From: a virus
Length of the DNA: 33,949 nucleotides
Reading direction: 5' to 3' (one strand)
Virus record (IMG/VR): IMGVR_UViG_3300046748_000066
How positions within the stretch are numbered: the first letter of the stretch is position 1; the number at the start of each line of letters is the position of its first letter. Both the position numbers and the translations under genes were made by a program. Of this stretch, positions 1 to 33,949 are shown piece by piece. The notes beneath the pieces were generated by a model that was not told the DNA's origin, did not search any database, and worked only from the letters and a program-made list of their open reading frames with translations.

Positions 1-127
1 GTAGCAGATTTGACTGCACTGCCATAGTAATAAGCATTATAAGCTTTGCCAGCATATTTGAGGGCTTTAGGTAAGATAACTCTTCCAGCTTGTAAAGCTA
101 GTGGTATTACAGGTGCTACCATTGTTG
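1..127. repeat. Terminal direct repeat, copy 1 (exact duplicate of 33823..33949): circular-closure overlap or short direct terminal repeat
   Basis: Read directly: the first 127 nt (gtagcagatttgactgcact...ggtgctaccattgttg) recur base for base as the last 127 nt. The repeat contains the start codon (complement of 120..122, equivalent to 33942..33944) and about the first 40 codons of the 459-aa minus-strand ORF. Confidence 0.95.
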
Positions 128-295
128 ATCTATCAATTGTTTAGCCATTTCACTGGCTTCTTCTCTTGTGTGTCCTTTAAGCATCTTGTGTTCAATATAA
201 TCTTTAACTCTATTGTTTCTGTGTTCTCTTTGAGCTTTCTTCTCGTTAGATACAATCTGTTTGGCTCTCTTTTCCATTTTCTTCAGATTAGGCAT
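116..295 (-). CDS. Small basic hypothetical protein, 59 aa (below the ORF-track cutoff)
   Basis: Hand translation of the complement: MPNLKKMEKRAKQIVSNEKKAQREHRNNRVKDYIEHKMLKGHTREEASEMAKQLIDQQW. Its ATG overlaps the stop of the 251-aa ORF (ATGCCTAA). Its TAG overlaps the ATG of the 459-aa ORF (ATGGTAG). It fills an otherwise empty gap in a tightly packed operon. Confidence 0.5.
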   Translation of the reverse strand: MPNLKKMEKRAKQIVSNEKKAQREHRNNRVKDYIEHKMLKGHTREEASEMAKQLIDQQW

Positions 296-1043
296 TTCTT
301 AGCAAACTCCTTTTCTGTCCTAGCATTCTTACGTCTTGTGGACGTGTAACTTCTCGTTGAAGCTTGTTATATGCCTGATTACGAGGATCAATACCTGTGT
401 AGTATGGTTTGATAGTCTGTTTATCAGAAGTATCTAAAACAAAGCTTCCAGAGCCTTTAATCAGGTTTTTGTTATCTGTAGCTACATTCTTCTCAACAAT
501 AACTGATTGAGGTTTAGCATCTGGCATTTCATTGACCATCTGTGTTGGAGCTACATTGTTCTTAACATTGTCTTGATTATTGGTAGTCTGTGCCATTGTT
601 TCTGCTTCACCAGAAGTGCTACGTCCAAATAACATACTGCCACCGCCATATATAGCTGTGCCATAAAACGTCTTCTTAGCCATTACTTTGTCAGTTATAT
701 TATCTTTTAGTTGGTTCTGTCTAGATTTGGATCTATCAGTAACGGTAACCGTATCAAATTGTTTTTTGCCTTTGACAACCTTATGCTTGCCTGTTTTAGT
801 TAATTTTGGTTTCTTTATGTTTTTGGTAACTACATTGACAGGATTAATACTAGATACTCTACCTTTGCTAAACATTTCTGTTGTAGTAGCACCAATTCTT
901 TTTAATGCTTTAGTACCATAGGTTAATAAGCTAGTAGGTCCACCATAGATGTGTTGATGAAATAATTTTTTACTTTGGGGAAATGCTCTGCCAACGTATG
1001 GCGCTGCTTTTGATAAGCCTTCAAGAACAACCTTAGCTACCAT
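288..1043 (-). CDS. Lys-rich basic protein of unknown function (251 aa)
   Basis: Long ORF in the operon frame, starting in a TAATG overlap with the upstream gene. K/T/N/G-rich low-complexity composition. No motif I recognise. Confidence 0.7.
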   Translation of the reverse strand: MVAKVVLEGLSKAAPYVGRAFPQSKKLFHQHIYGGPTSLLTYGTKALKRIGATTTEMFSKGRVSSINPVNVVTKNIKKPKLTKTGKHKVVKGKKQFDTVTVTDRSKSRQNQLKDNITDKVMAKKTFYGTAIYGGGSMLFGRSTSGEAETMAQTTNNQDNVKNNVAPTQMVNEMPDAKPQSVIVEKNVATDNKNLIKGSGSFVLDTSDKQTIKPYYTGIDPRNQAYNKLQREVTRPQDVRMLGQKRSLLRNA

Positions 1044-1465
1044 TAACCTCTACCTCTAGGATAAAGCATATTGATAAGCTTTTGTCTTGCTCTTGATGAT
1101 CCAACGCCCTCAGATTCTTTAAAGGTTTCTGATGAGTTACTAGCAAACTTACCTTTTGTAGGTCTGATATTATACTTCTGATAAGTCTTAAGCACGGCTC
1201 TGTCATAGTCTGTAAGCGTTCTGTCTTCAATAAAGTTTCCAGAATCAATCATATCCTGTGTCAGCATAGATCGTTTAACCTTAGTTTGTCCTGTACGTAC
1301 TGATTGGAATGGAGCAGTCGTGTCTTCAAACTTGGTAGTCCTAGCAGTTTCTCTAGTCATACCACCACCTTTCTTAGGTGTCTTCTTTTTGTAGGATGCA
1401 ATTAGTTTGTTTCTAGCTGATGAGCTAGCTGTTGGTAATGCACCGTATCCTTGTCCCTTTGGCAT
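1043..1465 (-). CDS. Basic protein of unknown function (140 aa)
   Basis: ORF with ATG preceded by gtagaggtacatt (GAGG-type RBS). K/R/T-rich. First gene after the 211-bp structured intergenic region. Confidence 0.65.
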   Translation of the reverse strand: MPKGQGYGALPTASSSARNKLIASYKKKTPKKGGGMTRETARTTKFEDTTAPFQSVRTGQTKVKRSMLTQDMIDSGNFIEDRTLTDYDRAVLKTYQKYNIRPTKGKFASNSSETFKESEGVGSSRARQKLINMLYPRGRG

Positions 1466-1676
1466 AATGTACCTCTACACTAAAAAATTAAAAAACTCGC
1501 ATAGTTTCTTTCTCTCTTTTATATCACGAGGTGTCAATGGATGTGAAGTACTTTTTGAGGGAATATTGTCAGTGAGGTAGGTTGTTACTATTATTGACAG
1601 GGGTTTTCAACCCCCGTACCCCCGACATAGACTACCTGACAGAAAATCTGTCAGACATCTATCCACACGATTGGTA
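1466..1676 (-). promoter_or_regulatory. Structured intergenic region between terS and the basic-protein genes (hairpins, repeated CTGACAG motif)
   Basis: This is the only sizeable non-coding gap in the minus-strand arm apart from 26222..26268. It holds a 7-bp hairpin ctgacag-aaaat-ctgtcag (1636..1654), a G4/C4 hairpin (1600..1614) and four (C/T)TGACA(G) copies in both orientations. Confidence 0.45.
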
Positions 1677-2033
1677 CTAACTTATATCAATGTTGACACT
1701 GAAGTTCCCATCAATAAGGTGTTGGTGTTTATCTGGTGCCTTGAACCCAGCCCTATCTAGTATATCTTTACTAGCCTCGAGCTGTACATACTCTGACTTC
1801 GCCCCATTACTGAGATTCACGATAGTGTTAATGGCACGTGTACTACCCATTGCTATCTTAGCCTGTACTTGTTGCATCATATACGCTTGTACCTCTGGTT
1901 TATGTAGCATCCTAGAGGCAGACACTCTACTACTATTACCCTTGTATCCTGCGAGCTTACTAGCTTCTGTTATCGTACATCCCTTAGCTACGATAGTATC
2001 TACTAGTAACTTAGCTTTATTGCTTATTGCCAT
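1677..2033 (-). CDS. terS: Terminase small subunit (Terminase_2-like HTH protein)
   Basis: 118 aa. The N-terminal segment TITEASKLAGYKGNSSRVSASRMLHKPEVQAYM and the later VQLEASKDILDRAGF match the pattern I associate with PF03592-type small terminases (xxAAxxAGYSxxxAxxxxSRLLxxPxVxxYI ... ALDRAG). It is the first gene of the minus-strand arm next to the divergent control region. Confidence 0.65.
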   Translation of the reverse strand: MAISNKAKLLVDTIVAKGCTITEASKLAGYKGNSSRVSASRMLHKPEVQAYMMQQVQAKIAMGSTRAINTIVNLSNGAKSEYVQLEASKDILDRAGFKAPDKHQHLIDGNFSVNIDIS

Positions 2034-2103
2034 ATAATGTTTATAACATATTCGAATCCCTTTTGTAAAAGGTCTTCACCCCAAAACTCTAATCAAGGTG
2101 TGT

Positions 2104-2137
2104 CTCTTCGAGGTCCTCTTCGAGGTCTCTTCGAGCC
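2104..2137. repeat. Triple tandem repeat ctcttcgaggtc / ctcttcgaggtc / tcttcgagcc (operator- or iteron-like)
   Basis: Read directly: the core tcttcgag starts at 2105, 2117 and 2128 (spacing 12 and 11 nt). It lies in the divergent intergenic region between terS (-) and the first early gene (+). Confidence 0.8.
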
Positions 2138-2152
2138 ACTGGTCCAGTAGGT

Positions 2153-2311
2153 ATATATATTCTTTGTGGCGTGGGTACCCTATCACAAGCCATTTGTACT
2201 ACAACCATTCGCAAGCCACTCAGACATTGTCCTCATTCTTCGTCCGTGTCTGGGTGTGGTTGATAGTACAAGCCGTTTGTGATTAACCCTTGCCGTACAA
2301 AGAATATATAT
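2153..2311. promoter_or_regulatory. Long imperfect inverted repeat / ~160-nt hairpin in the divergent control region
   Basis: The outer arms atatatattctttgt (2153..2167) and acaaagaatatatat (2297..2311) are perfect 15-nt complements. Nested complementary segments are atcacaa/ttgtgat (2182..2188 with 2277..2283), tttgtacta/tagtacaaa (2193..2201 with 2264..2271), caacc/ggttg (2202..2206 with 2258..2262) and cactcagac/gtctgggtg (2217..2225 with 2248..2256, one G-U). Confidence 0.7.
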
Positions 2312-2351
2312 TTTTTGTATATTTATAATTAACAATACATAGGAGTAAACT
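2312..2351 (+). promoter_or_regulatory. Candidate early promoter (-10 TATAAT at 2324..2329) and RBS (aggag 2341..2345) for the first early gene
   Basis: A perfect TATAAT hexamer is followed by ...acataggag...ATG. The same TATAATT-N(7-10)-CATAGGAG layout is seen upstream of 6204. No convincing -35 element. Confidence 0.35.
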
Positions 2352-2759
2352 ATGAAAAATACTAAGTCAAATACAGGCAAATCTAACCCAATAACTATGG
2401 CTAAACGTGAGGATATTATAATGGAATCGCTATCTAAGATAATGGTTGCATCTGGATACAGTGCGATATGCCCTAGTTATAACCCAGAAACTAACGAGTT
2501 TAACTACGAATCAGACAAACTTGCAAAAGGTATGTTTGTTAGGATTCTAGGTCAATTGGTTAGGTTTGCTGAGGCAAATGAGAATCTGGTTAATCAGGCT
2601 AATAAACCTACATCCAGATTTGCTAGGAAATCTACCAAAGTATCTGAGACACAGCAGAATGCTGTAGCTCAACACGCTATCTTGGAAGACACAGGTTTCT
2701 TTGAGATTGCAGAAAATCTGCAAGCTACCATTGATTCCTACTACCCACCAAAAGCGTAG
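2352..2759 (+). CDS. Hypothetical early protein (135 aa), apparently monocistronic
   Basis: ATG 6 nt after AGGAG, followed directly by a strong intrinsic terminator. No recognisable motif. Confidence 0.7.
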   Translation: MKNTKSNTGKSNPITMAKREDIIMESLSKIMVASGYSAICPSYNPETNEFNYESDKLAKGMFVRILGQLVRFAEANENLVNQANKPTSRFARKSTKVSETQQNAVAQHAILEDTGFFEIAENLQATIDSYYPPKA

Positions 2760-2769
2760 TTAATCAGAG

Positions 2770-2797
2770 TGAGAGGTCTTAGGACCTCTCATTTTTT
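2770..2797 (+). terminator. Rho-independent terminator
   Basis: 9-bp stem tgagaggtc (2770..2778) / gacctctca (2783..2791), loop ttag, then tttttt (2792..2797), 11 nt after the stop codon. Confidence 0.8.
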
Positions 2798-2812
2798 CTT
2801 CGAAAAAACTTT

Positions 2813-2884
2813 GGCGTGGCGTGAGCCACACCTTTTACACAAGGACATATGTGTCCTTGTGATTACTCGCCACTCTGGTGGCGA
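2813..2884 (+). other. Three consecutive tetraloop hairpins in a GC-richer intergenic region (possible structured RNA or protein-binding palindromes)
   Basis: Hairpins are gtggc-gtga-gccac (2816..2829), cacaaggaca-tatg-tgtccttgtg (2838..2861, perfect 10 bp) and tcgccac-tctg-gtggcga (2867..2884). Hairpins 1 and 3 use the same GTGGC/GCCAC words in swapped order. Confidence 0.6.
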
Positions 2885-2971
2885 CATGTAACTAGGGGGA
2901 ACGTGTACTGATTCTTACGGATCGTACTGTTTCTCTATCAAATAACTATTACAACATATGAGGTAAACGAT

Positions 2972-3541
2972 ATGAGTACGAATACAAAACAAGAAGAAAC
3001 ATGGGAAGAACGTAGAGTAAGACAGAATAAGTCTTTCAAAGAACATTCAATACCAGAGTTTCATAGGTTCATGAAACAGCATGATGTTATATATTTTGCT
3101 GTTAGTTTTAATGGTGGTGGTGATAGTGGTGACTTTGAAAGTGTACATTTTGTTACACAAGATGAGATACCTGACCATAAAATTATACAAAAAGAGGCTG
3201 GACTAGGTGATACACAAACTATAGATTGGGCTGATCCAACGTACAAAAAACAAAGAAATAAAATGTATGCACTGCAAGATTACTATCGTGATCCAATGAG
3301 ATTGGGGCATAAGTACATCTGGTATAAACCACATCAATCAGAAGAACATAGAAGCACTACACTGTCTGAGTATATCACTGAGTTTATTGGTGACTATATG
3401 AACTATGTACAAATTGATTGGTACAACAATGAGGGTGGTAGTGGTGATGTAATCTATGATAAAGGTGAACTTGTTATTGATTGCGAAACTTACTATCGAG
3501 AATCTGAATGTCATAGATTTAAGGAGATAGACAATGGCTAA
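2972..3541 (+). CDS. Hypothetical protein with internally duplicated G-G-(D)-S-G-D motif (189 aa)
   Basis: ATG after gaggtaaacgat. FAVSFNGGGDSGDFESV in the N-terminal half and QIDWYNNEGGSGDVIYD in the C-terminal half suggest a two-repeat fold. Confidence 0.7.
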   Translation: MSTNTKQEETWEERRVRQNKSFKEHSIPEFHRFMKQHDVIYFAVSFNGGGDSGDFESVHFVTQDEIPDHKIIQKEAGLGDTQTIDWADPTYKKQRNKMYALQDYYRDPMRLGHKYIWYKPHQSEEHRSTTLSEYITEFIGDYMNYVQIDWYNNEGGSGDVIYDKGELVIDCETYYRESECHRFKEIDNG

Positions 3542-3863
3542 TTGTTATCATCATGCACTGTCATCAGTCCAGAAATGGGGCGGGATCCCAGAGGATTACC
3601 AAGCCATTCATGATTGGTTTGATGACAGTAAGAAACATATAGCTACTGTAAAACATAGGGCTTTACGACATCACACTGAGGGTTGCTTTATGTGCGAACA
3701 GGTGTTCGGCACTACGATAACCAATAGTGATGGACGTAAAGTCCCGGTCCGATTGATAGCTGAAAGGCATATCACTGAGGATTGTGGCTACATACCAAAG
3801 GTATCTGACTGGCTTGATGCCATACAGATACAATCTTGGATGCGAAAGGGCTACCTAAAGTAG
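3534..3863 (+). CDS. Conserved phage/bacterial protein of unknown function (109 aa)
   Basis: Overlaps the upstream stop (ATGGCTAA). The N-terminus CYHHALSSVQKWGGIPEDYQAIHDWFD and the later GCFMCEQVFG...PVRLIAERHITED resemble a widespread uncharacterised family that I recall only as a DUF. Confidence 0.65.
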   Translation: MANCYHHALSSVQKWGGIPEDYQAIHDWFDDSKKHIATVKHRALRHHTEGCFMCEQVFGTTITNSDGRKVPVRLIAERHITEDCGYIPKVSDWLDAIQIQSWMRKGYLK

Positions 3864-3887
3864 AACAAAGGTAGTATAATAATAGAA
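3858..3887 (+). promoter_or_regulatory. Conserved promoter-like block, copy A: AAGTAGAA-N5-GTAGTATAAT-N-ATAGAA
   Basis: 26 of 30 positions are identical to 6157..6186. It contains a perfect TATAAT (3875..3880). Confidence 0.4.
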
Positions 3888-4007
3888 TAGGGTAGATAGA
3901 CAGAGATGGTTGGTGATTAGTAGTCTTTGAAAGCCAACATAACCTGTTCCAAGATGACTATGTATGGAGGAAAACTAGTCTATCTATCCTACAACTTGGA
4001 GATAAAT

Positions 4008-4325
4008 ATGAAGAGAGAGAAAACAAATACCATGAGTATGTACGACCTCATGGCAGCTCAAACTGTAACTAAACAATACCTGAATTACACAACAGAATGT
4101 GTAGCACAGGTAATAGCTCAGTTACCAGAAGAACATAAGATGACATCATTAGATGCTAAGTGTGACTTGTCATACAATCAAGGCAAACGTGATGCGTTTA
4201 TGGAATTGTTTAGTATCTTAGACAATCAAGAACAAACCATATCAAATCTTATTGATGATCGTTCTGATGAAATGCACCAGCAATCAGAAGATGAGAAAGT
4301 TATGGCTGAAGAAAATGAGTTGTGA
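4008..4325 (+). CDS. Hypothetical acidic protein (105 aa)
   Basis: I prefer the internal ATG at 4008 (ggagataaatATG) to the track start at 3927, which has no RBS. Confidence 0.6.
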   Translation: MKREKTNTMSMYDLMAAQTVTKQYLNYTTECVAQVIAQLPEEHKMTSLDAKCDLSYNQGKRDAFMELFSILDNQEQTISNLIDDRSDEMHQQSEDEKVMAEENEL

Positions 4326-4656
4326 TAACTTCCGTAAGTTTCATCGTAATAACCCTATGGTATTTCATAGGGTTGTTCAGCTTACAGATAAACTTAGGAA
4401 GAAAGGACGTAAGCATTACAACATAGAAATAATACTTGGTGTTATCAGGTACGACATAGATGTTGATACTGTTGGTGACCAGTTCAAAATCAACAACAAT
4501 TACAAACCATTCTATGCGCGTATGCTCATGGATTATATAGGTGATGATGACTTCTTTGCTTTACGTGAAAGCATTGCAGGTAATCATGACTATGGTCCAG
4601 ACATTGAGTATTACATTAACTGGAAAGCAACATACTTCTTGGAGATAAACTTATGA
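4315..4656 (+). CDS. Conserved phage protein of unknown function (113 aa)
   Basis: I prefer ATG 4315 (MSCDNFRKFHRNNPMVF...), which overlaps the upstream gene by 11 nt. The upstream part of the track ORF is the alternative frame of the previous gene. Confidence 0.6.
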   Translation: MSCDNFRKFHRNNPMVFHRVVQLTDKLRKKGRKHYNIEIILGVIRYDIDVDTVGDQFKINNNYKPFYARMLMDYIGDDDFFALRESIAGNHDYGPDIEYYINWKATYFLEINL

Positions 4657-4805
4657 CTATAGATAAAACAATAAACGTACTTGAACAGCTTGGTGGTAAC
4701 ACTAAACATTATGTAAACGAAGATGGTGAATGGGAGTTCACTGTCATAACACTTGGAGATAACAATGAAACTACTAACAAAGACACAACGAACACAACTG
4801 ATTAA
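4653..4805 (+). CDS. Possible small protein, 50 aa (below the ORF-track cutoff)
   Basis: ATGA overlap with the previous stop. ggagataaactt precedes the ATG. Hand translation: MTIDKTINVLEQLGGNTKHYVNEDGEWEFTVITLGDNNETTNKDTTNTTD. It overlaps the next gene by 41 nt, which lowers confidence. Confidence 0.35.
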   Translation: MTIDKTINVLEQLGGNTKHYVNEDGEWEFTVITLGDNNETTNKDTTNTTD

Positions 4806-5088
4806 AAATCATGAGCAACAAGATGGTACTAAATCATTTGATTGTGTTGTTAAACTATTCAATCCAATAGGTATAGGTACTTGGTATCTATCAGAGTTGG
4901 ATCCAGAGACTAACATAGCTTACGGATTGTGCATAATAACTGAAGCTGAGTATGGATTTGTAAGTCTTGATGAACTAGCTAGTACACCAGTAGGTATGGG
5001 ACTGGGTATTGAAAGAGACATTATGTTTCCATCTGGTTTAAGTCTACAAGAATGTATGACTATCCAGATGAGACGTGATGGTTGTTAA
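4765..5088 (+). CDS. DUF2958-like protein (107 aa)
   Basis: ATG 4765 follows ggagataaca. LLTKTQRTQLIKN...VVKLFNPIGIGTWYLSELDPETNIAYGLC...EYGFVSLDEL...IERD fits the DUF2958 pattern (KLFxPxGxxTWxxxExDP...FGL...ELGxVSLxEL...xERD) common on plasmids and phages. Confidence 0.65.
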   Translation: MKLLTKTQRTQLIKNHEQQDGTKSFDCVVKLFNPIGIGTWYLSELDPETNIAYGLCIITEAEYGFVSLDELASTPVGMGLGIERDIMFPSGLSLQECMTIQMRRDGC

Positions 5089-5444
5089 TGAAAACACATA
5101 GACTACTCTATGTAAAATGGCGAGGTATAGATATGAGATGCACACTTGAGCAAGTCAAGTCTATACCTCAGTCAGATATTTATGTAGACATTCGTGCCGT
5201 TGATTGGAGTGCAACTGGTATTGAGCATTGCGGTTGTATCGTACATGAACATTTACCAGATGTAATACAAGCAACGATAAATCCAAAGGATACAAGCTTA
5301 GAGTTTAGGAGCGCCATACCTCATAGACACGTAGACATTTGGAATTATCACAAGCACAGTATGAGAGAACGATGGATGGAGTGTGTTACAAAACTCATTG
5401 ACAAGATTGCTCACTCTAACATACAACAACACAAATTATTTTAG
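5088..5444 (+). CDS. Hypothetical protein (118 aa)
   Basis: The ATG sits in a TAATG overlap with the previous stop. No motif recognised. Confidence 0.6.
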   Translation: MKTHRLLYVKWRGIDMRCTLEQVKSIPQSDIYVDIRAVDWSATGIEHCGCIVHEHLPDVIQATINPKDTSLEFRSAIPHRHVDIWNYHKHSMRERWMECVTKLIDKIAHSNIQQHKLF

Positions 5445-5452
5445 GAGTGCAA

Positions 5453-5782
5453 ATGAAAACAAAAATGAAAGAGGGCTGGATGCCCAGCAAACAAACATTA
5501 TTAGACATGCTATCAGCATGTCCGGAGGTAAACATACGTTATGAAAAAGATAAGTTCGTTGATTACTACCTTGCCAATGGAGGCGTATCTGCAAATTGGG
5601 AAGCAACGTTTAGGAATTGGATCCGTAGAGCAGATGAATACCGTGTCCGCAACGACAAGAGTACAGGACATTCTGCAACAAGTACCGATTCAGTTCAGAA
5701 AAGGAGGCGTAGAATACTTAGTGTTGCGAAGCGAACAGATACAGAATCAGATGGGAATAACAAGAGAGTTTCCAAAGACTGA
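5453..5782 (+). CDS. DnaT-like / replisome-organiser N-terminal domain protein
   Basis: ATG 5453 lies 5 nt after AGGAG. EGWMPSKQTLLDML...EKDKFVDYYLANGGVSANWEATFRNWIRRADEY matches the WxPxxxxxxxA...ExxKFxDYxxAxGxxxxDWxAxFRNWxRRA pattern of DnaT DNA-binding-domain proteins. The C-terminal third is basic low-complexity sequence. Confidence 0.5.
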   Translation: MKTKMKEGWMPSKQTLLDMLSACPEVNIRYEKDKFVDYYLANGGVSANWEATFRNWIRRADEYRVRNDKSTGHSATSTDSVQKRRRRILSVAKRTDTESDGNNKRVSKD

Positions 5783-6173
5783 CCACGCTGATGGTATCGC
5801 ACCTGATATCTTAACCAGTTGTAGTGCTGACATGAAGCCATGTTCTAGGGAGGATGTGGCTATATGTCTTGAGACTATAGCTAGTACATTTCAAGTCAAG
5901 GTTCCAGATGATTTAGGATTGACTAGATACTTTGATTTACTATGCAAGTATCCAAGATTTATTATAGATCACTGCACTGAAAGTATAATCAAAGAGTATC
6001 CATACCCTAGACTACCAGTACCTAAAGATTTTATAGACAGATGTGAGCCAATGTATGTTGAACATTATGATTGGCTATACAAGATGACTAAAAATTTTAT
6101 GAGACTAGAAATATGGATGCAAGGTGACCAAAAGATACACAACAAATACTTAGATAAAGTAGAAGATAAGTAG
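5751..6173 (+). CDS. Hypothetical protein, possibly a G39P-type helicase loader (140 aa from ATG 5751)
   Basis: The track ORF starts at 5541, but its first ~70 codons overlap the organiser gene in another frame. ATG 5751 or GTG 5721 (13 nt after AAGGAGG) are the realistic starts. Its position after an organiser, and the segment YFDLLCKYPRFIIDHCTESIIKEYPYPRLPVPKDFIDRC, recall loader proteins. This is weak. Confidence 0.4.
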   Translation: MGITREFPKTDHADGIAPDILTSCSADMKPCSREDVAICLETIASTFQVKVPDDLGLTRYFDLLCKYPRFIIDHCTESIIKEYPYPRLPVPKDFIDRCEPMYVEHYDWLYKMTKNFMRLEIWMQGDQKIHNKYLDKVEDK

Positions 6174-6186
6174 TATAATTATAGAA
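6157..6186 (+). promoter_or_regulatory. Conserved promoter-like block, copy B: AAGTAGAA-N5-GTAGTATAAT-N-ATAGAA
   Basis: 26 of 30 positions are identical to 3858..3887. TATAAT at 6174..6179, 25 nt upstream of ATG 6204. Confidence 0.4.
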
Positions 6187-6203
6187 CAAACATAGGAGAT
6201 ATT

Positions 6204-7010
6204 ATGTTATCACAACAACAAATAGAAGATAGAAAGCGTGGCATTGGTGGATCTGATTCAACAAGAATCATGACCGGTGACTGGCAATCTGTTTGGGAAG
6301 AGAAGACAGGTCGTAAAGAACCTGATGATCTCTCTCAAAACATAGCAGTACAAGTAGGTGTTGCAACAGAAAAAGTTAACCTAGATTTTTTAGGTTATGA
6401 GTTAGATGAAAAAATAATTAGAGATGTTGATGTTACAAGTAGTGGTGTACATCCTGATTGGTTGATGTCACATCTAGATGGTATGACATATGAAAAAAAG
6501 ATACCAATAGAATGTAAGCATACGTATCATGGCAATCGTTTTGATGTATTGGCTGAACGTAACTACTGGCAGATGCAACACTACATGATGCACACTGGTG
6601 CAACATGGATGTATCTCTCAGCTATATTTGGTAACAATAAATGGGAACACGGTGTAATAGATAGTGACATGGGAGACCAACAACGATTGTTCAAAGTCCT
6701 TAGTTACATCTGGGAATGTGTTGTCAATGATGAACAACCAATAGATGTAGAGTTACCGGTAACACCAAAGCCAGATGACATTGCTATCAATGGATTAAAG
6801 TCAATAGACTTGAGTAAAGATGACGAGTTCTTAGAACAAGTAAAGCTATACAAAGCTACCAAACCATTTGTTATACAACACAATGAACATAAAGATAATT
6901 TAAAAAGCAGATTAGATAAGACCAAACATCGTAAAGTATATGGTGCAGGTATATCTATATCATTAAACAAACGTGGAATCATTAGTCTAAAGGAGGACAA
7001 AGATGAGTAA
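6204..7010 (+). CDS. YqaJ-type (lambda Exo-like, PD-(D/E)XK) recombination exonuclease
   Basis: The N-terminal RKRGIGGSDSTRIMTG (YqaJ hallmark GIGxSD) and HLDGMTYEKKIPIECKHT (D...E-x-K catalytic motif). Followed by annealing-protein and SSB genes. Confidence 0.75.
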   Translation: MLSQQQIEDRKRGIGGSDSTRIMTGDWQSVWEEKTGRKEPDDLSQNIAVQVGVATEKVNLDFLGYELDEKIIRDVDVTSSGVHPDWLMSHLDGMTYEKKIPIECKHTYHGNRFDVLAERNYWQMQHYMMHTGATWMYLSAIFGNNKWEHGVIDSDMGDQQRLFKVLSYIWECVVNDEQPIDVELPVTPKPDDIAINGLKSIDLSKDDEFLEQVKLYKATKPFVIQHNEHKDNLKSRLDKTKHRKVYGAGISISLNKRGIISLKEDKDE

Positions 7011-7434
7011 CTATACAGAACAATTGATTGCTAAATTTAAAAGCGATTACAAGCTAGGTAGTGCAGACTTCTGGGATCTTAAAAGAGGTGGCAAAACTAC
7101 ATGGATAATTAAACACAATGCTCTAGAAAAAGTAGCAGCTCAAGACAACATTACGTGGACATTAGATGTACTTAACTTTAATCCAGATGTTGTTGTTAAG
7201 TGTGTAGCTACACTAGGTGAAAGGACTGTAGAATCATTAGGTGAAAGCAGTAAACAAAATACAATGAACTCTTATCCATATGCAATGGCAGAGAAGAGAG
7301 CAGTAGATAGATGTATCTTAAAACTATTGAATGCTCATGCTTACTTGTATTCAGAAGCTGAAGCTGATGACTTTAAAGAACCTGTTGGTAATAAAAAAGT
7401 TAAACTATTGGAGGAAAAAATAAATGGCAAATGA
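7003..7434 (+). CDS. Small Rad52/Sak-like single-strand annealing protein (143 aa)
   Basis: VVVKCVATLGERTVESLGES...YPYAMAEKRAVDRCILKLL resembles the beta-hairpin plus helix core (G.G ... A.K.A.tDAlKRa) of Rad52-type SSAPs. It sits between an exonuclease and an SSB. Confidence 0.5.
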   Translation: MSNYTEQLIAKFKSDYKLGSADFWDLKRGGKTTWIIKHNALEKVAAQDNITWTLDVLNFNPDVVVKCVATLGERTVESLGESSKQNTMNSYPYAMAEKRAVDRCILKLLNAHAYLYSEAEADDFKEPVGNKKVKLLEEKINGK

Positions 7435-7813
7435 TTTAAACAGAGTATGTTTAATAGGTAGGCTCGGCAAAGATGCCGAGCTTAAAGATTCAAGCAGTGG
7501 CAAACAGTACATGAAGTTTAGTCTAGCTACCAATCGTATGAAAGGTAGAGAAGAAGTAACTGACTGGCACAACGTTACTGTCTGGAATGAAAAACTTGTT
7601 GAACATTTACATCCATATCTGGTCAAAGGCAAACAGATATATCTAGAGGGATTGACTACGTCATGGAGAAAAGATGACGACCACATCATACCTCAGATAG
7701 AAGTAAACTATGGACACAACATACAACTACTAGGTGACAAGATGTCTAAGCAAGACAAATCTAATGTAGAAGAAATTAAATCAGTATTTAATGGTGATGA
7801 ACCACCGTTCTAG
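7424..7813 (+). CDS. ssb: Single-stranded DNA-binding protein
   Basis: The N-terminus NRVCLIGRLGKDAELK...FSLATN...DWHNVTVWNEKL is a classic OB-fold SSB. The acidic C-terminal tip NGDEPPF corresponds to the DDDIPF-type tail. Confidence 0.85.
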   Translation: MANDLNRVCLIGRLGKDAELKDSSSGKQYMKFSLATNRMKGREEVTDWHNVTVWNEKLVEHLHPYLVKGKQIYLEGLTTSWRKDDDHIIPQIEVNYGHNIQLLGDKMSKQDKSNVEEIKSVFNGDEPPF

Positions 7814-7821
7814 GAGGAACA

Positions 7822-8043
7822 ATGACACCGATACAACTAGGCGTACTCAAATACATTGAACAGTATATAGATACTACGGGTATAAGCCCGACCTATCGTG
7901 AGATAAAGGAGGGGTGTAACCTCTCCGCTATCTCTCATGCTCACAAGATTGTTGATGTCTTGATTAAGAATGCACATCTTGATATGGATCCAGCTGGTCA
8001 TAGAAAGATAAGGCGTAAGGCAGACAGCGACAAACATGAGTAG
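7822..8043 (+). CDS. Stand-alone LexA-type winged-helix DNA-binding domain protein (73 aa, no S24 peptidase domain)
   Basis: MTPIQLGVLKYIEQYIDTTGISPTYREIKEGCNLSAISHAHKIVDVLIKNAHL aligns by eye with the LexA N-terminus (LTxRQxEVFxxIxxxIxxTGxPPTxxEIAxxLGxxSxxAAxxHLxxLxxKG). The ORF ends soon after the domain. Confidence 0.6.
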   Translation: MTPIQLGVLKYIEQYIDTTGISPTYREIKEGCNLSAISHAHKIVDVLIKNAHLDMDPAGHRKIRRKADSDKHE

Positions 8044-8335
8044 CAACAAGAAAGAAAAAAAAATAATGAACTACATGGCACAAGTATATGGCTGTATAGT
8101 TTGCAAAAGAGAGGGACATGGATTTACAGAAGCAAGCATTCATCACCTGCGAACAGGCATGGGAATGGGACAGCGAAGTAAATTATTCATCCCACTTTGC
8201 TGGAATCACCATCAACATCCTGAGCATGGTATACATGGTGGTACCAAATCATGGCAGAAGAAACATGGTACTGAGCTAGAACTATTAGAATATTATAATC
8301 TTACTAGCGAAGAGGGTTATCAGATCGAGCCTTAA
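8036..8335 (+). CDS. Ref-like (RecA-dependent nuclease family) HNH endonuclease
   Basis: GCIVCK...ASIHHLRTGMGMGQRSKLFIPLCWNHHQ...GIHGG fits the C-x2-C ... HH-x-R ... G-x-G-x-K/R ... IPLC-x2-HH pattern of P1 Ref/DUF968-type nucleases. The start is uncertain (8036, 8066 or 8075). Confidence 0.55.
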   Translation: MSSNKKEKKIMNYMAQVYGCIVCKREGHGFTEASIHHLRTGMGMGQRSKLFIPLCWNHHQHPEHGIHGGTKSWQKKHGTELELLEYYNLTSEEGYQIEP

Positions 8336-8528
8336 TCTCTTCTACTTTAGCTTTGAGTACAGCTATCTCTGCCTTATTAATAGCTATGTCTTGTTCCAGA
8401 GGTTTAATATCTGGAGCAGACTTAGCTTCTAACACATCAATCCTCTGTATTAATTGACCTTGAAATACAAAGAGAGAGCCAATAGTTATCACTAAACCTA
8501 CAATCCCTGCTATCGTTTTAATATCCAC
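8304..8528 (-). CDS. Small N-terminal-TM plus coiled-coil protein (74 aa), i-spanin-like topology
   Basis: GTG start 5 nt after AAGGAGG. IAGIVGLVITIGSLFVF is a TM segment and the remainder is heptad-like (IAINKAEIAVLKAKVEEIKA). It is the last gene of the minus arm, and its 3' end overlaps the 3' end of the plus arm by 32 nt. Confidence 0.6.
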   Translation of the reverse strand: MDIKTIAGIVGLVITIGSLFVFQGQLIQRIDVLEAKSAPDIKPLEQDIAINKAEIAVLKAKVEEIKARSDNPLR

Positions 8529-9987
8529 GTATCCTCCTTAGATGTTCTTCAGCCCTTATCCTATTGTCAGTAGCTTCTTGAACTTTCTTTTGATATTGCT
8601 GAACAGGATCTTGATTTCCATACGTAACTTCAGCATATATATTTCTAGTATCAATATAGTTTCTGGTCTCATTGTAATTACCACCGTCTATGTTTAATTG
8701 ATTTCTAAATATATTTTGATTTACATTACTATAAGTGTCAACAGATGTTGAACTCGCTATAGCTTTAGCTACCAACAGATTAACTTGTTCTAGCTTTTGG
8801 GTAACGCTACCTGTAGTTTGTTCAACTTGTCTAGTTATATCTGCTATCGAAACATCGATACTATCTTGTTCCACAATTGCAACATCTTCATCTTCAGTGA
8901 CAGTGGTTGCACTTTCTGATGTGGCTTCCACTCCTGTGTCTTCGCTTGATTCAATTGCGACTGGACTTTCTTCACCTCCAGATTCTTCTCTGACCTCTGC
9001 GACTTCTGTGATTTCTTCAGGCTCAGGGTTTCGTTCGACAGGTCTAGCTTCTTCGGTACCTCCTGCAACTTCTTCGATTCCTGATTCTTCTCTGACTTCA
9101 ACAACTTCTTCTTCAACTTCGATCTCTGTTGCGACTTCCTCGATGATCTCTTGATTACCATAACTTATCTCCAATTCTTCAGGTGGTTCTAATGTAAATA
9201 CATTGATGACACCTGTGTTTATTTCTTCTATTGCTACCTCTTGAATGTAAACCTCACTAAACGTTTCAATAATTAATTCAGGTTCTTCAAAGGGTATAAA
9301 TTCTTCTACTATAAATTCTTCGTATATAAATAATTCTTCTGGGCTAACCATAGTTAATACTTCTTCTATCTCTTCAAATGCTGTAGCTATAATTTCTGTC
9401 TCAGCTACGCTTAATACTGTTGGATCATATGTCATTGTGACCGATATATTATCTACATTGGGACCACCAAGATTGTCTGGTGCATTAGCATCTTCACCAC
9501 TTAAATATAGATTGCCCACCCTACTGCCCGTCCCTGTATATGTAAGACTATCTGAATAATTAACACCATCGATACCTGTTGTATTACTGCGTGTTTGCGT
9601 AGTTGTAGCAAGTACATTGCCAAGTTCATCTTTAATCTGTATGCGTACAGTAAAGCTATCAGCACCGCCTCTGTTAGGCGCCCATCCACCTACACCACCC
9701 TCACCATTCTGCCACTCTGTTGTGCTGTTGAGAGTAATACCATTGTTTAACATAGGTTGAGTAATAGTATCTGAATATAAATTAAAATCTTGTTCAATAA
9801 ATCCTATGTCTCCAAACTCAAAGTCGTGTCCTCCGGGACAACAATCACCTATAACTTCTGCATCACCTGATGTAGTCCAACCTGTTGATCCATTGTCAAA
9901 CGTACCATTGATAATTAGGTTGCCAGTTACATCTGCATATGCTAGATTAAGAGAGAGCAATACAACAACAAAGCTACTTAACTTCAT
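8518..9987 (-). CDS. Secreted hyper-acidic protein: Sec signal peptide, jelly-roll/CBM-like N-domain, ~200-aa Glu-rich region, C-terminal domain
   Basis: MKLSSFVVVLLSLNLAYA/DVT is a signal peptide. NLIINGTFDNGSTGWT is typical of CBM4/9-like or galactose-binding-like domains. The central region is dominated by E/V/I, with the repeat VREESGIEEV / VREESGGEES. I prefer ATG 9987 to GTG 9990. Confidence 0.7.
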   Translation of the reverse strand: MKLSSFVVVLLSLNLAYADVTGNLIINGTFDNGSTGWTTSGDAEVIGDCCPGGHDFEFGDIGFIEQDFNLYSDTITQPMLNNGITLNSTTEWQNGEGGVGGWAPNRGGADSFTVRIQIKDELGNVLATTTQTRSNTTGIDGVNYSDSLTYTGTGSRVGNLYLSGEDANAPDNLGGPNVDNISVTMTYDPTVLSVAETEIIATAFEEIEEVLTMVSPEELFIYEEFIVEEFIPFEEPELIIETFSEVYIQEVAIEEINTGVINVFTLEPPEELEISYGNQEIIEEVATEIEVEEEVVEVREESGIEEVAGGTEEARPVERNPEPEEITEVAEVREESGGEESPVAIESSEDTGVEATSESATTVTEDEDVAIVEQDSIDVSIADITRQVEQTTGSVTQKLEQVNLLVAKAIASSTSVDTYSNVNQNIFRNQLNIDGGNYNETRNYIDTRNIYAEVTYGNQDPVQQYQKKVQEATDNRIRAEEHLRRIRGY

Positions 9988-10597
9988 CACTAATCATCCC
10001 AGAGGGAATAGGTTTACCATTCCATTCATCAGCTTCAGGCTGATAAAATCCACCAATCTCTGTCCATCTAGCTTTAGCTTTTTCACCAATCAACCCATCA
10101 ATTGGGCAAGGCGTCCCTGCATCCCACATTGATTGCCATACATTTTTATCTTGGCACATCAAAGATATTGCTGCTACTTTCATACCAAGCTTGGCTAGTA
10201 CTGAGGTAGCTTTTCTACGTTCACACTCATCATCTCTCATATAGCTACCAAATGAGCCTGAGAAGCCGATTACGGTTACTCCTGCTGCAAGTGGTATAAC
10301 ACAGCTGTCTTGTCCATAAACGCTCATACTGGGCGCTGAGGAGCCATTGACTGCTGTCTCTTGATTTGTACTATTGTTAGTTGTATTGGATGTAGTAGAG
10401 TTTGAGCTGGATCCTGACTGATAGGTAGTGCTGGATTCGTACCCACCAGTAATAGCAGTATTACTGCCTGCGTTATTGGATTGGGTATTGGTTGTAGCGC
10501 CTGAGCTAGTAACATCAGCTATACTAGATTCTATACTTAACAATGCAATGAGTATTGCAAGTACAACAAGTGCTGGCTTTAGCTTCGACACTTCCAT
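9974..10597 (-). CDS. Secreted protein: signal peptide, S/T/N-rich linker, Cys-containing C-terminal domain (207 aa)
   Basis: MEVSKLKPALVVLAILIALLSIESSIA/DVT is a signal peptide. A ~70-aa S/T/N-rich tract follows, then a domain with five Cys. No catalytic motif recognised. Confidence 0.65.
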   Translation of the reverse strand: MEVSKLKPALVVLAILIALLSIESSIADVTSSGATTNTQSNNAGSNTAITGGYESSTTYQSGSSSNSTTSNTTNNSTNQETAVNGSSAPSMSVYGQDSCVIPLAAGVTVIGFSGSFGSYMRDDECERRKATSVLAKLGMKVAAISLMCQDKNVWQSMWDAGTPCPIDGLIGEKAKARWTEIGGFYQPEADEWNGKPIPSGMISDEVK

Positions 10598-10827
10598 TTT
10601 CTCAACGCCAATGCTTTACGCGTTGGTCTTCCTTTACTATCTTTCATTGGTCCCTTAACTCCTGACATTCTGGCACAAAAACTTTTTCGCCTAGCTGCAG
10701 CTTTAGATCCTTTAGGTGCTTTGCCTGTAACAGGAGGTTTAAGTTTACTTCCATCCTTACGTGCAAAATGCGCTCTACCTGCTGCATTCAATCCACCACT
10801 AGGGTTTTGATATTTCTTAGCTACCAT
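10579..10827 (-). CDS. Small basic protein (82 aa), GGLNAAGR...RRKSFCARM family
   Basis: TAATG-coupled start. NPSGGLNAAGRAHFARKDGSKLKPPVTG...AARRKSFCARMSG resembles a small-protein family I recall from marine phages and giant viruses (annotated only as a DUF). Confidence 0.65.
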   Translation of the reverse strand: MVAKKYQNPSGGLNAAGRAHFARKDGSKLKPPVTGKAPKGSKAAARRKSFCARMSGVKGPMKDSKGRPTRKALALRKWKCRS

Positions 10828-11069
10828 TATGTTTTAGCATATCCAGGTTTGCCCTTAGATGAATTATCTTTTGATTGTTTACGTTTGACTGCTGCTCTCT
10901 TTTGAGAACTAGACATCTTACTTGCTTTAGCTGATGGCACACACTTAGGATACTTGCCACGTTTCTCACCTTTACTTCTGCCACAAGGAGGAAAGCTACC
11001 ATCAGAGCGAGGATTAGCTATGTCTACCCAACGTTCGCCTACCCATGCTTTGAGACCTTTCTTAGCCAT
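10827..11069 (-). CDS. Small basic protein (80 aa), ERWVDI...PCGRS...KYPKCVP family
   Basis: TAATG-coupled at both ends. WVGERWVDIANPRSDGSFPPCGRSKGEKRGKYPKCVPSAKASKMS is a recurrent small viral motif of unknown function. Confidence 0.65.
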   Translation of the reverse strand: MAKKGLKAWVGERWVDIANPRSDGSFPPCGRSKGEKRGKYPKCVPSAKASKMSSSQKRAAVKRKQSKDNSSKGKPGYAKT

Positions 11070-11203
11070 TATTTTTTCTTTTTACCACCGGGCTTGATTC
11101 TGCCAGAGCAAACGCCAGAGGCATACATGTTTGCGTATGCAGATGGATACTTCTTGAACTTTCTTTTAGCTGCCGCTTTACCTTTTGCACATAACTTTGC
11201 CAT
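11069..11203 (-). CDS. Tiny basic protein, 44 aa (below the ORF-track cutoff), KYPSAYANxYASxxC motif
   Basis: Hand translation: MAKLCAKGKAAAKRKFKKYPSAYANMYASGVCSGRIKPGGKKKK. AAGGAGA lies 5 nt upstream of the ATG. Its stop overlaps the next ATG (TAATG), and its start is 1 nt after the upstream stop. Confidence 0.6.
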   Translation of the reverse strand: MAKLCAKGKAAAKRKFKKYPSAYANMYASGVCSGRIKPGGKKKK

Positions 11204-11204
11204 A

Positions 11205-11639
11205 TTATCTCCTTACTAATGAACCACCAAAATACAATCCTATTATGGAACTTACCACATGGGTATCTAATGGTGTGATTACTAATCCTGACATCGGTTT
11301 CCATTGCGTCATGTCTACGTCTGATGCAAATATCCACCAACCCTCTTGTATTGTTTCTGTATATCCTACGTAAATAGGCATTGATGGATCTATAAATGGT
11401 GCAAGTTTTGGTATAACCAGTATAGATACTACAGCTATCAGGGCTATCCAACGTCTGGTATTCTTGGTAAATGAATCAGTTACCTCTCTAGCTTTGTCTA
11501 CTTGTTCTGCTGCAAATTCAGCTCGTTGCATAAACATCTTTTGTTTATCAGCTTCAGCTTGAGCTTTTTGTGCCATGATAGATAGGACACCACCTAGTAC
11601 TGTACTAGCTAACATGCTTAATAATTCCATAGGTATCAT
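11205..11639 (-). CDS. Holin-like membrane protein (144 aa, about 3 hydrophobic segments)
   Basis: I prefer ATG 11639 (an ATGA overlap with the upstream small ORF) to the track start at 11687. It has an N-terminal TM (LLSMLASTVLGGVLSIMA), an amphipathic AQKAQAEADKQKMF helix, a TM at WIALIAVVSILVIP, and a C-terminal VVSSIIGLYFGGSLVRR. The layout recalls 3-TM holins of the GTA-holin type. This is from memory only. Confidence 0.4.
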   Translation of the reverse strand: MIPMELLSMLASTVLGGVLSIMAQKAQAEADKQKMFMQRAEFAAEQVDKAREVTDSFTKNTRRWIALIAVVSILVIPKLAPFIDPSMPIYVGYTETIQEGWWIFASDVDMTQWKPMSGLVITPLDTHVVSSIIGLYFGGSLVRR

Positions 11640-11800
11640 GAGTTGTAGAAATAGCCTCCTACTATTGCAGCTATACCACCTAGCCATGCTATAAATGTAA
11701 TAGCACCTTTGCCTTTGTTGATAGCTTCTTCGAGCTTAGTAATCCTGTCTTCTAAAGATACAATCTTATCTAGTATCTGTGAGTTAGTTACTGTTCTCAT
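11636..11800 (-). CDS. Small coiled-coil plus C-terminal-TM protein, 54 aa (below the ORF-track cutoff)
   Basis: Hand translation: MRTVTNSQILDKIVSLEDRITKLEEAINKGKGAITFIAWLGGIAAIVGGYFYNS. ATGA overlaps at both ends (with the desaturase B stop and the holin-like start). Confidence 0.55.
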   Translation of the reverse strand: MRTVTNSQILDKIVSLEDRITKLEEAINKGKGAITFIAWLGGIAAIVGGYFYNS

Positions 11801-12543
11801 TTAAAAATCCTTTCTATAAAAAATGCAGGAGGATCTAACTCCCACCATTTGTGTCCATGTCTATAGTCTTTTGACTTAGTATGATGATAGTTATGCCAAC
11901 CCTCACCCCAGCTAATCAATGATGTCAATGGACTGTTTACTGCTGTGCAATGTGGTTTAGATTCTACTACTTTATATCCAAAATGTTTACTATGTGGTAT
12001 GACACCAAAAGCTCCAGCCACTATATAAATACAGGCACATGGAAATGAAAATAAAAATAGTCCTAACATAGGATTAATTGTGTACAAAATTAACACATAT
12101 GTAAATAGTAAAGCCCAATAATTCCTAGTGATAAACATATAATCTTTGTCTTTGAGTATGTCTTTGACCATGACTTTGGGTACAGTTATATGGTCATATA
12201 ATGTAAGCCATGCTCTTAGATAACCTATTCTTTCAGGTGATTGGTTGTCATCTGTAGGATGTCCAGAGTATCTATGATGATATCTGTGCTGTGCTGTCCA
12301 TGATAATGGACTACCAAATGCTGATATAACTGTAAGATATTTGAGTATCTTATCTTTAATTGGTGTAGTTTCAAATGATCTATGGCTCATATATCTATGT
12401 ATAGCTATGTTAGTTGAGAATATATTTACAAATGCCCATCCAATTATCCCATAGATTATATACTCAGGATAAGTAACACATGCCCAGACAGATATTAATA
12501 CATTAGTAAGTGCTAGTAGTTGTATCTTGATAGCGTGATTCAT
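11797..12543 (-). CDS. Membrane fatty-acid desaturase, Delta9 (stearoyl-CoA desaturase-like) type, paralogue B (248 aa)
   Basis: His boxes are in canonical order: HRYMSHRSF, QHRYHHRYSG and SWGEGWHNYHHT (compare HRLWSHRSY, HRxHH and GEGxHNYHHxFP). Hydrophobic segments flank them. ATG 12543 forms an ATGA overlap with paralogue A. Confidence 0.8.
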   Translation of the reverse strand: MNHAIKIQLLALTNVLISVWACVTYPEYIIYGIIGWAFVNIFSTNIAIHRYMSHRSFETTPIKDKILKYLTVISAFGSPLSWTAQHRYHHRYSGHPTDDNQSPERIGYLRAWLTLYDHITVPKVMVKDILKDKDYMFITRNYWALLFTYVLILYTINPMLGLFLFSFPCACIYIVAGAFGVIPHSKHFGYKVVESKPHCTAVNSPLTSLISWGEGWHNYHHTKSKDYRHGHKWWELDPPAFFIERIFK

Positions 12544-13223
12544 GCCCAACCTAATTTTTTAACTAACCAAACATATGGATCAAACCAACAATGTGTAAGC
12601 TGTGGTTTGATATGATGTTGTTTGTGAAATGATTCAGAAAATGCAAATAGGTACATGTAAGGTACGTCTCTTACTTTATCTGTATGACACATAATACCTG
12701 TTACTAACATTACCCAGAACGTAGTCATGGCTACCGCAGTAGCCCATGTAAGAAACCATGCAGTTGGCAGGACTAAGAAAAGAATAGCATTCAACATGTA
12801 AACCAACATTGTTTCATATTTAGTTAAAAATAATTGCCAGTCATTTCTTAGCCTATCTGTTGCCAGACTAATCTTTGTAGGTTGTTCATGTGTCCTAAAT
12901 ATAATGTAGTACCATGTTTTATATTTAGGACTATGAGGATCTTTGTCTGTGTCTGAATGTTTATGATGGTTTCTATGCCATGCACTATACGATATTGGTG
13001 TACCTATCATAGCTGTTAGTGATACTACACTCATTATGTTTTGAAACCATACAGGTGGATTCCAGAGATTATGTGTAGCCCATCTGTGTATAAACAAACT
13101 CATAGTAAATTCTAATAAAAAATAAAAGAGTATGTATGTGTATAGAAGTTGTAGCCAAGATAGTGCTACAAAAGAATATAAAGCTAATCCAAAGTAAACA
13201 ACATATAAAATGGTAAGTGGCAC
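12540..13223 (-). CDS. Membrane fatty-acid desaturase, Delta9 type, paralogue A (227 aa)
   Basis: His boxes are HRWATH, WHRNHHKHSDTDKDPHSP (near-canonical HRxHHxxSDTxxDPH) and FHKQHH. Two TM segments precede box 1. GTG start 1 nt after the upstream stop. Confidence 0.8.
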   Translation of the reverse strand: MPLTILYVVYFGLALYSFVALSWLQLLYTYILFYFLLEFTMSLFIHRWATHNLWNPPVWFQNIMSVVSLTAMIGTPISYSAWHRNHHKHSDTDKDPHSPKYKTWYYIIFRTHEQPTKISLATDRLRNDWQLFLTKYETMLVYMLNAILFLVLPTAWFLTWATAVAMTTFWVMLVTGIMCHTDKVRDVPYMYLFAFSESFHKQHHIKPQLTHCWFDPYVWLVKKLGWA

Positions 13224-13224
13224 A

Positions 13225-13719
13225 TTAGTACTCCCATGTCATAAGTTTTATGTTCTCATTTAAATCTTGTGTTGTAAGACTGCCCAGACATATTCCATCT
13301 GTTGTTGCTTGAGTAAAGTAAGTATCAATTCTGGAATCTTTAATACATTTCAATGCAAACTTACTACCACCTAATGATTGAATCCATGATTTGTTTGCCT
13401 CATGAAATGCAGATGTCCATGTCCACGACTTACTATTATTTATCTTGCCTACTAATGCATCATGCCAAGTATATGTATTGTTTTCATACATTCCATGTAC
13501 ATATAAACAAGGAACATCATCTTTAGAAACAATAACATTGTAACCAAAGTTGCTAGCGTTTATCGTAGTTACTATATGTTGTTTTAGTTCTGTATCTGAT
13601 TTGCTTAAATGTTCTGATGCAACTGTTCCAGATTTTATATCATCTAAACTATCTGCATATATCTGATTAAACGTATCGTCTATTGTAAATTCGTTCATTC
13701 TTGTAAAAGTATAAGACAT
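13225..13719 (-). CDS. Hypothetical protein (164 aa) between tail-fibre genes and desaturases
   Basis: Intact ORF with a TAATG-type junction to the upstream gene. No motif recognised. Confidence 0.65.
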   Translation of the reverse strand: MSYTFTRMNEFTIDDTFNQIYADSLDDIKSGTVASEHLSKSDTELKQHIVTTINASNFGYNVIVSKDDVPCLYVHGMYENNTYTWHDALVGKINNSKSWTWTSAFHEANKSWIQSLGGSKFALKCIKDSRIDTYFTQATTDGICLGSLTTQDLNENIKLMTWEY

Positions 13720-14291
13720 TATGTTTCTACTATTTTAAATCCTGTTGACGCACCAGTATTACCCATTATTGCAGCAGCAGACATAGTTGTATTTGGTGAA
13801 CCTGAAGCTGTACTAGTCCAATGAAAGAATTTAGCTCCTGTTATTCCATGTTGTGATAAACTAGCATCTGCTCTGTTAAACCTTGTTACGTTACCGTTAG
13901 TTCCATTTGTAATTTCAATAAATGTCCAAGCTGTATAAACTGTACTATTTTGTAAGTGAAATCTCGATATGGCCCCATCTACATAACACGCTTGTATTGA
14001 ATTAGATGAGTTAGCAATAGCTGTGCTACCAATACTTCCATAAAAACCAACACCACTACCAACTGTTACACCAACTTCAGTATTTTTGATACCACCAACA
14101 CCTACTGTTATGGTTGTATTAGCGTGTTCAGTACCAGAAGATGTTCCATAAAAATCGGCAGCTAATTGTATTTCACCACTAGCTGGTGCATTACCCTCGC
14201 CATGATATTCTGATAAAGAATGAGGTGCAGAGCCACCAAACTCTGTAGCTATCTCACTGAGTTTTATTTGACCACTACTTTGTAAAGCCAT
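13719..14291 (-). CDS. Tail-fibre-like / receptor-binding accessory protein (190 aa)
   Basis: The N-terminus SGQIKLSEIATEFGGSAPHSLSEYHG...ASGEIQLAADFYG is the ISxSDxxxEFGGSxPxSLSEYY...SGxIxxSDFYG motif recurrent in structural proteins of marine podoviruses. It follows the tail-fibre gene. Confidence 0.55.
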   Translation of the reverse strand: MALQSSGQIKLSEIATEFGGSAPHSLSEYHGEGNAPASGEIQLAADFYGTSSGTEHANTTITVGVGGIKNTEVGVTVGSGVGFYGSIGSTAIANSSNSIQACYVDGAISRFHLQNSTVYTAWTFIEITNGTNGNVTRFNRADASLSQHGITGAKFFHWTSTASGSPNTTMSAAAIMGNTGASTGFKIVET

Positions 14292-16338
14292 CTTTCAATT
14301 CCTTGATTTGATCTTTTAACTCTTTTATACAGTTAATTAAAAGTCCATGAATTGCGTCATACTCTACTGTCTTGTAGGTTTTGCCATCTACTAAATCTAA
14401 TTGTTTTTCTTTTACTGCACAGGGTAAAACCTTTTCTAATTCTTGTGCAATAATACCAGCAGACTTCTGTCCATTGTGTCTTGTAAATGTAACACCTCTG
14501 ACTTCATCAATTTTATCTAGTGCATTAGGTATCATTTCAATATCAGACTTTAATGCAACATCTGATATTGTGGTTGAATATGCAATAACATCTCCATCTG
14601 CATGGAAGTCACCATTATTTTTAATTCTTGCTCGTTCAGCACCATCAAGATAAAATTCAAAAGTTGTTGTGTGAATTTCCATAAAATCATTAGTATCTCG
14701 ACCAATGTGAGTAATGCCATCTCTTAAATCAGATTCAAGACTTATAGTTGTTCCTGATACATCTATGCCAGTACCAGCAGTTACACCTGTTATATAACCT
14801 GAATCATTAGTAAACATACTAATATTTCCTGCTTTGTTGGTAAGCGTTTCTGATGATGAAGCTGTAATAAAAGCTGAATCATTCGTAAACATGCTTACAT
14901 TTCCAGACTTGTTAGTTAATGTTTCTGATGAACTTGCAGTTATATATGAACCAAGATCCGATATATCTGCTTCTACTACAGTAATAGTATTAGATGCAGT
15001 GTTTATTGTTTTATTTGTTAAGGTATCTGTTGATGATGTTGTAAATGTTAAATTAGATGTTAAAGCAAATGTGCCTGTACCACCCGGAATTGTGTGTGTA
15101 TTTATTGTTCCTAAATTTGTTATGTTTTTAGAGTTACCATCAAGATGTCCTCCTAACTGTGGAGTTGTATCTTCAGATACGTTTGAAATACCTCCAGATG
15201 TATTGATAGTTGTAAATGAACTACCTGTATAAACCTTAAGTGAGTTAGATGTAGTGTTAAATATTAAATCTCCAGCATCATTATCAGAACCCGGATCAGA
15301 TGAACCTACTCTATATCTATCTGCAAAATCATTGATTCCAGATATATTGTCTGCAACAGTTGTAACATTAGTTTTTATAGCTTCTAGTGCATTTAAGTCA
15401 GATACAAAGTCTGTTGTTGCAAGACTATTTAAATCTGATACAAAGTCGGATGTTGCTAATAAATTTAAGTCATTAACAATATCTGTAGTTGCTAATGTAT
15501 TAACATCAGATACAAAGTCTGCTGTAACTAATGCCATATCACTTACAAAATCAGAAGTAACTAATGATATATCAGTTGCAAAATCAGATGTAATAAGTGA
15601 TGCCTTACCAGCTACAGTTGTTACATTTGAAGAAATTCCAGCAACTGCGGTTACATCAGAAGCTATGCCTCCAACAGTATTAACATTCGATATAGCTCCA
15701 GCTACTGTGTTTATATTACTTGAGTTACCAGAAACAGATGTAACATTGCTAGCAATACCAGATACAGTAATAACATCACTGGCTATACCAGCAACTGTTG
15801 TTACATCTGTGGTAGCGATTGTTGTTTGAACATCGCCATCACTATCAAATGTAAGCACCTTAGATGCTCTAGTAGCTTTTGCCGGTAATGTTACTGTCGC
15901 TGCAATAGAATCTGTATCTAATAATTTAACTGATCTATCTGACTGTTGGTTAATATCAGCTAATTTTGCAAATACTTTGTCTAAATCTGTGTTAAGTGAG
16001 GTTATATCAAATGTTCCAGATGTTGGAAAATCTGTAGATCGTTCTATCGTAATATCTCTAATAATAGTAATAATGTCCCCAGCAGTAGCTCCACTACCGC
16101 CCAGAGTAATAGTACCCCCAGCCCCAAACTCATAAGCACTATCACTTGCACTAACCGTACCTGAAATGCTGTACTGTGTAGTACTTGACGGAGATGCGTT
16201 ATAAGTGAGTAAAGATGTTCCATTGTATACCTTTATGTCTGTTGTACTAAAAAACTCAAAGGGTATTGCAAACGCTGTCTGGCTACCAGATGCTGTATAC
16301 GTTACTCTAGGAGTATTTTTTGCCGTTAATATAGTCAT
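14275..16338 (-). CDS. Tail fibre/spike with C-terminal intramolecular chaperone (Peptidase_S74) domain
   Basis: A podovirus fibre-type N-terminus (YTASGSQTAFAIPFEF...IKVY...IIRDITIERSTDF...LNTDLDKV). Central 10- and 11-12-residue tandem repeats. The C-terminus YSTTISDVALKSDIE...VRGVTFTR...AGIIAQELEKVLP is typical of the autoproteolytic S74 chaperone. Confidence 0.8.
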   Translation of the reverse strand: MTILTAKNTPRVTYTASGSQTAFAIPFEFFSTTDIKVYNGTSLLTYNASPSSTTQYSISGTVSASDSAYEFGAGGTITLGGSGATAGDIITIIRDITIERSTDFPTSGTFDITSLNTDLDKVFAKLADINQQSDRSVKLLDTDSIAATVTLPAKATRASKVLTFDSDGDVQTTIATTDVTTVAGIASDVITVSGIASNVTSVSGNSSNINTVAGAISNVNTVGGIASDVTAVAGISSNVTTVAGKASLITSDFATDISLVTSDFVSDMALVTADFVSDVNTLATTDIVNDLNLLATSDFVSDLNSLATTDFVSDLNALEAIKTNVTTVADNISGINDFADRYRVGSSDPGSDNDAGDLIFNTTSNSLKVYTGSSFTTINTSGGISNVSEDTTPQLGGHLDGNSKNITNLGTINTHTIPGGTGTFALTSNLTFTTSSTDTLTNKTINTASNTITVVEADISDLGSYITASSSETLTNKSGNVSMFTNDSAFITASSSETLTNKAGNISMFTNDSGYITGVTAGTGIDVSGTTISLESDLRDGITHIGRDTNDFMEIHTTTFEFYLDGAERARIKNNGDFHADGDVIAYSTTISDVALKSDIEMIPNALDKIDEVRGVTFTRHNGQKSAGIIAQELEKVLPCAVKEKQLDLVDGKTYKTVEYDAIHGLLINCIKELKDQIKELKDGFTK
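14788..14937 (-). repeat. 2 x 25-aa tandem repeat in the tail fibre (ASSSETLTNK(S/A)GN(V/I)SMFTNDS(A/G)(F/Y)IT)
   Basis: Read from the translation, residues 468..517. Confidence 0.85.
15379..15798 (-). repeat. In-frame tandem peptide repeats within the tail fibre (7 x 10 aa TVAGIASDVT-like, then 6 x 11-12 aa SDFVSDLNxLAT-like)
   Basis: Read from the translation, residues 181..320. Confidence 0.85.
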
Positions 16339-16364
16339 TTTCTATTACTTTACTAGAAGTTTAT

Positions 16365-19300
16365 CTAATCTTCTAGTACTCCGTTATATACTTTTTTAAA
16401 TGCTCTGTCCCATACAAACCAATTATTGAGAGGAATCATACGTCTTATAGCGTCTCTTTGCTCTTTATCTCCTCCATCTTCAAAAGCATAATATATATCT
16501 AATAAGTTACTACCTGCTGCGCCTACAATTGGTCTAAATGCATCGTGGTCTTTTGGATCACCATAAGGATTATCCATACCAAACATTGGTCTTATACCAT
16601 ATTCTTGACCACTTACTGTTTCTAGCATACTTGGTAAATCACTTAATATTGCACCTACACCTGATTTTTCTACACCTGTAAGTATTTTTTCTTCAAATGG
16701 TTTTTGATACCAAAAGTCTGGTGACTTAAGAAAATCACCCCATATAGCAAAACCTACCATAGCAGAACTACCTTGTAATAAATATTGATCACGACCAGTA
16801 ACTCCAGACATAAGTAACTTTCTATTAGCAGCAATCATCCAAGAGTAGAATTGAAAAGGCAGAGCCATATAAGCATTCTGGAACTTACCTCCTCTATCTG
16901 TTCTAGTAAATCCAAAATATCTTCCTACTGGATTATCAAATGCATCTGCTACTTCATCATTATTAATTCTTACTACACCATACATCATATTTAATTTGTC
17001 GTTAGGTGATGGTGTAATAATTGTTCTTTCAACGTCAGCTTTTACAGCTGCTCTATATACAGATAAAGCTTTAGCACCACCCGGTCTATCTATCCAACGT
17101 CTAGCATTAGGTAAAAACGTACCATCCATTTGTTCGTATGGCATACGACCTATAAGCTTAGCCATCTGCTCATCTATACCATAAGATGCTAATCTAGTTT
17201 TACCAGCTTCATCTAATGATCCTTTGTTAAGTTTTATTACATCTTCTAAGAATCTATGTTGTGATACAAAAGTAGTCATCTGTTTCATTTTAATAGTCCA
17301 CGGGGTAAGCCCGTTCATCCAATACCAGATACCTTGAGTTTTCTGAGCTGGTTGATAAAAATACTTATTAAAAAATCCACCAGTAGCATTTTGTGGTCCC
17401 ATGTTTGCACCATAGTAACGTTCTGCTGCTGACATTTGCTGTGTTAACTCTATCAAAGGATTTATAAACTGAGCATCTTTTGCTATTTTTTGGTACAGTT
17501 TTGGATTTTTCATCATTGGTCGCCATGCTTGTGAGTACACTCTACCAAAACCATGCACCATAATTGGTCTACCCAAGTCAGCTTGAGCTGTAAATACTAC
17601 CTTACCCATAGATGCAAGAGATACAATGTTACGTATAAATCCAGCAGCCTGCTTATTCATATAGGCAGGATCTTGGGTATTAAAAGTTCCATATAATTTA
17701 TCTTTAGAATCTTGTATAGCATTTAAAACTTCATTCATTGCTGTAACGTCTTTTTTTGATTCTACTGTATTTAAAATTAACTCTCTTTGTAATCTGTATG
17801 TATGATTCATCATATGTCTATCACCAAATCTTTTGGTAATTTCTATAGCTGTAGTCATTCTATTTTTATATATTTTTAAAACATCAGACACATTTGTTTC
17901 TATAAATGGAATACCATCTGGTGACATGTTAATTGTTTTCATTAGTTCTTTGTTTTCTATATCTAGGTTTCTAGACATCAATCCTCTTACACCAGCTTTA
18001 GCTTGACCTTTTCCTATTGTTCCAAGTCCTAATATTCCATCAGTGTCCATAGATGCTGACTGATCTAGGATTCTTTCATGTGTAAAATCAACCATATCTT
18101 CTATTTGTTTAGCTGTTTTGCCACCATGTCTTGGATGTGTTTTGTAATAATTTCTTAATATATTTTTAAATGGTTCTTCATGTTTAAGTATTTCTTCTCT
18201 ATTCCAAAACCTACTATAATATTCTGCATTTAAATCTAAAGGTTTTATATCTTCATCTAAAAGTAATTTTTCTTGTTCTTTTAAAAATTTTAGATCATCG
18301 CCTAATGAATCTAATAACTTTTCTAGTTCATTTTTTTTTATTGGTGTTATGTTTGGGTTTCTTAAGTCTGCCTGTACTTGTCTTTTTATTTTTTCTTTTT
18401 CTTTTAACTGTCTTAATACAGTTCTTTGGTTAGCAAACATACCTAAATCATTGGCTTCTTCGCCTATTTCTTTAAAATACCTACGTGTTGCTAATGCTGA
18501 TTCTCTTATTGTTCTTGGTAATTTAGGATCATTTAATATTTTGTCATCCATTACAGCCCTAGATACTTCATGTTGAAATTCATTCCATGTGTTTTGTGGT
18601 CTATCTGGTAACTCTTCTTTTAGACCAAACATTTTATTTCGCATCTTAGCCATGTTAGTAGCCCAACTATGTTTAGTTTCTGCCAACCAGTCAGCTCCTT
18701 TATGTGTTGCTGCGGTTCTATTACCACCAAACATATACTTACTCTCTTTGCTACCTGTCCTATATTCAACATATTTTTCATTTAATGTGTTTAAGACTTT
18801 TTGTAATTCTGCTTCTCTAGTAGTTTGTACAGTTAAATGTACAGATGGGTTCATTCTTATACCTGCTTTATGACCACGTGCAACTATTCCAAAGTCACCA
18901 GTAATTTCAAATATATCTCTAGCAAGATAAGATGCAATAGCAGGATGTTTTTGAAACTTATGTACAACTTTACCTGTGTCAGTATATTTATCTAACCATG
19001 TTAAAAACTGTTTCATGACTGGTATTTCACCTACATCACTAACAAAACTGCCTTGTTGTTTCTTAGAATCTTTTACTACTGCTTTAGTTACTCTCTGGTC
19101 ATAAGCTTCTAATGATTCACCTTTTTTTCTTTTTTCTACCCATTGGTTTTTTTTCCATAATTCTTTTTTAATTTTAAAGTTTACGTATTGATCATAAGTT
19201 TTCATTAGCTTAGCAACGTTAGGAGATACGCCCGGAAGTTGTATGCCATCTTTTTTATATGCATTAAATTCTTGTTTTAATCTAACTTCATCAACAAGTA

Positions 19301-20252
19301 CTTTTGTTTTACCTTTATCTGTTTTTACAAATATGTTTGCCAATTCAACACCTCTTTTTCTATCTCTAGTATAGTTGCCTCTAGCATCATAGTATCTGCC
19401 GGTTCTACCTACATTAATATCTATTGTTAAGTCTTCTGTTAGTTTTATTTTATTGTCAAATCTTTGCGCTCTAATAACTAGACCATCAAACATACTTGGA
19501 TCACCACCCTCTGTTTCATACATAGCGTTGTGATATTTAGTTTCTAATTGTTCTGGTCCACCTTTGTCTATAATGTGTTTTTTGGCTATGGCTCTGTTTG
19601 CACTATTGACTACTCTAGGTGCTAACAATCCACTTAATACACCACCCAAAACAAATGATGTCCCAACATATGCTATTGATTCATCAGTAGTAGCAAGAGG
19701 GTTGTATGCTTGTCTTACAGGTTCTGTTGCACCTACTAGTACACCTGCCGCAGCACCACCTTTCAATGCTCTAGTTGCAAATGACATACCTCCAACAAAT
19801 GGTACAGGTATATAGTTTATAGGATCGAATAACCCAGCAATAAGTGCTGGACCAAATGTTCTATCTGGACTAGCTTCTAATCTTTCATATCTAGCTTTGT
19901 TTACATCTATTCTATGTTTAAGATAATCCATGTGTCCTTGATTACGGACTTCCATAAACTGTTCAGCATGTTCTTCATATCCCTCTATATGTTCTGCCTC
20001 GAAAGGATTAAAGTTTCTGTCAAAGGTTTCGTTATAATCACCTAAGTTTTGTGCATCACTATCTAGTAACTGACCTATCCATGTCAACATTACCTCATCA
20101 CCAATATCATCAATATATGATTGCGATCCTCTAGGTTTTATTTGACGACTAGCAAAATCACTAGGTGAGTAAATATCTTTAGTAAAGTCTAACTCTCTTA
20201 ATTGTTCTTGTGATTCGTCAAACTGAGATTTTTGTTCTTCTCTAATCGACAT
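16365..20252 (-). CDS. Large internal virion / DNA-ejection protein (1295 aa, T7 gp16-like by size and position)
   Basis: Position between the 749-aa protein and the tail fibre, and a size close to T7 gp16. A hydrophobic Gly/Ala-rich segment lies near residues 135-215. No enzymatic motif recognised. Confidence 0.6.
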   Translation of the reverse strand: MSIREEQKSQFDESQEQLRELDFTKDIYSPSDFASRQIKPRGSQSYIDDIGDEVMLTWIGQLLDSDAQNLGDYNETFDRNFNPFEAEHIEGYEEHAEQFMEVRNQGHMDYLKHRIDVNKARYERLEASPDRTFGPALIAGLFDPINYIPVPFVGGMSFATRALKGGAAAGVLVGATEPVRQAYNPLATTDESIAYVGTSFVLGGVLSGLLAPRVVNSANRAIAKKHIIDKGGPEQLETKYHNAMYETEGGDPSMFDGLVIRAQRFDNKIKLTEDLTIDINVGRTGRYYDARGNYTRDRKRGVELANIFVKTDKGKTKVLVDEVRLKQEFNAYKKDGIQLPGVSPNVAKLMKTYDQYVNFKIKKELWKKNQWVEKRKKGESLEAYDQRVTKAVVKDSKKQQGSFVSDVGEIPVMKQFLTWLDKYTDTGKVVHKFQKHPAIASYLARDIFEITGDFGIVARGHKAGIRMNPSVHLTVQTTREAELQKVLNTLNEKYVEYRTGSKESKYMFGGNRTAATHKGADWLAETKHSWATNMAKMRNKMFGLKEELPDRPQNTWNEFQHEVSRAVMDDKILNDPKLPRTIRESALATRRYFKEIGEEANDLGMFANQRTVLRQLKEKEKIKRQVQADLRNPNITPIKKNELEKLLDSLGDDLKFLKEQEKLLLDEDIKPLDLNAEYYSRFWNREEILKHEEPFKNILRNYYKTHPRHGGKTAKQIEDMVDFTHERILDQSASMDTDGILGLGTIGKGQAKAGVRGLMSRNLDIENKELMKTINMSPDGIPFIETNVSDVLKIYKNRMTTAIEITKRFGDRHMMNHTYRLQRELILNTVESKKDVTAMNEVLNAIQDSKDKLYGTFNTQDPAYMNKQAAGFIRNIVSLASMGKVVFTAQADLGRPIMVHGFGRVYSQAWRPMMKNPKLYQKIAKDAQFINPLIELTQQMSAAERYYGANMGPQNATGGFFNKYFYQPAQKTQGIWYWMNGLTPWTIKMKQMTTFVSQHRFLEDVIKLNKGSLDEAGKTRLASYGIDEQMAKLIGRMPYEQMDGTFLPNARRWIDRPGGAKALSVYRAAVKADVERTIITPSPNDKLNMMYGVVRINNDEVADAFDNPVGRYFGFTRTDRGGKFQNAYMALPFQFYSWMIAANRKLLMSGVTGRDQYLLQGSSAMVGFAIWGDFLKSPDFWYQKPFEEKILTGVEKSGVGAILSDLPSMLETVSGQEYGIRPMFGMDNPYGDPKDHDAFRPIVGAAGSNLLDIYYAFEDGGDKEQRDAIRRMIPLNNWFVWDRAFKKVYNGVLED

Positions 20253-22491
20253 TAGCTTTTCTCCATTCAGAGAATGTTTGGTCTACTGCTATACGTTGAT
20301 AGTCTTTATATAATTTTCTTTCTCTTGCAAAGTCTTCTTTAGTTATAATTAATCTACCAAAATCACTATGCATTTTTCTAATTTCGAAATCACTTACATA
20401 TGATAAATGATAAGATGGGTTTACACCTCGTTGTTCTATTTGTAATCTAACGTTGCTTTCTTCAAATGATTCGCCTATTTTTTCCATACCTGTAGGTACA
20501 CTAAATGTTTCTGATTTTAATCTACTCTTAGCAATTTTTTCTTTAATAAAAGGTAAGATATAATCTACTCTCTGTTCACCATTAATATCAATTCCATAAG
20601 GATATTCTGCTCTATTTGATACAATATGTACGTCTAATAAATCTTCACCAACACCAACAATTCTAGATGCTGTAGAAAAAGAGTATCCATATTTAGGATC
20701 ACGACCATCTGCTATTTCTTGCATACGTATTTCTATTATGTCTCTAATATTATCTTTATCAACATTACCAGACATTACCATTGCTTTGACTTCATTTTCT
20801 ATTTCTCTAACAGCATCGAGAGAAACAACAGTATCTTGATCAGTGAAAAACATATTTCCAAAACTGTCATTAAATTCTATTATTTCATTTTTTATAAACT
20901 CGCTTAATTTTTTAGGAGTTTCTAAATCTGACACATCAGCTTTAGATAATCTGTTAGTCAAATCAGGAGCGTTGTTATCTTTCATTTCAGCTACTTGTTG
21001 TTTTATATCTTGTACTTCTCTAACTGCATCTGGAAATGTCATGCCATTCTGCATATTGTTTTTTATATTCATTAATACGCCATTTTCTGCATCTGAAAGT
21101 TTTAATAGTTCTTTAGCGTTGTGACCAGATTGGTTTACCATTTCCATATAAATTAATGTAGTTTCGTCTGCATTACCTCTGGTAGGATTATTAAGTAATT
21201 GTTTTATTTTTCTATAACCAACATCATTCATAAGCCCATTTCTTTCTCTCATTGTCCATATTTGAAAATGTTGTGGATCATCATCTGCTACTCTTCCTGT
21301 TTCTTCTGAGTATTCTGTTTTTAATATATTTAAAAGTTCAGGATTGCCAAATATATGTTTAGCATCTTTTTGGTTGTATACACGATTATTTAAATCAAAT
21401 TTAATTTCGTCTATTTTTTGTCTTTTTTTAGTATTAGAAGCATTAGCTGTTATTAATGGTTTTAATTGTTTAGCTTTTTTATCTGATAACTGATACCAAT
21501 CTTCTGGTGGTACAGTATCTCTCAGTTCTTTTCTTGTAACAGTTTTTGTAGAACCATCATCCATTGTAATGGCTACTGATGATTGTGATGGATTAGTTAA
21601 TAAATTATATAAAGCATTAAGATTTGTTTTAGTTTGCATATCATACCCAGTATTACTATCACTTGGATCATGTGATAGAGAGTTACCAAACATATCTAGT
21701 ATTGCTTTATTTAATTTATAATCTGATTGTAATTCTTTTATTGCTGATTGTTTGTGAGCATCTGATGTGTAATGACCAGAGGCATCTATGAGTAAAGACG
21801 CTTCATCATACTTAGTTCTTAGTCTTTCTAAATTGTATTCATTACCCATAAGTGCAGATTCAAATGCTTCTGCTGACACGTTGTTTGTCATTTTAGTTAT
21901 ATTTAATTCTGATTCCGCATTACGTCTGACTACAAAACCTTTGTGTACATTAGGAGCTTTGAGTGCCAATCTATCTGCTACATGTGTTTTAGCTACCTGT
22001 TGATAACCTTGTGGTAATTCATCTATGTATATTGATGTTTTGTTTTCTACTAATGATTGAAACTCTTGTACAGATGATCCAGCATCTAGGGCTTCTGTCG
22101 ATGTCATATCTACTATGCCTTGTAATGATGTCTTAACAGCATCATTATACATAACCATATTGATTGCATCATAAGCTTCTTGGGCAGAACGACTTTGAAA
22201 CTCTGGAGCTTCTACTGGTACAACCATTTCCATGTTATGTTGTGCGCCATTGTTATCTGTGTAAGTAATAGTCTTAGCACCAAACTCTTGTTCACGTGCC
22301 ATCTTCTTACCTTTAGCAGTATTTTGTGTTGTCAAATAATCTTGTGCAACATTAGATATATTATTAATAGTTGCTTCTACTACTCTTGATTCGTTGTTAG
22401 CACTAGATATGGCTTGATCTAAACCTCTACCTCTAACTACTCTTATTCTGTTAGCTAGTGTATTTTGTTGTTTTTCTCTATTGATTGCCAT
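20242..22491 (-). CDS. Internal virion protein (749 aa, gp15-like by position)
   Basis: Synteny only. Confidence 0.5.
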   Translation of the reverse strand: MAINREKQQNTLANRIRVVRGRGLDQAISSANNESRVVEATINNISNVAQDYLTTQNTAKGKKMAREQEFGAKTITYTDNNGAQHNMEMVVPVEAPEFQSRSAQEAYDAINMVMYNDAVKTSLQGIVDMTSTEALDAGSSVQEFQSLVENKTSIYIDELPQGYQQVAKTHVADRLALKAPNVHKGFVVRRNAESELNITKMTNNVSAEAFESALMGNEYNLERLRTKYDEASLLIDASGHYTSDAHKQSAIKELQSDYKLNKAILDMFGNSLSHDPSDSNTGYDMQTKTNLNALYNLLTNPSQSSVAITMDDGSTKTVTRKELRDTVPPEDWYQLSDKKAKQLKPLITANASNTKKRQKIDEIKFDLNNRVYNQKDAKHIFGNPELLNILKTEYSEETGRVADDDPQHFQIWTMRERNGLMNDVGYRKIKQLLNNPTRGNADETTLIYMEMVNQSGHNAKELLKLSDAENGVLMNIKNNMQNGMTFPDAVREVQDIKQQVAEMKDNNAPDLTNRLSKADVSDLETPKKLSEFIKNEIIEFNDSFGNMFFTDQDTVVSLDAVREIENEVKAMVMSGNVDKDNIRDIIEIRMQEIADGRDPKYGYSFSTASRIVGVGEDLLDVHIVSNRAEYPYGIDINGEQRVDYILPFIKEKIAKSRLKSETFSVPTGMEKIGESFEESNVRLQIEQRGVNPSYHLSYVSDFEIRKMHSDFGRLIITKEDFARERKLYKDYQRIAVDQTFSEWRKANVD

Positions 22492-22493
22492 TA

Positions 22494-23132
22494 TTATCCA
22501 AAGTACATTTTGCTAGCATCTAGTAATGTATTCACTGTAGTAGATTTAGCTAATGTTTTATATTGTTTTTGTGCAGAACGTTGAGCTATATTAGATTGTT
22601 CTAATTCTGTTTTATTTACATAATCTCTTTCTTTACCTAACATTTTTATGTAATTTATATCTCTAAAGTAAGTATCTTTGTTACTATCGAGTAATGCTGA
22701 GTAAGATGCAGATGCCATTGTTACACCAGATACAGCCATTTGACTTTGATTTGATGCAGCGTTTCTTATATATGTTCTTCTTCTATCTAACTCTTGAGAC
22801 CTAGCTTCTAGCTTGTCTCTTTCTATTTGAGCTTTCATTTGTTTTTGTTGCTCTACATATTTTTGCTGTTCTAATTCTGCTTGTCGATTATTGTATTGTT
22901 GTTGAAGCGATCCGCCATATATTCTACCTGCTGCTGATAATGTATTGCCAACATTCATAGCTAGACTTACACCTCTTAATCCTTGCACAAATGCACTACT
23001 ACTATTGATAGCAGATGCAGCGTTTATCATTCCAACACCTACTCCAGATAGCATACTTGTTCCCGCAAGATAGCCACCTGCTGTACTCATTGCGCTTGAA
23101 GCTGCTAAAGTCATTGATACTGGATCACACAT
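22494..23132 (-). CDS. Internal virion protein (212 aa, gp14-like by position)
   Basis: An N-terminal Gly/Ala/Ser-rich hydrophobic region, then a coiled coil. Synteny after the tail-tube genes. Confidence 0.5.
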   Translation of the reverse strand: MCDPVSMTLAASSAMSTAGGYLAGTSMLSGVGVGMINAASAINSSSAFVQGLRGVSLAMNVGNTLSAAGRIYGGSLQQQYNNRQAELEQQKYVEQQKQMKAQIERDKLEARSQELDRRRTYIRNAASNQSQMAVSGVTMASASYSALLDSNKDTYFRDINYIKMLGKERDYVNKTELEQSNIAQRSAQKQYKTLAKSTTVNTLLDASKMYFG

Positions 23133-25609
23133 TAGTAATAAATCTCCGTTGTTATTGTTAATACTCTAAATGGTAAAGGTATATTCTGAGATATCTCCAT
23201 AAATGGGTTATTGTTATATCCTAAAAAATGTACAGATTTCGTGCCTGTAAATGCAGGTATTCCTGCTGAAGTCGTTATATCTGCTATATCATTCATTGGT
23301 ACATCTAAGTTATTTACTTGTAAAGTATAACTGTTTGATAAATTTAATATAGCTTTAGCTATTTTTCTTGGATGTGCTGTCAATGGTGATTTAGTTGTAG
23401 ATGCACCAATAGCACCATCAGCTGGCATTGTATTAATTTCTACTGTGTAATTTGTTCCTATATCTACCGCTGATGCAGGACTATCAAAAACGCCAACACC
23501 CCCGCTAGTAACAGTGGCACTTCCATAATAGTTTATATTGCCTCCCTCTGTAGAACCTGATGTAGCATGTACTTCTAATCCTCTCATATCTGGTGTTGAG
23601 TTCAAGCCTGACCATGTTTTAGATTTTGTAAATCTTAATTCTACGTTATTAGATGTAGTTATAGATGCACTAATTACTATATGATATTCACCTGAATTAC
23701 CTGTAGCTGTTGCAGATTGTATTGTATATTCTGTGCCTGTACCTGCAAACTGAAATGCCTCACCTTGTTGTGGTGCATTAGTAAATCCATCTGCAATAAA
23801 CCCAGACGAGCTACTCGTTGTACCATGAGTGAGTGGAGTGCCATGAGGTTGGTAGCTCGCTGACAACGTTTTTGTCGCTGTCATATCTGTAGGTATATCA
23901 AATGCTGTACTTGCTACTTGTTCTAAATAGTAAACATCAGCACTATTGATTGTTCTTTTTACTGACATATATGCAATACCTGTTGTACATGCAATAGATT
24001 CTATAGTTCCTGTTGTATTCCATTGAAACCAACCAGATACTTCTTGCAATCTTTGTGACGAATAAACTGCAATAGTGCCATCAGAATTAACTATAAAGTA
24101 TAATTGTTCGTCACGATCGCTCATTGAATCTAAATGTGCTGCATCAGTTGCTCCAGTTACTAAATGTCCAGACATCATAGCTATTGGTGCTGATGCAAAT
24201 TCTTCTGTAGCACTATTAAATACATATTCTCTTACTGTTCTACCGTTGTTTTGTATGTATATTGTTGCACCATCATACTGTCTAGGCATTGCTTTTTGCT
24301 GTGCGCCATAGGTAGATTGTCTTACTACTTCGATATCAGCTGGTGTAATAGGTTTACCTATAGATGCTTTCAAATAAAATTCAGATGTATTAGTCAATAT
24401 TTCTAATACTTTTCCAGATATTAAATGTCTTATTTCGTTAATTTCGTTTGATGCTATTTGTATTTGTATTGATTCGTTGTCATTACCCTCACCTGTATCA
24501 AAGTTATAAAACTCAGATACTTTGCTAGCTTGTAATCCATCTGGTAAATTAGTCACTCCAGCAAATATTAATCTTTGTTGAAAAAATGCTACAGCTTTTG
24601 GATATCCATTTATATCAGAGAATACTTGTTCTTGCCAATCTCTGGTAGGTGCATGTGTTTTTATTACTACTCTAACACCACCAGCATCTACTGATTCTAA
24701 TGCTGTATCTCCTGAGCTAGCTGTATATGTATAATGATTGTCGTCTACTACTGTTATAGTAAATGTGCCGTTTAAGTTTACAGAAGCTAAACCATTGCCA
24801 TCTACATCAAATATATCTTCTGAACCAGATATAACTATAGAAGCACCTGTAGATAAGCCATGTTGTACATGTGTAACTTTTACAACACCACTACCTTGTT
24901 GTGTTGCAAATGGATCTTCATCTAACTCTACCTCTAAATCATCTTTGAGTGTTACTGTTACTTCTGTCCCAGATGTATATGCAGTTACTGTAGCTTCTGT
25001 TCCATATATTTTTAATGTTGTACCTACATAATTAGATGTAAAATAAGATGCACTAGATGTAACTGTTATGCCTGTTCCTGCTGTAGCTGAACTTGCATCT
25101 AGTGTTACAGTTTCTGGTGCAAACTTAAAATAAGGTTGATATATTTGTTTACCATTAACACTTTCAGTAAATGCAAAATTTGATTTGGTAAACGTTGTAG
25201 CTCCTGTCCTAGTTATAATTTGTGGTACAAAACTTTCATGTACAACAATCATTGTATCGCCTTGTTGTGTAAAGTTTAATTCAAATAAATTAGATGTAGC
25301 CCAAGGGCAACTGGTTATTGTTTGTAATAATGTACCTGATGTTGAATATATTTTGAGAGCAGTGTTTTGAAACGCAAAGATATACTCTTGCGTACCACTA
25401 AATATAAATGATTCTAATCTAGAATGACCACCTAAGTCTGCTCTAAAAAAGGTTCCCGGTCTTCTTTCTATAGCTCCCTGATTACGTAACATTACATTAC
25501 GTGCTTTTTGTAGTCCTCTTCCATATGCACGTAAATCATTACGTGATATAAGCTGTGGATCTAACTCTCCAGAATGAAAGCTTGTTTGGTTAATTCTATG
25601 TATTGCCAT
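23132..25609 (-). CDS. Tail tubular protein B / nozzle-like protein (825 aa)
   Basis: Size and position match T7 gp12. The N-terminus FHSGELDPQLISRNDLRAYGRGLQKARNVMLRNQGAIERRPGT is a motif I associate with podovirus tail-tube B proteins. Confidence 0.6.
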   Translation of the reverse strand: MAIHRINQTSFHSGELDPQLISRNDLRAYGRGLQKARNVMLRNQGAIERRPGTFFRADLGGHSRLESFIFSGTQEYIFAFQNTALKIYSTSGTLLQTITSCPWATSNLFELNFTQQGDTMIVVHESFVPQIITRTGATTFTKSNFAFTESVNGKQIYQPYFKFAPETVTLDASSATAGTGITVTSSASYFTSNYVGTTLKIYGTEATVTAYTSGTEVTVTLKDDLEVELDEDPFATQQGSGVVKVTHVQHGLSTGASIVISGSEDIFDVDGNGLASVNLNGTFTITVVDDNHYTYTASSGDTALESVDAGGVRVVIKTHAPTRDWQEQVFSDINGYPKAVAFFQQRLIFAGVTNLPDGLQASKVSEFYNFDTGEGNDNESIQIQIASNEINEIRHLISGKVLEILTNTSEFYLKASIGKPITPADIEVVRQSTYGAQQKAMPRQYDGATIYIQNNGRTVREYVFNSATEEFASAPIAMMSGHLVTGATDAAHLDSMSDRDEQLYFIVNSDGTIAVYSSQRLQEVSGWFQWNTTGTIESIACTTGIAYMSVKRTINSADVYYLEQVASTAFDIPTDMTATKTLSASYQPHGTPLTHGTTSSSSGFIADGFTNAPQQGEAFQFAGTGTEYTIQSATATGNSGEYHIVISASITTSNNVELRFTKSKTWSGLNSTPDMRGLEVHATSGSTEGGNINYYGSATVTSGGVGVFDSPASAVDIGTNYTVEINTMPADGAIGASTTKSPLTAHPRKIAKAILNLSNSYTLQVNNLDVPMNDIADITTSAGIPAFTGTKSVHFLGYNNNPFMEISQNIPLPFRVLTITTEIYY

Positions 25610-26221
25610 CTATGAGCTAACAGTAGCTTTGATAGTTCCAATGCTACTTGTATTCCTCCTATTTCTAAATCTAGTTGTATCTATTTTTCTAGTTGTTTGT
25701 GCTTGTGAATCTTGCGCTCTAGCTATAGCTAGTTGTGCAACAGAACGACTTGCATACAATTGAGATAAACTATCATTTCTAGCAATAGCACCTGCAAATA
25801 ATGATGCAAGTTCAAATACTAATGCTTGTGTAAAATAGGGTGGGAAATCAGCTTCTGATGGTTGGTATGTAAAATCTGCTACCACAGTATCGCTAGTAGA
25901 AGCATCACAAAATATCTCATTACTATATCTATCATATTCAATAACATTGTCATTGACTGTAATAGTATGAATGATTAATGTTCCCTCTGGTAAAGAATAC
26001 TTTGCCTCCCATCTTGCGTCTGGTACTTCTGTATTTCTAGACAATTGTTGTTGTTTAGAAGCAAATCTCCATCTACATCTGGTTAACATAGTTTCTAAAG
26101 TAGTTTCGTAAAGTTGTGATGCTACTGTTGATTCAGTAGTATTTGCAGTAAATGAAGTAATAGTGTTAGCACCTACTAAAACTAGGGCTGAGCTACATAT
26201 ATCAAATTTACTATTATTCAT
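25610..26221 (-). CDS. Tail tubular protein A / adaptor-like protein (203 aa)
   Basis: Size and position match T7 gp11. The N-terminus ICSSALVLVGANTITSF...LYETTLETMLTRCRWRFA is typical of this family. Confidence 0.6.
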   Translation of the reverse strand: MNNSKFDICSSALVLVGANTITSFTANTTESTVASQLYETTLETMLTRCRWRFASKQQQLSRNTEVPDARWEAKYSLPEGTLIIHTITVNDNVIEYDRYSNEIFCDASTSDTVVADFTYQPSEADFPPYFTQALVFELASLFAGAIARNDSLSQLYASRSVAQLAIARAQDSQAQTTRKIDTTRFRNRRNTSSIGTIKATVSS

Positions 26222-26230
26222 AATTATAGT

Positions 26231-26262
26231 GGGGAGAGATCACTTGGAGTAAACCTCTCCCC
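26231..26262 (-). terminator. Stem-loop after the capsid gene pair (possible partial terminator or RNA-stability element)
   Basis: 8-bp GC-rich stem ggggagag (26231..26238) / ctctcccc (26255..26262) with a 16-nt loop, in the 47-bp gap after 26269..26517. No U-tract, so it is not a canonical intrinsic terminator. Confidence 0.4.
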
Positions 26263-26268
26263 TTAACG

Positions 26269-26517
26269 TTATGTTCCGTTAGTTGTTGTAACTGTTGCAG
26301 CACCTGATGCACTAGAAACAGTAATCACATCTACAGTAGCTGTACCACCTGTGGCACCAGTTACTATGATTGTATCAAACTGTTTTAAGTCAGCAGTTGA
26401 GCTATTAAAATAACCCGAAGCTACAATTGTTCCAATAGCGTCAGTACTCTTATAAACAAAGAGATTCATGTCGCCAGAACCAGCTATCTTTTTAAGATTT
26501 GTTGCATCTAAAGCCAT
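26269..26517 (-). CDS. Small structural protein downstream of the capsid gene (82 aa; possible decoration or unknown head protein)
   Basis: GGAGGA RBS. Position and G/T/A/S-rich composition only. Confidence 0.5.
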   Translation of the reverse strand: MALDATNLKKIAGSGDMNLFVYKSTDAIGTIVASGYFNSSTADLKQFDTIIVTGATGGTATVDVITVSSASGAATVTTTNGT

Positions 26518-26527
26518 GTTATCCTCC

Positions 26528-27352
26528 TTATTCTGTTATCTGACATTCGATAGCACCATCATTGTCAATCATGACAGATCCTGCACTAAAGTATGAAGTT
26601 ATTAAATTACTTACTTTTTCTGGTACATAGTTAATTTCTGTACGTACATCAGAACCAGTAGCAAGACCAACAGACGAGCTGTGGTATGCGTGACAGTCCC
26701 TAGTTGTACTAGAAATTGATAGCCCAGAATGAGTAAACCATAAAAAACCAAGCCAACGTTTAGCAGTCATGCCACCAGCGTATGGTAAATCAGTTTCTCC
26801 TACGTATTCTGCTCTACTAAATTGGTCGATTTGTAGTAAATCAGCCCATCCAGCAGGTGATACAACAAAGTATCTTTGTCCATCGTCTGGTACATCTGCT
26901 TCGCCAAATGCTTCATATACGGTTAGTGCTTTAGCTAATGTTAAAGCTGCTGAACCATGAACCACGTTGCTAGAGTTAGAACCAGCATCGAGTACATCGA
27001 TAATTAATTGATCCATTTTACGTCCCAGTGCCGCAGCAGCAGATGTAGCTAATACTTGTCTCTCATCAATGTTAGTTTTTAGCTCATCTAATGTGTCGAC
27101 ATAGTCGGCAGCATAGAAATCAGCTAATGTAACATCTACTGTAGAGTGTGCTACTTCCATTGTGTTGACTTGACCGTGTCTAGATTTAGTAGACGCAGCA
27201 CCTTTACCAACCTTTTGGAATCTTGCTTGGTTACCGGTAACGTTATTCGATTGACGCACTGTATTGCGCAGTTTGGAACCCATCCTCTGATAAGCCATGT
27301 GGACTTCGGCTTCAAACTGCTTAATAAACGCGTTACTTATTTGCGTTGCCAT
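26528..27352 (-). CDS. Major capsid protein (274 aa, compact HK97-fold type)
   Basis: Position after the scaffold gene. FIKQFEAEVHMAYQRMGSKLRNTV...RFQKVGKGAA...ADFYAADYVDTLDELKTNIDERQ...ALGRKMDQLIIDVL matches the pattern of a short podovirus capsid family. Confidence 0.75.
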   Translation of the reverse strand: MATQISNAFIKQFEAEVHMAYQRMGSKLRNTVRQSNNVTGNQARFQKVGKGAASTKSRHGQVNTMEVAHSTVDVTLADFYAADYVDTLDELKTNIDERQVLATSAAAALGRKMDQLIIDVLDAGSNSSNVVHGSAALTLAKALTVYEAFGEADVPDDGQRYFVVSPAGWADLLQIDQFSRAEYVGETDLPYAGGMTAKRWLGFLWFTHSGLSISSTTRDCHAYHSSSVGLATGSDVRTEINYVPEKVSNLITSYFSAGSVMIDNDGAIECQITE

Positions 27353-27376
27353 ATTAAGCTCCTATTAAAAATTAAT

Positions 27377-27922
27377 TCAACAGTTGTCCAACCTTAACTT
27401 ATCTTCGGTTATCCATTTTGGACCGAGATCATTTAAAACGGGCTGTATATTTCCAGATACACCCTGTATCTTCTTATAAAAATACAATACTTCTTTGCCT
27501 TTGACAATAATTTTCTTAGGATTAAAGCTAAAACCTAACCACTTTAGCCATTTAATTCCTGTTTTATTCTCTTCTGATATGTAATTGTGTACATAATCAT
27601 AGTCAGCTAAGAAATAATCTACCCATTTTTTAGTTCTTTTTGTAAAATACAACCAATCTTTATCTAGTTTTTTAGAAGATAGCATCCATACAGCTCCTCT
27701 TTTAGGATTATTTTTAGTGCTAACAACACCAAACATAGCTAATACTTCTTTATTTTTTAAAACAGTATATGTTTTTACACCGTCTCTAGTAAATCTAAAA
27801 GGCGTAACCAAAGCGTATAATGGATCATGCCCCATCATTGCTACCTCAAACATATCTATTTGTCTTAGTTTGAAAGCCAGTTCAAAAGCATGAGCTGGCT
27901 CTCCTTTTTCAACATAGAGCAT
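27377..27922 (-). CDS. Hypothetical protein between scaffold and capsid genes (181 aa; WLKWLGF motif)
   Basis: I prefer ATG 27922 (a TAATG overlap with the scaffold stop) to 27955. AVWMLSS...YVHNYISEENKTGIKWLKWLGFSF recalls small phage proteins with an acetyltransferase-like C-terminal motif. Very tentative. Confidence 0.55.
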   Translation of the reverse strand: MLYVEKGEPAHAFELAFKLRQIDMFEVAMMGHDPLYALVTPFRFTRDGVKTYTVLKNKEVLAMFGVVSTKNNPKRGAVWMLSSKKLDKDWLYFTKRTKKWVDYFLADYDYVHNYISEENKTGIKWLKWLGFSFNPKKIIVKGKEVLYFYKKIQGVSGNIQPVLNDLGPKWITEDKLRLDNC

Positions 27923-28731
27923 TAAATTTTGCCTGACATATTCAAGCGATTCCACGCTTGATTAACCCTCTCAACGTATGAAGTTTCCCTATGTCTTGGA
28001 TCATGATATCTTGGATCATTCATCATTGCTTTAACATCATCTATACCTAGTTCTCTTTCTGGTTGTGCTACCTGTTCAGACCTACCAGATACAGACTGCA
28101 TACTCTCTTGCATACGTTCTAATGCTGCAATCCCCTCTGCTGATGTACCAAGACTAGATGCAATTACATCAAATTCTTCTGGAGGGAAGAAAGAAGATGC
28201 CCATGCGTTGACAGCATTTATTCTGTCATTAGCATTTTCACCCAATCTTTCTACTTCTGCATCTAAATTTGGTTGATTACCCATCATAGTATCAATGTAT
28301 TTATTAATACCATCTTGAAAATCTTCTTGTGAGTATCCTCTTTCATGACATTGCGCTCTCCACCAATCAGTTAATGGATTAGCTTCTACCATATCTTCTG
28401 TTACACCCTCTACTAATTTAGGTAATTCATACCCAGATGGTTCTTCAGGTGCAAGTTCTCTAGCTTCTTGTGTAAGTTCAGCTATTAAACTTTCTCTCAT
28501 TTCATCTTTTTTACCACTAGCAAACTTTTCTAAATGGTTATAAGACTTAGCCATATCTTCAAGATTAATTTCTCCTGTATCTGCATTCCAAAACTTTTCA
28601 GGAATAATTTCAGGTCTATCCATTACCTCTTGTTGTTCTGACGTTTCACGTGAAACATCTTCTGTTTGTTGTTCAACAGATTGCTCGACAGGTTGATCTG
28701 TTGATTCTACTGCTTGTTGTTCTTCAGCCAT
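27922..28731 (-). CDS. Scaffolding protein (269 aa, acidic, helical)
   Basis: Position between the portal and capsid genes, with an E/Q/D-rich composition. Confidence 0.6.
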   Translation of the reverse strand: MAEEQQAVESTDQPVEQSVEQQTEDVSRETSEQQEVMDRPEIIPEKFWNADTGEINLEDMAKSYNHLEKFASGKKDEMRESLIAELTQEARELAPEEPSGYELPKLVEGVTEDMVEANPLTDWWRAQCHERGYSQEDFQDGINKYIDTMMGNQPNLDAEVERLGENANDRINAVNAWASSFFPPEEFDVIASSLGTSAEGIAALERMQESMQSVSGRSEQVAQPERELGIDDVKAMMNDPRYHDPRHRETSYVERVNQAWNRLNMSGKI

Positions 28732-29011
28732 TGTTATTCTCCTTTACCATGTTTTGACTAACACCTTTGTTAACTCTGCGTTGAATAAGTCCTACTAAAT
28801 ATCTCTGTCCCTCAAGATGTCTCAATGATTCATTGGATATCTCTGGTCCAGCGACTGCGTCTAGAGTTAGAGTTTTAAGATACTTTAAGATTTCGGAACC
28901 ACCTGCTGTGTTGAACATTTTGTAAAACAAAGTATTTAAGTTCTCCTCATCTTTAGTGTTTCTTTGTATATTATCTAAACCTATAAGAGTGTTGGGCTTT
29001 TTCTCTGTCAT
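28724..29011 (-). CDS. Small conserved head-module protein (95 aa)
   Basis: Position after the portal gene. FYKMFNTAGGSEILKYL...LRHLEGQRYLVGLI resembles a small family found at this position in podoviruses. Confidence 0.55.
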   Translation of the reverse strand: MTEKKPNTLIGLDNIQRNTKDEENLNTLFYKMFNTAGGSEILKYLKTLTLDAVAGPEISNESLRHLEGQRYLVGLIQRRVNKGVSQNMVKENNNG

Positions 29012-29019
29012 AGTTTCTC

Positions 29020-30603
29020 CTATTGTTCAGGAGGTGTTTCCTCCTGTGCTTGTTGCATTTGTTGTTGTTGCATCATCTGTTGCATTTGTTGTGCAGCAGC
29101 CTGCATTTCTTCCGTAGAACGTATAAGTTCTTCTGGAACACCTAGCTTTTTAGCTACATACTTGGCTACTTCATCCTGTTTTATTAGAATATTAGCAAGT
29201 TCTGGACCTACTCTACCTTGTATCATAGCTAAAAATCTGTCAATTGTGCCTACATCTTGTTGATGTTGTGCTTGTGCTAGAGGGCTAGATGACTGTATTT
29301 TAACCTCTCTGCCGTTAATTAATGGTATTTTTATCCTACCTTGTTTCTTTAGTATATAAACTACTCTCTGTAATACTGGTGTAACTAGCTCAGATTGTAG
29401 TCTGCCAAATGCTGCACCTATTTGTCTGGACAAGTCTGCTTGTCTTTCTGCTACCTCAGTAGCTGACATTGGTGTTTTTTCATTAGCGTTACCTAACATA
29501 TCATTATATAAGGCTTTCTTAATATTAGTTCTCATATCTCTTAATACTAGGTCACTTACATTGAAGTTACCTGCTGGTGCTATTGGTGTAAGACCAGATG
29601 ATCCTGCAGCTTTAGGAATGATGGTGCCGGGTATGAGTGAGACATTATCCACGTTTATTACACCATCATCTTCTACTTGATACATACCTGAGATTGCCAT
29701 TTGTGCATTCTCTAAAATTAATTCTACTACTAGATTTGCTGTCTTAATTGCTGGTAGTGCTAGTTGTAATGGTCCACGACCATAGGTTTCACCTGCACAT
29801 TTGCTCCATCTATAGATAACATATGGGTTAGAACCTAGTCCTTTGTAAGTTTCTTCGTAGATTTTATGCTCAAATTCTTTAGCAATAGCACAAAAACGAT
29901 GCTCTTCTTCCTTATTATTGTAGTGATTTTTGTAACAAACCTCTATTATTTCGCATTCTTTGTCTGGACTTTTCTCTAATGCCATCAACATTTTTTCTGA
30001 TAAGTCACCTTTTGGATAGGCAACTAATAATTCTTTCATACGAATCATACGTCTTCTGTATACATGATCGACTTTGTCATCATGTCCAGATGTTAATACT
30101 GCTTGTGGTAATGGTATTGCTTTAAATCTTATAGGATTTATTGCATCTCCCTCTTCTACTAATAATATACCTGTGCCTAATGCTATATCTAAAAAGGATT
30201 CATGCACCTCTTGAGCAAAGTTTGAGTTCTGTAATATCTCGAATACATACTCAGTTACTTGGTCTAATACAAGATTAACTTCTTTTTGTTGTTCTTTAGG
30301 TACTTCACTACCTGCTACAAAATCAGCCCATCTTGCATAGTTTGGTACAATTCCTGACTGTAAACGTGATGCAAACTCTTGTACGCCTACTACAGCTGTC
30401 TCATCAAAGATACGATCCGTACGCTTTCTACCTTGTGTTTCTGTATAGAAACTCTCTCTTTGTGGTAAAGCATACTCATAGCATTCTTCAAATATGCTAT
30501 TCCAATTATCCTTAATAGTCTTGGCATGTTCATATCTTTTAAGCAATTGCTTAACAGGATCAGACAAATAGTCTATCTGTGGGGTTGTTTGAGGTTCAAG
30601 CAT
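29020..30603 (-). CDS. Portal (head-tail connector) protein, T7 gp8-like family
   Basis: 527 aa directly after the terminase region. LLKRYEHAKTIKDNWNSIFEECYEYALPQRESFY...RIFDETAVVGVQEFASRLQSGIVP fits the podovirus head-to-tail connector family. The Gln-rich acidic C-terminus is typical. Confidence 0.8.
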   Translation of the reverse strand: MLEPQTTPQIDYLSDPVKQLLKRYEHAKTIKDNWNSIFEECYEYALPQRESFYTETQGRKRTDRIFDETAVVGVQEFASRLQSGIVPNYARWADFVAGSEVPKEQQKEVNLVLDQVTEYVFEILQNSNFAQEVHESFLDIALGTGILLVEEGDAINPIRFKAIPLPQAVLTSGHDDKVDHVYRRRMIRMKELLVAYPKGDLSEKMLMALEKSPDKECEIIEVCYKNHYNNKEEEHRFCAIAKEFEHKIYEETYKGLGSNPYVIYRWSKCAGETYGRGPLQLALPAIKTANLVVELILENAQMAISGMYQVEDDGVINVDNVSLIPGTIIPKAAGSSGLTPIAPAGNFNVSDLVLRDMRTNIKKALYNDMLGNANEKTPMSATEVAERQADLSRQIGAAFGRLQSELVTPVLQRVVYILKKQGRIKIPLINGREVKIQSSSPLAQAQHQQDVGTIDRFLAMIQGRVGPELANILIKQDEVAKYVAKKLGVPEELIRSTEEMQAAAQQMQQMMQQQQMQQAQEETPPEQ

Positions 30604-30870
30604 TTATGCTCCTAATGTTTTTTTAGACATCATATCCTCTGATACAGCAAATCCTCTTCCACCTCTAGGTCCAGAAAGCAATGATGCTCTACCTGCTTTG
30701 CCTGTATAAGCTTGCAATCTGTTTTCAAAAGCTTCTTCTTTTAATCTTTTAGTTTCTTGAGATTGTTCTAATCTCATTCTTCTTCTAGATTCTCTTGCAG
30801 CCTCTTCCTCAGCAGAATTATCTGGTGGTGGTGGTGGAGGCGGAGTGCTTGGTCCACTAAAACTACACAT
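30604..30870 (-). CDS. Small protein with a Pro7 run and basic helix (88 aa)
   Basis: ORF between terL and portal. STPPPPPPPD is encoded by ggtggtggtggtggaggcgga on the plus strand. Confidence 0.55.
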   Translation of the reverse strand: MCSFSGPSTPPPPPPPDNSAEEEAARESRRRMRLEQSQETKRLKEEAFENRLQAYTGKAGRASLLSGPRGGRGFAVSEDMMSKKTLGA

Positions 30871-30872
30871 AT

Positions 30873-32378
30873 CTATCTTCTCCTATCGTAAACATTTCTG
30901 GGTTTTAAATCAAAAACGTTAAAATTCTTTTTTGCAACTACAGGTTTAGCACTTTTTGTACCTACGGTCAATGATCTTCCCTCCCCTGCGCCCAATAACA
31001 TATACTGAAGCGCGTCATGTATATGCGAAAATCTGTTCTTATTGGGTTTATCATCGTATCTTTCCCCTGAAACTTGCATTCTTCTGTAATGGTATCCTCC
31101 ATCAAATCCTTTAATTATGTTAACACATTTTGGATCTATCAACATTCCGCTTTCACCATCAACCATCCTTGATAAAGTAGCATTAACACTCTCTAATCTT
31201 AATGTAACGTCATTAGAATGTGTTGGTCTTGCTGTAATTCCTCTGCCTTTTAGTATCTGAAATGGTGTAGATTCATCTGTCTGCGCCCTATGGTCACCAG
31301 CTGGATCGCCAAATATTGTAAAACTTCTAGGTAAATACTCTGCCATTTTCTGTTTCATTAAATCAGAAAACCTAAGTATACCCATATCTTCAGCTACTAG
31401 CTCATCAATGATAAGCCACCTACCACGTACTCTTTGACCGAATACACATGCTGGAGTGAGCCCAAAGTCTATACCCATGTAGATTGTTGTGTCTTTCATG
31501 ATAGCAACATCAGACTTAGCAACGTGTACATCACGTCTGAACATCTCATATACAGGCTTACCATCCTCTATTTGCCCTAGTTTATTGAGTACATAGACAT
31601 CAATCCATGATTTAGTCTTACCTCTGATGATAGAATCATAGTAGTTTCTTGTAAGATTCTTTCCGTTTTCTTTATCTTTATTGTCTTCGTATGTGTCTAG
31701 ATGTCCCTCTTTATCCATAACCTCTAGCATTGCTGGTGGTTGATTAAAGAATCTCCATGTATCTGGCTTAACTAACATCTTAGCTTCTTGCTTAGTTATA
31801 TAATCTGGTAGTACAGTTTCACCTGCTAGGATTGCCCACCAATGGTCTGTATCTGGCGGGTTGGTATCTGCTATAACACCATACCAGCTAGGACCACCAT
31901 CACGCATACTAGGATAACGTCCAACACGCATAGTAGTTGCATCCACAATTGACTTAGGTATCTCTCTTGCTTCATTGATCCATACTCCTGTTAACTCTAA
32001 TGATAGCAGTTTCTTTACATCTTCTGGTCTATCAAGGGCTAAAAAGATAACTTCACAATCTATATCACCTTTTTTTATATGATGTGTATAGGGTACTGAC
32101 CACTTAAATGGTCCCCATTGTTCTTCAGGCATCCAGTCTAGCCATGTTTTTATAGTTGTTGTTCTGAGTTGTGGGTTAGTATTTCTTATAACTGCCCATC
32201 TAGATTTACGTTTACCGTCTGTTCCAACCTTTTGTGTCAATGCTCTGCGTATTATTTCAATACAACATGATACTGATTTACCAGAACCTACTGGTCCACG
32301 TAGACCACGAAAGAACGAATCGTCTTTCATAAATTGTTTGATTACATTGCCGTCTGGCTTATAGGTTAAGGAGGTCAT
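30873..32378 (-). CDS. terL: Terminase large subunit
   Basis: Walker A GPVGSGKS, Walker B-like LTGVWINEA, and a C-terminal nuclease region with IDFGLT...GDPAG...D motifs. 501 aa. Confidence 0.9.
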   Translation of the reverse strand: MTSLTYKPDGNVIKQFMKDDSFFRGLRGPVGSGKSVSCCIEIIRRALTQKVGTDGKRKSRWAVIRNTNPQLRTTTIKTWLDWMPEEQWGPFKWSVPYTHHIKKGDIDCEVIFLALDRPEDVKKLLSLELTGVWINEAREIPKSIVDATTMRVGRYPSMRDGGPSWYGVIADTNPPDTDHWWAILAGETVLPDYITKQEAKMLVKPDTWRFFNQPPAMLEVMDKEGHLDTYEDNKDKENGKNLTRNYYDSIIRGKTKSWIDVYVLNKLGQIEDGKPVYEMFRRDVHVAKSDVAIMKDTTIYMGIDFGLTPACVFGQRVRGRWLIIDELVAEDMGILRFSDLMKQKMAEYLPRSFTIFGDPAGDHRAQTDESTPFQILKGRGITARPTHSNDVTLRLESVNATLSRMVDGESGMLIDPKCVNIIKGFDGGYHYRRMQVSGERYDDKPNKNRFSHIHDALQYMLLGAGEGRSLTVGTKSAKPVVAKKNFNVFDLKPRNVYDRRR

Positions 32379-32565
32379 GTTCCACCGCTAGCTTATATAA
32401 CTTCTCTAATGTTAATGGTGTTAAAGATTCTAATACTCTTTCTGCTTCTCTATCAGTCATTGCTTCTTTTGGTAGTCCTTTCATATGGCTCATCTTAACA
32501 GCAATAATAAGTTTCTTCATAGCTGGTGTATTGTATTTTCTTAATGCTTCTACTGTATGTGCCAT
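32359..32565 (-). CDS. Small helical protein upstream of terL (68 aa)
   Basis: Overlaps the terL start by 20 nt and the upstream stop by 1 nt. Unknown function. It could be a packaging accessory protein. Confidence 0.5.
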   Translation of the reverse strand: MAHTVEALRKYNTPAMKKLIIAVKMSHMKGLPKEAMTDREAERVLESLTPLTLEKLYKLAVEHDLLNL

Positions 32566-33944
32566 TATTTCTTTGGTGGTTTTTTAAATATGTCTCTAGC
32601 TCCTTTACTTGGACCTTTAATTTTATTATTAGCTAATAGTATATCCTTTGGATCTGTTAGCTTACCTCCTTTTACTTTATGTTTGAGTGTTGTTTTAGTT
32701 AAGTTTATATCAACAGGCGGTACACCTCTAAAGCCACTAATCTCTGATAATTGATATCCTACTGGTCTACCAATTTTATTATTTTTATTAATATAATTGA
32801 TATCTGATTTGCTCATAGCTGTAGAAGTTAAAAAGTTTTTATTACTTTTTTGACCAGATGTATATAAAATTATGTTTTGTTCAGCACCCGGATTCTTAAT
32901 AATATCTTGTTTAGCTTTACTAATAAGTTGTCTGTTAGTTGCTGCTTTGATTACAGCAGGGCTTTTATCTAAATCTTTTATATTTTTAAATTGGTTATAT
33001 CCTGTTACACGTGATGACCATGTTTGCTTACCCTTTTTATTTACCATCTGTGGCATTACTGACATAACTTTTACATTTGGTGATTGTCTTTTATATTCAG
33101 TAGCAATCAATTTACCAGCTTTGTCACCAGCACCATAAGCTACTTCTGTAATTGGATCGCCTTTTACTTTCATATCTTCAATTCTACTAGCTACTTTTTT
33201 TCTAACTTGCTCTACTTCTTTGTTATACATATCTGTAGTTTTTTTAACAGGTTGAGATCCTGTAGCCATTTCAGGTTTGCTAGTTACTTTGTTTGTTAGA
33301 GCATCATATTGAGTTCTATACTTAGGTAACATTCCACCAGATAATCTAATATTACCTAGCTTAGAGCCGGGCGCACTAGGTACAATATAACTCGCTAGTT
33401 TACCCTCTTTGTCATAATGAATAGTAAATGTTTTGCCACCCTCATAAGAATACTGTTGTTTACCAGTACGTGGATTTATGCTACCAACTTTTTTGCCACC
33501 AATATTTTTATCTACTGTTTTTACACTTTTTCCACCTGTACCACGACCAGCAGTAGAATACTTAAATCTTTCTTCGTTAGCAGGTTTCTTTACTGTAGAT
33601 GGACCAATCTTGCTACTACCTTGTCTATCAAAAGCAACGTTAGTATCTTTAATTTTTTCTATACCTGATGCCTTTGGATATCTTACAGGTTTGAATGCTG
33701 GTGCTTTTTTATTGAGGATACCACCATCGGTAATGATAGTGTCTCTAGACTTTAATAGTTTGGGACCTTTGCTCAACAATCCAAACTGAGCTACATCTGT
33801 TAATGGTTGAAAATCTCCCTCTGTAGCAGATTTGACTGCACTGCCATAGTAATAAGCATTATAAGCTTTGCCAGCATATTTGAGGGCTTTAGGTAAGATA
33901 ACTCTTCCAGCTTGTAAAGCTAGTGGTATTACAGGTGCTACCAT
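32565..33944 (-). CDS. Large Lys-rich basic protein of unknown function (459 aa); its 5' end lies in the terminal repeat
   Basis: Long ORF. By hand count, about 13 Lys in the first 100 residues. K/G/T/N/P-rich throughout, ending KGARDIFKKPPKK. No motif recognised. Confidence 0.7.
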   Translation of the reverse strand: MVAPVIPLALQAGRVILPKALKYAGKAYNAYYYGSAVKSATEGDFQPLTDVAQFGLLSKGPKLLKSRDTIITDGGILNKKAPAFKPVRYPKASGIEKIKDTNVAFDRQGSSKIGPSTVKKPANEERFKYSTAGRGTGGKSVKTVDKNIGGKKVGSINPRTGKQQYSYEGGKTFTIHYDKEGKLASYIVPSAPGSKLGNIRLSGGMLPKYRTQYDALTNKVTSKPEMATGSQPVKKTTDMYNKEVEQVRKKVASRIEDMKVKGDPITEVAYGAGDKAGKLIATEYKRQSPNVKVMSVMPQMVNKKGKQTWSSRVTGYNQFKNIKDLDKSPAVIKAATNRQLISKAKQDIIKNPGAEQNIILYTSGQKSNKNFLTSTAMSKSDINYINKNNKIGRPVGYQLSEISGFRGVPPVDINLTKTTLKHKVKGGKLTDPKDILLANNKIKGPSKGARDIFKKPPKK

Positions 33945-33949
33945 TGTTG
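33823..33949. repeat. Terminal direct repeat, copy 2 (exact duplicate of 1..127)
   Basis: Same observation as for 1..127. Unique genome length is therefore 33,822 bp. Confidence 0.95.

What the first reader, a model, noticed from the sequence alone, without database searches (positions are those of the whole stretch)
8304..13719. Desaturases are translationally chained to a lysis-like membrane/secreted-protein cassette with no recognisable endolysin
From 13719 down to 10579, every gene junction on the minus strand is a start/stop overlap or a 1-nt gap. The junctions are at 13223/13225, ATGA at 12540..12543, ATGA at 11797..11800, ATGA at 11636..11639, a 1-nt gap at 11203/11205, TAATG at 11069 and TAATG at 10827. 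The next three junctions are 11-19-nt overlaps.
The resulting gene chain is:
1. unknown 164-aa protein
2. desaturase A
3. desaturase B
4. 54-aa coiled-coil/TM protein
5. holin-like 3-segment membrane protein
6. three tiny basic proteins
7. two Sec-signal proteins
8. a TM/coiled-coil protein of spanin-like topology
Reading all ORFs, I could not find a muramidase, transglycosylase, amidase or peptidase motif anywhere in the genome. Either the endolysin is one of the novel secreted proteins, or lysis works differently. Lipid remodelling is co-expressed with whatever breaks the envelope.
Basis: inference. Interest (0 to 1): 0.7.

Follow-up and report, generated by a model that had tools for sequence, protein, structure and literature searches.

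The report
Pelagiphage lysis-like module lacking an endolysin
A complete genome of an uncultured SAR11-type marine phage ends its late operon with two lipid-desaturase genes followed by a widespread, uncharacterised membrane/secreted-protein module that sits beside cell-wall-degrading enzymes in other phages, yet this genome encodes no recognisable enzyme of that kind.

Summary
All junction coordinates are correct. Both desaturases are real: PF00487 hits, all three His boxes, and DesB matches SCD1. Every membrane protein of the genome lies in 8304-13223. The window is a complete circular genome (127-nt terminal overlap), and a Pfam scan of all its ORFs finds no lysozyme, amidase, transglycosylase, peptidase or holin family. 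The same tool finds endolysins in related pelagiphages.

The interpretation needs splitting. The start/stop overlaps are not special: 15 of 21 other late-operon junctions are equally tight (p=0.14).

The region holds three independent units:
- 164aa-DesA-DesB is a mobile auxiliary-gene unit. Its desaturase pair also occurs as three- and four-gene arrays, including in T4-like phages far from lysis genes.
- 54-144-207-490-74 is a mobile five-gene module also found without desaturases. In other phages it lies directly after Hydrolase_2, Amidase_2 or GH24-like endolysins.
- The three basic genes are an optional insert; the DUF6321 one is common in cyanophages.

The nearest isolate, Hodr, has Hydrolase_2 plus a GTA holin at the same locus.

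Most likely this is a late lysis or envelope module whose wall-degrading component is unrecognised or absent. A functional link between the desaturases and lysis is not supported. Protein functions are inferred.

The parts
13225..13719 (-). 164-aa soluble protein of unknown function, the first gene of the desaturase unit
   Evidence: It has no Pfam, PHROG, NCBIfam or PDB-profile hit and no homologue in 50,697 phage records. In IMG/VR it is always followed by DesA: 38 of 38 new loci with room downstream, plus 49 loci from the DesB scan. The junction to DesA is +1 nt in 35 of 49 loci.
12540..13223 (-). DesA, a 227-aa membrane di-iron desaturase-like protein (SCD/delta-9 superfamily; GTG start)
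   Evidence: PF00487 E=9.3e-10. His boxes HRWATH, HRNHH and HKQHH. Two hydrophobic hairpins. Weak match to SCD1 4ymk, E=0.067. 74% identical to the first gene of the four-gene array in the T4-like locus L024.
11797..12543 (-). DesB, a 248-aa membrane desaturase-like protein, 23% identical to DesA
   Evidence: PF00487 E=7.9e-16. Matches mouse and human SCD1 (4ymk E=2.5e-11) over residues 18-244, including the His boxes. His boxes HRYMSH, HRYHH and HNYHH. NCBIfam DesA-family hit far below cutoff (49.7 vs 400 bits). 78 IMG/VR loci carry it. The closest cellular relative in GTDB species genomes is only 27% identical.
11636..11800 (-). 54-aa tail-anchored protein with an N-terminal coiled-coil-like helix and a C-terminal TM; first gene of the lysis-associated module
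   Evidence: Hydrophobic segment at 32-52. Homologous to the Hodr 74-aa protein that heads Hodr's canonical lysis cassette (E=7e-7) and to AP013540's 53-aa protein (47% identity). Same-architecture proteins precede or flank endolysins in HTVC033P, L158 and L165.
11205..11639 (-). 144-aa membrane protein (2 strong and 1 weak hydrophobic segment, C-terminal RR); candidate holin
   Evidence: Hydropathy and AF2 helices (low confidence). phrog_38283, function unknown. 814 clusters at 90% identity, none named. Homologues occur in 24 phage records, mainly pelagiphages and roseophages. Three or four genes downstream of Hydrolase_2 (L158) or a GH24-like lysozyme (L165). Occupies the T7 gp17.5 slot in T7-like phages. 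Not related to GTA_holin_3TM. No conserved His, so not a peptidase M15.
11069..11203 (-). 44-aa highly basic protein (net +14); optional insert
   Evidence: phrog_27331 E=2e-23, function unknown. Present in only 4 of 78 related loci.
10827..11069 (-). 80-aa highly basic protein (net +17); optional insert
   Evidence: phrog_23735 E=5e-21. DUF5872 hit below cutoff (19.1 vs 27.5 bits). Present in 4 of 78 loci.
10579..10827 (-). 82-aa DUF6321 protein (net +22)
   Evidence: PF19846 E=4e-28. Homologues in 422 phage records, mostly cyanophages. A basic-protein gene lies between 144 and 207 in 19 of 80 loci; its ~230-nt span points to the DUF6321 type. In Hodr it lies next to TerS instead.
9974..10597 (-). 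207-aa secreted protein: signal peptide, conserved S/T/N-rich region, then a ~95-aa core with four invariant Cys
   Evidence: Alignments A2, A5 and A9. 1087 clusters at 50% identity and more than 7000 at 90%, none with a Pfam family or a name. No PDB relative. The AF2 model is unusable (pLDDT 38). Followed by a 490-like gene in 73 of 80 loci.
8518..9987 (-). 489-aa secreted protein (490 from the GTG at 9990): signal peptide, CBM-like N-terminal domain, very acidic variable middle (net -74), conserved C-terminal helical region
   Evidence: Homologues are annotated as carbohydrate-binding domain proteins, and the AP013540 one gives a weak CBM_4_9 hit (E=0.009). Megablast hit to the HTVC033P homologue. 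No PDB relative.
8304..8528 (-). 74-aa protein: N-terminal TM, coiled-coil-like remainder, conserved C-terminal NPL(R) motif; last gene of the late operon
   Evidence: Follows the 490-like gene in 62 of 80 loci. 46% identical to the AP013540 protein annotated DUF2730, an annotation current Pfam does not reproduce. No Cys, and no lipobox ORF nearby.
13719..14291 (-). 190-aa protein with a conserved tail-fibre-type N-terminus and a variable C-terminus (context; upstream border of the desaturase unit)
   Evidence: Follows the S74-chaperone tail fibre. Relatives share the N-terminus but range from 164 to 449 aa.

Best explanation
The stretch is the distal end of the single late transcription unit of a complete, Hodr-like SAR11 podovirus. 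It consists of three separately mobile units packed head to tail.

1. 164aa-DesA-DesB is an auxiliary metabolic unit. DesA and DesB are two anciently diverged SCD/delta-9-type membrane desaturases that keep all iron-binding His boxes. They most likely introduce double bonds into host acyl chains during late infection. The 164-aa protein is an obligate but uncharacterised companion in podoviruses.

2. 54-144-207-490-74 is a lysis-associated envelope module.
- The tail-anchored 54-aa protein and the 2-3-TM 144-aa protein most likely act at the inner membrane in a holin or holin-partner role.
- The Sec-exported 207-aa (four-Cys) and 490-aa (CBM-like, polyacidic) proteins, with the inner-membrane-anchored coiled-coil 74-aa protein, most likely act in the periplasm or at the outer membrane. 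That would be a spanin-equivalent or another late envelope step.

3. Three small basic proteins are an optional insert unrelated to lysis.

The genome has lost, or never had, the canonical endolysin that sits directly upstream of this module in other phages and at the same locus in Hodr. Wall degradation must then come from an unrecognised activity in the genome or from host enzymes.

Shown: gene content, conservation, synteny, absence of known muralytic families.
Inferred: every protein function, the membrane topologies and the timing of expression.
For: Complete genome: 127-nt terminal overlap.

Backbone: portal, TerL and MCP are about 80% identical to Pelagibacter phage Hodr.

The same locus in Hodr carries, in order, a 74-aa CC+TM protein, a 123-aa TM+CC protein, a 75-aa signal-peptide protein, Hydrolase_2 (1.2e-21) and GTA_holin_3TM (8.5e-8). 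The window 54-aa protein is homologous to the first of these.

The five-gene module is shared at 39-61% identity with the otherwise unrelated T7-like phage AP013540, where it lies between the tail-fibre genes and TerL.

Synteny of 207 then 490 then 74 holds in 73 and 62 of 80 loci. 144 lies upstream in 31 of 80.

Canonical endolysins lie directly upstream of the module:
- Hydrolase_2 in L158 and L159;
- Amidase_2 in 5 loci and in HTVC033P gp50 (9e-20);
- a GH24-like lysozyme in L165 and L135.

All TM proteins of the genome are in 8304-13223.

Desaturase unit: His boxes are intact in 171 of 174 viral copies. Ordered arrays of 2, 3 or 4 paralogues occur in 46, 12 and 10 loci. DesB matches SCD1. 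The 164-aa gene is always followed by DesA.

No internal promoter or terminator signal above background.
Against: - No component matches any characterised holin, spanin or endolysin family.
- Both structure predictions failed (pLDDT 38 and 53), so no fold evidence exists.
- Only 9 of 80 module-bearing loci show an adjacent endolysin with my BLAST-level seeds. In many loci the module directly follows a large virion protein instead.
- In the myovirus Mosig the 207-490-74 trio lies near a primase gene.
- No lipoprotein partner exists for the 74-aa protein.
- Signal peptides and topology were judged by hydropathy and inspection only.
- The desaturases are short (227 and 248 aa) and far below NCBIfam equivalog cutoffs. 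No electron donor is encoded.
Confidence: 0.6

Rival explanations
1. A cryptic endolysin is present. One of the unknown proteins of the module (the 207-aa four-Cys protein, the 490-aa CBM-like protein, or the periplasmic C-terminal part of the 144-aa protein), or another unknown ORF, is a peptidoglycan-degrading enzyme of an unrecognised family. Lysis would then be canonical in logic.
For: - The genome is complete and lacks every known muralytic family, yet its nearest relative is a lytic isolate.
- 207 and 490 are exported to the compartment where peptidoglycan lies.
- 490 has a carbohydrate-binding-type domain.
- These families are huge and entirely unannotated.
- Skadi-type pelagiphages also carry the 144 homologue. 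Their only annotated lysis enzyme is that protein, mislabelled M15.
Against: - 144, 207 and 490 all co-occur with canonical endolysins in other phages: HTVC031P Pesticin-like, HTVC033P Amidase_2, L158 Hydrolase_2 and L165 GH24-like. None looks like a replacement.
- The conserved 207 core is only ~95 aa and carries no fused catalytic domain in any of the 150 best of 1087 representatives.
- No PDB or Pfam similarity.
Confidence: 0.3
2. The 207-490-74 trio is not a lysis function. It is a late-expressed envelope or surface system, for example superinfection exclusion, receptor masking, or cell-surface or aggregate modification. It merely shares the variable end of late operons with lysis genes.
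For: - The trio occurs in the T4-like Mosig next to a primase gene, away from any annotated lysis gene.
- It often follows large virion proteins rather than endolysins.
- It contains a CBM-like, extremely acidic secreted protein, unlike any known spanin.
- Pelagimyophages are already known to carry unexplained secreted or surface systems such as curli genes.
Against: - Repeated direct adjacency to three unrelated endolysin families and to holin-like TM proteins.
- It occupies the slot of Hodr's canonical lysis cassette and the T7 gp17.5-18.7 slot in T7-like phages.
- The 74-aa protein has i-spanin-like architecture with a conserved C-terminal motif.
Confidence: 0.25
3. The desaturases are functionally part of lysis. 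Late unsaturation of membrane lipids would prime or replace a step of envelope disruption, which would explain their coupling to the cassette and the missing endolysin.
For: - In all podovirus contexts the desaturase unit sits immediately upstream of the 54-aa gene, joined by an ATGA overlap in 26 of 39 loci.
- In L158 that exact slot holds the endolysin.
- None of the 78 desaturase-bearing loci shows an endolysin within about 8 kb with my seeds.
Against: - The same DesA and DesB orthologues (74-77% identity) lie in T4-like phages among replication and late-transcription genes with no 54 or 144 nearby.
- The module exists without desaturases and without an adjacent endolysin (L104) and in AP013540.
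- Experimentally characterised phage desaturases are interpreted as membrane-fluidity auxiliary genes, not lysis factors (PMC5776448).
- The junction tightness is genome-wide.
Confidence: 0.07

Closest known systems
Cyanophage-encoded delta-9 lipid desaturases (vFAD; Roitman et al. 2018, PMC5776448)
   Same: They are phage-borne membrane di-iron desaturases of the DesC/SCD superfamily with the three His boxes. They are regarded as auxiliary metabolic genes that change host membrane lipids.
   Different: - vFADs are single genes in cyanomyophages and clearly host-like. Here there are two to four diverged paralogues (about 23% identical) in a fixed order.
- The window proteins are shorter (227-259 aa).
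- No close cellular relative was found: 27% identity at best in GTDB species genomes.
- They occur in SAR11-type podoviruses and myoviruses and, in podoviruses, always come with a 164-aa partner.
- Activity and regiospecificity are untested.
- No cultured phage carries this array.
Canonical Gram-negative lysis cassettes (lambda S-R-Rz/Rz1; T7 gp17.5, gp3.5, gp18.5/18.7)
   Same: - Located at the end of the late genes, or between tail fibre and terminase in T7-like relatives.
- Contains small membrane proteins.
- Contains an inner-membrane-anchored periplasmic coiled-coil protein.
- Is adjacent to endolysin genes in relatives.
   Different: - No endolysin in this genome.
- No homology to any holin or spanin family.
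- No outer-membrane lipoprotein.
- Two large Sec-exported proteins have no counterpart in known cassettes.
Lysis cassette of the nearest isolate, Pelagibacter phage EXVC031P Hodr (OQ414635; all genes annotated hypothetical)
   Same: Same backbone, same locus at the convergent end of the late operon, and a homologous first gene (coiled coil plus C-terminal TM).
   Different: Hodr has Hydrolase_2 (SleB-type), GTA_holin_3TM, a 123-aa TM+CC protein and a 75-aa signal-peptide protein. It has no desaturases, 144, 207, 490 or 74.
Bacillus PBSX XhlA-XhlB-XlyA lysis genes (from my own knowledge; used as an architectural analogy only)
   Same: A small protein with an N-terminal coiled coil and a C-terminal membrane anchor (XhlA) precedes a holin. 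The 54-aa protein preceding the 144-aa membrane protein has that layout. The AP013540 homologue gives a non-significant XhlA hit (E=0.37).
   Different: No significant sequence similarity, a Gram-positive system, and an amidase that follows in PBSX but not here.
'Peptidase M15' lysis enzyme annotated in HTVC010P-type pelagiphages (Skadi, HTVC024P, HTVC203P; PMC10504331, bioRxiv 10.1101/672428)
   Same: The proteins carrying that label in these three records are homologues of the window's 144-aa protein (46-47% identity over the full length).
   Different: They are membrane proteins with no conserved His (so no H/D/H zinc site), and they give no Pfam M15 hit even at E<=1. The label is not supported for this family.

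Membership tests
Membrane fatty-acid desaturase (Pfam PF00487; SCD/DesC delta-9 superfamily) | Pfam score above the gathering threshold | tested here: met
   DesA scores 39.1 bits and DesB 59.0 bits against a cutoff of 29.7. DesB matches SCD1 4ymk at E=2.5e-11.
Membrane fatty-acid desaturase (Pfam PF00487; SCD/DesC delta-9 superfamily) | Three histidine boxes (HX4H, HX2HH, HX2HH) that bind the di-iron centre | tested here: met
   DesA has HRWATH, HRNHH and HKQHH. DesB has HRYMSH, HRYHH and HNYHH. The boxes are intact in 171 of 174 viral homologues; the 3 exceptions are short ORFs (162-165 aa) that begin at a contig end, so probably truncated.
Membrane fatty-acid desaturase (Pfam PF00487; SCD/DesC delta-9 superfamily) | Two hydrophobic hairpins (four TM helices) flanking the His boxes | tested here: met
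   Hydropathy peaks at about 1-45 and 137-179 in DesA and 4-25 and 144-183 in DesB. Kyte-Doolittle only.
Membrane fatty-acid desaturase (Pfam PF00487; SCD/DesC delta-9 superfamily) | Equivalog-level identity with a characterised enzyme (NCBIfam DesA family) | tested here: not met
   NF049918 gives 49.7 and 19.7 bits against a cutoff of 400.
Membrane fatty-acid desaturase (Pfam PF00487; SCD/DesC delta-9 superfamily) | Desaturase activity and regiospecificity | not testable with these tools
   Needs expression in ole1 yeast or E. coli fabA with GC-MS.
Holin | Small protein with at least one TM segment and a charged C-terminus | tested here: met
   The 144-aa protein has hydrophobic segments at 4-24, 62-86 and about 127-141 and ends in VRR. 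The 54-aa protein has a segment at 32-52.
Holin | Homology to a described holin family (e.g. GTA_holin_3TM) | tested here: not met
   No Pfam or PHROG holin hit. hhalign against the Hodr GTA holin gives probability 0.6%; against HTVC033P gp49 it gives 0.2%.
Holin | Gene next to an endolysin gene | tested here: inconclusive
   Not met in the window. In relatives the 144 homologue lies three or four genes downstream of the endolysin: L158/L159 have Hydrolase_2, 63aa, 47aa, then the 144-like gene; L165 has GH24-like, 71aa, 69aa, then the 144-like gene.
Holin | Forms lethal membrane lesions at a programmed time | not testable with these tools
   Requires inducible expression.
Two-component spanin (Rz/Rz1 type) | i-spanin: N-terminal TM plus periplasmic coiled coil | tested here: met
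   The 74-aa protein has a TM at 1-27 and a helical, charged remainder with a conserved C-terminal NPL(R) motif.
Two-component spanin (Rz/Rz1 type) | o-spanin: small outer-membrane lipoprotein with a lipobox, encoded embedded, overlapping or adjacent | tested here: not met
   No minus-strand ORF of at least 25 aa with a lipobox lies anywhere in the cassette. 207 and 490 have type-I signal-peptide-like cleavage sites, not a lipobox.
Endolysin (lysozyme, transglycosylase, amidase or peptidase families) | Match to any muralytic Pfam or PHROG family anywhere in the genome | tested here: not met
   Searches give 22 families, none muralytic. phrog_342 matches the 1295-aa protein only at profile positions 194-1041; I take the unmatched N-terminal ~190 positions to be the lytic-domain part, by analogy with T7 gp16. 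Positive controls with the same tool: Hodr Hydrolase_2, HTVC033P Amidase_2 and HTVC031P Pesticin.
Endolysin (lysozyme, transglycosylase, amidase or peptidase families) | Muralytic fold detectable by structure | tested here: inconclusive
   AF2 models of 207 and 144 have pLDDT 38 and 53, too poor for a fold search.
Peptidase M15 (label given to 144-aa homologues in Skadi, HTVC024P and HTVC203P) | Zn-binding His/Asp/His residues and a Pfam M15 match | tested here: not met
   No invariant His in alignment A1. No M15 hit at E<=1 for the Skadi, HTVC024P, L039 or window proteins.
DUF6321 (PF19846) | Pfam score above the gathering threshold | tested here: met
   The 82-aa protein scores 98.3 bits against a cutoff of 28.5.
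Cationic outer-membrane 'disruptin' (phiKT gp28 type; considered for the basic trio, from my own knowledge) | Small cationic protein encoded in the lysis cassette in place of a spanin | tested here: inconclusive
   Charges are +14, +17 and +22, and similar small basic genes sit in the Skadi, CRP-810 and AP013540 cassettes. However, DUF6321 occurs in 422 phage records, mostly T4-like cyanophages outside lysis loci, and the trio is present in only 4-5 of 78 related loci.

The most novel reading that the evidence does not exclude
The 54-144-207-490-74 module is a previously undescribed envelope-disruption system of some of the ocean's most abundant phages. Either it lyses SAR11-type cells without a classical muralytic enzyme, or its exported 207 and 490 proteins represent a new class of wall- or outer-membrane-attacking proteins: a three-part, lipoprotein-free spanin equivalent or a new endolysin fold.
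Probability: 0.2. Interest if true: 0.85.

Novelty: new variant of a known kind. Interest (0 to 1): 0.58.

Why it matters
Pelagiphages are among the most abundant viruses on Earth, and how they lyse SAR11 has not been worked out experimentally. Published annotations rest on a 'peptidase M15' label which, for the Skadi, HTVC024P and HTVC203P proteins, this analysis does not support.

The work defines three things:
- A concrete five-gene module whose parts have thousands of unannotated relatives. It sits in the lysis locus and beside three kinds of endolysin in other phages.
- A natural set of complete or near-complete genomes that carry the module with and without a canonical endolysin. This makes the question 'what breaks the wall?' testable by heterologous expression and complementation.
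- An ordered array of two to four diverged desaturase paralogues, plus a 164-aa partner, as a mobile auxiliary unit of SAR11-type phages. This extends phage lipid-remodelling genes beyond cyanophages.

Tried and rejected
- Structure route. AF2 on alignments of 48 and 46 close homologues gave pLDDT 38 (207-aa) and 53 (144-aa). No fold search was run because matches would be meaningless, and both prediction slots were used.
- Profile searches against PDB sequences for the 144, 207, 164 and 490 families, and single-sequence searches for the 749- and 1295-aa virion proteins, found nothing.
- Curlin idea. The S/T/N/Q/G-rich conserved region of 207 resembled curli subunits, and HTVC008M encodes curli genes. 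BLASTP against its CsgB-like protein shows no similarity. Dropped.
- Peptidase M15 for the 144-aa family: rejected.
- GTA_holin_3TM or HTVC033P gp49 relationship for 144: rejected.
- DUF2730 (the label on the AP013540 homologue of the 74-aa protein): not reproduced by current Pfam.
- Domain-fusion clue for 207. The 150 best of 1087 representatives are 72-367 aa. Their extensions are low-complexity N/T-rich or Lys-rich tails with no catalytic domain. A profile search returned more than 7000 unnamed proteins.
- Neighbour Pfam annotation of distant 207 homologues showed no endolysin within 6 kb.
- Embedded or adjacent lipoprotein (o-spanin): none.
- Host origin of the desaturases: no close cellular homologue in GTDB species genomes.
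- Incomplete-genome explanation: rejected by the terminal overlap.
- Internal promoters or terminators: none above shuffled background.
- Literature on DUF6321/DUF5872, on Hodr and on pelagiphage spanins or holins: nothing relevant.

Full report
**What the window is**

The first 127 nt are identical to the last 127 nt, so the contig is a complete circular or terminally redundant genome of 33,822 unique bases.

PHROGs and Pfam identify a T7-like-structured podovirus without an RNA polymerase. It has TerS, TerL, portal, scaffold, major capsid protein, tail tube A and B, internal virion proteins, and a tail fibre with an S74 chaperone. On the other strand it has a recombination and replication set: YqaJ exonuclease, SSB, DnaT-like and LexA-like proteins.

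The closest record among 50,697 phage genomes is Pelagibacter phage EXVC031P Hodr. Portal, TerL and MCP are about 80% identical at the protein level. No nucleotide-level relative exists among isolates.

All late genes lie on the minus strand as one run from TerS (2033), across the contig ends, down to 8304. There they converge on the early genes.

**Checking the observation**

The products are as described.
- There are two PF00487 desaturases.
- The 54-aa protein has a C-terminal hydrophobic segment.
- The 144-aa protein has two strong hydrophobic segments and one weaker one.
- The three small proteins have net charges +14, +17 and +22.
- Two proteins have signal-peptide-like N-termini. Both have cleavage-type sites followed by 'DVT'.
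- The 74-aa protein has an N-terminal hydrophobic segment and a helical, charged remainder.

All proteins of the genome with strong hydrophobic segments are in 8304-13223, apart from one segment in the 1295-aa virion protein.

The overlaps are conserved in relatives. DesA/DesB is ATGA in 64 of 74 loci, and DesB/54 in 26 of 39.

They are not special to this stretch, however. Once the small ORFs that fill the apparent gaps are included, 15 of the other 21 late-operon junctions are also overlaps or gaps of 2 nt or less. That compares with 10 of 10 here (Fisher p=0.14). The consensus scan shows no internal promoters or terminators above shuffled background. The 'chain' is therefore the ordinary compaction of one late transcription unit.

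**No recognisable endolysin**

Pfam and PHROGs on all predicted genes gave no muralytic family. Pfam on every ORF of at least 62 aa in six frames, plus the small genes, returned 22 families. None is a lysozyme, transglycosylase, amidase, muralytic peptidase or holin.

The gp16-like 1295-aa protein matches phrog_342 ('internal virion protein with endolysin domain') only over profile positions 194-1041. I take the unmatched first ~190 profile positions to be the lytic-domain part, by analogy with T7 gp16. It has no PDB relative.

tblastn with endolysins taken from relatives found nothing in the window, or in any of the 78 desaturase-bearing loci.

The same tools do detect endolysins in related phages:
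- Hodr Hydrolase_2 (1.2e-21) and GTA_holin_3TM (8.5e-8);
- HTVC033P Amidase_2 (9e-20);
- HTVC031P Pesticin-type lysozyme (1.5e-30).

The negative result is therefore meaningful at HMMER sensitivity. It does not extend to fold level, because both AF2 models were unusable.

**The desaturase unit**

DesB aligns with mammalian stearoyl-CoA desaturase 1 over nearly its whole length, including the metal-binding motifs (E=2.5e-11). DesA does so weakly.

Both keep HX4H, HX2HH and HX2HH. So do 171 of 174 homologous ORFs in 78 IMG/VR loci. The three exceptions are short ORFs (162-165 aa) that begin at a contig end and are probably truncated.

DesA and DesB are only 23% identical to each other. Each is 74-77% identical to the first and second genes of a four-gene tandem array in T4-like contigs. 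A third paralogue in T7-like contigs corresponds to the third gene of that array. Copy number per locus is two in 46 loci, three in 12 and four in 10.

In the T4-like contigs the array lies among gp46/47-like, sigma-factor-like and similar genes, with none of the cassette proteins nearby.

The 164-aa protein has no detectable relatives in Pfam, PHROGs, NCBIfam, PDB or any cultured phage. In IMG/VR it is always immediately followed by DesA: 38 of 38 loci with room downstream, plus 49 from the first scan. It therefore belongs with the desaturases.

No close cellular homologue exists among one genome per GTDB species (27% identity at best). No cultured phage has the array; Mosig has a single, distant desaturase-like gene in another context.

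Phage delta-9 desaturases are known from cyanomyophages, where activity was shown in yeast (PMC5776448). A stearoyl-CoA desaturase was also noted in freshwater pelagimyophages (PMC7029224).

**The lysis-associated module**

The five genes 54-144-207-490-74 recur together in the otherwise unrelated T7-like phage AP013540 (Votkovvirus). Identities are 47, 61, 42, 39 and 46% respectively. There the set lies between the tail-fibre-associated genes and TerL, which is the place of T7 gp17.5 to gp18.7, and there are no desaturases.

A scan centred on the 207-aa family returned more than 600 IMG/VR matches. Among the 80 kept:
- a 490-like gene follows in 73;
- a 74-like gene follows in 62;
- 144 lies upstream in 31;
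- a basic-protein gene lies between 144 and 207 in 19; its ~230-nt span points to the DUF6321 type.

Canonical endolysins of three unrelated families sit directly upstream of the module:
- Hydrolase_2 in L158 and L159, in the order endolysin, 63-aa CC+TM, 47-aa TM, 144-like, 207-like, 490-like, 74-like, then the end of the operon;
- Amidase_2 in five loci and in the isolate HTVC033P (gp51 CC+TM, gp50 amidase, gp49 TM, gp48, gp47, then gp46, gp45 and gp44);
- a GH24-like secreted lysozyme in L165 and L135.

Hodr has a canonical cassette at the same end of the same operon. Its first gene is homologous to the window's 54-aa protein.

This mosaic pattern is what lysis cassettes typically show. It is the main reason to read the module as lysis- or envelope-associated.

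The 74-like proteins share a C-terminal NPL(R/G/A) motif. The 207 family shares a ~95-aa core with four invariant cysteines, which fits a disulfide-bonded periplasmic protein. The 490 family has a CBM-like N-terminal domain, a variable polyacidic middle and a conserved C-terminal helical region.

None has a Pfam family, a name or a PDB relative. The 207 family alone has 1087 clusters at 50% identity and more than 7000 at 90%.

There is no lipoprotein gene, so this is not a canonical Rz/Rz1 spanin. The 144 family is related neither to GTA_holin_3TM nor to HTVC033P gp49.

**What the module is not**

144, 207 and 490 each co-occur with a canonical endolysin in some phage, so none is an obvious one-for-one endolysin replacement.

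The module also occurs in a Hodr-like contig (L104) with neither desaturases nor an upstream endolysin; tail-fibre-like genes precede it there. The desaturases therefore do not substitute for the enzyme either.

The basic trio is present in only 4-5 of 78 related loci. Its DUF6321 member is found in 422 phage records, mostly cyanophages. It is an insert of unknown function.

**A by-product: the 'peptidase M15' label**

The proteins labelled 'peptidase M15' in Pelagibacter phages Skadi, HTVC024P and HTVC203P are full-length homologues of the 144-aa membrane protein. For Skadi, that protein is cited as the phage's lysis enzyme (PMC10504331).

These proteins have no conserved histidine and give no M15 hit even at E<=1. 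At least for those records the label is unsupported. Apart from a lysozyme domain annotated in an internal virion protein, the lysis enzyme of these phages is as unknown as it is here.

**Most likely mechanism (inferred)**

All genes are probably made late from one transcript.
- The desaturases, with the 164-aa partner, insert into the inner membrane and modify host acyl chains.
- 54 and 144 accumulate in the inner membrane and probably provide the holin-type step.
- 207 and 490 are exported by Sec.
- 74 is anchored in the inner membrane with its coiled coil in the periplasm. Together these three probably act on the wall or outer-membrane side.

The wall-degrading activity is either hidden in an unrecognised protein or supplied otherwise. 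Confidence in this overall reading is about 0.6. Individual protein roles are much less certain.

**Verdict**

The suggested functional tie between lipid desaturation and lysis is not supported. The start/stop 'chaining' is a genome-wide property.

The desaturase array is a new member of a known kind of auxiliary gene. The five-gene module is a new, widespread and undescribed variant of a lysis or envelope cassette.

Noticed in passing
window 1-127 and 33823-33949: Exact 127-nt terminal overlap. The window is a complete circular or terminally redundant genome of 33,822 unique bases, and the late operon runs across the contig ends (the 59-aa ORF 116-295 overlaps the start of the 459-aa ORF by 7 nt).
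   Followed up: yes
L080:3504-3935 (Skadi-1 Skadi1_40), L081:3501-3932 (HTVC024P gp35), HTVC203P: Proteins annotated 'peptidase M15', cited for Skadi as the phage's lysis enzyme, are homologues of the window's 144-aa membrane protein. They have no conserved His and no Pfam M15 hit, so the annotation looks wrong for these records.
   Followed up: yes
window 1043-1465, 288-1043, 116-295, 32565-33944 (minus strand, between TerS and TerL): A run of very basic, low-complexity proteins: 140 aa (net +16), 251 aa (+25), 59 aa, and 459 aa (+51, with 86 K/R). They have no Pfam or PHROG hit and no counterpart in Hodr, which has different small genes there including its DUF6321 protein. Possibly packaged DNA-binding or ejection proteins.
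   Followed up: partly
L024:7312-10217 (IMGVR_UViG_3300048102_000197) and 9 similar loci: T4-like contigs carry four tandem, mutually diverged (20-31% identity) desaturase paralogues in a fixed order, all with intact His boxes. T7-like contigs (e.g. L039:7321-9466) carry three. This suggests a multi-enzyme lipid-modification pathway rather than a single fluidity gene.
   Followed up: partly
window 16365-20252 (1295-aa gp16-like protein): It matches phrog_342 ('internal virion protein with endolysin domain') only from profile position 194 onward, so the N-terminal ~190 profile positions are unmatched. By analogy with T7 gp16 I take these to be the lytic-domain part. No virion-associated wall hydrolase is recognisable either, whereas Skadi's 977-aa internal protein is annotated as lysozyme.
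   Followed up: partly
window 9974-10597 and 8518-9987: After the predicted signal-peptide cleavage, both secreted proteins start with the same residues, DVT (DVTSSG and DVTGN). The S/T/N-rich 'low-complexity' region of the 207-aa family (residues 28-95) is almost invariant across 48 homologues, which is unexpected for a mere linker.
   Followed up: no
window 8304-8335: The last late gene (74 aa, minus strand) and the last early gene (99-aa RecA-dependent nuclease / DUF968-like, plus strand, 8036-8335) converge and overlap by 32 nt at their 3' ends. No terminator-like hairpin was detected there.
   Followed up: partly
L082:3668-4090 (CRP-810 gp51 'lysozyme'), L090:22584-22892 (AP013540 'amidase'), L090:31276-31560 (AP013540 'lysozyme'): Several lysis-enzyme annotations in relatives look unreliable. 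CRP-810 gp51 is a TM plus coiled-coil protein with no Pfam support. The AP013540 'amidase' is a multi-TM protein. Its 94-aa 'lysozyme' is a partial Amidase_2 match (profile 34-109 of 131, E=4e-4).
   Followed up: partly
L080:4014-4163 (Skadi_39, 49 aa, +15), L082:4092-4343 (CRP-810 gp50, 83 aa, +21), L090:17965-18114 (49 aa, +9): Small, strongly cationic proteins recur inside or next to the lysis-like cassettes of several marine phages, as the basic trio does in the window. Whether this is more than coincidence (for example a disruptin-like role) is open.
   Followed up: partly
window 11825-11845 (minus strand): A hairpin followed by a T-run (terminator-like) lies inside the 3' end of DesB, about 25 nt before the 54-aa start codon. 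It is one of 3 such sites, against 4.3 expected by chance, so probably not meaningful.
   Followed up: no
L215:951-1622 (NCBI GCA_005809045.1 contig; also a 156-kb ENA contig): A phage-like contig carrying a distant 207-like gene also encodes a Bax inhibitor-1 / YccA-type membrane protein (PF01027) just upstream of the large virion protein.
   Followed up: no

What the first reader, a model, noticed from the sequence alone, without database searches (positions are those of the whole stretch)
11797..13223. Diverged tandem pair of compact Delta9-type membrane fatty-acid desaturases in the late operon of a ~34-kb podovirus-like phage
Two adjacent minus-strand ORFs each carry the three ordered histidine boxes of membrane di-iron desaturases. 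The sequence context is that of the stearoyl-CoA-desaturase-like (Delta9) branch.
- Paralogue A (12540..13223): HRWATH ... WHRNHHKHSDTDKDPHSP ... FHKQHH.
- Paralogue B (11797..12543): HRYMSHRSF ... QHRYHHRYSGHPTDDNQSP ... GEGWHNYHHT.
Both have hydrophobic segments before box 1 and between boxes 2 and 3. They are short (227 and 248 aa) and clearly diverged from each other: B has lost the DPH after box 2, and A has a degenerate box-3 context. They are joined by an ATGA overlap. They sit between tail-fibre genes and a holin-like gene, in a genome with no other metabolic gene and no electron-donor gene. Lipid desaturases are known as auxiliary genes in cyanophages. A two-paralogue cassette in a minimal podovirus genome is, as far as I know, not a described arrangement, and that claim is inference needing a database search. 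Two different enzymes suggest two substrates or regiospecificities, or a heteromeric enzyme.
Basis: partly seen in the sequence, partly recalled or inferred. Interest (0 to 1): 0.8.

Follow-up and report, generated by a model that had tools for sequence, protein, structure and literature searches.

The report
Paired lipid desaturase genes in SAR11 phage
A small virus that probably infects SAR11, the ocean's most abundant bacterium, carries two different stripped-down fat-desaturating enzymes side by side, and related marine viruses carry two to four such genes in every case that could be judged, which suggests they remodel host membrane fats in more than one step.

Summary
ORFs 12540-13223(-) (A, 227 aa) and 11797-12543(-) (B, 248 aa) overlap by ATGA. 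Both pass the Pfam FA_desaturase threshold and give confident AlphaFold models (pLDDT 92-94). Both models match stearoyl-CoA desaturase 1 (TM 0.74-0.77) and keep all nine SCD1 histidine ligands. Both genes are under purifying selection (dN/dS 0.16 and 0.12).

The window is a circularly closed 33.8-kb T7-like podovirus. Its closest cultured relative is Pelagibacter phage Hodr, which lacks the genes.

The pair is not a one-off. IMG/VR holds 566 contigs with A-like genes and 261 with B-like genes. Among 77 distinct arrays, all 51 that lie inside their contig have 2-4 paralogues from five families that are 23-31% identical to each other. None has a single gene. The same A-B pair (about 75% aa identity) also sits in Mosig-like SAR11 myoviruses, extended to four genes.

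The cassette is accessory: about 10% of phages sharing the adjacent late genes carry it, always as a pair.

The most likely function is host-powered, non-redundant SCD-like desaturases that remodel host acyl lipids late in infection. Regiospecificity, substrates and a possible heteromer remain untested.

I rate it a new variant of a known kind (phage lipid-desaturase auxiliary genes).

The parts
12540..13223 (-). desA: 227-aa compact SCD-like membrane desaturase (paralogue family A), GTG start
   Evidence: ORF. Pfam FA_desaturase 39.1 bits against GA 29.7. AF2 pLDDT 92.5, pTM 0.89. Foldseek to SCD1, TM 0.74-0.76. dN/dS 0.16.
11797..12543 (-). desB: 248-aa compact SCD-like membrane desaturase (paralogue family B), ATG start
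   Evidence: ORF. Pfam 59 bits. phmmer to SCD1 4ymk, E 2.5e-11 across the whole core. AF2 pLDDT 93.7, pTM 0.90. Foldseek to SCD1, TM 0.77. dN/dS 0.12.
12540..12543 (-). ATGA stop/start overlap joining desA and desB
   Evidence: Read directly from the sequence. The same A-then-B order recurs on the related viral loci.
13071..13088 (-). desA His box 1 (H46-R-W-A-T-H51)
   Evidence: Invariant in family A. Coordinates computed from the ORF start.
12963..12977 (-). desA His box 2 (H83-R-N-H86-H87), followed by SDTDKDPHSP
   Evidence: Invariant in family A, and the DPH is retained.
12684..12686 (-). desA ninth His (H180, end of TM4). The Asn four residues upstream in SCD1 is Gly here.
   Evidence: H is invariant. 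G in 45 of 51 family members, N in 6.
12612..12626 (-). desA His box 3 (H200-K-Q-H203-H204)
   Evidence: Invariant in family A.
12382..12399 (-). desB His box 1 (H49-R-Y-M-S-H54)
   Evidence: Invariant in family B.
12274..12288 (-). desB His box 2 (H86-R-Y-H89-H90), followed by DNQSP in place of DPHSP
11992..11994 (-). desB ninth His (H184). The SCD1 Asn position is Gly.
   Evidence: H is invariant in 59 of 59. G 47, A 9, I 3 at the Asn position.
11881..11895 (-). desB His box 3 (H217-N-Y-H220-H221, within GEGWHNYHH)
13225..13719 (-). g164: unknown 164-aa soluble ORF abutting desA. It co-occurs with the pair in podovirus contigs. It is context and may be part of the cassette.
   Evidence: No Pfam, PHROG or PADLOC hit. 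Present upstream of desA in podovirus loci. Absent, apart from one weak match (L159, 25%), from 55 relatives that lack the pair.
11636..11800 (-). g54: 54-aa ORF with one C-terminal hydrophobic segment, overlapping desB by 4 nt. Context only; a lysis role is unproven.
   Evidence: Conserved next to g160 in relatives with and without the cassette.
11205..11687 (-). g160: 160-aa ORF with two hydrophobic segments (phrog_38283, unknown function). It is the conserved downstream anchor of the cargo slot.
   Evidence: At least 589 IMG/VR contigs carry it.
14275..16338 (-). Tail fibre (687 aa, Peptidase_S74-type C-terminus). It is the upstream boundary of the variable fibre-to-g54 interval.
   Evidence: PHROG tail-fibre families. 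Pfam PF13884 on the identical gene in L001.

Best explanation
desA and desB are two functional, non-redundant, O2-dependent membrane di-iron enzymes of the stearoyl-CoA-desaturase-like ('first desaturase') family, each reduced to the bare catalytic core of four transmembrane helices plus the His-box cap. They are translated together from the late structural and putative-lysis gene string of a SAR11 (Pelagibacter) podovirus.

The proposed mechanism is as follows.
1. The proteins insert into the host inner membrane.
2. They draw electrons from host carriers, since the phage encodes none.
3. They introduce double bonds into acyl chains of host membrane lipids during late infection.
4. The two enzymes have different substrate pockets, so they act on different targets. 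These could be the sn-1 versus sn-2 chain, different chain lengths, different head groups, or different carbon positions.

Different targets would explain why selection keeps at least two paralogues together. The pair is a mobile accessory cassette exchanged between unrelated phages that infect the same host.

Shown here: family membership, fold, ligand conservation, purifying selection, conserved pairing and mobility. Inferred: desaturation as the chemistry, membrane acyl lipids as the substrate, host electron supply, late timing and distinct specificities.
For: **Family and fold**
- Both proteins pass the Pfam PF00487 gathering score.
- SCD1 is the only significant PDB match by sequence for B (E 2.5e-11).
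- SCD1 is the only significant PDB match by fold for both proteins (TM 0.77 and 0.74-0.76). The models are confident (pLDDT 93.7 and 92.5).

**Active site**
- All nine SCD1 histidine ligands are invariant in 51 A and 59 B sequences, and also in paralogue families C, D and E.
- The box pattern is HX4H / HX2HH / HX2HH. Box 1 and box 2 are 37 residues apart, as in SCD1.
- B's motifs (HRxxSHRSF, GEGWHNYHH) match the four conserved domains listed for cyanobacterial Delta9 DesC in PMC4390868.

**Both genes are kept in working order**
- dN/dS is 0.16 for A and 0.12 for B.

**Pairing**
- Of 77 distinct arrays, 72 have at least two genes. The five singletons all sit at a contig edge. All 51 internal arrays have 2-4 genes.
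- Among phages sharing the neighbouring g54-g160 genes, 55 lack the cassette and 5 carry it. Those 5 always carry both genes.

**Different pockets**
- Each family has its own conserved residues at the TM2 positions that, by register from box 1, line the end of the SCD1 substrate tunnel. A has Y/W plus an invariably acidic E/D. B has A/G plus I/V/L.

**Mobility and host**
- Window A and B group with the A and B of a Mosig-like pelagimyovirus array (bootstrap 100 and 84, about 75% aa identity).
- The nearest cultured podovirus is Pelagibacter phage Hodr (portal 81%).

**Precedents**
- Single cyanophage desaturases have been shown to be Delta9 and C16-specific (PMC5776448).
- DesC1 and DesC2 are paralogues specific for sn-1 and sn-2 respectively (PMC4390868).
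Against: - No activity, substrate, regiospecificity or expression data exist for any member of these five families.
- The Asn that positions the water ligand of the second iron in SCD1 is Gly in both A and B. B also lacks the conserved DPH. The chemistry may therefore differ from canonical Delta9 desaturation.
- Neither protein comes near the NCBIfam DesA equivalog cut-off (19.7 and 49.7 bits against 400).
- No electron donor is encoded in the window. I could not establish which host carrier would serve, or whether SAR11 has a desaturase of its own.
- If the enzymes were fully independent, some phages with only one would be expected. None was seen, and that fits a cooperative or heteromeric system better.
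- In pelagimyoviruses, related genes sit among hydroxylases, radical-SAM enzymes and aminotransferases rather than lipid genes.
- The tunnel-residue mapping relies on ungapped register and on my memory of the SCD1 structure papers. It does not rest on measured coordinates.
Confidence: 0.6

Rival explanations
1. A and B, and C and D where present, form an obligate hetero-oligomeric desaturase. This could be one active assembly, or a channelled complex performing sequential desaturations on the same acyl chain. Neither protein would work alone.
For: - No evaluable array has a single gene (0 of 51 internal arrays).
- Presence and absence are always joint.
- The ATGA overlap favours coupled, roughly equimolar translation.
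- A 700-aa ORF fuses two complete SCD-like domains (P0169).
- From my own recollection, not from a paper read here: plant FAD2/FAD3 desaturases are reported to form heterodimers that channel substrate. A search showed only that papers combining those terms exist.
Against: - Partner identity is plastic. B is found with A, with E, or with a diverged B-like copy, and A-E-B also occurs.
- A and B alleles are shuffled between contigs. The Spearman correlation of their identities to the window is 0.35, and some loci have B about 70% identical with A about 40%.
- Every paralogue keeps a full set of metal ligands, so none looks like a mere scaffold.
- P0169 is a singleton on one 3-kb contig.
- Cultured Mosig has a single, A-related gene.
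- No multimer prediction could be run.
Confidence: 0.2
2. These are desaturase-fold enzymes with a different chemistry or a different substrate. Examples would be hydroxylation, or desaturation of a non-phospholipid hydrophobic molecule such as lipid A or LPS acyl chains, ornithine lipids or glycolipids, or a secondary metabolite. They would serve surface or envelope modification rather than bulk membrane fluidity.
For: - The second-sphere Asn is replaced by Gly in A and B.
- Family A has an invariant buried acidic residue in TM2 at the predicted tunnel end, which is odd for a methyl-terminated chain.
- A has a sub-threshold FA_hydroxylase hit (18.5 bits).
- In Mosig and other large pelagiphage contigs, the relatives lie beside Asp/Arg hydroxylases, aminotransferases, carbamoyltransferase, radical-SAM enzymes, an NADPH-FMN reductase and tail-fibre genes.
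- In the window, the pair sits in the hypervariable tail-fibre-distal slot.
Against: - The best and only strong structural and sequence match is SCD1. AlkB is far weaker (TM 0.29-0.44).
- B's box contexts are those of Delta9 DesC/SCD enzymes.
- The carotenoid-ketolase-type first box (HX3H, from my own knowledge) is not present.
- The FA_hydroxylase score is below its threshold.
- Neighbourhood in phage genomes is weak evidence of shared pathway.
Confidence: 0.15
3. One copy is a redundant duplicate that is decaying, or the block is host DNA joined to the phage by misassembly.
For: A scores much lower than B against Pfam and SCD1. It also has an unusual box-3 context.
Against: - A is under purifying selection (dN/dS 0.16) and all nine His are invariant in 51 sequences.
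- A's model is confident.
- The identical A protein lies in the same gene order on 8 contigs from different samples.
- The fibre-g190-g164-A-B-g54-g160 synteny recurs on many IMG/VR contigs.
- No cellular genome in the scan of 185,579 species has a relative above 34% identity (that scan is pattern-limited).
- G+C content is continuous with the flanks.
Confidence: 0.02

Closest known systems
Cyanophage vFAD-I / vFAD-II (DesC-like Delta9 acyl-lipid desaturases; Roitman et al. 2018, PMC5776448)
   Same: Both are phage-encoded membrane desaturases of the Delta9/SCD-like family carried as auxiliary genes by abundant marine phages. Both have three His boxes and rely on host electron supply. The vFADs have been shown experimentally to make Delta9 C16:1.
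   Different: - The vFADs are described as one vFAD gene per contig, of one of two genotypes, in T4-like cyanomyoviruses. They group with the picocyanobacterial DesC types while sharing under 70% protein identity.
- The genes here are in SAR11 phages, both podo- and myovirus.
- They form virus-specific families with no cellular relative above 34% identity in the scan.
- They are bare-core proteins of 227-250 aa.
- They occur in arrays of 2-4 paralogues in every evaluable case.
- I did not compare them directly with vFAD sequences, which were not available to me.
Mammalian stearoyl-CoA desaturase 1 (PDB 4ZYO, 4YMK, 6WF2)
   Same: - Same fold (TM 0.74-0.77).
- Same nine His ligands.
- Same HX4H / HX2HH / HX2HH pattern and the same box 1 to box 2 spacing.
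   Different: - The phage proteins lack about 65 N-terminal and about 40 C-terminal residues of the crystallised chain.
- The water-holding Asn is Gly.
- B lacks DPH.
- Sequence identity is only 16-23%.
- The acyl carrier (CoA or lipid) and the electron donor (no cytochrome b5 system in bacteria) are unknown.
Cyanobacterial DesC1/DesC2 paralogue pair (sn-1 and sn-2 specific Delta9 desaturases; PMC4390868)
   Same: Two diverged Delta9-family paralogues coexist because each handles a different position on the glycerolipid. This is the simplest model for why a phage would keep two.
   Different: - I know of no report that the DesC paralogues form an overlapping tandem cassette (own knowledge; not checked here).
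- They retain the NSxxH Asn (HFTWFVNSATH).
- The specificities of the phage proteins are untested.
Desaturase genes annotated in pelagimyophages (Mosig EXVC030M 'putative FA_desaturase domain protein'; freshwater PMP 'stearoyl-CoA desaturase', PMC7029224)
   Same: - The host group is SAR11 or its freshwater relatives.
- They are compact proteins of the same family (Mosig 216 aa, Pfam 44 bits).
- Mosig groups with family A (bootstrap 76).
   Different: - They are only mentioned or annotated as single genes.
- Identity to the window proteins is 26-30%.
- In the papers I could search, no tandem arrays, podovirus carriers or functional analysis are described.
A0A6J5LCH2 'OLE1 fatty-acid desaturase' of an uncultured Caudovirales phage (BFVD)
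   Same: It is a compact (233 aa) phage desaturase with the same fold (TM 0.69-0.74). This shows that compact phage desaturases are already in databases.
   Different: It is 21% identical to B, carries only an automatic annotation, and its gene context was not examined.

Membership tests
Membrane di-iron fatty-acid desaturase superfamily (Pfam PF00487) | Profile score above the curated gathering threshold | tested here: met
   A 39.1 bits and B 59.0 bits against 29.7. Families C, D, B' and the L080 member of E, plus Mosig, also pass. The L007 member of E does not.
Membrane di-iron fatty-acid desaturase superfamily (Pfam PF00487) | Three ordered His boxes supplying eight His ligands | tested here: met
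   A has H46/H51, H83/H86/H87 and H200/H203/H204. B has H49/H54, H86/H89/H90 and H217/H220/H221. All are invariant in 51 and 59 sequences.
Membrane di-iron fatty-acid desaturase superfamily (Pfam PF00487) | Four transmembrane helices in two hairpins flanking the His-box domain | tested here: met
   The AF2 helices and the hydropathy segments lie before box 1 and between boxes 2 and 3. Sidedness in the membrane was not tested.
Membrane di-iron fatty-acid desaturase superfamily (Pfam PF00487) | Binds two iron ions and consumes O2 and two electrons per double bond | not testable with these tools
   This needs purified protein or in-vivo assays.
SCD-like / Delta9 'first desaturase' branch (SCD1, Ole1, DesC, Pseudomonas DesA) | Closest solved structure and closest sequence in the PDB is SCD1, over the whole core | tested here: met
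   Foldseek gives B TM 0.77 (E 5e-7) and A TM 0.74-0.76 (E 7.5e-4), with the next hit (AlkB) not significant. phmmer gives B E 2.5e-11 but A only 0.067.
SCD-like / Delta9 'first desaturase' branch (SCD1, Ole1, DesC, Pseudomonas DesA) | HX4H first box (HRxxxH) and box-3 context GEGxHNxHH | tested here: met
   B has HRYMSH and GEGWHNYHH. A has HRWATH, but its box-3 context is SESFHKQHH, so the His residues are kept and the context is altered.
SCD-like / Delta9 'first desaturase' branch (SCD1, Ole1, DesC, Pseudomonas DesA) | Ninth His in TM4 within the NxxxH motif, where the Asn holds the water ligand of the second iron (own knowledge of the SCD1 structures) | tested here: not met
   The His is invariant. 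The Asn is Gly in A (45 of 51) and Gly or Ala in B (56 of 59). Families C and D keep the Asn.
SCD-like / Delta9 'first desaturase' branch (SCD1, Ole1, DesC, Pseudomonas DesA) | Conserved D-P-H shortly after box 2 | tested here: inconclusive
   Met in A (DPHSP, 51 of 51). Not met in B (DNQ/DNE in 56 of 59).
SCD-like / Delta9 'first desaturase' branch (SCD1, Ole1, DesC, Pseudomonas DesA) | Delta9 regiospecificity on C16/C18 acyl chains | not testable with these tools
   Sequence does not predict regiospecificity. From my own knowledge, insect SCD-family members make Delta5 to Delta14 bonds.
NCBIfam NF049918 DesA-family desaturase (equivalog) | Score at or above the curated cut-off of 400 bits | tested here: not met
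   A 19.7 bits and B 49.7 bits.
Cyanophage vFAD (Roitman et al. 2018) | One DesC-type gene per contig in T4-like cyanomyoviruses, grouping with picocyanobacterial DesC | tested here: not met
   The context here is SAR11 podovirus and myovirus. Arrays hold 2-4 genes. No cyanobacterial relative was found in the pattern-limited genome scan. A direct sequence comparison with vFADs was not possible.
Fatty-acid hydroxylase / sterol desaturase family (Pfam PF04116) | Profile score above the gathering threshold | tested here: not met
   A scores 18.5 bits against 31. B has no hit.
Anti-phage defence / superinfection-exclusion systems (PADLOC-DB) | Match to any defence-system protein model | tested here: not met
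   No hit for A, B or the four flanking ORFs.

The most novel reading that the evidence does not exclude
The arrays of 2-4 genes encode a virus-specific, cooperative lipid-modification system: a hetero-oligomeric or sequentially acting set of minimal desaturases. During infection of SAR11 it would produce fatty acids the host cannot make, such as polyunsaturated, non-Delta9 or otherwise unusual acyl chains. The invariant buried acidic residue of family A and the Asn-to-Gly change would mark a departure from canonical SCD chemistry. Infected cells of the ocean's most abundant bacterium would then carry a distinctive, measurable lipid signature.
Probability: 0.25. Interest if true: 0.8.

Novelty: new variant of a known kind. 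Interest (0 to 1): 0.62.

Why it matters
**Ecological reach.** SAR11 and its phages are among the most numerous biological entities in the sea. A widespread cassette that rewrites membrane acyl chains in infected cells would affect several things:
- marine lipid pools
- the interpretation of lipid biomarkers
- the physiology of infected cells (fluidity, cold and oxygen adaptation, lysis timing)

**A cue from the rule 'never one, always two to four'.** That pattern holds across unrelated phage morphotypes. It suggests the enzymes divide labour or work together, which has not been reported for phage desaturases.

**Structural value.** At 227-250 aa these are close to the minimal SCD fold. They are attractive for structural and mechanistic work on how membrane desaturases choose substrate and position.

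**Ready-made controls.** Natural presence/absence pairs exist, such as this phage against Hodr or L123-type relatives.

Tried and rejected
- **Near-identical DNA search against cultured phages.** It gave only a 131-bp hit, so there is no close cultured genome. Identification came from protein searches instead.
- **NCBIfam and PHROGs.** NCBIfam gave only sub-threshold DesA hits. PHROGs gave only an unnamed family.
- **PADLOC.** Nothing was found, so a defence or exclusion role has no support.
- **Promoter and terminator scan of 8000-17000.** Counts were at or below chance, so the operon structure rests only on co-orientation and overlapping stops and starts.
- **Hodr.** It was checked with family HMMs and has no desaturase.
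- **Carotenoid ketolase (CrtW-like) reading.** I considered it because of the similar size. I rejected it because the first box is HX4H and SCD1 is the only strong match.
- **Host capture or chimera.** Rejected.
- **g164 as electron carrier.** There is no supporting feature: no family hit, only three Cys and no hydrophobic segment. It is also absent from the myovirus arrays.
- **Fusion protein P0169 as Rosetta-stone evidence.** It turned out to be a singleton on a 3-kb contig, so it is kept only as a weak lead.
- **Deep phylogeny.** The NJ tree resolves each family (99-100% bootstrap) but not the order of duplications or the cellular source.
- **Literature searches.** Searches for tandem or podoviral desaturases and for Hodr found nothing relevant. 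Whether SAR11 has its own desaturase could not be settled.
- **Metal-site geometry.** It could not be measured, because model coordinates are not exposed.
Full report
**1. The observation**

- desA is 12540..13223 (227 aa). It starts at a GTG one nucleotide after the stop of the upstream ORF.
- desB is 11797..12543 (248 aa). Its ATG overlaps the desA stop as ATGA.
- desB in turn overlaps the next ORF (g54, 11636..11800) by 4 nt.

All the quoted histidine motifs are present. Both proteins pass the curated Pfam FA_desaturase threshold: A 39.1 bits (E 9e-10) and B 59.0 bits (E 8e-16), against a threshold of 29.7. The two are only 23% identical (E 4e-11).

**2. The genome**

PHROG searches identify a T7-like podovirus late module on the minus strand:
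- large terminase
- portal
- major head protein
- tail tube B
- a 1295-aa internal virion protein
- a 687-aa tail fibre

The plus strand carries an SSB, a YqaJ-type exonuclease and several DUFs.

The first 30 or more nucleotides recur at 33823. The window is therefore a circularly closed assembly of 33,822 bp with a 127-nt overlap.

The closest cultured phage is Pelagibacter phage EXVC031P Hodr (34,238 bp). Its portal is 81%, its terminase 80% and its capsid 81% identical at the amino-acid level. The host is therefore inferred to be SAR11.

No other metabolic or redox gene was detected, although many ORFs have no hit. Hodr has no desaturase, by tblastn or by family HMMs.

**3. What the proteins are**

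*Fold and sequence.*
- AlphaFold models built on family alignments are confident: B has pLDDT 93.7 and pTM 0.90, and A has 92.5 and 0.89.
- Against the PDB, the only significant matches are human and mouse stearoyl-CoA desaturase 1. B gives TM 0.77 (E 5e-7) and A gives TM 0.74-0.76 (E 7.5e-4). AlkB follows far behind.
- By sequence, B aligns to SCD1 across its whole length (E 2.5e-11). A barely does (E 0.067).
- The alignment shows that the phage proteins lack about 65 N-terminal and about 40 C-terminal residues of the crystallised SCD1 chain. They are the bare core.

*Metal ligands.* I aligned 137 distinct viral sequences with the SCD1 segment recovered. The nine SCD1 ligands are the two His of HRLWSH, the three of HRAHH, the His of NSAAH and the three of HNYHH. 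All nine are invariant in A (51 sequences), B (59) and three further paralogue families. That these nine are the metal ligands is my own knowledge of the SCD1 structures.

*Three departures are family-wide.*
- The Asn of NSAAH holds the water ligand of the second iron in SCD1 (own knowledge). It is Gly in A and Gly or Ala in B, yet Asn in families C and D.
- B has DNQ/DNE where the others have DPH.
- A has SESFHKQHH where B has GEGWHNYHH.

*Selection.* Both genes are under purifying selection. The median dN/dS against the window is 0.16 for A and 0.12 for B.

*Catalogue status.* IMG auto-annotates several relatives as 'stearoyl-CoA desaturase (delta-9 desaturase)'. NCBIfam's DesA equivalog is far from met.

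**4. The wider picture, which changes the finding**

*How common the genes are.*
- Scanning IMG/VR with the B alignment found 261 viral contigs.
- Scanning with the A alignment found 566.

*The genes come in arrays.* Family HMMs on six-frame ORFs showed that every B-anchored locus has at least two adjacent same-strand desaturase genes. After removing duplicates there are 77 distinct arrays.
- 72 have two or more genes.
- The 5 singletons are all cut by a contig end.
- The 51 arrays that lie inside their contig comprise 39 pairs, 6 triples and 6 quadruples.

*Five paralogue families.* Single-linkage clustering at 40% identity gives families A-E, which are 23-31% identical to one another. Each is monophyletic with 99-100% bootstrap support. 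The architectures among 90 loci, counted before duplicates were removed, are:

| Architecture | Loci |
|---|---|
| A-B | 56 |
| A-B-C | 10 |
| A-B-C-D | 10 |
| B'-B | 5 |
| E..A | 3 |
| E-B | 3 |
| A-B-D | 2 |
| A-E-B | 1 |

The A-anchored scan added further architectures:
- a B-like gene followed by A and two more genes (L265/L266)
- a B-like gene, A and one more gene (L272)
- a divergently oriented pair (L262)

.

*The cassette crosses phage types.* The A-B-C-D arrays sit in T4-like genomes, between a UvsW-type helicase and the gp55 late sigma factor. The capsid of that genome is 83.5% identical to that of Pelagibacter myovirus Mosig. Their A and B are about 75% identical to the window's and are its sister sequences in the tree. 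The same pair has therefore moved between unrelated phage types that share a host.

*The clade is large.* A profile search of 1.84 billion representative proteins found 476 clusters at E no greater than 1e-30. Nearly all of the best 150 are 230-290 aa. Compactness is thus a property of a large, uncharacterised clade.

*No close cellular relative.* In one genome per 185,579 prokaryotic species, the nearest relatives are no more than 34% identical, and none is from SAR11. That scan is pattern-limited.

**5. The cassette is accessory**

In podovirus contigs the order fibre-g190-g164-A-B-g54-g160 is conserved.

I then anchored on g160, which at least 589 IMG/VR contigs carry. Of the 80 best loci:
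- 55 evaluable loci have no desaturase
- 5 have A+B
- 1 has a B truncated by the contig end

. A close relative (L123; g160 95% and g54 94% identical) carries fibre-like ORFs in the same fibre-to-g54 interval.

The pair is therefore cargo in a hypervariable slot, present in roughly a tenth of related phages. Among the five g160-anchored loci where both positions can be judged, both genes are always present. The sixth is cut by the contig end.

A and B alleles are also shuffled between contigs. The Spearman correlation of their identities to the window is 0.35, and some loci combine a B about 70% identical with an A about 40% identical.

**6. How it most likely works**

*Shown.* There are two intact SCD-fold di-iron enzymes. 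Both are maintained by selection. They are co-transcribed and probably translationally coupled with late genes, and they are always kept together.

*Inferred.* They desaturate host membrane acyl chains with electrons from host carriers, and they differ in specificity.

*Support for different pockets.* The relevant positions are 12 and 8 residues before the first box-1 His. By ungapped register these correspond to mouse SCD1 Tyr104 and Ala108, the tunnel-end residues. That assignment is from memory of the structure papers. The conserved residues at those positions are:

| Family | 12 before box-1 His | 8 before box-1 His |
|---|---|---|
| A | Y/W | E/D (51 of 51 acidic) |
| B | A/G | I/V/L |
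| C | F | V/I/L |
| D | H/Y | G/C |
| E | W | H |

*Precedents.*
- DesC1 and DesC2 are Delta9 paralogues specific for sn-1 and sn-2 (PMC4390868).
- Single cyanophage vFADs have been shown to be Delta9 and C16-specific in yeast ole1 (PMC5776448).

**7. Rivals**

- **Obligate heteromer or channelled complex.** The absence of any single-gene array and the ATGA coupling fit this. Variable partners, allele shuffling and full ligand sets in every paralogue argue against a specific, co-evolved complex. The one fusion protein found (P0169) is a singleton on a 3-kb contig.
- **Different substrate or chemistry.**
  - Features of the proteins hint at it: the Asn-to-Gly change and the buried acidic residue of family A.
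  - The company kept by relatives in pelagimyoviruses also hints at it. That company includes Asp/Arg hydroxylases, aminotransferases, radical-SAM enzymes and an NADPH-FMN reductase.
  - The only strong similarity, however, is to SCD1.
- **Decay of one copy, or misassembly.** Both are excluded.

**8. Comparison with what is known, and novelty**

- Phage desaturases are known. Cyanomyovirus vFADs have been characterised.
- A stearoyl-CoA desaturase is mentioned in freshwater pelagimyophages.
- Mosig's gene is annotated.
- A desaturase on a likely pelagiphage scaffold is mentioned in PMC11480375.
- A Nitrospirota virus example exists.
- A 233-aa 'OLE1' protein of an uncultured phage is in BFVD.

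I found no description of tandem multi-paralogue arrays, of podoviral carriers, or of these virus-specific families. The library does not cover most subscription journals.

In kind, however, it is a new variant of a known class of auxiliary gene, not a new class.

**9. Verdict**

- Observation: confirmed.
- Interpretation: supported, with the corrections given above.
- Interest: 0.62.
- Confidence in the main mechanism: 0.6.
- Most novel surviving reading: a cooperative viral desaturase system that makes lipids the host cannot make. I give it about 25% probability.

Noticed in passing
window 1-127 and 33823-33949: The first 127 nt repeat exactly at the end of the window. It is therefore a circularly closed assembly, and the true genome is 33,822 bp. 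An overlap of this length looks like a k-mer assembler artefact.
   Followed up: partly
L032:9306-12217 (also L023-L034): Four consecutive desaturase paralogues (A-B-C-D) lie in a Mosig-like T4-type pelagimyovirus, between a UvsW-like helicase and gp55/gp46/gp47 homologues. A 135-aa ORF (phrog_471, 'methylamine utilization') lies directly upstream.
   Followed up: partly
window 13225-13719 (g164): This unknown soluble ORF is found directly upstream of desA in nearly all podovirus contigs that have the pair (36-89% identity). Close relatives lacking the pair do not carry it, apart from one weak match (L159, 25%), and neither do the myovirus arrays. It may travel with the cassette.
   Followed up: partly
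window 13110-13112 (desA E38); family A alignment: There is an invariably acidic residue (E in 42 and D in 9 of 51 sequences) in the middle of transmembrane helix 2, eight residues before box 1. By register this is the position of the SCD1 tunnel-end residue. It is unusual and unexplained.
   Followed up: partly
L123:2349-4891, compared with window 11800-14291: The interval between the tail fibre and g54 is a hypervariable cargo slot. A close relative (g160 95% identical) carries five fibre-like or unknown ORFs there instead of g190-g164-desA-desB.
   Followed up: partly
L091:19-828 and 3575-4324; L093:3883-4689 and 5944-6702: The closest 'cellular' relatives (no more than 34% identity) are compact ORFs of about 250 aa on Pseudobdellovibrionaceae MAG contigs. 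These contigs also carry two desaturase ORFs within about 3 kb. They may themselves be viral or binned in error.
   Followed up: no
L122:5357-8368 (Pelagibacter phage Mosig): Mosig's single desaturase is flanked by an Asp/Arg hydroxylase, an aminotransferase, an NADPH-dependent FMN reductase and a peroxiredoxin. The reductase is a candidate phage-encoded electron source that the podovirus lacks.
   Followed up: no
P0169 (700 aa, Logan contig of 3 kb): This is a single ORF with two complete SCD-like desaturase domains fused head to tail, from a high-G+C organism. It is a singleton cluster and could be an assembly or frameshift artefact.
   Followed up: partly
window 10579-11203: Three small, very basic ORFs lie here: 82 aa (DUF6321), 80 aa and 44 aa, all rich in K and R. 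They coincide with a local G+C rise to 0.425. They are followed by a 207-aa ORF (9974-10597) with an N-terminal hydrophobic segment and a Ser/Thr/Asn-rich stretch. Their functions are unknown.
   Followed up: no
window, whole: Pfam and PHROGs recognised no DNA polymerase, primase or RNA polymerase among the ORFs tested. On the early strand only an SSB, a YqaJ-type exonuclease and DUFs were found. Two large ORFs (8518-9990, 490 aa; 32565-33944, 459 aa) have no hit.
   Followed up: no
L007:6173-6958: This family-E member scores 137 bits with my family-B HMM and keeps all nine His. Yet it has no Pfam FA_desaturase hit at E no greater than 0.01, so Pfam-based annotation under-counts these genes.
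   Followed up: partly
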